Shown: one piece after another, positions 1 through 64,000 of the stretch
Layout of the letters: the number at the start of each line of letters is the position of its first letter
How positions within the stretch are numbered: position 1 is the first letter of the stretch
NCBI RefSeq assembly: GCF_039654945.1
Contig: NW_027361676.1
Coordinates: 76,136,001 to 76,200,000, forward strand
Length of the DNA: 64,000 nucleotides
Direction: 5' to 3'
Origin: Dendrobates tinctorius
Lineage: Eukaryota
Made by a program: the position numbers and the translations under genes
Notes under the pieces: model-generated
What the model was told of the DNA's origin: nothing
Database searches by the model: none
Seen by the model: only the letters and a program-made list of their open reading frames with translations

Positions 1-2859
1 TGCTGATACCCCACATGTGGGGGTAAACCACTATTTGGGCGCATGGCAGAGCTCGGAAGGGAAGCAGCGCCATTTGACGTTTTTGGCTGGAATTGAGATC
101 GGACACCATGTCGCGATTGGAAAACCCCTGATGTACCTAAACAGTGAAAAACCCCCACAAATGACACCATTTTGTAAACTAGACCCCCCAAGGAACTTAT
201 CTAGATGTGTGGTGAGCACTTTGAACCCCCCAGTGCTTCACAGAAGTTTATAACACCCGGGCGTGAAAATAAAAAATTTGTATTTTTTCCACAAACATGA
301 TCATTTAGTCACCATTTTTTTTATTTTCCCAAGGTTACCAGGAGAAATTGGACCCCAAAAGTTGTTGTCCAATTTGTCCTGAGTATGCTGATACCCCATA
401 TGTGGGAGAAAACTACTGTATGGGCACACGTCGGGGCTCGGAAGGGACGTAGTGACGTTTTGGAATGCAGACTTTGATGGAATGGTCTACGGGTGTCATG
501 TTGCCTTTGGAGAGCCCCTAATGTACCTAAACAGTGGAAACCCCCCACAAATGACCCCATTTTGAAAACTAGACCCCCTAAGGAACTTATTTAGATGTGA
601 GGTGAACACTTTGAACCCCCAAGGGCTTCACAGAAGTTTATAATGCCAGGGCATGAAAATAAAAAAATCGTATTTTTTCCACAAACATGATCAATTAGTC
701 CCCAATTTTTTTATTTTCCCAAGGGTAACAGGAGAAATTGGACCCCAAAAGTTGTTGTCCAATTTGTTATGAGTACGCTGACACCCCATATGTGGGAGAA
801 AACTACTGTATGGACACACGTCGGGGCTCAGAAGGGAAGTAGTGACGTTTTGGAATGCAGACTTTGATGGAATGGTCTGCGGGTGTCATGTGCGTTTGGA
901 GAGCCCCTGATGTACTTAAACTATTGAAACTCCCCACAAGTGACCCCATTTTGGACACTAGACCCCCCACGGAACTTATCTAGATGTGTGGTGAGCACTT
1001 TGAACCCCCAAGTGCTTCACAGAAGTTTATAACGCTCGGACGTGAAAATAAAAAAAACATTTTTTTCCACAAAAATGATATTTTTGCCCCCAATTTTTTA
1101 TTTTCCTAAGGGTAACAGGAGAAATTGGACCCCAAAAATTGTTTTGCAATTTGTCCTGAGTAGGCTGATACCCTACATGTGGAGGTAAAACACTGTTTGG
1201 GCGCATGGCAGAGCTTGGAAGGGAAGGAGCACCATTTGATTTTTTCAACTCAGAATTGGCTGGAATTGAGATCAGACGCCATGTTGCATTTGGAGAGCCC
1301 CTGATGTGCCCAAACAGTGGAAAGCCCCAATTCTAACTCCAACCCGAATCCCAACACACCCCTAGCCCTAACCCTAACCCTAGCCCTGGACCTAACCCTA
1401 GCCCTAACCCTAACCCTAATGCAAAAATGGAAATAAATACATTTTTTTTATTTTATTTTTCCCTAACTAAGCGGGTGATAACGGGGGGTTTGATTTACTA
1501 TTTATGGCGGTTTTTATGTTTGGCAGCTGTCGCACGCTAAAAGACATTTTTTATTGTAAAAATAGTTTTTGCATCACCACATATTGAGAGCTCTAATTTT
1601 TCCGTATTTTGACCCACCGAGTCATGTGAGGTCTTATTTTTTGCGGGACGAGTTGACGTTTTTATTGGTACCATTTTCGGGCATGTGACATTTTTTGATC
1701 GCTTTTTATTTCGATTTTTGGGATGCAGAATGAACAAAAACCAGCGTTTCATGAATTTCTTTTGGGGGGGTGCGTTTACACCGTTCCGCTTGCGGTTAAA
1801 TTGATAAAGCGGTTTTATTCTTCGGGTCAGTACGGTTACAGCGATACCTCATTTAGGTCTTTTTTTATGTTTTGTCGGTTTTTTGCAATGAAAACTATTT
1901 TATATAAAAAATAATTATTTTTGCATCGCTTTATTCTGCGAGCTATAACTTTTTTATTTTTTTGCTGATGATGCTGTATGGCAGCTCGTTTTTTGCGGGA
2001 CAAGATGACGTTTTCAGTGGTACCATGGATATTTATATGCGTCTTTTTGATCGCGCGTTATTGCATTTTATGTTCGGCAGTATGATAATAAATCATTATT
2101 TTTTGCTTCATTTTTTATTTTTTAAGGGGTTCACTAAAGGGGTTAACTAATGGGACAGTTTTATAGGGCGGGTCGTTACGGACGCGGCGATACCTAATAT
2201 GTGTACTTTTATTGTTTTGGTTTTTTTACAAAAAACGGATTTATTGGAGGAATATATATTTTTTTTTCTAATTTATTTGGCGATTTTTTTAAAATTATTT
2301 TAACACTTTTTTTTTTTTTTTTACTTTATTACATAGTCCCAGGTGGGACATCACTGTCCTGTGACAGATCGCTGATCTGTCACATCACAGATCACTGTGA
2401 CAGACCAGCGATCTGTCGCAGGCAGTGCAGAAGGCTTCCTCATGCCTGCGCTTTGCAGGCACTGAGGAAGCCAGCTTACTGCAGGCCCCCGTCGCCATCT
2501 TGGATTCGGGGGCCTGCAGGAAAGGAGCCCCCCGCAGCAGCGCTGCACATTGCGCTGCCGTGGGGGGCTCAGGGAAGCCCGGAGGGAGCCCCCTCCCTGC
2601 CGATGCTTCCCTTTAACCCCCGGTACACCGCGATCATGTTTGATCGCGGTGTGCAAGGGGTTACCGTGTCGGGGGCGGTCTGTGACCACCCCTGACACAT
2701 TGTGCCGGGTGTCAGCTGTGATAATCAGCTGACACCCGGCCGCGATCAGCGGCGCTCACCACGTGGGCGCCGCTGTTCGCGGTAGATGTACTATCCCGTC
2801 CATGGGCATAGGGGCCCGGGTCCCATGGACAGGATAGTACGTCGGATGTCAGGAAGGGG
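1..2859 (+). mobile_element. piggyBac-type non-autonomous TTAA element, right part (left end outside window), with ~390-bp internal tandem units
   Basis: Ends ...GGAAGGGG followed by TTAA (2860-2863). The unit CTGATACCCC...GAAACTAGACCCC...GAACTTATCTAGATGTG recurs at ~4, 389, 778 and 1165. Homologous to the complete copy at 60296-62758. Confidence 0.75.
1335..1420 (+). repeat. Telomere-like (CCCTAA/CCCTAG)n tract inside piggyBac-type element
   Basis: Direct reading: ccctagccctaaccctaaccctagcc... Confidence 0.85.
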
Positions 2860-2863
2860 TTAA

Positions 2864-3741
2864 TATAGTGCAGTCTTCTGGTCCCTGTGCAGAAAAGCAC
2901 CCACAAAGAATGATGTTTCTCCTATTATGCTCCACGTTTGGGATGGTGTTCTGGGTATCTGACCACATGACATTCTCCCATGCCTCCTCTGGATCATCCA
3001 AATTGTCATTGGTGAAATTAAACTGGGCCTGGACATGTGCTAACATGAGCAGGGGGACCTTGCGCACCAGGCAGGATTTTAAGCCATGATGGTGTAGTAT
3101 GTTGCTAATGGTAATGTTTGAGACTGTGGTCATCCTGTGTAGTTATGGGCTGATTCCTGGCCTTTCTCAAAATTATCCTTACCCATTCAGTCGAGGTCTT
3201 ACATGGAGCCCCAAACCAAGGAAGATTGACAAGCATCTTGTGTTTTTTCCAATTTCAAATAATTGTGCCAACAGTTGTTGCTTTCTCACCAAGCTGTTTC
3301 CCTATTGTCCAGTGGCCCATCCCAGCCTTGTGCAGGTCTACAGTTTTGTCCCTGGTGTACTTAAACAGCTCTTTGTTCTTGGTGATGGTGGAGAGGTTGT
3401 AGTGTGATTGATTGAGTGTGTGGACAGGTGACTTTTATACATGTAATAAGTTCAAACAGTTGCAATACTGGTAAGGAGTGCAGAGTAGGAGGGCTTCTTT
3501 AAACAATTAACATTTCTGTGACAGACAGAATTCTTTCTGGTTGGTATGTGATCAATTACTTATTTCAGGCAACAAAATCCAATTTAATTAAGCATCATAC
3601 AATGTGATTTTCTGCTTTTTATTTTTAGAATATTACTGTCTCTCACAGTACCTATGATAAAAAAATACAGACCTCTATATTCTTTGTAGGTGGTAAAACT
3701 TGCAAAATTAGCAGTGTAATAAATACTAATTTCCCCCACTG
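2864..3741 (-). mobile_element. Tc1-like transposon remnant (5' half), interrupted by the TTAA element
   Basis: Terminus CAGTGGGGGAAA on minus at 3741 flanked by TA. Decayed transposase TISNILHHHGLKSCLVRKVPLL...AWENVMWSD (2849-3133). Confidence 0.85.
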
Positions 3742-4282
3742 TATCTGTGTATAGATGTTTTTTTTTTTTTCAAAAAAGTCAAAGGATGCATTAGCAGAGA
3801 TGATTCTCTGGTGGCATGTTTTTTTCCTTTGTGTGAAGTTTAAGAGTTACAACCAGGCAGCACATACTAGGCAAACATTTTAAAAACTGTTACAAAGGTG
3901 TTTGTAATGGGACGAAGTTTAGCTCTGCTGTACTGGCCAACCCCCTCTAGCAGGGGGTCCCACAAAAGCAGGTTTCCCACAACATTGGCTGCCATGAGAT
4001 TAAATTTGAAGAGTGTATTTAATCAAACACAATTCTCTACTGTACTCTTGGCACTTTGTAAGCCCAAAACAACTCTGCGGTAAATTCAGTGAGGAGAGCA
4101 GACTGTTTATCATTAAATGTTTCAAACTCATTTTAAGTGTACTGTATATAGGGGAATATTCTTTTTTTTTTACATTATGCTATTGCATACTTTTAGTTGG
4201 TCAAACTTATGTATGGGAAGTACACACCTCCAGCGAAAAATCTCTACTAATGCCCTCTTTGACTTAACATAAACTTTACAAG

Positions 4283-5215
4283 TGTAACGGCACTGGTGGA
4301 ACCACTGTGCCATAGTCTGAGAGCCTGGAGGGGCATGACTAGGTGAGCACCTGCCTCATCACTAGAGCCCCATGATTGTGGGGTTAGACTTGGCTCCTGA
4401 TGGACAAAAGGTGCTACTCCAGGACACACCTCAGACACACTGCAGCTGAACCCCAAGTGACAGCTGGAACCGCTCGGAAGGAGAGTACAACTGATACAGG
4501 CAAGTATGGTAGAAACACAGGAACCACAGATGCAGATGGGTATGGCGGGTATACAGATAGGCACTCGCAGGTGCGGGCTGGTACAGCTGGTATACAGATA
4601 TACACTGAGAGCTGCTGGCAGGTCCAGCTGGTATACTAATAGGAACTGGCAGGTCCAGGCTGGTATGGTTAGTATACAGATAGGCACTCACAGGTGCGTG
4701 CTGGTACAGCTGGTATACAGATACAGTATACACTGACAGCTGCTGGCAGGTCCAGCCAGCTGGTATACTGATAGGAACTGGCATGTCCAGGCTGGTAGAG
4801 TTAGTATACAGATAGGCACTGGCAGGTGCAGGCTGATTCAGCTGGTATACAGATAAGTACTGGCAGGAAAGGACTTGTACAGCTGGTATACAAATAGGCA
4901 CTGGCATGACAATAAGTCAACATGCAAGGGGCTAACTTTACACATTGCTCTGGCACCTCCATTAAAATGGAGGTGTCTTAAATAATAAGTGTCTCCAAGC
5001 CATTGGATGGGGATACTACTTTAGGATGGTGAGCGTGGTCCCGTTAAGCAGGGAGTGCGCGCCCTAAGCACAGTGCCCGAGGATCTGCGTGCCATGCGCA
5101 GAACCCAGGCATCAGCTGCAGCAGGAGAAGGAAGTACAAGAAAGGGACTATGATGGTGAATGAGTCGGTTTCCCTGCTGGGGAGGGGAGAGGCGTGCAGG
5201 GACGCCAGTGCTACA
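4283..5215. mobile_element. Solo LTR (Gypsy-like) with internal CAGCTGGTATACAGATA-type minisatellite
   Basis: TGTAAC...GCTACA termini, 5-bp TSD ACAAG (4278-4282, 5216-5220). Confidence 0.8.
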
Positions 5216-5555
5216 ACAAGCTAAAATGTTCAAAATGGAGAGAGAGAGACAAAATGAAAAAAATACAGCCACTATTCCATGATATGGCCAGTTTAACATG
5301 CTCAGTGGTGAAAAGTCATTGTTAAGCATTGTAGGACACACATTAAAAAACTGATAATGAAAAATTCATATCAGGACTCTAGAGGTATTTTACCATCTAT
5401 ATTACAATTGTATGAAACGAGCCTAATGCTGACAACACATGCCAGATAAGTGTTCACAAACATCACAGATTTCAACAAAACCCACGACAATTTGATGTGT
5501 ACTGGGGGCAGCTAGAGTAAATTTTAGAAACTTTTGTGTTACTGTAGCATATAAG

Positions 5556-6664
5556 TGTCATGATCCAGTGTTGGATCTGGCGGTATTAAAAGCACAAAGT
5601 GAACTTTTTTTACTTTGGTTGAGTTCAAAGGTGTTTTGACTGTCCCCGGTGGTGGTTAGCGGTATCGCACCTTAGGTTTAGGTTAATGCTCACTTAATTA
5701 GGGATCAGGTGTGACTCCCTATAAAGGTGTGCTTAGGGGGTTCACTCACGGCTGGTGATATTTCTTTCTGAGTTGTTGGAGAGCCTGGTGGAAGGATGGA
5801 GCGGGATAGGAGTCCTGCGCAGTCAGCCAGAGAGGATGAGTGCCAGCTAATGGTGTCTGCAGGAAGGACTGGCATGGCTTGGAGTCGCAGTTTATGGTGT
5901 CGGCGGGAAGTGCGGGCATGGCTTAGAGGAGTGGCGACTAGGAAGAGAGTTGCACTCAGCATGTTCGACTTGGTTGCTCAGAACTGGACTCGAGCATGCT
6001 TGGATTCTTGGCAGAGGCTGGACTCATCTTGGGACTCTGTGTACTGGACTGCTGCAAGTGGTGATGGCACTGCTCCCAGGCTGCACGATGGTGAAGGATC
6101 CAGTTATGTGATGGATCAGGGTGGAGGAGAAGATGCACACAGGTGGTGGGCTCTGTTGCTAGGAGCGCACGCAACAGAGCAAAGATAAGTGGTGTTTCCC
6201 CTGTATTGTCTCTTTCCTCATGTGTGTTATTAGTGCAGTGGTGGGATTAGTCTCTGCACCGACCCACTCCCTAGTGAGGGTTTAGGGTCAGGGCGAGCAA
6301 GGGCGTTAAGGTACGCGTGTGGCGACAGGTGCGGAGCCTGTTTAGGGAATGTGAGGAGTGTAGGGACACTGGCTCAGGGGAGTGCAGGAGGTCTCCATTT
6401 CCCCATTCCCTATCGCAGGGCCCACCATTGTTAAAGTTACCCAGGTTCCCCCCTTATTATTTAAATGAGCCTTACTGGAGGCGGTGTTTCCAGATATATG
6501 TATGCATGGCGTGTAATACCTAAATCCGCCAGGTGGAGGCGGCGTATCCACCTGCAAGCTTTATTATTTAAATTCGCCCCACTGGAGGCGGTGTATCCAG
6601 GGTCACGTGTGTTATGGGTTCGCCTTGCGGCATCATCTGCATCCTGACACACGTGATCATGACA
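5556..6664 (+). repeat. 5' LTR
   Basis: Direct repeat of 8047-9156, about a dozen differences by eye. Confidence 0.95.
5720..5760 (+). promoter_or_regulatory. LTR TATA box (TATAAA 5720-5725) and inferred transcript 5' end GGCTGGTGATA (5750-5760)
   Basis: TATA lies 30 bp upstream of an 11-mer that is the exact complement of the PBS. Confidence 0.7.
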
Positions 6665-6665
6665 T

Positions 6666-6676
6666 TATCACCAGCC
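6666..6676 (+). promoter_or_regulatory. Self-priming primer-binding site TATCACCAGCC
   Basis: 1 nt after the 5' LTR. Not TGG/tRNA type. Reverse complement of 5750-5760. Confidence 0.8.
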
Positions 6677-8046
6677 CTTACTTTTTTTTCTGGTGAGCTT
6701 TGGCCATGTGGAGACCGCTGAGTAATTGCTGCCGGGCCTCACTGATGTGAGTGGGGAGCGGCAAGGTGTTTAGCGCCGCTGCAGCAGCAGTTATCACGGT
6801 CTGGGGCCTCTGCTCAGATAACCAGAGAAACAAATTGGCGGCTTTGGCAAATTGCGGGTCTGGCAAAAGCCCCTAGAGTCGCTGCTGGGGAGCGGGACTT
6901 GCTCTTGCACGGGGAGGTACCCAGGCAGGTGGGAGGAATGGTGCCCCACGGAGCTGCCTGGTATTCCCCGAGGTGAAGGGGTACATCCCTGTGGTGAGCA
7001 GACTAGGTGTGTAGTCGCTGCTGGGGAGCGGGACTTGCTCTTACAGGGGACGCACCCAGGCAGGTGGGAGGAATGGTGCCCCACGGAGCTGCCTGGTATT
7101 CCCCGAGGTGAAGGGGTACGTCCCTGTAGTGAGCAGATTGGTGAATAGTCCGCGGGGCTCATGCCAAACCTTCGATGCCGCCCCTCCTGGTCGTGTGGAG
7201 GCGACCAGCGAGTATATATATATTTTCCTCCATATTCCTGCGGCTATGGTACTCAAACCCCCTAGAGTTGCTGCTGGGGAGCAGGACTGGTTCATGCAGG
7301 CGGGCGCACCCAGGCAGGTGGGAGGAATGGTGCCCCACGGAGCTGCCTGGTATTCCCCGAGGTGAAGGGGTACGCCCCTGTGGTGAGCTGACTGGTGTGA
7401 TAGTCTGTGGGGTTTTACGCCATATCTTCTATGCCATCGAAGAAGCCGCCCTCCTGGTCATGTGGAGGCGACCAGCGAGAGTATATTTCCTCCATTTCCC
7501 GGTCCCCTTCTCCTCCTGGTTTGTGCAGCAGGTGTGCTGCGGGGGAGTAGGGACAAATCTCTACCCTCGCCATTAACCAACCCTAGGAGGCGCAGTCCTC
7601 ATGGTGAAAGGGTTGGAGGGTGTGTCCCTTGGTGAATAGTGGGGGTGTGAGTGTGGTGACACAGGGGGACGCCTCTGTTGTCAAGTCCAGAGTGAGTTCA
7701 CCAAGTTATGACAAATGTATGTGTGCAATAAACGTGCAGGTCCGGACCTGTGTGTGAACGAGCATGTATGGGTGCCACCAAAAAACATCTTGGAAATGTG
7801 TTGTGGAGTCTGATCAGCTCTTAGCATACATACACATACATGATCTCGTTTCCCAGGTCGGCGCTGTGGAGATGAGTGGTGCCTCCAAAATGAACATTTA
7901 TTGCCAATACCAGCGGTGTTTGTCATGAACCTGAAGTGTCAGGTAATGGTGGGGTGAACTCAGGATCTGGGCGTCCCCGCTGTAGGTGTTTCCCTAATGA
8001 GGGGTGGTCTTGAGGGTCCAGAGGCCCCTCATTAAGGAGGGGGTAC

Positions 8047-9156
8047 TGTCATGATCCAGTGTTGGATCTGGCGGTATTAAAAGCACAAAGTGAACTTTTT
8101 TTACTTTGGTTGAGTTCAAAGGTGTTTTGACTGTCCCCGGTGGTGGTTAGCGGTATCGCACCTTAGGTTTAGGTTAATGCTCATTTAATTAGGGATCAGG
8201 TGTGACTCCCTATAAAGGTGTGCTTAGGGGGTTCACTCACGGCTGGTGATATTTCTTTCTGAGTTGTTGGAGAGCCTGGTGGAAGGATGGAGCGGGATAG
8301 GAGTCCTGCGCAGTCAGCCAGAGAGGATGAGTGCCAGCTAATGGTGTCTGCAGGAAGGACTGGCATGGCTTGGAGTCGCAGTTTATGGTGTCGGCGGGAA
8401 GTGCGGGCATGGCTTAGAGGAGTGGCGACTAGGAAGAGAGTTGCACTCAGCATGTTCGACTTGGTTGCTGAGAACTGGACTCGAGCATGCTTGGATTCTT
8501 GGCAGAGGCTGGACTCATCTTGGGACTCTGTGTACTGGACTGCTGCAAGTGGTGATGGACTCTGCTCCCAGGCTGCACGATGGTGAAGGATCCAGTTATG
8601 TGATGGATCAGGGTGGAGGAGAAGATGCACACAGGTGGTGGGCTCTGTTGCTAGGAGCGCACGCAACAAAGCAAAGATAAGTGGTGTTTCCCCTGTATTG
8701 TCTCTTTCCTCATGTGTGTTATTAGTGCAGTGGTGGGATTAGTCTCCGCACCGACCCACTCCCTAGTGAGGGTTTAGGGTCAGGGCAAGCAAGGGCGTTA
8801 AGGTACGCGTGCGGCGACAGGTGCGGAGCCTGTTTAGGGAATGTGAGGAGTGTAGGGACACTGGCTCAGGGGAGTGCAGGAGGTCTCCATTTCCCCATTC
8901 CCTATCGCAGGGCCCACCATTGTTAAAGTTACCCAGATTCCCCCCTTATTATTTAAATGCGCCTTACTGGAGGCGGTGTTTCCAGATATATGTATGCATG
9001 GCATGTAATACCTAAATCCGCCAGGTGGAGGCGGCGTATCCACCTGCACGCTTTATTATTTAAATTCGCCCCACTGGAGGCGGTGTATCCAGGGTCACGT
9101 GTATTATGGGTTCGCCTTGCGGCATCATCTGCATCCTGACACACGTGATCATGACA
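8047..9156 (+). repeat. 3' LTR
   Basis: Direct repeat of 5556-6664, preceded by PPT. Confidence 0.95.
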
Positions 9157-9645
9157 ATAAGTGGTTTAGTAAATGCCAAGATTATGGAAATATCATAGTG
9201 TACATAACCATCAAAGCTGGATAAGCATGTTTATCCTATATCAGTATATCAAATTTTTCAAGATTATACAGGGTCTATCATTGAGGACATTGCAAAAAGA
9301 GAAAAGCTAACCTTGTTAGGGTCACTTATCTAATATAGTGTACTTTACAATGTGTCCCCAGTAGTCACATAATCTTACACCATATATTCTGGTCTGATAT
9401 GAAATACATTTTATGGGGTTTTCAGAGAAGTCCCCTGAGATGTCATCTAGAAGACAGATTTCCACTGTGCAATGTAAGATGGGAAGAGAGAGAATTGTGT
9501 GTAAAACCACTATGGTTCTTTATACTCATAATATGCACCTATGTTGGTGTGTTATTTATATTACTGCAACTTTTATTAAAGAGATATTGGCCTACTGAAC
9601 TAAAATCTCTCATAGCTGCCATTGTAAAGAATATGGCAGATTTAA

Positions 9646-9984
9646 AGCAGACATGTCATCAGGTCAAAAGTGTTATTGCTTTTATTTTCTTCCCACTGCT
9701 CCAATGAGTGCCTTTTTTAAAAAAAAATCCTCCAACCAGTTTCAGAGATATGGGCTATATCTAGGGTTAGCTTTTATGGGGAGTGACTATGTGGTGTGTC
9801 TTTTGGCTGCTCCGCATTATCACCATCAGAGCTACGCCCCCTTGTAAAGACAACACAAATCTCCACCAAATGAAAAGGCCCATATCTCTCAAATAAAAGA
9901 TTAAAAAGAACCACAATACCCAGAAGAGCAGAAATTAAGTATAAGCAAAAAAACGATCATTTTTGACCTTGTGACAGGTCCTCT
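9646..9984. mobile_element. T2/Kolobok-type MITE
   Basis: TTAA-AGCAGACATGTCA ... TGACAGGTCCTCT-TTAA. Confidence 0.75.
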
Positions 9985-10477
9985 TTAAGACCATATTGAA
10001 ACATTTATGTATAGACAGTTAGCAGCGTGATTCATCTCTACAAAACCACTGTATAACTGCAGCATGTCAAGGTATATGAATCATGAATATATCTGAAAAG
10101 CACGAGGGAAACATGTGAGATTTAGTATCGTCGAGTATTATTAAATGGAAGGGTCAATGGCTGCTCTGAAGCAACCCAGTAAAAGGGTCAAGTACAGTCC
10201 TGAGGCTGAAGTGTAAATATCAGATGGCAGAGTGCATTACCTGACTTTGAAGAACATACACAATGAATTTGGGAACATCATGAGTTTTCTAGATAAGAAA
10301 TAATTCATAAAATGATGTCTCACTAGTTTTAAATATCCATAAATAATGGCGATAAACCTTCTAATTTTCAAATGCATTGGAAAATGTATTTGGTATGCCC
10401 AAATGGGTTGGCTACTTATTCTTTACTTTAACAAATGTGTTTGGGATATCATTTTGTGCCACTTACTAATGTATAAA

Positions 10478-11809
10478 TGGGTCGCCCTCCCAGGGCTGTG
10501 GGGTACTCGGTACCGGGCCGGTATCAGTGGGATGTGTCACAGCAGCGGTGACCCGGTCCATGGCCCTGGGCACCCAAGTAATAGGAAGAAGATGTGAATG
10601 GTGGAATGTAGTTAAATGAATAGTTTGTGACGCCACCTGTGATGTTCGGCAAGGGAGGTGTTAAGCCGACGCTGCATGCAGATCCTCCGGGACAGATGGT
10701 GTGGTGCAGCAATGGTGGTATAGCCCTCCACAGGCAGGGCTGTTGTCCCAGGGCAGTGTAGATGTGGAGAAACTTAGGTGATGTAGTGTCTGGCGCAGGG
10801 GATGTAGCAGTGTCAGGCGGACGGACGCAGGAAGGAATGGAGGACACCAGGGCATGTAGTTCCAAAGCTTTACTCACAGTCTGTAGTGCTCGCTTCTGTG
10901 CCGTGTCCTCCGGGTCAGGGGCTCAGTCAACCTCCAGGCAAGATGGAAAGCTCCCTTCCACACTCCGCCAACTTATGTGCCTTTCCTGAACGTCTCCTCT
11001 ATAGCACCTTTAAGTGTGAAGATCTCCAGTACCGTTTTTCACTGGAGTTCCTCCTGACAGATGTTCCCAAGAACTCTACTTGCACGGCAGACAGCTGTAG
11101 CCTGCTTCGGGGACTCTCTACTCCTGAGTCCCGGCTCTCTATCCGTATTGCTGTTGTGCCCTCAAGTCTTAGATGGGAGTAGTGCATTTACAGCCCACTA
11201 CTCCACCGGTGTCTGCTGCAGAACCATTAGTGTTCATACAACCTCGGGGACCGGGCCCCGGCCTTGCGCTTAGAACTTCTAGGCAGGGTTCTTCCTCTAA
11301 CCCACGTCCTCTGTGTTCCCTTTTACTCCTACATTCCGTACTTGTCTTTTCCCTTCTATGGAAGCTCAGGCTTCAGGTCAACGTCCTTCTCATTCCTTCT
11401 TTCCTTTCCTTTCCCGTGCCAGCTGGCTCAGGTCACTGAGGCAGCTGCAGCACTCCTTCCTCCATCCCTTCTTCCAGGGATCCCCACTCCTCCCGAGTGG
11501 CTTCCTTCCTCACTGACCTCCTGTCAGACTGACCTGTCATCCTAAACCATCCCTCTCATATATATATATTCTGAACTCCACCCACCTCCCAGCACATCTA
11601 AGTGTTCCAAGCAGGGAACCACCAAAGGTGCTCTGCTTCTCTCTAAGCAAGGAGCCGCAATGTGGTTATGCTGAACTACTCTATTGTGTGGGGTGCTAGT
11701 GTTGGAGCGTGGTCAGGAGCCCCCAACTTACCTGGATGGTGGGGCACCACACCTTAGGAGAGAGGAAGGTGCAGTACCTCTGTGGCGACTGAGCCTCAGA
11801 GGCGCCACA
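10478..11809. mobile_element. Solo LTR (Gypsy-like)
   Basis: TGGGTCGCCC...AGGCGCCACA termini, 4-bp TSD TAAA (10474-10477, 11810-11813). Confidence 0.75.
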
Positions 11810-11870
11810 TAAATATTATAGGTTCTCCTCCCAGACTTCATAGTGCGGCATTCATTATACACTGACCCGC

Positions 11871-12410
11871 TGTCATTGTTCCTTGACAGCTCTAAAGATG
11901 GCTACCATGCACAGTTTTGGTGGTAGCTACCCCATTTTCCAGATCCCATGGGTTGTCCAGGCTTTCACCCTTTAAGTCCTCTACAAGGAGCTGGACTTAC
12001 ACTTTGACACCTAGGATGGGGACACATAGTCAGCAAGCTGGAAAGAAGAATATTCAAGTAACCAGGTCAGAACAAGGAGGTACGAGTGTGGAAAAAATGG
12101 TCATGCAGGAGAAATGTCTGTGTACAAGCCAAAGTCAAAACCAGTAATATCCAGTAAGACAGGATCTGATACACACAACACCAGAGCTAGTTAGGTTATA
12201 ACTGTCAGTTGGAACTTATGCTAAGGGGTCTAAATAACGAGCAGCCCCACCCAGGACTGACAGCAGGAACAAACACAAACTACCAAGGATTTAACCCCAA
12301 ACCTTCTGGACTGACCAAAGCCACAAGTCCCAGGAGCACAAGAGGGCTACTGAATAGTCACCCTGTCAGTCAATGATCAAAGCAGGAATAGAGTGGACAG
12401 GCACCGGTAC
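11871..12410. mobile_element. Probable degenerate LTR fragment
   Basis: Starts TGTCA and resembles LTR composition. Right end and TSD not resolved. Confidence 0.3.
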
Positions 12411-14379
12411 AGATGGCATTGCAGCTTGCTACCTGGCTGCTGATAGATCATGTGATCAAACCTATCAGCCTCATCCAATATGCTTAAACATTAAATGGAG
12501 AAGACCTATATTTTTTAAATCAGTTGATGGTGTTTTGCTTTATGTATCAGTTTAAAATTACAGTGAGGTGTATGTCACCATTGGCCTATGTAGATCCCCG
12601 GTTTAATCTTTAGTCCTTTAGATGCATGTAGTCCAACCTTAATGTAATTCCAAATGACTTGGATCAAGGCAGGTTTGACAATAGTCCTCTGAAAAGGATA
12701 GACTTCCTTTACCAGCTTACATTCTAAACTTTCCCTTCAAGCATATGATCTTGGTTTCTATACCACCTTGTTTTGGACGAAGCTCACTTAAACACTGGAC
12801 CTCCGATGATAAATATTGGCCAGCCACTATATTACGTCATTGAGAATCAGCAACCTTTTTCATAACATTTGATGCTGCTGACATGTAGACTGTTGTACCA
12901 TGTATTATTTCTATCTCAAAAGATGAAACAGGATAGAATTCCTCCAGATAACCCACAGTGATATCTTCTCCAGGAATTTCTGCACTGCACCCAGAAAAAT
13001 AGGAAACCGCGTTTATAAAAAACATACTGCATTTTTCTATCATTTTACTTTTTAACATTTGTGTGTATTTCAGAATTCCAATATGAAGACATAAACAACA
13101 TGGATTCTAAATGAAAGAGTGACAAAATAAAGGTCGTGCACAACTTCCCTCAGCTTCAAAATGAAAAAAAAAATCCAGGACACTTTATTTTTTTTAACTA
13201 GAGAATGTACAGTTTAGAGGATAGCCTGGTGATATTCAATCCTACCATCATGTTCTGGAACAGTGCTCAACAGTGAGCACATTACATTACCCAGCCCATT
13301 TGACCATCTGCCCACTTGGAGGCAGCATTGTATAGTATACATATAGCATGACACCTTAGGAGATCACGAAAATGGCAGCTTTTAGTATATGGAGATATGA
13401 TATGCAAACTCAGATCTCTTGGTGTGCAAAGCAATTTTGATATATATGCGCATACCTACATACACATATATGCATTGCAAGGTCCGCTGCTACAGCTGGT
13501 ATGTGACTATGTATAGAAAGATGTTAAAGCGCATTATTGCACCTCATAGTATATCCACAATTTTATCATCTTAAAAGTAAAAAACAAAAACATTGTCTAT
13601 TGATTTCACCATTTTCAAAGATACCCATTTGTCTGTATTGCACAGAACATTGGGCGGCCTGGATGAGCAGAATGATAAGAATGAATAATTGAAATATCAT
13701 TATATGGATTTAAAAGCAGAAATGTCAAAGCAGGAAATAACTTTGGACTTAGGAAATAACAGTGCTTAAGAATTTGCGGGCAAGGATTATAAAGAGAAGA
13801 TAAAATCTCTAGCATTTGGTTTGGATTTTGTGCTCCGAAAGAGGAAATGTCAAATTACTTCAGTTTCACATGAACTGCCCTAATATAAAAATGGCAACAG
13901 GGACTGACAAGACAATACACAAATGATGAAGTTACATACATATAGTGTAATCCTGTATTCAAATGTTGAAATATCCAATACCATTATATCTGTAAAATAA
14001 AACTAAAAATATTAATAGTTTGGAAATATGCCTCCCATGGAGTATAGAACTTTAAGGGTTGCTAGTGCCATCTAGCTTGTCAAAGGCTGTGAATGCAATA
14101 TATATTCCCTAGGTATACAGAGTTCAGGCTCTGGATTGTGGACTGCAAAATAACTGAAACCAGATGTCTCGTAGCATGGATCCCATTGGCACCTGAAGGA
14201 CCTCCAATGGGTCAATAGGGTTACACTGGTTTATGTTGCTTTCCTGTGAAGAATAGTGCTGCTTGTAGTCAAACCAAGTGAGATCTGTGGCAGCGCCTCC
14301 AACGCATTTGTGAGCAAACACTGAACTTCACGGAGCCTGATCATAGATAAGCATGGAATCTCTGCAAAATTCTATGTTG

Positions 14380-15213
14380 CAAACCACACAGGCCTAAATG
14401 CATCTGCACTAATACACTTGTGGCCTCTGTTCACACGGGATGCATTCTAGTTGGCACTGGGCAGCCCCCCTATATGGTGTTACTAAGAGGCTGTGAACCA
14501 GAAGCCCTGCATTCCCTGTGTGAACACTGCCACATGCGGATTATTTCTTCTGCACTTGTGTGCCACACGGCCAATCCCTGATTGTAGGCTGGCTGTTTCA
14601 TTTGGTATTTATGCACCTGTGCAGCTGCCATTTTACTTGGGTCCGCTGCACCCTGTATTAGTGCAGATGCATTTAGGCCTGTCTGGTTTCTATCTGAATT
14701 TTTTGGAGGATTTTTTCCTCTTTTTGAGGTTTTCATGTTAGAGTAGGGCTGGCAAGTGTAAGGAACTTTGATGCAGTTTGCCAGCTTCCATATTAAGGCC
14801 TTAATATCAACCAATACCTTACATGTATTGATATGTTTTTTGTGCACTTTTTATATTTTTTTCAGGGTGCAGTTGGGCCCAAATGGTTCTGCAAACTTGT
14901 GCCCTCTGTTCACACGGGATGCATTCTAGTTGGCACTGGGCATCCCCCCTATATGGTGTTACTAAGAGGTTGTGAGCCAGAAGCCCTGCATTCCCCGTGT
15001 GAACACTGCCACATGTGGATTATTTCTTCTGCACTGGTGTACCACACGGCCAATCCCTGATTGTAGGCTGGCTGTTTCATTTGGTATTTATGTACCTGTG
15101 CAGCTGCCATTTTACTTGGGTCCGCCGCACCCTGTATTAGTGCAGATGCATTTAGGCCTGTCTGGTTTGTATCTGAATTTTTTGGAGGATTTTTTCCTCT
15201 TTTTGAGGTTTTT
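14380..15213 (+). mobile_element. Non-coding insertion with Penelope-like architecture: short inverted arm plus ~1.7 tandem copies of a ~480-bp unit
   Basis: 14-bp TSD AAAATTCTATGTTG (14366-14379, 15214-15227). 14380-14417 is the reverse complement of 15133-15169. Direct repeats start at 14418 and 14897. Confidence 0.7.
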
Positions 15214-16060
15214 AAAATTCTATGTTGTCATGAGTTGTCTCCATTCATGGTTCACAAAGGTAACACATAGAAGACATACTTTTAAAAAGAAATGCTACAT
15301 AATATGCCACATAGGGGGTCATAATTGGTGGTATATAGCAATACATTAGGGTCCCTTAGACTTCTTGGGGTGACATATTAAAGCTTCACACAATTGAAAT
15401 GTTAGTGTGTCACTAAGATTCTGCATTGTTGGTCTTTTTTACTTTTTTTGTGACTTACTTGAACCTTACAAGTCATAATGGAATAGAAGGCATTGGGATT
15501 AATGACATATGTGGACACTTCCAGATTGATAGATTTTAGTAATGTCACCACTAGTGGTAATATTTTGCTGCTCTTAACACTGTTAATTGGCCGCCTCGTT
15601 AGTGCCTAAATAATCCGTATGGTAATTGGAACGATCCTTTCTCCGTCACTCTACAGGTGGTCCCTTTGAAAAGAAATAAGGCATGTGGTAAACGCTATTG
15701 ACGAAAGCTTGATCTCCACAGACATTGACTTGCTCTCTACTTTAAAGTGCTGCCATTCTCTTACCTTTTATATGTAAAACCACCAATTATTCAGTTTTCA
15801 TAAAAAGAAGACAGGAAATATTCTAATAGATGGACCAAGAGCACCAATGGTTGTTACTGTAATTAAAAAGATTTTATCCATAATGACATATTTCTGTGTC
15901 CATGGAGTATTCTCATGCATTGCTGTCATGCCTAAGCTCAGTTATATGAATGAAAGTGTTGTTGATGTTTTATGTCCTTGTGCTGTAATGCTGGCAAAAA
16001 AGAAACAATAGAAAGAAACAATGTAATAGTAGAAGAAATATGTTAAGTTAATGTTTGGTT

Positions 16061-16828
16061 AATAATAATAATAATAATATTTTTTATTTAAATGGCACCA
16101 ACATATTTTGCAGCACTTTACAATTCAGAGAGGAAATTTACAGACAATATCAGACAATACAGATAACCCATAGTTCAACAGATAGCAACCAAGAGGAGTG
16201 CGAGCCCTGCTCGCAAGTTACAATCTATGAGGGAATAAGGGAGACATGAAAGGTAAATGGTAAAAAATGCTTGTATTATATGGTCCAGTAATCAATATTA
16301 TAAACAGGGTTTTCAAATAACGCTGCATAAACCGGTCATCAGCCAATTTGTGTACAAGTACAGGTACAGAGGGCTATGCATGGTGTGTGAACAGATGCTA
16401 GAAGACACCAGAGTCTGGGGAAAATGTAGGAAGTGCAAAAATTGAATAGTTAGATAGTGAGGTAAGGTGATAGGCTATTCTAAAGAAAAGCCTTTTTAGG
16501 GCACTCGTAAAACTGTGGATATTGGGAATTAATCAAATTTTCCGGGGTAGAGCATTCCATAGAACTGGTACAGCATGAAAAAAGTCTTAGATATAGGAAT
16601 GGGAGATTCAGATTTTAAAGGATGTTAGTTTTAGGTCATTAGAAAAAACAGAGAGCACAGACAGGGTGGTAGACAGAGATGAGGGAGGAGATATTATGTG
16701 GTGCAGAACTGCAGAGAGCTTTGTGAGTGAGAAAGATAAGCTTATATTGGACTCTGTAATGGATATACAACCAGTGCAGTGACTGGCACAGGAAGGAGGT
16801 ATTGATGTAATGGTTAAACAGGAATATG
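16061..16828 (-). mobile_element. L2-clade LINE 3' fragment
   Basis: (AAT)n tail at 16061. ORF remnant LCQSLHWLYIHYRVQYKLIFLTHKAL matches the L2 LHWLP motif region. Confidence 0.8.
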
Positions 16829-17721
16829 TGTGGTGACACCGCATTTAATCTGAATTATCCAGACTTATTTCAGTAGGCCCAGGAACATGAGCTAGAGTTC
16901 ATGTGAGAATGACTGTTGACCCTTATGTTCATTGAATTAATGTTCAACGGCTGCCATTTGTTGACTGGCTGATGGTTAACTGTTTATCTGTCCTAGTATT
17001 GCAGTCCTAGTTTTGTTCTACTATCTTTGGGAAACAAATGCACAATGTTTGAATGGTTCTTAATATGTTGACCCATTGGTTCTCTGCAATATAAAGGACA
17101 ATCTATACATTTTGTTTGAACACTCCAGCAGTAAGGGATGGCCTCCTTCCACCTTCCCCCAAGCCTGTGGTGGAATGACTGAACACAAGCAGGTTGTCCT
17201 TTTTATAGGTCACAACTTCTCATTCAAAGAGACTACAATAAAATAGCCATGGCATCTTGGCTCCAACTGATAAAATACAGAACTGCTTCATTGACTATCA
17301 TGAACCCTGAAAGACATTTATAGAATCCAGGTTTGGACTATCAAGTCATCTGGCCTCGTACATCAGTGGATTGTCATCTTCCTAAGCTTGTCATTATCTC
17401 CTCACTGTGGGGGCCTGCCAAAAGCGGGGAGCTACTGGTGGGGGTACTCGGCCCTGGAAACAGCTCTAATCCCAGCGAGTCAAAGGAAGGGTGAGACTAT
17501 CTAATTTGCACCACCTTGGGTATTTGTTGGGACTGTTCTGTATGACATTATGTGTTGGTGGTTCAATAAATTATTGCCACACTGTTTTACCCTCACACTG
17601 TGTTATCCTAGTAGTGTTCTGCCTATGTTACAGGGAGAGCGGGCATTCTGTGGGATGATTCCTGGTCCATGCGGTTTTGGCTAGCGGACCGGGACACCTG
17701 CCAAACCCCTGTATCTCCACA
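16829..17721 (+). mobile_element. Solo LTR
   Basis: TGTGGTGACA...TATCTCCACA, TSD ATATG (16824-16828, 17722-17726), AATAAA at ~17565. Confidence 0.7.
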
Positions 17722-18661
17722 ATATGTTATTGGTTTTTCAGAATGCAATGCTACCTCTGGCCAAGGATAGTCATGTTACACAGCTATCTAAGCTTAGGCT
17801 GACCATATTTGCCAAAATAAACATAATATGTGATTTTTGGGGATTTACAGGGTTCCACAAATTATTAAATTTCCCAAATATAAAAAGTTTCTGATGTTTA
17901 ACAGGAAGAAAGTTGAGAGATCTCGCCATACTCATTAAATGAACACCTGTCTTTATCATTGTGGGTGCAATTCCAATACTGCTAACCCACAGGAAACCAT
18001 AAAAAAAAACAGAAAAAAGGGGGTAGGCATATCCAAAGGAAATCTTCAAGGTTTATTTCATCTCCATCAGATTTACATTCACACATGGTAGTGTTGGCAG
18101 AAACACTGATTCGTGTCTGGCTCTGACTGCACCGTTAGTCACAGAGTATAGTCAACAATGTGAAAAAACGAACTTTTAAAGGAAACCATTACTGACCATT
18201 TCAAACAAATTTATAATTATGCAAATGCAATGAGAAAGTAAGATTATGCAAATATATGTTAGGAACATGCACAACCATCTAAACAATCAGGTAAAGAACA
18301 TCTCAGAAGAAAAAAAAATGGAAAATTACAAGTACCCCTAGTAGATGAACACAACAGTGTCATTTCTCTAGTTCATTCTTTAGGGTTGCTTTGTAACTAG
18401 CCTTGTGTTTCTGCCATCACTTCCATGTATCATTTTTTTATCAGATGGACATGGAATAATGCTTGAAAATTTTATTTTCTTTTTTATGGTTTCTGAAGTT
18501 TACTTGCATCTATGAGTAGATACGTTTTATTGTAAGTGAGTAATTTGTTGTCCCACTATAAGTCCTGTCATATGCCACTCAAGATAAAATGTTTTGGGGG
18601 GTCTAATTATAAATCTATGAATCAATAAAGATAGTCTGTACAGCTAAATGTTAAGGTTTAA

Positions 18662-19330
18662 AGAGTACCTATCACCAGTCTGAGAAACCTCTTATTAGCA
18701 TAAGTGGTCAGAAGGATCCCTAATGCCTCCTGAAAGGGTACCTTGGTTTTTAACTTAGTTGAGGAATGCCAGCATGATTTCTTAAAGCTTGATTCCACAA
18801 CTCTTTGCGGTCCATCTCACTGTGAAAAGCTGAGATCTTGCGTTTTACTGAAAGAGCTCACTTTTTTCACTAACCCATTTAGTAGCCACCTTGTAAAAGC
18901 TGCAGCAGTGCTAGATGTAAATGTAGATGCGCAAAGAACAGTGAAGCAGTGTAGATGTGCAAAGGACAAAATCTCAAGATCTCCCACTTTTAGGCCACTT
19001 TCAAGCGTTCAGTATTTGGTCAGTATTTTACATCAGTGTTTTTTTACACAAAACCAGGAGTGGATGATAAATACAGAAGTGGTGCATATGTTTCTATTAT
19101 AGTTTTCCACTGTTTGTTCCTCTCCTGATTTTGGTTTACAAATACTGGGGTAAAATACTGACCAAATACTGAATGTGTGAACGTGGCCTTACAATGAGGC
19201 GAGCCATGGAGATCCAACTCTGTAAGCCACAATTCCAAAACCAGTAGACTGCACTCAATGTTTGCAAGGAAATTGGATGCTTTAATGGGAGCATTAGGGA
19301 CCCTTCTGACTACTTTTGAAAATAAATGTT
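18662..19330. mobile_element. Degenerate T2/Kolobok-type MITE hosting a Harbinger MITE
   Basis: TTAA-AGAGTACCTATCA left end. Subterminal inverted match GGTCAGAAGGATCCCTAATGC / GCATTAGGGACCCTTCTGAC. Right TIR decayed. Confidence 0.5.
18993..19188. mobile_element. PIF/Harbinger-type MITE
   Basis: GGCCAC...GTGGCC TIRs, 3-bp TSD TTA, subterminal TCAGTATTT repeats. Confidence 0.8.
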
Positions 19331-19504
19331 AACTAGAAAAGTTATTAATCTGAGTCTGCACACTATTTCATAATAAAAAGGGCAGCCCAAAACTGGCGAT
19401 AAGTACCGTTAAAGGGCTTTTCTTTCCCTTTTAAAAGCTTGTCTGCCACATAAACAATTTTGCTCCTATTCAACGGTCAGGGGTTGACATTTTTACAATA
19501 TTAA

Positions 19505-21083
19505 CCCCTTTGTGCATATGGGTGTTTCACATTGGGGTGAACACATGTGGAGGTGGCTCAGGAGCTGACCACCCTAAATGCCTAAATGTAGCAGATTCCA
19601 GCTATATTATATATATATTATATATATGCTTCTACCCCGAGAAAAAGTCCCGTCAGATGTCTCTGGTCCATCTTAAATTTGTTAAAAATTTGCCTAATTG
19701 GGAGGAAAGTAAGGGAGTGTTTCATAATGTTCTTGGTTTTGAATCAACTTGCCGTCTGTTTCTAAATGCCATGTCCAAAGCAAGCTTTCAGGGCTGCAGT
19801 TAATAACCATTTAAACACCACTGTCAGACAGCAGCTGGCACAAGTGAACACCTGCTCCTATCACAGCCTTATGACATCCTGACATCATTTCTTAACATTG
19901 ATTGATTATTACCACAGCAGGGGTCTTGCTGCAGGCCCACTGTCACCTCCAACTTGGTCCTCCTCTGAAGCTCAGCTATGCGCTGAACATCAAATAGGAC
20001 CAAGATTTACCCCATTTACACCATATACTGCAATACTAAGGTATTGTAGAATAAGTGATCTGATTATCACAGATTCAAGTGCCCTAAGAGAACTAATAAA
20101 GTAAAAAGTAAAAAAAAGTTGTCAAACTATAAGTGAAGTTTAAAAAAAAATCCCAAAATTTGAATCACCACCTTTTAAAAAAGAAATAATTAAAAAAAAC
20201 ATATGTGGTATCACAGATTTATTAAAAGTCAAATCTATCGCAATATAAAAGTAATTTACCAAATCAGTAAACACCGTAATTATGAAAAAAAATCAAAATG
20301 TCATTATTGTGATTGATCAGTCCCCACACCTCTCCCAAAAAATAATAATATAATAATAATAAATTTTATTTCTATAGCGCCGACATATTCCGCAGCACCT
20401 TACATTTCAGAGGGGACTTGTACAGATGATAGACATTACAGCATAACAATAATCACATAGATCATAACAGATACCAAGAGGAATGAGGGCCCTGCTTGCA
20501 AGCTTACAATCTATGAGGAAAAAAGGGAGACACGAAAGGTGGGTGGTAACAATTGCCCTGATTATTTGGACCAGCCATAATGTTAAGTGTGTAACAAAAA
20601 ATCAACACAAAGTGATCAAATCGTTATATGCATGCCAAAATGGTATCAATTAAAATGTCAGTTCACCCCACAAAAAACAAGCCCTTATACAGCTCCACTT
20701 ATGGAAAAGAAAAAATGTTACATGTCTTGGAAAATGGCGACACAAAACAACTTTTTTTTACTAACTTAAAATTTCTAAATAAAAAAAATGGTGATATTTC
20801 CATAATTGTACTAATGTAGATAACCAGGTCATTTTTATAGCACAAAAACAAAACCCAAAAAACTATGTTGTAATTGTATATTTTTCATGATGTCATTCCA
20901 CTTTGAATTTTTTTCCCATTATTCAGTACATGATCCAGTAAAATGAATGGGGTCATTGAAAAAATATAATTCTCTCCACAAAAAACAGCCCTCATATTGC
21001 TATGTCGATGTGTTATGGCTTTTCTAAGAAGAGGAGGAATAAATTGAAAGCACAAAAAAATAAAATTACTCAGTCCCAAAGGG
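19505..21083 (-). mobile_element. Old piggyBac-type non-autonomous element (related to 45593-52237, opposite orientation)
   Basis: TTAA-CCCCTT left end, AAAGGG-TTTAA right end, shared AT-rich subterminal blocks. Confidence 0.6.
20341..20585 (-). mobile_element. L2 3' tail fragment inserted in the piggyBac-type element
   Basis: (AAT)n plus TATAGCGCCGACATATTCCGCAGCAC, homologous to 16061-16300. Confidence 0.75.
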
Positions 21084-21650
21084 TTTAATATTTGCGCGTA
21101 CTGTATTTGATAGTCTGTTGGACTGTATCAAACCAAGGCAATGTTCTGGAAGCTAAATACTCCAGCTGCAATCCGTCACCTGTTTGATAGCTACCATGGG
21201 TGTGATTTTGAATCTTCGAAACATTAAGAAGAGTAATGATGACTGTTATTATAGGGGAGACACTTATGTCAGACATTTTTGAGCTGTGGGAAGACTTTTG
21301 CATTGATAGTCGACTTAGTTCCCATGGCTGTTAGAATTAATGAGGATGACCTAGGTTCATTGATATTAATGAATGTTTATTTATTTCAAAATACATCATC
21401 TATGTGATATCTACCATACGACCAGAGTGAAGCCACCAAGTGATACCAAGAATGGGAGGTAACACTGCACTCATTTGCTCTCGCTGCCTTCCTAAAAAGC
21501 CTTCGCTCATTGCATACAGATATATACAATTAGCGCATTAGCTATATTCATCGATGTACTGTTTAGCTTTCCCAAGTGGTGCTTGAGTGCAGCCAAAATT
21601 ATATTACTTATCAAGTCATTAACATAAGGTTCTTCTTTACAGATTATGAC

Positions 21651-21961
21651 TAGAGTTGAGTGACTTTGGTCGGATCGGGTTTCATGAAACAAAATTTGAT
21701 TTGGATGAAACTGGTCCGACTAGGGCAAAGAAAGTCGGAGTTTCGTCCGAAACCCGACCCCAATGCAAGTGAATGCGGAATAAAAGTCGGCATTGAGTGG
21801 ATGAATGTCATCCGCTCAATGCCGACTTCTATTTCCCATTGACTTGCATTGGGGTCGGGTTTCAAACGAAATTCCAACTTTTTTTGCCCTAGTCGGACCA
21901 GTTTCATCTGAAACAAATTTTGTTTCATGAAACCCGATCCGACCAAAGTCGTTCAACTCTA
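21651..21961. mobile_element. hAT MITE, near-perfect palindrome
   Basis: TAGAGTTGA TIRs, 8-bp TSD ATTATGAC (21643-21650, 21962-21969). Confidence 0.9.
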
Positions 21962-23602
21962 ATTATGACATTAATCAGCACAGAATTTAGACAAAAAAAA
22001 TTATTGGTGCTCTCCATAGTGAGTGTGGACTCATTTTTAGGGGGGTTGCATTATTTCTCTTCACACTCTTAAGCAATTTTTTACTGTGTATTTGCATTAT
22101 GGCTGTGCCTATAACAACTTGTCTTGGGAGGGAACAGTATAAGCTAAGCTCTATTCTCGACTATCTTCAGCAGTTCTGTAGACAATGAACGGAATAGAGG
22201 TCAAGCATGCAAATCACCTTTTCATTCAATACAGGTCTTTTTAGAAGCCAATTCCAGCCATCAAGTACCCATTTCAGAGATTCCTGTGGATAGAATAAAA
22301 CTTTTGATTCTTTAAATAACTTTTAGAGACTGTTCCGGTGAAAAGAACCTATCACCTACTACAGGAAAGGTGACAACTTGTTGATGAGTGGGATGATCAG
22401 CAGAATGGAGTTTTTATCTCAATGTTACCTCAATTGTATCTCAATTATCAAAATTTGTACCTCAATTTTGACTGGAGTAGTAGTACCCATGCTTGACTAC
22501 CTCTTCATTCATTCCCAAGAGGGCTTCCAAGTGCTGCACTTTGGTCTTTCGGAAGCCTCATAGAGAATGAACAGAGTGGCGTTCGGGCATGCACATTGCC
22601 AATACATTCCAAGAGGGATAAAAGTAACCAATTGGGGATAAAAATTACCCTGTTCTGTTGACTGATATAGCTCCCAGCAGTCATACCATGACCAATCAAT
22701 CTATCATTACCTATCCTGAGGATAGGTGATAACTTGTTTTCATAAAAAAAAAGACTCAGATCCCTTATCCACCAATCTTTCCCATGCAAAGTTTTAATTG
22801 CGAGATACAACTGGTTTCCTTTTTACTCCTCATTCAGATGAGGCCTTGTTTGGCACATGGAGAGGAAGGACATATAGTGGTTAAGAACCGTCCATATTAA
22901 AAGATACACCCTGATGTGTTTGGATGGCATTTGCGCTCTTCGATCAAAAAATGCTAAGTACCTTATGTTTTTAATGGTTATAACAATATTAGAGAACATG
23001 TATTCATTAGTCACAGTGTACTGATGCTTCATGTATATATAAATTGGTTTTACCAGACACCCCTTTAAGGCTATGTCTCTGATAAATTAAGAGATAAAAA
23101 TTTAAATGAAGGACACTGCAAGTTAACATGAGTTCTATTGAAACTGCTCTTCTTTTCTGGTCTCTTTTTCCATCTTGGGTAAACTACGTAATATCAGCTG
23201 GGAAACAATACTATTCTATCCTACATTATTTAACTGCTTGTGGTAGCATGAAGATTGATAGTTTGGCCAATACCATCCAGTAGGCAAGTTCCAAATGGTC
23301 TATTCCAATATGTAAGCCTCCTTGTCAACCTTACCATTCCTTGCAAATCAGGGAAAATATATCACATAGGTTCTCCTAATCTATCTTTCCCGGTGCACAT
23401 AAAGAAGAAGGGTTGCATAAGAGACCTCATAGACTAAATTTCAAAGTCCCAGTAGGAAAATAAAAAAAAAAAAAAAAAGTCGAAACTGTGCTAATAATGT
23501 TATTGTAGTTTTAGGAGATAATTTTACACATCAGAAAAATGATTAAGAATAGAAGGAATATTTAGGCGTTGTACTACAAAATAATGACTAATATTGTGTT
23601 TA

Positions 23603-24572
23603 ACATAATCCAACATAGCAATGAACATGATACTTTTTCCTATCTAGAAAAAAGAACGTTCATAATGGCATAAACAAGAGGACAACTCCCTTAGAAATAT
23701 ATGAACCTACATAGAAAACGGAGTATAACGCCATAGAGTAAATAAACATAAATGGTTATAATATCAAAAATTATTCGCTCTTTATTAGTACAGGTGCATA
23801 AAAGGTGTACATTACAAAATACAATCATATGATCAGATGTCGGACATGACACTAAGAAAAGGAGGGGATGGATACACCGCACATGTATGGTAAATGCAAT
23901 GGTACAAAAAAATGATAATACATAGCCCCAAAAACCTGCATAAAGACTGATACCCATGCTGAAAAGTCTCACACTTGGCCGTCTAGTGTTACTACCAAAG
24001 TGAAGTACATACCAAAAAACATGGGGAATTCATGCAGGACCTTCCAGTAAAGTGCTATGTGCAAAAAGGTGTGGGGAAAATTATGGAAAGGTAACCATGC
24101 TTACCCATAAGGAAAGTGCATGTGCGTGGGCTCTGGGGCTGGACACCACGCACATGCACTTTCCTTATGGGTAAGCATGGTTACCTTTCCATAATTTTCC
24201 CCACACCTTTTTGCACATGGCACTTTACTGGAAGGTCCTGCATGAATTCCCCATGTTTTTTGGTATGTACTTCACTTTGGTAGTAACACTAGACGGCCAA
24301 GTGTGAGACTTTTCAGCATGGGTATCAGTCTTTATGCAGGTTTTTGGGGCTATGTATTATCATTTTTTGTACCATTGCATTTACCATACATGTGCGGTGT
24401 ATCCATCCCCTCCTTTTCTTAGTGTCATGTCCGACATCTGATCATATGATTGTATTTTGTAATGTACACCTTTTATGCACCTGTACTAATAAAGAGCGAA
24501 TAATTTTTGATATTATAACCATTTATGTTTATTTACTCTATGGCGTTATACTCCGTTTTCTATGTAGGTCCA
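23603..24572 (-). mobile_element. Fold-back palindromic insertion (~430-bp arms, 16-bp spacer), Penelope-like architecture
   Basis: 14-bp TSD TAATATTGTGTTTA (23589-23602, 24573-24586). Arms ~23700-24129 and 24146-24574, ~2 mismatches. The long arm on minus has GG|GTAAGC (24104) and TTTTTTCTAG| (23644) followed by an ATG. Confidence 0.75.
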
Positions 24573-25013
24573 TAATATTGTGTTTATAATTATATTATTT
24601 TTTTCGATTATTTGACTTTAGTGTCTCTCACACATTTTCATGTGCATTCTTCCTTGAATTGAGAAGAATGGATTTAACATGGGCTTGCTATGCACACTTT
24701 GAATAACTGGGATAAATACTGAAGATGGCATATACAGGACTCAACAGGTGCCACTCTGGATCTTCCACAAAATCCCAGCAGAATAAATGTAGCACACAAG
24801 TAGTGGAGATGTTTGAAATTTACAGAGGGCTCTGCTGTGATGGATGGATGCTAATCCTCTAAGTTAATTCCAATAAAATAAGTGCAAAATGTAAAGAAAG
24901 TCAAAGCGAAGGTGCGTAAGATATTCCTGCCTAGCGGCAGAGCTCAGGTGGACTCTACAAATGAAGATATGTCTGTAAGTAGACGCAAATGTCATTCTAC
25001 ACCCAGGGACGCA

Positions 25014-25058
25014 TGACCTTGACACAGATGACATCAGCAAGTGGAAGAGTATGACTCA
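25014..25058. promoter_or_regulatory. Candidate enhancer motif cluster: NR5A/ERR site, CRE-like, AP-1
   Basis: TGACCTTGA (25014-25022), TGACATCA (25029-25036) and TGACTCA (25052-25058) in apparently unique DNA. Confidence 0.25.
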
Positions 25059-26119
25059 GAGTTCTTAAGCAATGAATTCCAGGACTGAGGCCATTATAAA
25101 AATAAAAACAGACTTTTATGTAATACTGAGCAATTGTTGTGATTGGGAACGACGGTGGTTGTATGCCGTGCCTATACTTTGTATGAGCTGAAGGCCATTT
25201 CTGGAGTAAGATAGCAGAAATCTATGTCACTGTTCAATGCTATGATTTTTACTTTGTTCAGATCTTGCATGAATACTTTTTACAGGGCTTTGGTACTAAT
25301 TAGTGATATCCAAGGCACAAAGTGATAACACATACTGAATAAGTATATGCACCTGCCACCTGCTTAACCCCCCAAAATACACCTAAATTATTAAGCCACT
25401 TGTAAGTACAGACAGTTTAACCTTGAGGATGCAGGAACTTTTTTTTCATTATACATTAATGTGTTCTGACTGCCGTATTGTTACTTTTATCTTTATAATC
25501 TTGAACTATTTCACATCTTGAACACTTTTTTTATCACTAGAAAGTAAAGTACATTAATTATTATTTACAGTCTTCTTTTTAGCAATAAACAGGTGAAAAC
25601 ATTTAATCAGAAACAAGAAAGGTTTTAACTTCTATAATACTGAACCCTCAGATCACTGGACAGCAATGAGTTTGTGTTTACCCCCTTCTTTATATAGTTT
25701 TGTTCTAAAACGTGAGCAAAAGAGGGAAAAAGAGAAGTCTTCCATATGTGACCAACAGATAACTAATTTATAAAATGCTTTGGAAATTGCAGATGAGCTC
25801 AAGCTGATGTTTTCTGCTTGGGAGTTACTTTGTGTGACCATAAACCTTCAGTTCTATAAGTTTACATTGGATAATGCAAGATATTCATACAGAAACCTTT
25901 ATCATCCTGCATTTTATTCCATTTAATCTTAATCCCTAAATGGTTTCTGTTGTTTAAATAAACTTTTTATGATAGTGTAGCAAATCACTCAGGAAAATTG
26001 GTCACACACTAGAAACTGCAACTGAGCCTGCTGGTTTCCAAATAGACTAGAGATCCTGATCACGCAGCTCCCCAAGTGGTTCCTGTGTGAGTTGAAGTAG
26101 CCCTAACCACAGCCTAGAT

Positions 26120-26769
26120 CAGTGATGGTGAACCTTTCTGAGATCAAGTGCTCAAACTGCAAACTAAAGCTCAATTATTTATGATGAAGTGCCAACATGT
26201 GCCAAATGTCCCATCATGATCTCTTTCATGTAGAAATATGCCCCATCATGATCCCCTTCATGTAGAAATATGCCCCATCATGATCCCCCTTCATGCAGAA
26301 ATGCTCCATCATGATCCCCTTCATGCAGAAATATGCCCCATCATGATCTCCTTTAAGCAGAAATATGCTTCATAATGCTCCCCTTCATGTAGAAATGCCC
26401 CATCATGATCCCCTTCATGTAGAAATATGCCCCATCATGATCCCCTTCATGTAGAAATAATGCCACACTCATCGCCACACTCACCACACACACACACACC
26501 AGCGGCCACACACACACACTCACACACACCAGCGGCCACACTTGCCTCTCTGCGCGCCGGCAGCTTCCTCAGCTCTCACTTCCTCTCACACATTGAGAGG
26601 AGTGGCCACGGCTGGATGACATCATAACTCAGGTCCTCGGTCGCGCCGCTCAATGTGTGAGAGGCAGCCAGGAAGCTGCAGCTTCGGATCAGTGAGGCGA
26701 GGTCGCATGCCAGCTGAGAGGGCTCTGCGTGCCTTCTCTGGCACGTGTGCCACAGGTTCGCCATCACTG
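26120..26769. mobile_element. hAT/Charlie-type MITE with ~31-bp minisatellite (26210-26460)
   Basis: CAGTGATGG TIRs, 8-bp TSD GCCTAGAT (26112-26119, 26770-26777). Confidence 0.9.
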
Positions 26770-26777
26770 GCCTAGAT

Positions 26778-27355
26778 GATATACAGAAAAAAACCCTATT
26801 TGGGAAAGAACAAACAAATCACGGCACCCTAAGTAAATAAACACAATGTTATAGTCTTTGATGGGTGCACAACTTCATGCACTCACCTGACGGAAGACCA
26901 AGTGAAAGAGCCAATCACAGGCTCACACAGGACAAGTAAATCAAAAAGAACACATCCAGCCCATGAACAGCAGCGCTTCCCAGGACTCACATCCAAAGAT
27001 GATATTTTAAGGTTGTTTTTTTTTATCTGATAAGAGATATAACACGTTTCGGATACAGTATATAGCCTTCTTCAGGTATCATAAAAACACAATAGAAATC
27101 CTACTAGTAAAAATTAAATCAGACTTATATAGTGGCAAACCTTTTATCCCAGCCTCAGAAACTTTATTTAGGGTGTTGACAAGGCTCACGAGCACTCCCA
27201 CTGATTAGTCCAGTCCTTCAAACCACATTCTGATCAACATGAATGTAAAAAAAAACATTTAAATTCTCTTTATGATATCATTTAATCCATTTGGATATAG
27301 TGTTCCCAAATGACATATCCAGAAAGTTTCTTTTCAGTTTCTTTTAATTTTTGAA
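26778..27355 (-). mobile_element. Penelope-like element 3' end/pseudo-LTR: endonuclease C-terminus, hammerhead motif, retained intron
   Basis: ETFWICHLGTLYPNGLNDIIKRI* at 27330-27259 matches the WI..L.T..P.GLN end of PLE GIY-YIG domains. CAG|GTGAGT at 26886, TTCTTTCCCAAATAG| at 26796. Confidence 0.85.
27036..27080 (-). ncRNA. Minimal type I hammerhead ribozyme motif
   Basis: GATAC-CTGAAGA-A-GG(N13)CC-GAAA-CGTGT-T-ATATC. GATA/TATC can form stem I. Confidence 0.6.
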
Positions 27356-27439
27356 CGTAAAACTGACTGCAATCAATGGGGGGCATCATGTCGTGTCTGG
27401 AGACCCCCTGATGCACCTAAACAGTGGAAACCCCAATTC

Positions 27440-27816
27440 TAGCTCCAACCCTAACACAGCCGTAACTTAAACCCTATCCCCAATACACCCCTAACCCTAA
27501 TCCAAACCCTAACCCCAACTCCACCCTAACCCTAACGCCAACACAACCCTAACTCTAGTCCCAACCCTAACCCAAGCCCCAACCCTAACCCAAGCCCCAA
27601 CCCTAACCCCAGCCCAACCCTAACCCTAGGTATAACCCCAACCCTAACCCTAGCCCTAGCCCTGACCCTAAGCCTAGCCTAACCCTAACCCTAGCTCTAA
27701 CCCTTGCCCCAACCCTACCACAACCCTAACCCTAGTTCTAACCTCAATCCTAACACTATCTCTAGCCCAAACCCTAATCCTAGCTTTAGCCCCAACCATA
27801 ACACTAACCCTAACAT
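27440..27816 (+). repeat. Degenerate telomere-like (CCCTAA)n tract
   Basis: Direct reading. Confidence 0.85.
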
Positions 27817-28469
27817 CAGGGCCGGACTGGGACTAAAATTCAGCCCTGGCATTTGAAGTTACACAGGCCCACTAATCACATGGTGACTATATAATATCTT
27901 TGTACAGTTGTAGTTTACAAGAAGTGAGAGGAGATTAACACGACTATATAACATGTAGTCACAGCTGTGCCCAGTATTTCAGCTCAGTCCTATTTATTGC
28001 TTTTAGGTACAGTACTCCTCCCAAATCTCTGCCCCCTTTTGTATGCATGATTACAGAATTCCTGGCAGAACTGCTCTCTATTGGGCATCCAGACCCCCTG
28101 GTCATAGCCGCCTCTATCATACCTCCCAACTTTTGAAGAAGGGAAAGATGGACAAAGACTGCGGCGCGCTCAGCGTGCCGCTGCAAATTTTGGCCACGCC
28201 CAACCACACCCATTTCACGACTAGTCACACCCATGTCCACACCTAATCGCACCCATTTGGCACTGCTGATCACACTGACTGGTACTGAGTGCACAGTGGC
28301 TGGCATTATGGGCACACTGACTGGCACTAAGGAAGAGAGAAAACAGAGAGAGAGAAAAAAGAAAACAGAGAGAGCGAGAAAGAAAGGGGAAAGAAAGAAA
28401 GAAAGAAAGAAAGAACAGTGAGAGACAAAGAAAGAACAGTGAGAGACAGAGAAAGAACAGAGAGAGAAA

Positions 28470-28597
28470 NNNNNNNNNNNNNNNNNNNNNNNNNNNNNNN
28501 NNNNNNNNNNNNNNNNNNNNNNNNNNNNNNNNNNNNNNNNNNNNNNNNNNNNNNNNNNNNNNNNNNNNNNNNNNNNNNNNNNNNNNNNNNNNNNNNN
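28470..28597. other. Assembly gap (N run) within GA-rich low-complexity DNA (28330-28695)
   Basis: 128 N. Confidence 1.
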
Positions 28598-29029
28598 AGA
28601 GAGAGAAAAAAGAAAGATTAGAGAGAGAAAGAAAGAACAGAGAGAGAATGAAAGAACAGAGAAAGAAAGAAAAAGAGAGAAAGAAATAAAGAAAGATTCT
28701 ACAAAGATACTATAGCAGCCCGGCTCCCATTGTAGTGCCCACCTGAGCCTCCCGCTGCAGGACCTATCCGCTCACATGGCCGGCATCCCCGATTCCAAGG
28801 CGATCCTGCTGTCTGCGCTGTCGGAGGAGGACACGGTGATGGATCTGAAGCATTCCTGGTTCCGTCACAATCTCCTCAAGAAATTATCTCATTTCCGGTC
28901 AGCTTCCAGCACATCACTTCAGGTGGAACGTCATGTGTGTGTTTTAAAATGCTCCTCGGGGCTCCGCCGTGTACTCCTGTGTCCGTGGGAAAAGCCCGCT
29001 TTGTATGCTTTGTACACACTTGGCTTCGT

Positions 29030-31300
29030 TCCGTACATCCCGTACTCATATGGCTCCACTCCATACACACACGGTTCCACTCCGTCCACCTTGTACACGC
29101 GTGGCTCCTCTCCGTACACCTCGTACACGCGCGGCTCCGCTCCGTCCACCTCGTACACGCGGCTCCTCTCCGTACACCTCATACACGCGCGGCTCCTCTC
29201 CGTACACCTCATACACGCGCGGCTCCACCTCGTACACACACACGGCTCCTCTCCGTACACCTCGTACACACGCGGCTCCGCTCCGTACACCTCGTACACA
29301 CGCGGCTCCGCTCCGTACACCTCGTACACACGCGGCTCCGCTCCGTACACCTCGTACACGCGGCTCCGCTCCGTACACCTCGTACACGCGGCTCCTCTCC
29401 GTACACCTCGTACGCGCGCGGCTCCTCTCCGTACACCTCGTACACGCGCGGCTCCTCTCCGTACACGCGCCGCTCCTCTCCGTACACCTCGTACACGCGC
29501 GGCTCCGCTCACCTCGTACACGCGCGGCTCCTCTCCGTAAACCTCGTACACGCGCGGCTCCGCTCCGTACACCTCGTACACGCGCGGCTCCTCTCCGTAC
29601 ACCTCGTACACGCGCGGCTCCTCTCCGTACACCTCGTACACGCGCGGCTCCTCTCCGTACACCTCGTACACGCGCGGCTCCTTTCCGTACACCTCGTACA
29701 CGCGCGGCTCCTCTCCGTACACCTCGCACACGCGCGGCTCCTCTCCGTACACCTCGTACACGCGGCTCCGCTCCGTACACCTCGTACACGCGCGGCTCCG
29801 CTCCGTACACCTCGTACACGCGCGGCTCCGCTCCGTACACCTCGTACACGCGCGGCTCCGCTCCGTACACCTCGTACACGCGCGGCTCCGCTCCGTACAC
29901 CTCGTACACGCGCGGCTCCGCTCCGTACACCTCGTACACGCGCGGCTCCGCTCCGTACACCTCGTACACGCGCGGCTCCGCTCCGTACACCTCGTACACG
30001 CGCGGCTCCGCTCCGTACACCTCGTACACGCGCGGCTCCGCTCCGTACACCTCGTACACGCGCGGCTCCGCTCCGTACACCTCGTACACGCGGCTCCTCT
30101 CCGTACACCTCGTACACGCGGCTCCTCTCCGTACACCTCATACACACGCGGCTCCTCTCCGTACACCTCATACACGCGCGGCTCCACCTCGTACACACAC
30201 ACGGCTCCTCTCCGTACACCTCGTACACACGCGGCTCCTCTCCGTACACCTCGTACACACGCGGCTCCTCTCCGTACACCTCGCACACACGCGGCTCCGC
30301 TCCGTACACCTCATACACGCGCGGCTCCACCTCGTACACACACACGGCTCCTCTCCGTACACCTCGTACACACGCGGCTCCTCTCCGTACACCTCGCACA
30401 CACGCGGCTCCGCTCCGTACACCTCGTACGCGCGCGGCTCCGCTCCGTACACCTCGTACGCGCGGCTCCTCTCCGTACACGCGGCTCCGCTCCGTACACC
30501 TCGTACACGTGCGGCTCCGCTCCGTACACCTCGTACACGCGCGGCTCCGCTCCGTACACCTCGTACACGCGCGGCTCCGCTCCGTACACCTCGTACACGC
30601 GCGGCTCCGCTCCGTACACCTCGTACACGCGCGGCTCCGCTCCGTACACCTCGTACACGCGCGGCTCCGCTCCGTACACCTCGTACACGCGCGGCTCCGC
30701 TCCGTACACCTCGTACACGCGCGGCTCCGCTCCGTACACCTCGTACACGCGCGGCTCCTCTCCGTACACCTCGTACACGCGCGGCTCCTCTCCGTACACC
30801 TCGTACACGCGCGGCTCCTCTCCGTACACCTCGTACACACTGCTCCGCTCCGTACACCTCGTACACACTGCTCCGCTCCGTACATGCGTGGCTCTGCTCC
30901 GTACACCTCATACACACGGCTCCGCTCCGTACACCTCGTACACACACGGCTCCTCTCCGTACACCTCGTACACACGGCTCCGCTCCGTACACCTCGTACA
31001 CACATGGCTCCTCTCCGTACACACGGCTCCGCTCCGTACACCTCGTACACACGGCTCCGCTCCGTACACCTCGTACACTCGCGGCTCCGCTCCGTACACG
31101 CGTGGCTCCACTCCGTACACCTCATACACATGGCTCCGCTCCGTACACACACGGCTCCTCTCCGTACACCTCGTACACACGGCTCCGCTCCGTACGCCTC
31201 GTACACACGGCTCCGCTCCGTACACCTCGTACACACTCGGCTCCGCTCCGTACACCTCGTACACACGGCTCTGCTCCGTACATCTCATACACACACAGCT
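29030..31300. repeat. CpG-rich 30-bp minisatellite (CCGTACACCTCGTACACGCGCGGCTCCGCT)
   Basis: Direct reading, with 28- and 30-bp variants. Explains the spurious long ORFs. Confidence 0.97.
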
Positions 31301-33084
31301 CTGCTACATCCACACTGTAAATCTTGACCCCACACATACTTACCTCAACCAGCACCATGACAACAGCAAAGCAGAGTCTTGCAGACGGTAGAGGCAAGGC
31401 TGAGCGCACAGGACCTGTGATGAGGTCACAGGAGGGGCGGAGTCAGGGGTGATATGATCGGGGGTCTGGACAAAGGCTCCTGATCATGTGACCCCCTGAC
31501 TCCTCCCCTCCTGTGACCTCATCACAGCTCCTGCGAACAGAGCGACCAGGCAAGCGAGTGCGACGCTGTGAGTGGCTGCGGGGGTGAGGGGGTCTCATGC
31601 TACGGCGAGGATGGGGTGCGTGGGGGGGCGTGGCGGCTTATCTCCCTGCAGTGCGGGAGGAACTTGAATCTATCACCGCCATGCTGCAGAGGGCCGGCGG
31701 CAGGAGCCACAGTGGCCGCAGCAGCTGGCAAGCGGCCAGATGTTGGGGCTCTGCCGCCCGCGGCCCACGTGACAGCGGTCCAGCGGGAAAATGCCCGGTT
31801 GGTTATATTGCCAATCCGGGCCTGCCTAACACTAATAGAGAAATGGAAAAAAAATATTTTTTATTATTTTTACTTAACTAAGGAGATAATAAAGGGGCAT
31901 TTGCTTTACTATTTTTGCTTTATTATTTTTTATTTTGATCACTGTGATAGGGTCTATCACAGTGATCAATATGATCCAATAAGAGAAACTCCTGTTATTG
32001 CTGGGTGCCGGCCGGCAGAGCTCGGTGGGCACACTGCGCATGTGTCAACCATTTTCTTCCTGGAAAAAGATGCCAAGGGCCGGGGGACAGCCAGAGGGAC
32101 AAGGGGACACCGGAGGTACTGGGGTGCTCGGGTGCTCCCTCGTTTATGAGCCCTGCCATGCGCCCAAACAGTGGCTTTCCTCCACATACGAGGTATCAGC
32201 GTACTCAGGAGAAATTGCACAACAAAGTTATTTTTTGTGAAAATAGTAAAATGTTCTTTTTTCCTTCCACATTGCTTTAGTTCTCGTGAAGCACCTGTAG
32301 GGTTAATAAACTTCCTGAATATGGTTTTGAGTACCTTGAGGGGTGCAGTTTTTAGAATGGTGTCACTTAGGGAAATTTTCTGTCGTATTGACCCCCAAAC
32401 TCACTTCAAATGTGATGTGGTTGCTAAAAAAAATGGTTTTGTAAATTTTGTTGGGAAAATTAGAAATCGCTGGTCTACTTTTAACCCTTATAACATCCTA
32501 AAAAAAAAGTTTCCAAAATTGTGCTGATGTAAAGTATACATGTGGGAAATATTATTTATTAACTATTTTGTGCGATATGACTCTGATTTAAGGGCACAAA
32601 AATTAAAAGTTTGAAAATTGCAAAATTTTCAAAATTGTTACCCAAATTTCCATTTTTTTTTATAAAAGTCATAGCGAAGAAATTTTTATCTCTATGATAA
32701 AGTCCAATATGTTATGAAAAAACAGTCTCAGAATCATTTGTATACATTGAAACATTGCAGTGCTGTAACCTCGTAAAGTGACAGTGGTCAGAATTGTGAA
32801 AATTAGCTTGGTCATCAAGTACCAAATTGGCTCTGTCACTAAGGGGTTAACTTTGAAATGCCTCCAAATAAACCGCTCTGTCTCTTTTAAACCACATACT
32901 TGATTTGTATTGTGAGTGAATAACCAGCAGCACATATTATCCACATTTTCCATTATTTCAATTGTATGTTGCATCTGCCAACCCATGGAGTTGCAATAGT
33001 TGGAACATCTCTTTTTTGAAGCATAAAACTGTACTATCCCACACAGCTATACAAGGTGAGCAGTAATGCTTTCTCTTATACACT

Positions 33085-36000
33085 CAGGGGTGGATTAAGG
33101 GTAGCCAGGGCCCGGGGCAGTTCAGACTCTGTGGGCCCCCCTCGTCACGTGACGGGGGTCATGAATCGTAGAGCCACACTCTACATAGAGAATAATGGAG
33201 CCTCCAGCACCGCCCTCCACCCGCAGAGCCGCACTCCACATAGAGAATAATGGAGCCTCCAGCACCGACCTCCACCCACAGAGCCGCACTCCACATAGAG
33301 AATAATGGAGCCTCCAGCACCGACCTCCACCCGCAGAGCCGCACTCCACATAGAGAATAATGGAGCCTCCAGCACCGACCTCCACCCACAGAGCCGCACT
33401 CCACATAGAGAATAATGGAGCCTCCAGCACCGACCTCCACCCACAGAGCCACACTCTACATAGAGAATAATGGAGCCTCCAGCACCGACCTCCACCCGCA
33501 GAGCCGCACTCCACATAGAGAATAATGGAGCCTCCAGCACCGACCTCCACCCGCAGAGCCGCACTCCACATAGAGAATAATGGAGCCTCCGGCACCGACC
33601 TCCACCCGCAGAGCCGCACTCCACAGAGAATAATGGAGCCTCCGGCACCGACCTCCACCTGCAGAGCCACACTCCACATAGAGAATAATGGAGCCTCCAG
33701 CACCTACCTCCACCCGCAGAGCCGCACTCCACATAGAGAATAATGGAGCCTCCGGCACCGACCTCCACCCGCAGAGCCACACTCCACATAGAGAATAATG
33801 GAGCCTCCGGCACCGACCTCCACCCACAGAGCCACACTCCACATAGAGAATAATGGGGCCTCCAGCACCGACCTCCACCCGCAGAGCCGCACTCCACATA
33901 GAGAATAATGGAGCCTCCAGCACCTACCTCCACCCGCAGAGCCGCACTCCACATAGAGAATAATGGAGCCTCCAGCACCGACCTCCACCCACAGAGCCGC
34001 ACTCCACATAGAGAATAATGGAGCCTCCAGCACCGACCTCCACCCGCAGAGCCATACTCCACATAGAGAATAATGGGGCCTACAGCACCGACCTCCACCC
34101 GCAGAGCCGCACTCCACATAGAGAAAAATGGAGCCTCCAGCACTGACCTCCACCTGCAGAGCCGCACTCCACATAGAGAATAATGGGGCCTCCAGCACCG
34201 ACCTCCACCCGCAGAGCCGCACTCCACATAGAGAATAATGGGGCCTCCAGCACCGACCTCCACCCGCAGAGCCGCACTCCACATAGAGAATAATGGGGCC
34301 TCCAGCACCTACCTCCACCCGCAGAGCCGCACTCCACATAGAGAATAATGGAGCCTCCAGCACCGACCTCCATTCGCAGAGCCGCACTCCACATAGAGAA
34401 TAATGGAGCCTCCAGCACCGACCTCCACCTGCAGAGCCGCACTCCACATAGAGAATAATGGGGCCTCCAGCACCGACCTCCACCCGCAGAGCCGCACTCC
34501 ACATAGAGAATAATGGGGCCTCCAGCACCGACCTCCACCCGCAGAGCCACACTCCACATAGAGAATAATGGGGCCTCCAGCACTGACCTCCACCCGCAGA
34601 GCCGCACTCCACATAGAGAATAATGGGGCCTCCAGCACCGACCTCCACCCGCAGAGCCATACTCCACATAGAGAATAATGGGGCCTCCAGCACCGACCGC
34701 CACCCGCAGAGCCGCACTCCACATAGAGAATAATGGAGCCTCCAGCACCGACCTCCACCCGCAGAGCCATACTCCACATAGAGAATAATGGGGCCTCCAG
34801 CACCGACCTCCACCCGCAGAGCCGCACTCCACATAGAGAATAATGGGGCCTCCAGCACCGACCTCCATTCGCAGAGCCGCACTCCACATAGAGAATAATG
34901 GAGCCTCCAGCACCGACCTCCACCTGCAGAGCCGCACTCCACATAGAGAATAATGGGGCCTCCAGCACCGACCTCCACCCGCAGAGCCGCACTCCACATA
35001 GAGAATAATGGGGCCTCCAGCACCGACCTCCACCCGCAGAGCCACACTCCACATAGAGAATAATGGAGCCTCCAGCACTGACCTCCACCCGCAGAGCCGC
35101 ACTCCACATAGAGAATAATGGGGCCTCCAGCACCGACCTCCACCCGCAGAGCCATACTCCACATAGAGAATAATGGGGCCTCCAGCACCGACCGCCACCC
35201 GCAGAGCCGCACTCCACATAGAGAATAATGGAGCCTCCAGCACCGACCTCCACCCGCAGAGCCATACTCCACATAGAGAATAATGGGGCCTCCAGCACCG
35301 ACCTCCACCCGCAGAGCCGCACTCCACATAGAGAATAATGGGGCCTCCAGCACCGACCTCCACCCGCAGAGCCGCACTCCACATAGAGAATAATGGGGCC
35401 TCCAGCACCGACCTCCACCCGCAGAGCCACACTCCACATAGAGAATAATGGAGCCTCCAGCACCGACCTCCACCCGCAGAGCCGCACTCCACATAGAGAA
35501 TAATGGGGCCTCCAGCACCTACCTCCACCCGCAGAGCCGCACTCCACATAGAGAATAATGGAGCCTCCAGCACCGACCTCCATTCGCAGAGCCGCACTCC
35601 ACATAGAGAATAATGGAGCCTCCAGCACTGACCTCCACCTGCAGAGCCGCACTCCACATAGAGAATAATGGGGCCTCCAGCACCGACCTCCACCCGCAGA
35701 GCCGCACTCCACATAGAGAATAATGGAGCCTCCAGCACTGACCTCCACCTGCACAGCCGCACTCCACATAGAGAATAATGGGGCCTCAAGCACCGACCTC
35801 CACCCGCAGAGACGCACTCCACATAGAGAATAATGGGGCCTCCAGCACCGACCTCCACCCGCAGAGCCGCACTCCACATAGAGAATAATGGAGCCTCCAG
35901 CACCGACCTCCATTCGCAGAGCCGCACTCCACATAGAGAATAATGGAGCCTCCAGCACTGACCTCCACCTGCAGAGCCGCACTCCACATAGAGAATAATG

Positions 36001-37811
36001 GGGCCTCCAGCACCGACCTCCACCCGCAGAGCCGCACTCCACATAGAGAATAATGGAGCCTCCAGCACTGACCTCCACCTGCACAGCCGCACTCCACATA
36101 GAGAATAATGGGGCCTCAAGCACCGACCTCCACCCGCAGAGACGCACTCCACATAGAGAATAATGGGGCCTCCAGCACCGACCTCCACCTGCAGAGCCCC
36201 ACTCCACATAGAGAATAATGGAGCCTCCAGCACCGACCTCCACCCGCAGAGCCGCACTCCACATAGAGAATAATAGAGCCTCCAGCACCGACCTCCACCC
36301 GCAGAGCCGCACTCCACATAGAGAATAATGGAGCCTCCAGCACCGACCTCCACCCGCAGAGCCGCACTGCACATAGAGAATAATGGAGCCTCCAGCACCG
36401 ACCTCCACCCGCAGAGCCGCACTCCACATAGAGAATAATGGAGCCTCCAGCACCGACCTCCACCCGCAGAGCCGCACTCCACATAGAGAATAATGGGGCC
36501 TCCAGCACCGACCTCCACCCGCAGAGCCGCACTCCACATAGAGAATAATGGGGCCTCCAGCACCGACCTCCACCCGCAGAGCCGCACTCCACATAGAGAA
36601 TAATGGAGCCTCCAGCACTGACCTCCACCCGCAGAGCCGCACTCCACATAGAGAATAATGGAGCCTCCGGCACCGACCTCCACCCACAGAGCCGCATTCC
36701 ACATAGAGAATAATGGAGCCTCCAGCACCGACCTCCACCCGCAGAGCCGCACTCCACATAGAGAATAATGGAGCCTCCAGCACCGACCTCCACCCGCAGA
36801 GCCGCACTCCACATAGAGAATAATGGGGCCTCCAGCACCGACCTCCACCCGCAGAGCCGCACTCCACATAGAGAATAATGGAGCCTCCAGCACCGACCTC
36901 CACCCGCAGAGCCGCACTCCACATAGAGAATAATGGGGCCTCCAGCACCGACCTCCACCCGCAGAGCCGCACTCCACATAGAGAATAATGGAGCCTCCAG
37001 CACCGACCTCCACCCGCAGAGCCGCACTCCACATAGAGAATAATGGGGCCTCCAGCACCGACCTCCACCCGCAGAGCCGCACTCCACATAGAGAATAATG
37101 GGGCCTCCAGCACCGACCTCCACCCGCAGAGCCGCACTCCACATAGAGAATAATGGAGCCTCCAGCACTGACCTCCACCCGCAGAGCCGCACTCCACATA
37201 GAGAATAATGGAGCCTCCGGCACCGACCTCCACCCGCAGAGCCGCATTCCACATAGAGAATAATGGAGCCTCCAGCACCGACCTCCACCCGCACTCCACA
37301 TAGAGAATAATGGAGCCTCCAGCACTGACCTCCACCCGCAGAGCCACACTCCAAATACATGGCTGCTCTCAGTGCTCTGTGCTGTGCGCACAGGACCTGT
37401 GATGAGGTCACAGGAGGGGAGGAGACAGGGGTCACATGATCGGGGGCCCTGACACCTTCCCTCCTGTGATCTCATCACAAGCCTTTGCACGCTACCAGCA
37501 GCATCAGCGTTCACGCTACTTATAGATGCTGCTGGTAGCAGAGCACATAATGCCTCCCCCACGGTCACTCACTTTTAGGTGGGGAGAAGATGGAGTGCCA
37601 TTGCAGCAGCCAGCAGGAATGTGGTGGGGGCCCCCTTAGAAGCTCTTGTGGTGGGGGCCCCGGGGCTGAAGTCCCGCCTGCCCTGCCTTTAATCCGGCCC
37701 TGCGCGGTGGCAGATTATAATGGGGCAATTTACTGGCCTGGGCTGTGGGCCCCTTAACCCCACTGGGCCCGGGGCAACTGCCCAAATTGACCTCATTATA
37801 ATCCGCCACTG
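33085..37811. mobile_element. Composite non-autonomous hAT element carrying a 4.2-kb minisatellite
   Basis: Left TIR CAGGGGTGGATTA, inner right TIR ending 37702, mini-element 37705-37811. 8-bp TSD TATACACT (33077-33084, 37812-37819). Confidence 0.85.
33170..37352. repeat. 55-bp minisatellite, ~76 copies
   Basis: Unit ACATAGAGAATAATGG(A/G)GCCTCCAGCACCGACCTCCACCCGCAGAGCCGCACTCC. Confidence 0.98.
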
Positions 37812-38167
37812 TATACACTGGTATATTGGATAAAACTGTATTGCACTTAATTTATCCCTACAGCCTATCCATCTGTTGGTCTTTATTTTTATGCTTCTGC
37901 ACAACCTGTTAATCAAACTGTATGCAAGCATAACAGAGGGTACGGCAAGATATTGGACAGGGGCAATAAGAACACTGTTGCTTAGTAAAGGAGAGGACAT
38001 TCCAATACCTATAGTGCTTGTAGAATCCTAATAAACAGAAACCACACACACAAAAAAAGTGGACGGAAAACTAAAGCATGAGAATAAAGACATAGACTCA
38101 TACGTTCAACAATAACAATTTAAGTTGGTTGTTGTGAAGAACATTCCTCCGCTTCAGCCTCATGGTA

Positions 38168-38590
38168 TCAATTCTTATGGAAATAATTTATGGACTTCCA
38201 TGCGCTGCTTGACAAAATACAGGATCCCAATTAAGGTGAAAGATTAATCATTTATTCCCAATGCGTTTCGAAGTAACGTTTCGAAGATGTCTGTCATCCC
38301 CTGAGGAAGAAGTAACCTTTCCTTCGAAACGCGTTGGGAATAAATGATTAATCTTTCACCTTAATTGGGATCCTGTATTTTGTCAAGCAGCGCATGGAAG
38401 TCCATAAATTATTTCCATAAGAATTGATGTTTTGGCGATCACTTGGTTTGACCTTAGGATTCCTAGTCAGCTGCTGCACGTCCAATGTGCTTGATCTCCC
38501 CTGCAAACAGGTGAGTGAATTTCTTTTACTTTTTTGATATTAACCAGGATAAGACCCTATTGCGCTTTTCTGTTCCTTTAGTATATTGCA
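38168..38590 (+). mobile_element. Penelope pseudo-LTR with inverted 5' arm, nested in the b3gat3 palindrome
   Basis: 15-bp TSD TTCAGCCTCATGGTA (38153-38167, 38591-38605). 38168-38272 is the inverse of 38322-38427. Hammerhead motif. Putative 71-nt intron 38511-38581 (CAG|GTGAGT...TTCCTTTAG). Confidence 0.85.
38297..38339 (+). ncRNA. Minimal type I hammerhead ribozyme motif with palindromic stem III
   Basis: TCCC-CTGAGGA-A-GAAG(N9)CTTC-GAAA-CGCGT-T-GGGA. Predicted cleavage after 38335 (GUU). Confidence 0.7.
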
Positions 38591-38803
38591 TTCAGCCTCA
38601 TGGTAGAAAGAAGAAAGCAGACTTGAACATACTATTCGTGCTGTTATCAAAGCCAGGGCTGAACGCGACAAGCTGAGCGTCCACCGAGCTCCATCATTCG
38701 CCGGGGAGTGATGGAGCTCGGTGGACGCTCAGCTTGTCGCGTTCAGCCCTGGCTTTGATGACACCATGAATAATATGTTCCCGTCTGATTTCTTCTTTCT
38801 ACC

Positions 38804-38908
38804 ATGAGGCTGAAGCTGAGGAACGTCTTTCTGGTGTATTTTGTGGTGTCCAGCACCGGTCTCCTGTATGCATTACTGCAGCTCGGTCAGCAATGTGACG
38901 TCAGATAA
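38804..38908 (+). pseudogene. b3gat3: GlcAT-I (B3GAT3) N-terminal cytoplasmic tail and transmembrane segment, truncated by a stop
   Basis: ACCATG context. Translation [34 protein letters not shown] versus human B3GAT3 [32 protein letters not shown] (recognised from memory). Confidence 0.85.
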
Positions 38909-39987
38909 ACCCTGGCAATAACATTCACAGGAGGGAAGCCCCGCGCCACCGTGGTGGGGAAAACATGCTCTGGTTGTTGTGAAGGAAACAAGACCTTGGA
39001 TTTACTCTAAAAAAGGGGTGAAATGGCAGATACGATTCTGTGGTAATGGGTTAAATCATAGAATCCCATCAATAAGTTGCCAGAAAGTAACTCACATAAA
39101 CTAAATATACTTAACCCCCTAACTCCCAACACTGGATTTTAACTGTTATTAAATATACATAGTTCAAGGAGAATGTGCAATGACGCATGATGGAGTCACT
39201 TGATCCTCACAACAACCTTGGTGTAGGAAATAGGGATTAAGAAGCACATGATGATTTTAATTATATTCAGGCAGACAGAAAGAAGATCAAAAAGAAGAAA
39301 CAGAATAAGTCAAATATGAGAGTTCAAAGGATCCCAAGGAAGTATTATCTGAAGTAATCTACTTTTGAGTTCAGATTCATACACATTTAATTGTTGGGAT
39401 GCACATATTCTTGTGGAAAGATATCTTGCAATTAAACTTTAGTCCTCAGGCATCACTTTTACAGATTGCTATCTTGTAATGATTTTGTTTCATAATTCAA
39501 TAGTGCAAGTGAAGATTTGCATTATAGCTTATTAAGAAAACCCCTACATCTATGCTTTTCACATATATTTACTTCCCCCAAGTTTATGCACTGAACGCAC
39601 TCTTTGAAATATAGGATGAAATCCAAATACCAAAGTCGATACACAGATAAATGAGATTAACGTCTGCAACCCATAAAAGTTATGTGGAGGGAAAGAAGAA
39701 AGAGGGATGAGCTGCTAGAGTGAGACACAGGCCAAGAGACAAAGATAAGGCGCTGCTGCTTCTAGGGAACATATAATGTAAATTAGTGCTGGATTCACAG
39801 ATACATGGCAAAATACTGCTGTAAAATGTCCACCATACTGGGTGCTGCTAAAGTGAGAGAGAAGCACAGAGACACAGATATGATGCTGCCACTTTTAGGG
39901 AGCTTATAACACAAATCAGAGCCTAGTTTCACAGCTCCATGGCTTAATACTGTTGTATAATGTCTACCATATCAGTTGGTTGTGTAA

Positions 39988-40643
39988 AGGCCCCGTCTCA
40001 CTAAGCGACTTACCAGCGATCCCGACACCGATATCAAGGTGTCAGGATCGCTAGTAAGTCGCTATGTGATCGCTGGTGAGCTGTCACACAGCTTCACCAG
40101 CGATCAGCACAGCGATGCCGAACGCCCGGCATCGCTGGCCATCCTGTAAAAAATAGAATCAAAATAAAAAATATTGTTATTCTCACCTTCCGATGTCCCG
40201 CGCAGTCTTCCGGCCTCTCTCCACGCTCCGGTCCCAGTGATCCTTTGCACGAATGACCGCGAGATGTCACGGTCTCGCGGGATAACAAAGTCTCGCAGTC
40301 ATTCATGCAAAGGATCACTGGGACCGGAGCGTGGAGAGAGGCCGGAAGACTGCGCGGGACATCGGATGGTGAGAATAACAATATTTTTTATTTTTTTTAT
40401 TATTTTTTACACCTGATCGCTGGTCTCCCGCTGTCACACACAGCGATGTGTGCTGGCCAGCGGGAGACCAGCGACAAAAGAAATGTCCAGAGATTTCTTG
40501 CAGCGATCAGCGATACCGGCAGGGGGGCCGCTCACTGATCGCTGTCACACACAGCAATCTCGCTGGTGAGATCGCTGTTGTGTCACAAAAGTTGTGACTC
40601 AGCAGCGATCTCGCTACCGAGATTGCTTAGTGAGACGGGGCCT
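39988..40643. mobile_element. Harbinger-type MITE with internal palindrome (40170-40385)
   Basis: AGGCCCCGTCTCACTAAGC TIRs flanked by TAA/TTA, subterminal AGCGA repeats. Confidence 0.8.
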
Positions 40644-41660
40644 TTAGAGTGAGACTGAGACAAAGAGACAAAGATAAGGTGCTGCTGCTTCTACACTCCC
40701 TGACAGAAGTTATGTCGCTTATCCATGTTATGTAAATAAAAGCTTATAACCTGACGTTAAATTCATCCTTTGGTTGTATAAATTACTCTTTTGAAAGCTG
40801 AAACCCTCTGAAATGTTGTTTAGGTTAAGAAAATAAATTGGCATCAGTGCCGAAATATTGATCATTTACTGAACACAGAATGGTCAGATTTTGGTAAGAC
40901 AAAAGTTTTGTCGCCCACAGAAAGTATTGTGATATTTAAACAAACAATTAACTGAAAATACAAATATGTGTTGCAGAACATTGGTGAATGAAGTTGTGGT
41001 GCTATTAGAGTCATATTTAATATTTTGTGTGACTTCCATGAGCTTGAAGGACTGCATCCATGTGGTTCAACAATGATTCATACAATTTATTAATGAAGTC
41101 ATCAGGAATAGCAAAGAATGCAGTCTTACATGCCTCCCAGAGTTCATCTAGATTCTTTGGTTTTGTCTTCCAAGCTTCCTCTTTCATCCTACCCCAAACG
41201 TGCTCAATGATGTTCATGTCTGGTGACTGGGCTGGTCAGTCCTTGAGCACCTTGATCTGTTTTGCCTAGAGGAACTTTGCTGTAGAGATGGATGTATGAG
41301 TTGGAGCACCATCCTGCTGCAGAATTTGACCCCATTTATGATTTGGAAAATAAGAGGTAGCTAATACTTCTTGATATTTTAGTCTATTGATATTGCCTTC
41401 CACCTTGCAAATGTTTTGCACACCCCCATGCTGAATGTAACCCCAGTCCATGATCTTTCCACCACCAAATTTAACAGTTTTCTGGGTGTATTTTGGATCC
41501 ATACGGGCTCCAGTAGGTCTCCTGCAGGAGGCTGTGGTGTTGTTAGGTGTCAGGTTTCTGCGTCTGCTCTGCAGGAATCCAGAGCCTCACATTCTGCGGT
41601 CTCCTGCTGTCCTTCTACTGCAGAGGAGATTACTTTGCAGCAGACCACTCCAGAGACTAA

Positions 41661-42556
41661 AGGGCATGTCACACTAAGAGATATCACTAGCAATATCGCT
41701 ATAACTAGTGACGTTATAGCGATATTGCTAGTGATATCGCAGTGTCTGATACTTACCTACGACCGGCTCCCCCGCTGGTTATCGCTAATCGCGCGAGAAC
41801 GTCCTGGACCGTTTCTCGTCGTCAGCTTCCTGCTGCGCTTCCTGTGGAGAGACGAGCGACGCGTGGAGCCGGGTGGGAGGACGTAGGATCGCTTAGTGTG
41901 ACAGGTAAGTAGCGACCCCCGTCCCCAGCGATGTCGCTAGTGAGATCTGCCTGTGTGGCAGCTCACTAGCGACCATTTAGCGATGTACCAGCAATCCTGA
42001 CCGCGTCATATCGCTGGTCGGGATCGCTGATACATCGCTAAGGCTGGTTTCACATTAGCGCTTTTTAAGCGCACGCACGGCCGGGGGTAGCTCCGCCCCC
42101 GAGCCGGCTCTCTGCCCGGCGTGCCCGCCCCTTGCTTGTAGCGCCGCCTCCTAGCGCACAGCGGCCCCTGCGATCGGCGCACCCTATCTTTAGCATAGGG
42201 TGCGCAGATCGTGCGCAGGCCGTGCGCTAGTTGCGCTTTGACCTGCGCTGCGCACTTTTGACGGTGCGCCGTGCGCGCCAAAATCCGAAAAGTTTGATTT
42301 TGGCGTGCACGGCGCACCGTCAAAAGTGCGCAGCGCAGGTCAAAGCGCAACTAGCGCACAGCCTGCGCACGATCTGCACACCCTATGCTAAAGATAGGGT
42401 GCGCCGATCGCAGGGGCCGCTGTGCGCTAGGAGGCGGCGCTACAAGCAAGGGGCGGGCACGCCGGGCAGAGAGCCGGCTCGGGGGCGGAGATACCCCCGG
42501 CCGTGCGTGCGCTTAAAAAGCGCTAATGTGAAACCAGCCTAAGTGTGACAGTACCT
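41661..42556. mobile_element. Harbinger-type MITE inserted in the solo LTR
   Basis: AGGGCATGTCACAC / GTGTGACAGTACCT TIRs, TSD TAA. An equivalent empty site (GATTAAGTCC) is seen in the 52787 LTR. Confidence 0.8.
42042..42539. mobile_element. Young palindromic Harbinger-type MITE nested in the previous MITE
   Basis: GGCTGGTTTCACA TIRs, TSD TAA (42039-42041, 42540-42542), ~240-bp nearly perfect arms. Confidence 0.9.
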
Positions 42557-44190
42557 TAAGTCCCTCTGTGCTCCTACTGGACATGCTCACGAGACGATCT
42601 CCCTTTCTAGATCGGGAGTCATGTGCCCAGGTCCTGTTACAGATCTCATTGGTCCATCTCGGAGATCTGGAAGGTCCCGCACGGCTATAAAAAGTATAGA
42701 CTATACTTGCTATGTGTGAATGGTGACGGATGTATGATTCTGGCAACTGACTCATTATAAAACCCCTTCCCTCTGATATTACGTATGTGGATAGGGAATA
42801 AGTTTAGCAGTCAGCGCCAGTCAGTGGCAAGCCTTAGGCCACTGTGCACACCGCACCTCTACGCTAGCGTCCAACATTGTGCATGCTTTCTAGCTTTGTC
42901 ATCGATCGGCAGTGTCCTACGCCGCGCTGCAGTTGCAGCCCTTCTTGGCGCTCGCAGCAGCGACGCCGCACACACGGTAGGTCTAGATGGATGCAGCCCC
43001 TCTGTTTTAGGTCCTGCTCCTGTGACCAGATACTGTGTGTGCATTTTCCTGAGGCCTGTGACACTAACAGGCTCAGCGTTTTTGTATGTTTATGTTGCGG
43101 CGCCTCTGTGTGTAAAGAGAGCCCGCTCTGCGCACTTCGGGTGAAGTTGAACCCTTGCGCATTATACTGCCATATTGCTCCTCTGTCATTACCTAGCAAC
43201 GGTGTAACACCTACTGCACGGTGAACCCCAAGCGGTGAACGCACTTTATTATTTATTTTTATTTAGTGCGTTCCGCCATTCCTAACAGGTGTAATTCTAC
43301 TGAAGATTCATCAGAGAAATCCACCTTCTCCCACTTTACCAGCATCCATCTGTTTAGCAGGCTGTGGGACTTTGCAAATGCCACACGGATTTATATTTGC
43401 CTTTTGCTTAGTGCTGGCTTCTGGGCACTGATTCGACCATGGAGGCCATTTCGAGACAGAATCCTACAAACTATTCTAGTTGACACAGGGACTCGAGGTG
43501 ACCAGGCCTGTTGGAGCTCTGCTGCAGGGGAAGAGGGGCTTGCTTTTGATTTTCTAACTAACAAACGTTCCTCCTAAGCAGTTGTCTTGCGGGGTCTGCT
43601 GGGCCTGGGCTTGTCAAACACATCTCCAGTCTCTTCAAATCTTTTTTTAATTCTTTGTACTTGACACTGAGACACATTAAAGGTGCCAGCCACCTCTGCA
43701 GTGGGTCTGGTCTTCAGCTTCTTGATAATCAAGGCTTTTGTCATAGGGTGGATTTTTGGCATGTTGTATGAGCTCAAGTTGCAGTTCAAGTGAAGGTCTG
43801 GTGTGCTGGGTTTCTTTTTATACACACCTACTAATTAACTGGTCATTTACTGAGCACAGGTGAGGATGTAAACTAGGATTGGGTGGTTATATGACCAGGC
43901 AACAAAACTTTTGTCTTGCCAAAATCTGACCATTCTGTGTTCATTAAATGATCAATATTTCTGCATTGATGGCAATTTATTTTCTTAACCTGAAACACAT
44001 TTCTGAAGGTTTCAACTTTCAAAAGAGTAATTTATACAACTAATGGATGAATTTAACGTCAGGTTATAAGCTTTTATTTACATAACATGGATAAGCGACA
44101 TAACTTCTGTCAGGGAGTGTAGGGAGCTTTTAATATAAATTTGAGCTAGATTCACAGATACAAGGCTAAAAACTGCTGTATAATGTCTAC

Positions 44191-44634
44191 TAGAGTTGAG
44201 TGAAACAGGTTGGTCAGATTCAAAAGTTGCCGACTTTCGCCAAAGTCGGGTTTCGCCGAGCGAAACCAGACCATAGCGTGATGTCGGCCATGTGGTCGGC
44301 GAATCGAGCGCCAAAGTCGGATTTCACAGAATGCTTGCACGTGACATTTTTTTCAGCCAATGAGAAAGGATGTACACTGTGGCAATGAGATGACATGTAC
44401 AGCGTCCGGGGAGAGAGAGAGATTTTGCGCACTTTATAAAAGCGGTCCGGCATGTAGGTGTCCTCCACTCCCTGCCGACTTTGCTTCCCCATTGACTTGC
44501 ATTGGGTTTCGTGTTTCAGTCGGACCTCCGACTTTTCCCAATAGTCGGCTGATTTAGTTCGACTCGACTTTTGAGAAAGTTGGGTTTCATGAAACCCGAC
44601 TCGACCCTAAAAAAGGTAAAGTCGCTCATCTCTA
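44191..44634. mobile_element. hAT MITE (related to 21651-21961)
   Basis: TAGAGTTGAG/CTCATCTCTA TIRs, 8-bp TSD ATGTCTAC. Confidence 0.9.
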
Positions 44635-47416
44635 ATGTCTACTATACTGGGTGCTTCTAAAGTGATACAGAAGCAGAGACACATAGATATGATGCTGATG
44701 ATTTTAGGAAGCTTATAATGCAAATCAGAGCTGAATTCACAGATACACTGCTAAATACTGCTTTGTTTTGTCTGCCATGGTGCTGTGCTACAGAAAGAAA
44801 GGAGAGGAGGATGTACTTTTCTTTCTGCGTGCTGTGTATGGGAGACATCATGGCAGCCACGTTATACTCACTCTACAGTTGAGCTCAGGAAAACTGATAT
44901 CAAGCTATTAAATGTTTAGAGAGGAAGACTGATACCAGATGTAGGATGCAACGAACTGAAGTACTCTTATTACTCATATGCTTGCATATTACAACTTATC
45001 CTGAAGCCACCTGAAAAAATAGGCATTCTTTTTGTTTGTACTATTTTTAATAACTTCTATTTCATACAATTGCTGCAAATTGAGTTATTATATTATGTGT
45101 TTGTCTCTAAAGCAGAATAAATAAATATGTTGCTAAAGCAGAAAATTATTAATATTATTCTTATTTTCTAGCCTGCACTTAAGAAGAAAGTAGTTACGAA
45201 ATGATTGGTAACCATGAAAACCAATATATGCCTACTGGGAGTTATATAATATAACATGGTTCTTGGTGGAGAGGATCTCAAACAGAGGGGCTTGTTTCTC
45301 TATAATAATAAGAATAATCCAAGCTTAAAAAATAATATATAAATATAAATTGTATTTTATAGTTGACCAGTTGGATCTCTTACGTTATTCAGCTTTGCCC
45401 TATTCTGCTCTACTAGGGTCGATTCACGCATTGCATTTTTAATTCTAGAATTTCATCTCAGAATCCACCCAGAAATTCTCCACCAAAGTACAGTAAGAAA
45501 AAGCTCATTCCTATGGACACATTGATTTTTTTTTTTTACTTAAATGCATATGTTTTTTACTACAAATAATTTCTGACATCGGGTTTCATTAACCCCTTCA
45601 TGAACAGAGCTTTTTTGGGTTTTGTGTTTTCGATTTTTGCTACCCTGCTTCTCAGAGCTATAACTTTTATATCTTTCCATCAATATGGCCGTGTGAGGGC
45701 TTGTCTTTTGCTGGACGAGTTGTACTTTTGAACGACACCATTGGTTTTACCCTATCATGTACTAGAAAATGGGGAAAAAATTCCAAGTGCGGTGAAATTG
45801 GGAAAAAAAAGTGCAATCCCACACTTGTTTTTGTTTGGCTTTTTTGCTAGGTTAACTAAATGTTAAAACTGGCCTGCAATTATGGTTCTCCAGGTCATTA
45901 CGAGTTCATAGACACCAAATATGTCTAGGTTCTCTTTTATCTAAGTGGAGAAAAAATTTCCAAAGTTTGTTAAAAAAAATTGCGCCATTTTCCAATACCC
46001 GTATCGTCTCCATTTTTCGTGATATCGGGTTGAATGAAGGTTTATTTTTTGCATGTCGGGCTGATGTTTTTATTTTTACCATTTTAGTGCAGATACGATC
46101 TTTTGATCTCCCATTATTGCATTTTAATGCAATGTCGCAGCAACCAAAAAAACTTAACTCTGGCTTTTTTACTTTTTTCTCACTACGCCGTTTAGTGATC
46201 AGTTTAATCCTTTTTTTTATTGATAGATCAGGTGATTCTGAACTCGGCGATACCAAATGTGTATTTTTCATTTTTTTATTGTTTTATTTTGAATGGGACG
46301 TAAGGAGGGTGACTTGAACTTTTATATATATATTTTTTTTTTGATCCAGTCACCTTTATTGGTATGTAAACATGACAAAGACTGACATAAAAAAAAATCA
46401 GTGCTACAACATTACATGACAGTAGAAGACATAAGCATTAACATACAGTAAATGTCTTGCATTAACACAGGAGATAAAGAATGAAAGAAAGAAGAAAAAA
46501 AAAAACCCAGGCTTATCTGATAGTGTAATTAATCTCTTGAATGCAAGACGTATTCCAAAGGTAGGACTCAAACCTCACACAATAAAACAGTAGAACCAAA
46601 GAGACGTATGTTATACATCACATGACCTCGACACATTTGAATACCGGCTTTGCAACAAGGGATCCCATATACGCTGAGTCTTCTTTTTTTGCATAGGCGG
46701 TTTGTGTTAGGGCTAATTCATGCTCATAATGAAAGCTAATTTTTTCAACTACTTCTGTAATGGTCGGAACTGTAGCACATTTCCATTTAGCCGCCACTAG
46801 CAATCTTAACTGCTATCAGTGTGTGAGATAAGGCCCCCCTAATCATATGCGGAAACTCCTCTGTTCCAATATGTAAAATTACCAGGCTAGGAGACAATGT
46901 CAGACCTACCCCAAGGACTTCTAGTATTAATCTGGCAATATCCTTCCATAGATTATTCGGAGCTGGACAATCCCACCACATGTGTTCTAGTGTCCCCCGT
47001 AGCCCACATCTCCTCCAACATAATAGGGATTGTTCCGGACCAAAGTGAGCCACTTGCAACGGAAACCTTTACCAACAAAGGTGAAGTTTTTTCAGTTGTT
47101 CAAGATGGTTAAGACATGATGAGACCCGAAACACCTCTCCCAGAGCATCCCTCCAAGCCCCCAGCTCCAGGGATATACCAGTGAACGATCCCAGAGAGAC
47201 ATATAAGGAAGCTTTACATCCAAATCAAGATCATTCAGAGCCCTGTATAGGATGGACACTCCTTTTGGGCCGGATTCTGGTATTAAGAAGTATCCATAAG
47301 CTCTGTGATCTAATTTGGAGTTAAAAAAGGGTGATTCCGGTGAAGTTGACAAAAGATGGCGTATTTGTAATTATTGATAGAAATATCTGCGTATACCTGG
47401 GTGTTTGGATGCTAAA

Positions 47417-48660
47417 TAGTGATGAGCGATACCACCCAATATTGAAAAATAACGGATCGGATTGGATTGGCCGATATCCAAAAAGTATCGGGTATCGCCG
47501 ATTCCGATCCTGGAAGTCCCATTCAAGTCAATGGGACAGAAATATCGGAATGAAAAAACCCCTTTCTTTACTTGCACATCCAGTTCGGGAGGGGGGAAGA
47601 GTGTGGGCGGTGTGTGGGCGGACACTGTGCGTGTCTGTGTGTGCGGGCGGGGTCTGTGCGGGCCTGCCCGGGGCTTCTGCCGGCTGCCAGGGGTCTGTAC
47701 GGGCCTGCCGGGGGGCTTGTGCTGGCTGCTGGGGGTCTGTACGGACCTGCCGGGGGCTTGTGCCGGCTGCCGGGGATCTGTACGGGTCTGCCGGGGGCCT
47801 GTGCCGGCTGCCGGGGGTCTGTACGGGCCTGCCGGGGGCTTGTGCCGGCTGCCGGGGGTCTGTACGGGCCTGCCGGAGGCCTGTGCTGGCTGCCGGGGGT
47901 CTGTACGGGCCTGCCGAGGGCTTGTGCCGGATGCCGGGGTCTGTAAAGGCCTGCCGGGGGCTTGTGCCGGCTGACGGGGGTCTGTACGGGCCTGCCAGGG
48001 GCTTGTGCCGGCTGCCGGGGGTCTGTGCGGGCCAGCTGGGGGTCTTGTGTGTGTGCAGGCATCGTCCGATGGGACTACAAGTCCCATCGGGCGATGCCTG
48101 CTACAATGACAGTGATGGACACATTAGCTAATGATGGGACAGTAGTAGTCCCATCATCCGGCTAATGTGTTGAATGAAAAAAAAAAAAAAAACATACATA
48201 CTACATACATACTACATACATACATATATACAACATTCATACAACATACATACATATATACTACATTCATACAACATGCATACATAGTACATACATACTA
48301 CATACATACAACATACATACAACATGCTACATTCATACAACATACATACTACATACATACTACATACAACATACATACATTCATACAATACATACTACAT
48401 TCATAGGCACAGGCCCCCGGCAGGCCCGTACAGGCCTCCCACAGTCGGCACAGACCGCACATCATGATGCGCACAGACCGCGCATCATGATGACATAATT
48501 TCAGCAGCCAATCACAGCCACAACAGTGGCTCATTGCATTATGGGGACTTCCGATTCCGGTATCCGATATTGAAAAAATATCGGTACTCGGTATTGGAAT
48601 TCCGATACAGCAAATATCGTCCGATACCCGATATTTGCAGTATCGGAATGCTCAACACTA
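47417..48660. mobile_element. hAT non-autonomous element with 41-bp GC-rich minisatellite and (TACA)n-like tract, inserted in L1
   Basis: TAGTGATGAGC/GCTCAACACTA TIRs, 8-bp TSD ATGCTAAA. Confidence 0.9.
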
Positions 48661-49344
48661 ATGCTAAATGATCAAAGGGCAGAATCCCCGAGCTCCCCAT
48701 CAAGTCCTGAAGGTTCCTAATCCCCGCCGTTATCCAGACTTGCAAGTCTATATATGGAATGTGTGCCTCAAGGGCTCTCAGAGACACGTTACTTAAGTGG
48801 ATTTTAATTAAGGATGTGGCTAAGTTCCTCCTATGCTGTAATGCGGCTACCATTGTTGGCAAACCTGGTGTATACCGGCTAATCTTAATAGCCTCAGCTT
48901 CCAATACTAGGCAATGAGAGTTCCTTTTAGCATAGAATATTTCAATTTGAAGCCATCTGTAGTCCCTGTCCATATACCACCAGTCCGAGTCCAGTTAGCA
49001 CAGATGCTCTGTGGTATGCTATGAGATTCGGCATGCCCATCCCTCCAAGATCATATAATAATAATATAATAGGCTACTTGCTATCCTTGGCTGCTTATGT
49101 GCCCAGATATAATGATTGGCCATTCGTTGAAGCATCAGGATAATCCTATTAGGGATTTTAAAAGGGATGCGCCTAAAGAAATAGATAATTTTGGGATGTA
49201 TTATCATTTTAAAGATATTGATCCTCGCTATCCATGAGGTCATAATATTATGAAGTTTATCTAACTCTGATTTAATAGTTTTAGCTAGTTTAGAGAAGTT
49301 ATTATCCACTACATTTTGGGAGCTTGTTAGTGTAATTCCTAAGT

Positions 49345-49839
49345 CAATCAAATCAATCAAATCAAATTTATTATCGCCAAGTACATATTACATATATACA
49401 AGGAATTCTTTGTGGCAAAGAGGCAACATAATATATAACAACAGATACAACAAGTAACATCTAACAAGACATATACAGTATATAGTCTACACATGATGAT
49501 TTAATTGTTGAACAGAGAGTGGATAGAAGCTGTTCATATGGCGGTTGGTGCTGCATTTGGGGACTCTGAAGCGACGTCCTGAAGGGAGTAGTTGGAATGA
49601 GGAGTGTCCCGGGTGAGAGGGATCAGATGAAATTTTCAATGCGTGGGATCGAATACTCTTATCATAAAGATCCTGGATTTTAGGCAGGGGGGAACCTATA
49701 ATTCTCTCTGCTGTTCTGAAAGTCCTTTGTAAGCGGAGTTTGTCATGTGCAGTGGCTCCCCCATACCAGACTATCAGAGAGGAACAAATCACAGATCTGA
49801 TGACAGCATTAAAGAATAAGATCAGCAGATTCTTATGGT
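49345..49839 (-). mobile_element. Rex1/Babar LINE 3' fragment inserted in L1 RT
   Basis: VWYGGATAHDKLRLQR...DPSHPGHSSFQLLPSGRRFR...NSFYP, (TTGA)n tail, TSD TAAGT (49340-49344, 49840-49844). Confidence 0.9.
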
Positions 49840-52426
49840 TAAGTATGGGATACCGTCCAGCATCCACTTAAAGGGGAATCTATTCTCGAAAGATCTGTGT
49901 AGTGCATCTGGGACTGCAACTGGATAGATCAAGGATTTCATAGGGTTTAGTTTGTAATATGATATTTTACCAAATTCCTCCAGCACGGACATGACAGCTG
50001 AGAACGATGGCCCAATATTCACACATGAGATTATGACGTGGTCCGCATAAAGTCCCACTTTATGTGTTACTGGGCCCACTGTGATCCCAGAGATATTGTA
50101 ATCTGATCTTATGCGCTCAGGTAACGGTTTCATACATAGTTCAAATATGAAAGGGGGCAGCCTTGTCGTGTTCCGTTTGTTATTCGGAAGATTCCAGACA
50201 TGAAACCCAATGACAGTACCCTAGCACAGGGAGTCGAATACATAGAACTAATTGCTGAGAAAATGGGACCCACAAAGCCAAATTTAGTCAAGACAACCCG
50301 AAAATATCCCCAGTGCACCCTGTCAAACGCTTTTTCAGCATCCAGTGACAGGAATGCAGTGGGGACACCAGAAAGCTCCGCCACCCTTATCAAATCCAGC
50401 ATTCTCCTTGTACCATCTTTTGCTTCACATACAGCCACGAACCCTACTAGGTCCGGAGAGATCAGTGATGGAATAATCAATTTCAAATGTGACGCTAGAA
50501 TCTTTGTGAATAGCTTGACATCACAGTTCAAAAATGCTGTAGGTCTAAAATTGCCTGGGACCGTGGGGGACTTCCCCGGTTTAGGAAGGGTAGTGATCGT
50601 AGCCTCCAACCCGGGTGTAGACACTTTGCCCGTTTCTCTCCATGCTGTAAATAGACGTAATAGAAAGGGAATCAAATCTTGTTGAAAACATCGGTAATAG
50701 ACATTTGAGAATCCATCCGGACCAGGGGCCCAATATCGTTTAGTATAGTTTATAGAGAATTGAACTTCTTCCTCAGTGAAAGGGGCATTCAAAAGCGTTA
50801 ATTGGTCTGGGGAAATATGGGGTAAATTAATTGATTGGAGATATTTGTCTATCTCTTGTTGATCAGGTTGCGGAGTAGATGTACTTTTAAATTATAAAGA
50901 TGGGTATAGTATTTGGAAAATACTTCTACGATTTCATTCGGAGTTCTAACAAACCGTCCCTCAGAATCCACTAAATATTCGACTCTAGATTTCACTTCCC
51001 TATGACGAACTCTACGAGCTAGCAGGGCACCCGCCCTATCACCTGTGGCATATAATTTAGTTCTAAATTTCTTTAGATTATGGGCATATATAGACAGGAA
51101 AGTTTCACGTACTTTAAATCTAATCTGGAAAATTTATTTTGAAACAGCAAGAGAAGGATTAGACTTATTTGTGGACTCTAAATTGTATAAACCGGATATA
51201 AGGTCATTTCTGCTTTTTTCCCTTTTACTTTTTAAAAAGGACGCCTGTTGTAGTAAAATTCCTCTAACACTGCTTTATGAGCGGCCCATAGAGTCTCATC
51301 AGTGATCACTTTGGAATCATTTATCTGGAAATATTGCTTCAGCTCAGATTTAACCTTTGCAACTACCCCATCATTCAGTAATAACAACTCATTTAACCAC
51401 CACCTGAAGGCAGAGCTAGCCTGATGAGAGAGTGCTAGTTGTAAAGAAATAGGCGCATGGTCAGACCATGTGATTAGGCCTATGCCTGCAGATATATACC
51501 TCCGGAGGACAGCACTGTCTCTCAAGAAATGATCTATCCTGCTATATGTACGATGTCGGAAGGAATAGAATGTATAGTCCCTTTCCCTCGCATGGGAGTA
51601 TCTCCAGAAATCGTGATAGTGATATTCATGTGCTAGCAATCTTAGCTCCCTCCGATTTCGCCTTTTTCCTTGTGAACAATCCAGAATTCTATCCATAGGG
51701 AGATTAAAATCCCCACATACTATTTTCCTCCCTTGTTACAATTTGGAGACTTTTTTTAAATCTTTTTTTTTACTTTTGGCATGCTTCAATAGCCTCCATG
51801 AGAGACTAAAAGCTGCCACAACCCAATTGGCTCTGCTCCATAGAGGCGATGATCAAATTTGCCTCTATATAGCAGAATTACTCACTTGCTACGAGCTGGG
51901 TGTCCGGTGCTCACAGCAAGCCAGCACTGACAACCATAGGGATCTCCAGGAGACCTCTGGTTGCCATGCCAACGAACCAGTGACCAGTGATCATGTTACG
52001 GGGGTCACCAGTGGGCAGATTTTCGGCCCAATGGCTGGAAGCGCGAGTTAAATGCGTTTGACAGCAACATTTAACAGGCTTATAGCAGCAGATGGATTCC
52101 ACCCACAGCTATTACGGGCACATGTCAGCAGTTCAAAACAGCTGACATGTCCCGGGAGAGAAGTGGGCTCACCGCCGGAGCCCACATCAAACGGAGTCAG
52201 ACAGCGGAGTAAATTTACGCCCAATGTCAGAAAGGGGTTAACAATGTTGCAACATTTAACTTTTACAGGCTCTTTTCACATTGCTGGCTGAGCTAATCAA
52301 AAAATTTACAGCTCATTCTGAAGAGTTCAATTTCATATGTCCATTATTTATGGTTAGTGCCCAAATCACAATATCTGGATTGATTATCACAACTCCTGAC
52401 CTGAACTAAAGTTGAGCAGAACTTAA

Positions 52427-53797
52427 ACGAATCTGTCACTAGTTTTTTATTCCTCCTAATTAATCTAAGGGCGGTATAATTTTGAGACAGAGTGTCTGAT
52501 TCAAGTGGTGTGTCTTTTAATAGGCTGCTTGTTGTAATTTTGATAAAATCAAAGGTTTCATCAGCAGGAGATTATCACTAGAGGACTGGTAAACTTGCTG
52601 CAAGCTACTCCTCAATATTCATAAGCTCTATGTAACCCTGCTGCAACTGATTGGCAACTTGCTGCCTATGGACAGTGCACACAGAAAACTGCCAATCTGT
52701 GATTTGGGTGGGTTATACAGGGCTCAGCATTCAAAGAACTGTTAGATCTGCAGTAGATAAAACAATACAGCAGCAAGCAGCCTTGTTGTTAGGTGTCAAG
52801 TTTCTCCCACTGCACAGAGAGAGTCTCAAGCCATGTCCTCTGTAGTCTCCCATTCCTTTACAGCCACAGAGGTTCCTGCTCAGCAGAGACGTCAGTCCCA
52901 GTGTCTTACCCAGGTTAATGCTCGGCGTCTGGTTGCTACTCCAGGCTCAGTTATTGTATGCATGAGTCAGCGGCGAGCAGACGCTCCTGGGATTAAGTCC
53001 TGCTTTTCTCCTACTGAGCAAGCCTGTGGGATGACCTCTCATTGGAGGTCGAAGGTCACATGCTCAGGTCCTATTGCAGCTCGGATTGGACCATCAGGTA
53101 GGTCCCGGAAGGCTGCGTCTATAAAAGGATCGCACTGCAGTGCGCTAATATACAAAAAGATTAGACCATGTGGAGTTAGTGTTGCATGCATGTATGAATG
53201 TCTCTGGTGAATGACTCATTATGAAACCCCTACCCTTGGTACGCATGTGTTGTGTAGTCTAACCTGCTAGGGCCCAGGCTGAGGTCCAGGTAGAGGCCGA
53301 GTCAGAGACTGCCATCAGCATTCACCGGTGGCTTTGTCTGTACGCCACGGTGCACATAGTCTGCACTCCATTGTGGTCAGTGTTCATTAGAGGCGTCCGC
53401 AGGTGCGACGCCGCACGCTCAGTTGGTCTAGAGGGACTCAGACCTCGTGTCTTTGGGGCTGAGTTCTGTGACCATTTACTGAGCGCTCTCTTGCCGAGTG
53501 CTGTGTGTTTTAACTGTCTCTGTGATGTAACTGAGTCTGCTTCTGCTCACACCGGGTGACGTGAACCCATGTGTGACCTATTGTATACCGCTATATACAT
53601 CCGCCATTGCTAAGCAGCAGTTTACCACCTCTGCACGGTGGACCCCGGGCTGCAAACGCACCTTACTATTATTTTATTATTCGGTGCATTCCGCCAGCCC
53701 TAACACTTGTAAGTTATGCACAGCTGGAATCAGAGTATCTACCCCTTCATCTTGCTGATTTCAGATGATGTAGCAAAAACCTGGTGCCAGGTTCCCT
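52427..53797. mobile_element. T2/Kolobok-type MITE split by a solo LTR
   Basis: TTAA-ACGAATCTGTCA ... TGCCAGGTTCCCT-TTAA. Confidence 0.7.
52787..53705 (+). mobile_element. Solo LTR
   Basis: TGTTAGG...CCTAACA, TSD CTTGT (52782-52786, 53706-53710), TATAAAA at ~53120. Confidence 0.9.
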
Positions 53798-54031
53798 TTA
53801 AATGTGGTCAGAAGTCAGTTGAGGGGAGGTCATAAAAAGATTTATAAAAAGTTTAAACTCCAAAAGTTACAAACTCCTTGTCATAACCAATTCACTGATG
53901 GACTATCAATTAAAAATTTCTGCAGCCAGCCATTTGCAAGGAGTCAAAAATCCTGTAAAAGTCAGACAGTGCAACATTTTTAAAGAAACCCAATTGAAAA
54001 ATTATTTTTAAGCCAAAATAAATGCATTTAA

Positions 54032-54447
54032 AGGAGTTATCCAGGACTAAATTATTATTTTTTTTACTATGACCTAAAAATTATCAGGCAGGTAGCTCAG
54101 AGCAATCACTGACCACTCCTGCCAGCGATTCAGCTGCTCCACATAATCAGAGCAGCTCTTCTTTCAGGCTGCTCTGCCAATGGGGCATGACTGCAGACGC
54201 TATGGTAATGAGAGCCAGCTTCCAGCAGTTTTGCACGGTGGAGCCAGCTGTCAACCAGCATGACATCAGCAGTCACGCACCGTCAACAGAGCAGAAGAGA
54301 AGCCGCAGAATTGCCACCAGGAGAGGTTAGTGAATGTTCTCTGCTGGCAGAGACTGGCGGGGACAGAACAAGCAGGTAGTTACCCACAACCTGCCTGTTA
54401 GGTATTAGACCCGTAGTAAAAATATTATATAGTCCTAAATAACCCCT
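54032..54447. mobile_element. T2/Kolobok-type MITE
   Basis: TTAA-AGGAGTTATCCAGGACTA ... TAGTCCTAAATAACCCCT-TTAA. Confidence 0.85.
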
Positions 54448-54811
54448 TTAAGTATAAAATAAAGTCCCCAAAGGTGTTTATATCCTTTAGTTCCTCACTA
54501 TTTAATTTACAGAAATGCTACATGTTTACTCGATGGATTCAAATCATTGAAGTGTAAAAAGTGAAATCCTCATCCTAATTACTGCATCAAAATTATCAAT
54601 GAAGTCTGGATTTTAATACTAATTTTCTGATAAGATTTTCTGGATGATTCTACCACATAATCTTTACTTGATATATGAATTTAGCACAGCTTTAGTCATT
54701 AATCAGCAAAATTGTAGCAGTCTGAAATCCATCACTTGCCTCGGAGGCTTGAATTGTTGCTCACATTGTAGTTCTAATTTTTCTCAGTGTAAACTGTGTA
54801 TAAGCCACGTT

Positions 54812-55378
54812 CAGCGCACTCACCAGGATAACATTAAATGTATTACTTTTGTGCACACTCACCAGGACATTATATGGATAATTATAGTGTCCACTCACCA
54901 GGACATCATTATATCAATTATTATTGTGTGCACTCAATAGGACATCATTAAGTCATTTATTATTGTGCACACTCACCAGGACATCATTATATGGATTATT
55001 ATTGTGCGCACTGACTATGACATCATTACATTGATTACTATTGTGTGCACTCACCAGGACATCATTATATGGCCGGGGTCAGACATGTAAGTGTGATGAG
55101 AAAAACTTGCACGAGTCTCTGGCATCAATACCTGGCACTGCCTCTGGCACTCGGACCGGAGTGTGCGGCTGCATAGAAAGACATGCCGCCGCACACTCTG
55201 GTCCCAAGTGCTGGCGGCAGTGCCAGGTATTGATGTGAGAGACTCGTGTGAGTTTCTCGCATCACACTTGCAAGTCTGACCCCGGCCTATGGATTATTAT
55301 TGTGCGCACTCCCCAGGACATCATTATATGGATTATTATTGTGCGCACTCACCAGGACACCAATATATCGATTATTAG
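54812..55378. repeat. ~39-bp minisatellite (ATTATTGTGCGCACTCACCAGGACATCATTATATGGATT)
   Basis: About 9 units, interrupted by a MITE. Confidence 0.85.
55071..55287. mobile_element. Palindromic Harbinger-type MITE
   Basis: GGCCGGGGTCAGAC TIRs, 3-bp TSD TAT. Confidence 0.85.
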
Positions 55379-55457
55379 AGTTCATTAGTGTAGTGATGAA
55401 ATGTTGGCAAACTACTGTATATGTAGACAAAATACAGGTGAGAAAAAGAATAGTATA

Positions 55458-56718
55458 CCGTATTTTTTCGCTTTACAAGACACACCTGATTATAAGATGC
55501 ACTCCCAAATTTGGTGAAGAAAAAGGGAATTTTTTTATGTTAAATGGAGGTGTGTCTTATAATGCCAGTGCCCGTCTTTCAAATCATATATATGTCCCTC
55601 ATCCTGGTATCTATATAACCCCCATACTGGTACATTGCCCCCTTGTGCTGGCAAATAGCCCCCCATCCCATCCAGGATATGGCCCCCCCAGTCACTATAT
55701 GCCCCCCTGAGGGCACTCACATGCCCCCCTCTCTATATGCCCCCCTGAGGGCACTCACATGCCCCCCTCTCTATATGCCCCCCTGCTGGCACACACATGG
55801 CCCCCCTCTCTATATGCCCCCCTGCTGGCACACACATGGCCCCCCCTCTCTCAATATGCCCCCGTGCTGACATGCAAATGGCCCCCCCATCCCTATATTC
55901 CCCCCCTGCTGGCATTCACAAGGCCCCCTCGTCCCTATATTCCCCCCCTACAGGCATGCACACGGGCCCCCATCCCTATATTCCCCCCTGCTGGCATGCA
56001 CACGGGCCCCCCGTCCCTATAATCCCCTTGCTGACATTCACACGGGGACCCCCGTCCCTATATTCCCCCTGCTGGCATTCACACGGCCCCCCTGTCCCTA
56101 TATTCCCCCCTGCTGGCAAGCACATGATAAAATAACAAACACTTAACTCACCTTCCAATGATGGCCCCTGCTTCCAGCATCTCTGTGGCTCTTCCTGTGT
56201 CTGTGCTGACATCCTCCTGGGAGTCACGTGCACACTGGGAGTCATGTGACCGCAGGTCCTTTTGGTCACGTGACGGAAGGTCCTGAAGCTGCAATGAACT
56301 GCCCCAATGAGCAGCTGCTGCTGCGCACCTTCGCAGGAGGAGGATGTCAGCACAGGAAGAGCCACGGGGATGCTTGAAGCAGGAGCCATCAAGGTGAATA
56401 TAGTGATGGGGTGGGGGGGAGAGTGAAGGCTCATGTAATATGCACCGCTCCCCTGTCTACCAACTTGGCGCAGCTTCAGCACCAAGGTGATGGACAGCGG
56501 GTGCAGTGAATATTACATGAACCTAATGAGCGGGAGCACGTGACCACCCGCTGTCTCTGCAGCACACAGCCAGCCCACCCCAGACCCCTGACACCACACC
56601 AGAGCACCCCCCCTACTCTGTAGCACAGCAGCACACAGATTCGGATTATAAGACGCACCCCCCACTTTCCCCAAAAATTTAGGGGAACAAAAGTGCATCT
56701 TATAGTCCGAAAAATACG
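55458..56718. mobile_element. Tc1/mariner-pogo-type non-autonomous element with C-rich ~38-bp tandem repeat (55700-56125)
   Basis: TA-CCGTATTTTTTCG ... CGAAAAATACG-TA. Confidence 0.8.
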
Positions 56719-57470
56719 TACATGTCTCAATATGGAGGTGTGCAGCAGAGGTGTAGACTCCTGGCACAGCGCTAGATTGTTCTACACCAACTACTTTGAC
56801 ATTCTTCATTGGGTCTATTAGTATTCTATGCGGTTAATAGTCTAGCAGAGGTGTGCACTGGGCACGGATAATATATAAACGTGGATGCCTAGTCATTCAG
56901 GAAATGAACTTTATTCAATGGTGATTTAGCAAAACAACAACTTTGATTCTTTCACTATTTTTCCCTGTAAAGTGATGACTCGGCCACTGGCTGTGACGTC
57001 CATTGCGCAGAGAAACTCTTGGAAGAACCACAGTATTTTTCTAATTCATCATTCTTTAGTCTCAGGATTGGTGAATCTTAGAAATATGTCAAAAACCTTG
57101 AAAACCGGGAATCACTATTAAATCAACAGTTTAGTTATGATGCACCCCTTGCACCCCATGTACTGCTCTATTGCCTCCAATCACATAAATCTTTTTTTTT
57201 TTCCATCCTGAGATACTGTAGAATGAATTGTCCTCTTGTATAAAGTTTTCTAGTCTGTCATTTTAGAGCTACCTCTGTCTTGAATTTCTAAAGGTGACAA
57301 CCGCTAATAGCAGTCATTAAAGTTTTTCAGCCATTTTTCTAAAGTGACTGAATACGTAAAAATATGAATTATCTTGGTAAATTACAGGTCCCCAGACTCT
57401 TCTTTTCTACTGCATTTTATGTTACTGCATTTTGAGAAATGTTAAGTTCTGGTGTTAAATTCACAATTAA

Positions 57471-57685
57471 AGAAGCCCTCCTCCTCCTGACATCAAAGAT
57501 TTTATCCTCTTAATGTATTGCAGTCATCATATTATATAGCACTGTGTAATTACAATTGCTTATTTCGCCTTTCTACACAGCTAATTCTTCTGTTTTCCAT
57601 TATGTCTATGATATCACGTGGCTAAAAATTCACTCCTTTTAAGACCTGTATAGAAAACAGGAAGTCTCTTTTTCCTGCATGAAAC
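57471..57685. mobile_element. T2/Kolobok MITE left-end fragment abutting the truncated hAT
   Basis: TTAA-AGAAGCCCTCC. No right end seen. Confidence 0.45.
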
Positions 57686-60291
57686 CACCTCCTTCCGCAG
57701 GCTATTCAAATGCTGCTCCAGCATATAGATGACCAGAATGGTGATGCTGATGATGGCATCGTCAGTGCTAACCATCTTAGTAGCCATTTCGAACCTGTGC
57801 AGAAGGGTGCCAAGGTCTTTAATCTGTGCCCACTCTGTAAACCTAATACGTGCCACGTCCGTACTGTGTCGGCCCAGGCTATACGACATGGCATGCTGCA
57901 TCAGGGCTAGCTGCTGCTGCCACAGTCGCTGCAACATGTGCAGAGTGGAATTGCACCGTGTCGGCACATCGCATATCAACCTGTTTACTGGCATGGACAA
58001 AGACCTCTATATCAATGCAAGTCAATGAGCAGAGGGGTGCGAACGGCGGAAATGAGCACACAGTTTACGTGCTTTCTAAAGCAGGTCACCCAGGCCAGGA
58101 TAGTGGCTGAGAAAACGCTGTACCACCAGGTTGAGGACGTAAGCCATGCAAGGCACATGTGTGAGCTTGCCTCGCCATAGGGCCGCCACCAGCTTCGGAC
58201 CGTTATCAGCCTTCCCTGGATGCAGGTTCAGCGGAGACAGCCATTGATCAAACTCAGCCTGGAGAGCTGTTCACAACTCTTCAGCTGCATGACTGTGATC
58301 TCCAAGGCATATCAATTTTAAGACTGCCTGATTGCGCTGAGCCCTGGCTGCGCAGTACGGAGGTGGTGGGGGTTCGCCCTGCACTGTTGGAACACGTGTC
58401 TCATTAAGGCAGAGGTTGACAGCGCTGGTGAAAGCCCAAGAGGAGATAGATGAAGCAGTGGAGGAAGTGTTAAATGTAGAGGTTTGTCCTACAAGCCTTG
58501 GGGATTCCAAGACTTGTGGAGCAGCATCTGTCCCCACAGCCATCAGAGTCACCCAGTGCCCACTCAGTCAGATGTAACGCCCTTGGCCTTGTTTACTTGT
58601 CCAAGTGTCTGAGGTGAAATGCACCCTGGAAGACAGAGATTTTGTCAAGGAAAGGGTGATGTTGTCTGTGACATGCTGGTGTAGCGCAGGAACAGCTTTC
58701 TTAGTAAAGTAATGGTGACTGGGTAATTGGTACTGGGGACTGCGATGGCTATCAGCTTTCAGAAACTATCTGTATCTACCACACAGAAAGGCAACATTTC
58801 CATGGCCAACAAATTGGAGATGATGGAGCTAAACCTCTTTGCATTGTCATGAGTTGGAGGAAACAATATTTTACCTGAGCACAACTGCGGAACTGTGGGC
58901 TGGCTGCAGTGCTGTGAGGGGGCAGAGTACAGAGAACTGGACAAACTGCTGGACTGTGAGAGAGGTGCAGGCAGAGATGTTACTGTGGATTGAGAAACTT
59001 GTGGTGTGCTAAATCTCTGAGATCAGCTAAAAACAGCCTTTTAGTCAGCGTGACTGGAGTGAGTAAAGAACCAGAGGTTCTGTGGTCAAAGACCTGCGTC
59101 TCAATAGTTGGCATGGTAACAGAGGAGGAGGAAGCAGCAGATGCGATTGATGGGGTGGCTGATGGTTGTAGAAGTCCGCTGGTCTGCATTTTTGCGCAGT
59201 GGGATTCCCATAGTAAAGTATGTTGATTGCGCATGCGAAGGTTCATACATATAGTAGTCAAATTATTGCACTTTTTACCCCGACTCAGTTTTTTTTTGCA
59301 AAGTTGGCAGATTGAATTGGCTCATCCTTTGCAGTGTCAAAAAAGGCCCAGGGTAGGCAACCCTTGCCATGGTCTGCAAGCTGCAGACCCATGGACACTG
59401 CTGGTCAGAAGCACAGTTGTGGCTGAGGATGCATCGCTCATTGTGGCAGCTTCACTACATGTCTGTGACGTAGGGCGCAACATAACCTCCTCGTCTTCCT
59501 CCTTAGATGACCTACTCAGCTGTGTGCCTCTATGTTCATGCCAACAGGGATCTAACACCTCATCATCATCCTCTGTGTTATCACATTCCTCCCCATTGGA
59601 GTCACCCTGCTCCTCCTCTTGCCCTGACAGCCTCAGATATCTGAGTCTCATCAGGATCACCTCCCCGACCAGGGGTTAACGTCTGATGATGAGTCAGGAT
59701 GCTGTTCGGACCATACTTCTTCCTGCCCCGGATCCAAGCTAAAAACATTGGGGGCATCGGTGCAAATTTCCTCCTCTTGACTCTGCAAAGCTTTTGAGTA
59801 CATTTCTGATGAGCATGGCATACAATGTGTGAAGAGCTCTTCAGACTAACCCATCTGTGGTTTCATACAGTCAGTTGAACAGTTGGACAGTTGGGACATG
59901 GGGGAAGCAAGGGGAATTTTTGTGCCACATCTGTGGACTATACTGGATGTGATGTTGAGGTGGAGGAAGAGTAAGAGGAGGAAAGGCCACTTGAAGCTGC
60001 ACTTGTCATCCACTTGAGTACATGCCCTTTCTAGGCAACATTGATAAGGTGTACCGCTGTGCGTCTGCCAAAGAAAGGTAGTGGTGTAGCCTGTCCAGTA
60101 ACATAAGTTGTCAGTTGTCTTTGCATAGGACGTGACGTTGCTTCACTAGTGCTTTCACAAACATTACCACCTACCCCATGTACACCTTGAAAACCAAGAC
60201 TAATTCCCTTTCCACCATGGCCTCAGTTTTCCCAGTCGTGTTGCTCAGATAGTGTGGCAGGATCACAGTATTAGCAACAAAAAATTAGATT
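57686..60291 (-). pseudogene. Decayed hAT/Ac (ZBED-like) transposase. Element probably continues at 62763-64000 as subterminal repeats.
   Basis: BED finger remnant (~59230-59350), VHFTSDTWTS (~58600), HVPCMAYVLNLVV (~58130), CDVPTRCNSTLHML (RWNS motif). Many frameshifts. Confidence 0.85.
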
Positions 60292-60295
60292 TTAA

Positions 60296-62758
60296 CCCCT
60301 TAGCGACAGAGCCAGTTTGCAGCTTAATGACCAGGCCAATTTTTACAATTCTGACCACTGTCCCTTTATGAGGTTATAACTCTGGAACGCTTTAATGGAT
60401 CCCGCTGATTGTAAGAATGTTTTTTCGTGACATATTGTACTTCATATTAGTGGTAAAATTTATTCGATAAGTCTTGTGTTTATTTATGAAAAAAATGGAA
60501 ATATGGCGAAAACTTTGAAAATTTTGCAATTTTAAAACTTTAAATTTTTATGCCCTCAAATCAGAGAGATGTGTCACACAAATTTCTTAATAAATAACAT
60601 TTCCCACATGTCTACTTTACATCAGCACAATTTTGGAAGCAAAATTTTTTTTTGTTAGGAAGTTATAAGGGTTAAAAGTTGACCAGCGATTTCTCATTTT
60701 TACAACAAAATTTACAAAACCATTTTTTTTAGGGACCACATCATATTTAAAGTCATTTTGAGGGGTGTACATGACAGAAAATACCCAAAAGTGGCACCAT
60801 TCTAAACACTAGACCCCTCAAGGTGCTCCAAACCACATTCAAGAAGTTTATTAACCCTTTAAGTGCTTCACAGGAACTAAAGCAATGTGGAAGGAAAAAA
60901 TTAATATTTAACTTTTTTTTTGCAAAAAATTTACTTCAGAACCAATTTTTTTTATTTTCACAAGTGTTAAAAGAGAAACTCAACCATAAAATTTGTTGTA
61001 CAATTTCTCCTGAATACGCCGATACCCTATATGTGGGGGTAAACCACTATTTCAGCACACGGCAGAGCTCGCAAGGGATGGAGCGCCGTTTGACTTTTTC
61101 AACGCAGAATTGGCTGGAATTGAGATCGGATGCCATGTTGTGTTCGGAGAGCCCTTAATGTGCCTAAACAGTGGAAACCTCCAACAAGTGACCCCATTTT
61201 GGAAACTAGACCCATTAAGGAACTTATCTAGATGTGTGGTGAGCACTTTGAACCCCCAAGGGCTTCACAGAAGTTTATAACGTAGAGCCGGGAAAATAAG
61301 AAATCTATTTTTTTCCACAAAGATGATCTTTTCGCCCCCAAATTTTTATTTTTTTCAAGGGTAACAGGAGAAATCATACCCGCACAGTTGTTATGCGATT
61401 TGTCCTGAGTACGCCGATACCCCATATGTGGGGGGGAACCACTGTTTGGGCGCATGGGAGAGCTTGGAAGGGAAGGAGTGCCATTTTGGAATGCAGACTT
61501 TGATGGAATGGTCTGCGGACATCATGTTGCGCTTGCAGAGCCCCTGATGGGCCTAAACAGTGGAAACCCCCCACAAGTGACCCCATTTTGGAAATTAGAC
61601 CCCTAATGAACTTATCTAGATGTGTGGTGAGCACTTTGAACCCCCAAGCGCTTCACAAAAGTTTATAAACGCAGAGCCGTGAAAATAAAAAGTATTTTTT
61701 TGTTTCCACAAAAGTGATTTTTTAGACCCCAATTTTTAGACCCCCAAAGTTGGCAAATAGTGGAAACCCCTCAATTCTTGCTCCAACCTTAACCCCAACA
61801 CACCCCTAACCCTAATCCCAACCCTAACCCTAATCCCAACCCTAATCCCTAATCCTAATTCTAACCCTAATTCTAGTTCGCCCTAACCCTAATTCTAACC
61901 CTAGTCGTGACCCGAGCCCTAACCCTAGCCCTAGCACAACCCTAACCCTAACCCTAGCCTAACCCTAGCCCTAACCCTAACCCTAGCCCAACCCTAGCCC
62001 AACCCTAACCCTAGCCCAACCCTAACCCTAGCCCAACCCTAACCCTAACCCTAACCCTACCCTAACCCTAACCCTAGCCCAACCCTAACCCTAGCCCAAC
62101 CCTAACCCTAGCCCAACCCTAACCCTAACCCTAACCCTAGCCCTAACCCTACCCTAACCCTAACCCTAATGGAAAACTGAAAAAAAAAATATTTTCTTTA
62201 TTTCATTATATTGGCCTATATAAGAGTGATAAACGGGGGGGTTATGTAATATTTTTTTTATTTTGATCACTATGATCGTTTATCATAGTGATCAAAATAA
62301 TGAATGGAATCTGCCAGCCGGAGCCAGCAGATTCCCGGCGGGCGCACTGCGCATGTGCCCGCCATTTTCAAGATGGCGGCGCCCATCGGAGGATGCCGGC
62401 GGGACGTGGGACCACCGGGAGGGGACGGAGGGCCACGGAGAGGTACCGGGGGGGGATCGGGGACCCTATTTCTCTCTCCTCTGATGTGCGATCACATCAG
62501 AGGAGAGAGAAATTAAATGTAAAATCGCAGCTTTTTTTTTTTTGCGGTCGCCGTTATAGGGTTAATAACGGCAATCGCAAAAACCGACCGATTCATGTTC
62601 TCTGGGGTCTCGGCTACCCCTGGCAGCCGAGACCCCGGAGAAAATCTGACACTGGGGGGCGCTATTCACTTAAATCACAGCGCCGTGAATTAACGGCGCT
62701 GTGGTTTTAGTACCCTTAATTACCGCCGTTAAAAGGCGTATCGGCGGTCGTTAAGGGG
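60296..62758 (+). mobile_element. Complete piggyBac-type non-autonomous element
   Basis: TTAA-CCCCTTAGCGAC ... GTCGTTAAGGGG-TTAA, ~395-bp internal units, telomere-like tract. Confidence 0.88.
61785..62170 (+). repeat. Telomere-like (CCCTAA/CCCTAG/CCCAA)n tract
   Basis: Direct reading. Confidence 0.92.
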
Positions 62759-63456
62759 TTAAACTTTGCACCACCTCTGCAGACAGCGGAATTTCAGTGA
62801 CAATAAATTCAAAGTTGAAATATGGCGTGCTGTATCGTGTTAGTCACAGAAAAAAGAATTGTTTGAGTGTAGATGAGGCCTGTATGACAAAGAAGTTATG
62901 ATACAAACAATTTTAAAGTCAGGTCCCTTACTGTATGCCGTTAATAACAGAAGAATTTTTTGAGGCCTCTACAGCTTAATTTCAACCCAACCAAATGACA
63001 AAGCGTGATACGGCAGGTTCTCTAACTACAGTATTTGTAACTGAAAAATTATAATTTTTTTTAATGTGCCTTAGGTCTGCAGACAGCTTCATATCACCGC
63101 TACACAATGACAATGTGAGGTACAATAGGCTGTTTCACATTTAGCAACAGAAAAAATATAACTTTTTTTTTAATGTGCCTTAGGTCTGCAGTTTTATTTC
63201 AACACAGCACTAAATGACAGGGTAGGGTACAGCAAACTGTGTAATATTTTTTCACTAGCTACATGTGAATTAGAATGCTATACTCATGCATGGGTCACAA
63301 TAGAAGCAGTGCACAACACGGGCCCCGCTGGACCTCAATATTGTCCAAAAAAGAAGAAAAAAATGCTGGAAGGTAAATTTAACAGCCACAATGGACAGTA
63401 GCTCGCTACACTATCTGTCTGATATACAACCACCTTTCTAACTAGATAAAATGTGG

Positions 63457-63747
63457 TAATGATTAAAAAAAAAAAAAAAAGCAGCACAAAATTACAATAG
63501 GGTGCAAAAGCCTTCCAGGCATGTACCAAACCTGTATAATAGATCCAAAAATGATGAAGGCAGCACACCAATAGATGAAATTTCACTTGCAGTTTATTGG
63601 CCCATGTGCAACGTTTCTGTCCCAAGTGTGGACCTTTCTTAAGACCTTTATCTGCTTGGGAACTTGGGACTGTAACATTGCACATGGTCCAATAAACTAC
63701 ACATGAAATTTCTTCTATTGGTGTGCTGCCTTCATCATTTTTTGGAT
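63457..63747 (-). mobile_element. Fold-back Penelope-like pseudo-LTR fragment with degenerate hammerhead-like motif
   Basis: TSD CTAG(A/C)TAAAATGTGG (63442-63456, 63748-63762). Arms ~63540-63627 and 63661-63750. Minus strand CTTAAGA-AAG-GTCC..GGAC-A-GAAACGTTG. ACCCTATTG motif shared with 38168-38590. Confidence 0.65.
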
Positions 63748-64000
63748 CTAGCTAAAATGTGGGATACAGCAGGCTTTTTCACATATAGCTACTGAAAAAA
63801 TATTGTTTAGAATGCTATACTCGTGCATGGAGCACAATAGGAGCAGTGCACAACACACTTGTAGGACACGTGCCCTGCTGACTTTGTCTGTGGAGCTCAG
63901 TAATGACCCAAAAAAAATTCCGGAAGGTAAATTTTACAGCCACACTGGACACTATCTAGTTACACTATCTGACTGATATACAACCGCCTAACTAAGTAGC

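What the first reader, a model, noticed from the sequence alone, without database searches (positions are those of the whole stretch)
38140..38970. Fold-back retrocopy of a host mRNA 5' end (b3gat3): candidate Penelope-driven gene capture
Seen: an insertion bounded by a 14-bp TSD with no poly(A). It holds ~100 nt of 5'UTR plus ATG...LLQLGQQCD, folded as a spacer-less palindrome about the mRNA 5' end (38702/38703). Established: the peptide matches the B3GAT3 N-terminus. As I recall, human exon 1 ends at c.82 (LG|QPCD), so read-through implies a spliced template. L1 retrocopies normally keep the 3' end and poly(A), and twin-priming inversions do not duplicate sequence. Inference: an RT primed internally on a cellular mRNA, ran to the 5' end, and the cDNA snapped back. 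This is the same architecture and TSD length as the pseudo-LTR insertions nearby, suggesting trans-retroposition of mRNAs by Penelope-like machinery to give hairpin pseudogenes.
Basis: partly seen in the sequence, partly recalled or inferred. Interest (0 to 1): 0.9.

Follow-up and report, generated by a model that had tools for sequence, protein, structure and literature searches.

The report
Fold-back b3gat3 mRNA retrocopy, nested repeat
A frog genome holds a dead, hairpin-shaped copy of the first ~270 bases of the spliced b3gat3 messenger RNA. It went in with a 14-base target duplication and no poly(A) tail, and a second hairpin-shaped repeat later landed inside it. It is a real and unusual retrocopy, but nothing yet ties it to Penelope enzymes.

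Summary
The core observation holds. An exact 14-bp direct repeat (38126-38139 / 38971-38984) bounds an insert with no poly(A). The insert contains a spacer-less palindrome (axis 38702/38703) and an ORF matching B3GAT3 N-termini.

A 423-bp high-copy fold-back repeat (38168-38590) with its own exact 15-bp duplication sits inside the left arm. A related species lacks it, which gives an empty site. Without it, the primary insert is 393 bp: a 125-nt inverted arm, a 125-nt direct arm and a 143-nt tail.

RNA-like contigs of the same species match 38703-38968 at about 95%. They restore the frame with 7 nt that this copy has lost. DNA contigs of the parent break at 38774/5 and 38885/6, so the template was spliced at two introns.

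Those RNA contigs run 48 nt beyond the axis, so "RT ran to the mRNA 5' end" is not supported.

No Penelope sequence, hammerhead or RT lies in the insert or the window. The link rests only on shared architecture: four other fold-back + tail + 13-15-bp-duplication inserts in this window, unrelated in sequence. An APE-type LINE is a live rival.

The same scan noted another 3'-truncated, poly(A)-less retrocopy (INTS2) elsewhere in this genome.

The parts
38126..38139 (.). Left copy of the 14-bp target-site duplication TGGTTGTTGTGAAG of the primary insertion. Its last 3 nt (AAG) also fit the continuation of the arm, which suggests 3 nt of junction microhomology.
   Evidence: (D3, I3)
38140..38167 (-). 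Outer 28 nt of the left (inverted) arm. It is antisense to the b3gat3 start codon region and reads MRLKRRNV on the minus strand. The last 15 nt double as the left duplication of the nested insert.
38168..38590 (+). Nested secondary insertion: a 423-bp high-copy fold-back repeat. Arms are 38168-38281 and 38314-38428 (97% complementary), the loop is 32 nt, and the tail is 162 nt (38429-38590). The tail has a short ORF and an intron-like gtgagt...tttag segment. An exact 15-bp duplication TTCAGCCTCATGGTA flanks it (38153-38167 / 38591-38605). It is absent from the orthologous contig of a related species.
   Evidence: D2, I1; depth in the thousands in X1 and X8; X8 record 25 joins 38152 to 38591 with 15 shared letters
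38591..38605 (.). Right copy of the 15-bp duplication of the nested insert. It is also part of the left arm of the b3gat3 palindrome.
   Evidence: (D2)
38606..38702 (-). Inner 97 nt of the left (inverted) arm, antisense to the b3gat3 5'UTR. Together with 38140-38167 it forms a 125-nt arm that aligns without gaps to the reverse complement of 38703-38827, with 12 mismatches.
38703..38827 (+). Right (direct) arm in b3gat3 mRNA sense. It holds 5'UTR (38703-38803, with the parent's exon junction at 38774/38775) and the start codon at 38804. The palindrome axis is at 38702/38703.
38828..38970 (+). Unpaired 143-nt tail, a continuation of the b3gat3 coding sequence. The conserved exon junction lies at 38885/38886 (QLG|Q). 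A 7-nt deletion after 38897 creates the stop at 38906-38908. Similarity to the parent mRNA runs to 38968, and the last 2 nt (TC) are unassigned. There is no poly(A).
   Evidence: (X5 record 23, X10 record 12; the ACTGTAC insertion in the parent and in organism B)
38971..38984 (.). Right copy of the 14-bp target-site duplication.
   Evidence: D3; X1 record 5 spans the junction with no differences

Best explanation
This is a dead, single-event, fold-back retrocopy of the 5' part of the spliced b3gat3 mRNA. That part is about 273 nt and starts 49 nt into the assembled transcript.

Shown:
- The template lacked two introns.
- The copy ends inside the coding region with no poly(A).
- One 14-bp target duplication encloses a 125-nt inverted arm, a 125-nt direct arm and a 143-nt tail.
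- The insertion predates the split from a related species.
- In this species' lineage a 423-bp high-copy fold-back repeat later inserted into the left arm with a 15-bp duplication, and a 7-nt deletion closed the frame.

Inferred mechanism:
1. A target-primed reverse transcriptase nicked the bottom strand at the left edge of TGGTTGTTGTGAAG.
2. It began cDNA synthesis at an internal site of the mRNA.
3. It copied up to a point 48 nt short of the transcript's assembled 5' end. That point could be an RT stop or a downstream start site.
4. The 3' end of the nascent cDNA turned back and used the cDNA itself as template for 125 nt.
5. The end was joined to the upstream target end through 3 nt of microhomology (AAG).

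Inferred enzyme: most likely the same enzyme that makes the other fold-back + one-sided tail + 13-15-bp-duplication inserts in this window, one of which is nested in this copy. The published description of Penelope-like insertions fits that shape. No Penelope sequence is present here, so this last step is the weakest.
For: Anatomy:
- Searches give the TSD, the arms and the axis.
- One search shows the TSD is not chance.

Parent and splicing:
- RNA-like contigs X5 record 23 (1312 nt) and X10 record 12 (1332 nt) match 38703-38968 contiguously. They show 13 substitutions plus a 7-nt ACTGTAC that restores ...QQCDCTRQINPG....
- DNA contigs carrying the parent's letters have a split at 38774/38775 (X1 and X8).
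- They also end or start within about 3 nt of 38885/38886 (X1).

Conserved intron: 14 of the 18 short exon-1 fragments fetched, from fish, sauropsid-like and mammal-like sequences, read ...QLG followed by E (intron GTGAG).

Identity.

Age and nesting:
- X8 record 25 of a second species carries the left flank, both arms and the tail to 38968.
- It lacks exactly 38153-38590.
- It still has the 7 nt.

Recurrent architecture:
- 23603-24572: 14-bp exact TSD, 97-nt tail.
- 41905-42538: 13 bp with 1 mismatch, 133-nt tail.
- 63457-63747: 15 bp with 1 mismatch, 90-nt tail.
- 38168-38590: 15 bp exact, 162-nt tail.

Literature:
- PLE insertions often carry an adjacent inverted partial copy and a one-sided tail (PMC8557442).
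- A PLE RT initiates internally on its RNA, at a site without homology to the target, and extends both target strands in vitro (PMC11167929).
- PLEs have moved host genes in trans (PMC3846280).
Against: - No pLTR, hammerhead, RT or GIY-YIG sequence lies in the insert. No hammerhead was found in the window or in the other fold-backs tested. ORF inspection found no PLE-like RT or GIY-YIG ORF.
- The five fold-back inserts share no sequence, so none is demonstrably Penelope-derived.
- The published PLE host-gene captures kept their introns and were framed by pLTRs (PMC3846280). This copy is spliced and has no pLTR.
- In vitro, the anole PLE needs part of its own ORF RNA as template (PMC11167929).
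- An APE-type LINE with RT is in the same window. L1 TPRT can give 3'-truncated, non-polyadenylated insertions and hairpin-primed inverted duplications (bioRxiv 10.1101/2024.12.14.628481).
- A truly spacer-less axis is awkward for a simple hairpin, which needs a loop.
- The right junction could not be cross-checked. The second species' contig departs from the window after 38968, and 38969-39347 was not found in that run.
- An earlier follow-up on a similar INTS2 retrocopy in this genome found no link to Penelope.
Confidence: 0.6

Rival explanations
1. The retrocopy anatomy is the same, but an APE-type LINE (L1/L2-like) reverse transcriptase made it. TPRT would have started at an internal mRNA site, or the 3' part and poly(A) were lost. 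The free cDNA or DSB end then self-annealed and primed an inverted duplication before ligation.
For: - A LINE with Exo_endo_phos and RVT_1 ORFs lies at about 48.5-52 kb of this window.
- A 14-bp TSD is within the usual L1 range (established knowledge).
- bioRxiv 10.1101/2024.12.14.628481 reports L1-induced inverted duplications from hairpin self-annealing and 3'-truncated non-polyadenylated TPRT insertions.
- L1-type elements are the established source of spliced processed pseudogenes.
Against: - There is no poly(A) or A-rich 3' end.
- Classical twin priming inverts without duplicating, whereas here 125 nt are present twice.
- The inverted duplications in that L1 study concern genomic DNA at the break, not the cDNA itself.
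- The same fold-back + tail + long-TSD shape recurs five times in 64 kb with unrelated sequences, none with a poly(A) end except possibly the T-run end of 63457-63747. This points to a machinery for which fold-back is the rule.
Confidence: 0.22
2. The hairpin is a functional locus: an inverted-repeat source of double-stranded or small RNA against b3gat3, kept by selection.
For: - The 125-nt arms are antisense and sense to the b3gat3 5'UTR and start codon.
- The copy is retained in two species.
- The inner 51 nt of the arms have no mismatch (P about 0.016 for such a run).
Against: - In the two RNA-like runs, every listed diagnostic site shows only the parent's letters, so no contig carries the copy's own letters.
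- The arms differ at 12 of 125 positions. The left arm has been split by a 423-bp insertion in this species without apparent cost.
- No promoter or small-RNA data exist.
- Retention in two species about 4% apart is what neutral DNA does.
Confidence: 0.05
3. It is the real b3gat3 first exon, or a DNA-level segmental duplication of it, and the 14-bp repeat is a coincidence.
For: The ORF starts with a good ATG and matches B3GAT3 N-termini.
Against: - The window holds no further B3GAT3 exons.
- The frame is broken by a 7-nt deletion relative to the transcript.
- The copy is colinear with RNA contigs across two places where the parent's DNA contigs break.
- The intron after QLG is conserved across vertebrates.
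- Chance for the TSD is about 2e-7 at the observed positions.
Confidence: 0.02
4. The palindromes are assembly artefacts, such as fold-back chimeric long reads.
For: Spacer-less palindromes are a known long-read artefact (established knowledge). Short-read contig depth is low over the axis in X1.
Against: - The arms differ at 9.6% of positions, so they are not a read folded on itself.
- Independent contigs span both outer junctions in X1 with no differences.
- A contig of a second species spans the axis and both arms.
Confidence: 0.01

Closest known systems
Processed pseudogenes (retrocopies) made by LINE-1-type TPRT, including 5'-inverted ones from twin priming
   Same: It is an RNA-templated copy of a spliced host mRNA. 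It is flanked by a target-site duplication of L1-like length (14 bp), is dead on arrival or soon after, and has part of the sequence inverted at the 5' side.
   Different: It has no poly(A) and ends inside the coding region, keeping the 5' end rather than the 3' end. The inverted part duplicates the adjacent 125 nt instead of being the next upstream segment, so the product is a palindrome.
Penelope-like element insertions (inverted 5'-truncated copy next to the unit, one-sided 'tail', TSD; PMC8557442) and PLE RT internal initiation (PMC11167929)
   Same: It has the head-to-head inverted partial copy, an unpaired extension on one side only, a TSD around the whole unit and no poly(A). Initiation was inside the RNA rather than at its 3' end. 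One fold-back insert of the same shape is nested in it.
   Different: It holds no pLTR, hammerhead, RT or GIY-YIG sequence. The template is a cellular mRNA. The published tail is 30-40 bp and element-specific, whereas here the tail is 143 nt of coding sequence. The axis is at the inner (5') ends, while the outer ends differ.
Penelope-mediated trans-mobilisation of host genes in Adineta vaga (PMC3846280)
   Same: A host gene sequence was copied to a new site with a TSD, ascribed to a retroelement's enzymes acting in trans.
   Different: Those copies keep all introns and are framed by two direct pLTRs and one inverted pLTR. This one is spliced, partial (5' 273 nt) and carries no element sequence at all.
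Self-primed hairpin cDNA (snap-back second-strand synthesis by retroviral RTs in vitro; established knowledge) and hairpin-primed inverted duplications at L1-induced breaks (bioRxiv 10.1101/2024.12.14.628481)
   Same: A 3' DNA end folds back on itself and is extended. This gives an inverted duplication whose axis marks where first-strand synthesis stopped.
   Different: Here the product was integrated in the germline as a complete insertion with a TSD. No loop is left at the axis.

Membership tests
Processed pseudogene / retrocopy of a host mRNA | Lacks the parent gene's introns | tested here: met
   RNA-like contigs are colinear with 38703-38968. DNA contigs with the parent's letters split at 38774/5 and break at about 38885/6. 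The intron after QLG is conserved in 14 of the 18 short exon-1 fragments fetched from other vertebrates.
Processed pseudogene / retrocopy of a host mRNA | Flanked by a target-site duplication | tested here: met
   An exact 14-bp repeat lies at the insert's two ends. Chance is about 2e-7 at those positions.
Processed pseudogene / retrocopy of a host mRNA | 3' poly(A) tail | tested here: not met
   The insert ends ...GGGGAAAACATGCTC inside the coding region, and there is no T-run at the other end.
Processed pseudogene / retrocopy of a host mRNA | A separate, expressed parent gene exists | tested here: met
   1.3-kb contigs at depth about 30 occur in two small RNA-like runs, and separate parent-type contigs occur in DNA runs. 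The window holds no other B3GAT3 exons. The parent sequence itself could not be fetched.
Penelope-like element insertion or PLE-mobilised sequence | PLE cis or coding sequence (pLTR with hammerhead, RT, GIY-YIG) in or around the insert | tested here: not met
   Rfam gives no hammerhead at gathering score in the window, nor at E<=1 or E<=0.1 in the fold-backs tested. The stop-to-stop ORF list showed no PLE-like RT or GIY-YIG by inspection, and only eight ORFs were scanned with Pfam. There is no similarity to the other fold-back inserts.
Penelope-like element insertion or PLE-mobilised sequence | Adjacent inverted partial copy, one-sided tail, and one TSD around the unit | tested here: met
   The structure is a 125-nt inverted arm, a 125-nt direct arm, a 143-nt tail and a 14-bp TSD. 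The same shape occurs in four other inserts of the window. The match is in shape only.
Penelope-like element insertion or PLE-mobilised sequence | AT-rich target / ATT cleavage preference (PMC11167929) | tested here: inconclusive
   The five target sites listed show no common motif, and there are too few sites.
L1 twin-priming 5' inversion | The inverted segment is the upstream continuation of the direct segment, with no duplication | tested here: not met
   Both arms copy the same 125 nt.
B3GAT3 / glycosyltransferase family 43 gene | Glyco_transf_43 catalytic domain | tested here: not met
   Only residues 1-32 of five vertebrate B3GAT3 proteins align, at 38804-38899 and nowhere else in the window. 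About 24 further stem-region codons follow in another frame after the 7-nt deletion.

The most novel reading that the evidence does not exclude
In this frog a Penelope-type (or other non-LINE-1) reverse transcriptase retroposes ordinary cellular mRNAs in trans, with no element sequence attached. It initiates inside the RNA and snaps back at the end of first-strand synthesis. The result would be a class of 5'-retaining, poly(A)-less 'hairpin pseudogenes'. The INTS2 copy noted elsewhere in this genome would be a second member.
Probability: 0.3. Interest if true: 0.75.

Novelty: new variant of a known kind. Interest (0 to 1): 0.5.

Why it matters
Processed pseudogenes are almost always read as the work of LINE-1-type enzymes, which start at the poly(A) tail and keep the 3' end of the mRNA. 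A spliced copy that keeps the 5' end, lacks poly(A) and is folded back on itself shows a different way for a cellular mRNA to enter the germline.

It sits among unrelated inserts of the same shape. If the enzyme is Penelope-like, this would be the first case of such an element copying a host mRNA that carries none of the element's own sequence. It would also give natural products against which the in vitro findings of internal initiation can be tested.

The nested insert has a clean empty site in a sister species. That gives a dated series: old fold-back, then speciation, then young fold-back. The series shows the process has been active for a long time.

As it stands, this is one dead fragment with no sign of function.

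Tried and rejected
1. Fetching the frog parent b3gat3 sequence failed.
- The 34-aa ORF is too short for the search for homologous proteins.
- A 58-aa read-through with XX at the break found no candidate.
- Full-length searches with a salmonid fragment and the Pleurodeles protein listed 120 hits each, with no anuran among the named hits. No listed N-terminus matched the frog sequence.
- The exact-ORF look-up found nothing on record.
- As a result, three things could not be read: the 48 nt upstream of the axis, the bases after 38968, and the intron sequences.

2. Hammerheads were not found.
- Rfam found none.
- A CTGAGGA...GAAAC string in the loop of the nested repeat (about 38297-38322) was checked by hand. 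It fails because stem I cannot pair, so it was rejected.
- The microRNA 'hits' are far below gathering scores and merely reflect hairpins.

3. Pfam on ORFs of the other fold-backs gave nothing, so there is no sign that they derive from host coding sequences.

4. A common target motif for the five inserts was not found.

5. The idea that the arms came from two differently spliced templates was rejected, because they align without gaps across the 38774/5 junction.

6. Earlier-findings look-ups by sequence and by four words were blank.

7. One fragment among the protein hits (P0002) looks mammalian and close to the human protein. It was only displayed and not used further.
Full report
**What is in the sequence**

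The stretch 38140-38970 is bounded by an exact 14-bp direct repeat, TGGTTGTTGTGAAG (38126-38139 and 38971-38984). The left copy ends where the inverted arm begins. The right copy starts 2 nt after the last base that matches the parent transcript. A match at such fixed positions has a chance of about 2e-7, and only 1.7% of random 2.2-kb sequences of this composition hold any exact 14-mer repeat. Neither end has an A- or T-run.

The insert holds two separate inverted repeats, not one:
- 38167-38281 / 38314-38428, with a 32-nt loop.
- 38591-38702 / 38703-38814, with no spacer.

A 32-nt stretch at the far left (38136-38167) is the reverse complement of 38800-38831. A 15-bp direct repeat, TTCAGCCTCATGGTA, occurs at 38153-38167 and 38591-38605.

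**The insert is composite**

These pieces fit one reading. A 423-bp fold-back repeat (38168-38590) has inserted into the left arm of the b3gat3 palindrome and duplicated 15 bp of it. Three results support this.

1. When 38168-38605 is removed, 38140-38167 plus 38606-38702 aligns without a gap to the reverse complement of 38703-38827. That is 125 nt with 12 mismatches.
2. Public contigs laid on the region show the nested piece at depths in the thousands in the DNA runs of two species. The flanks and the b3gat3 part sit at single-copy depth, about 7-10.
3. A 1294-nt contig of a second species (X8 record 25) carries the left flank, the left duplication and 38140-38152. It then passes directly to 38591-38968, with 15 letters fitting either side of the joint. 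That is a precise empty site for the nested element. A graph built from 31-letter words cannot jump across a 15-bp repeat, so this is not an assembly slip.

The primary insert is therefore 393 bp: a 125-nt inverted arm, a 125-nt direct arm and a 143-nt tail.

**Identity of the copied sequence**

The ORF at 38804-38905 was searched against 1.84 billion representative proteins. It gave 32 hits at E<=1e-3, the best at 2e-7, each aligning at or near an N-terminal Met. The longer hits that were scanned, except two, carry Glyco_transf_43. Their sources name this protein family galactosylgalactosylxylosylprotein 3-beta-glucuronosyltransferase 3. tblastn of five vertebrate B3GAT3 proteins against the window finds residues 1-32 at 38804-38899 (E about 1e-10) and nothing else. 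The real gene is therefore not here.

**The parent and the splicing state**

Two small runs of the same organism, from different studies, each hold a 1.3-kb contig at depth about 30 (X5 record 23, X10 record 12). The runs are 62 and 114 million letters. That is too little to assemble single-copy DNA of a frog genome, so the contigs are taken as RNA.

Both contigs match 38703-38968 contiguously, with 13 substitutions and one 7-nt insertion (ACTGTAC) behind 38897. With those 7 nt the frame continues ...[30 protein letters not shown]. That is the stem region of the enzyme, loosely alignable to shark and other sequences seen. The copy therefore covers about 273 nt of mRNA and is broken by a 7-nt deletion.

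In the DNA runs, contigs that carry the parent's letters behave differently:
- One in each species is split at 38774/38775.
- In X1 the parent-type pieces end about 16 nt after 38872 and begin about 39 nt before 38923. Both fall within about 3 nt of 38885/38886.
- Parent-specific words would run 30 nt past each variant if the DNA were colinear. These breaks therefore mean divergence, which points to introns.

It is independently supported. Of the 18 short exon-1 fragments fetched from other vertebrates, 14 read ...QLG followed by E and unrelated residues. That is what a phase-1 intron starting GTGAG gives. The template was spliced at two introns.

I could not fetch the parent sequence itself. 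The intron evidence therefore rests on the laid contigs and on conservation.

**The axis is not the assembled 5' end**

Both RNA-like contigs have 48 more nucleotides on the 5' side of the base that aligns with 38703. RNA-seq contigs seldom overshoot a start site. The transcript's 5' end in those tissues therefore lies at least 48 nt upstream of the axis. The template may have come from a downstream start site, or the enzyme may have stopped early. The statement that it "ran to the 5' end" is not supported.

**Age and order of events**

- The second species differs from the window by about 4% in the left flank (14 of 341) and in the copy (15 of 378).
- The two arms differ by 9.6%, and the direct arm plus tail differs from the parent by 4.9%. 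These figures fit an insertion about twice as old as the species split.
- The arms of the nested repeat differ by 3% and the element is missing in the sister species, so it came after the split.
- The 7-nt deletion and the changes at 38767 and 38923 are also specific to this species' copy.
- The four listed coding differences shared by both species' copies against the parent (38842, 38860, 38869, 38872) are all synonymous third positions by my reading of the frame. This suggests the parent gene changed under selection while the copy kept the older state.

**Mechanism**

The mRNA-sense 3' end abuts the right duplication. This is the geometry of target-primed reverse transcription from a bottom-strand nick at the left edge of the duplicated 14 bp. 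The copy ends inside the coding region and has no poly(A). Synthesis therefore began at an internal site, or on a truncated RNA.

The two arms share their inner end and differ in their outer ends. That is what a turn-back of the growing cDNA onto itself produces. The outer end of the inverted arm meets the target with 3 nt (AAG) that fit both, as in microhomology-mediated joining. These steps are inferred.

A dual-strand priming model, suggested by the anole PLE cutting and extending both strands (PMC11167929), would need both cDNAs to stop at the same base. That in turn needs a real RNA end at the axis, which the 48-nt overhang does not favour.

**Which enzyme**

The window holds four other fold-back inserts with a one-sided tail of 90-162 nt and a 13-15-bp duplication:
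- 38168-38590
- 23603-24572, with 430-nt arms, 100% identical
- 41905-42538
- 63457-63747

They share no sequence with each other or with the b3gat3 copy. The shape matches published descriptions of Penelope-like insertions (PMC8557442), and internal initiation is a documented property of a PLE RT (PMC11167929).

Nothing here is demonstrably Penelope, however:
- There is no hammerhead.
- No PLE-like RT or GIY-YIG ORF was recognised among the window's ORFs.
- The only published host-gene captures by PLEs kept their introns and pLTRs (PMC3846280).

The window does hold an APE-type LINE. L1 TPRT is reported to give hairpin-primed inverted duplications and poly(A)-less 3'-truncated insertions. I therefore give the Penelope attribution less than even odds on its own, and the LINE rival about 0.2.

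**Earlier notes of this scan (AI notes, unchecked by me unless stated)**

- The same stretch was also noted as a possible dsRNA source with inner arms more alike than outer arms (s1-386175). I confirm the pattern: there is no mismatch in 38709-38759, P about 0.016. I found no copy-specific transcript.
- A follow-up elsewhere in this genome described an INTS2 retrocopy that is also spliced, 5'-retaining and without poly(A). It found no link to Penelope (s1-386051). The scan has thus met this kind of product before on other DNA.
- Several first-reader notes list fold-back, tail and 14-16-bp duplications with hammerheads in other windows. I checked only this window's examples.

**Verdict**

This is a real, unusual but dead retrocopy, more complex than first described.
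- The splicing inference and the one-event fold-back insertion are supported.
- The "5' end" claim is not supported.
- The Penelope claim remains a hypothesis.

Noticed in passing
window 38168-38590: A high-copy 423-bp fold-back repeat (depth in the thousands in two species) with an exact 15-bp TSD and a clean empty site in the sister species. Its 162-nt tail holds a 28-codon ORF (MFWRSLGL...CKQ) followed by an intron-like gtgagt...tttag segment of about 72 nt. That segment is retained in an RNA-like contig. Its family is unknown and it has no Rfam hammerhead.
   Followed up: partly
window 23589-24586: A very young fold-back insert: 430-nt arms that are 100% identical, a 16-nt spacer, a 97-nt tail on the left, and an exact 14-bp TSD TAATATTGTGTTTA. 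No Pfam or Rfam match.
   Followed up: partly
window 41892-42551 and 63442-63762: Two more fold-back + tail inserts with candidate TSDs of 13 and 15 bp (one mismatch each). The second ends in a T-run on the oriented strand. Further fold-backs without a clear TSD lie at 21646-21966 and 18985-19196.
   Followed up: partly
window 39925-40400: An extremely abundant repeat (summed contig depth 1e5-5e5 in two species; also present in RNA-like runs) containing a 117-nt-arm fold-back at 40148-40407.
   Followed up: no
window 38969-39347: The right flank, including the right TSD copy, was not found in the sister species' run. Its contig continues for 461 nt of unlike sequence after 38968, and another contig resumes at 39348. 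This may be a deletion/insertion there or a longer copy. It is unresolved.
   Followed up: no
window 38617-38645 (mirror of 38760-38788): Seven of the 12 arm mismatches cluster in 29 nt that straddle the exon junction, and most are changes in the left arm. They lie 12-40 nt from the nested insertion. P about 0.1 for such a cluster, so this may be chance.
   Followed up: partly
window 27489-27814, 28470-28597, 29064-31305, 33170-37357: An interstitial (CCCTAA)n tract of about 55 units lies next to an assembly gap (N run). It is followed by a 30-bp-unit satellite of about 2.2 kb and a 55-bp-unit satellite of 76 copies at 95% identity, which ends about 800 bp before the insert.
   Followed up: no
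window about 48500-52000 (minus strand) and about 41000-41600: A LINE remnant with Exo_endo_phos (51235-51735) and RVT_1 (50133-50891) ORFs. A Tc1/mariner-like transposase remnant is judged by eye from ...PAQSPDMNIIEHVWG....
   Followed up: partly
protein searches: No anuran B3GAT3 appears among the named hits in the 120 best matches to a salamander B3GAT3, although coelacanth, lizards, sharks and teleosts do (62-80% identity). The frog stem region read here ([26 protein letters not shown]) is also unusual. Frog b3gat3 may be fast-evolving or poorly represented.
   Followed up: no
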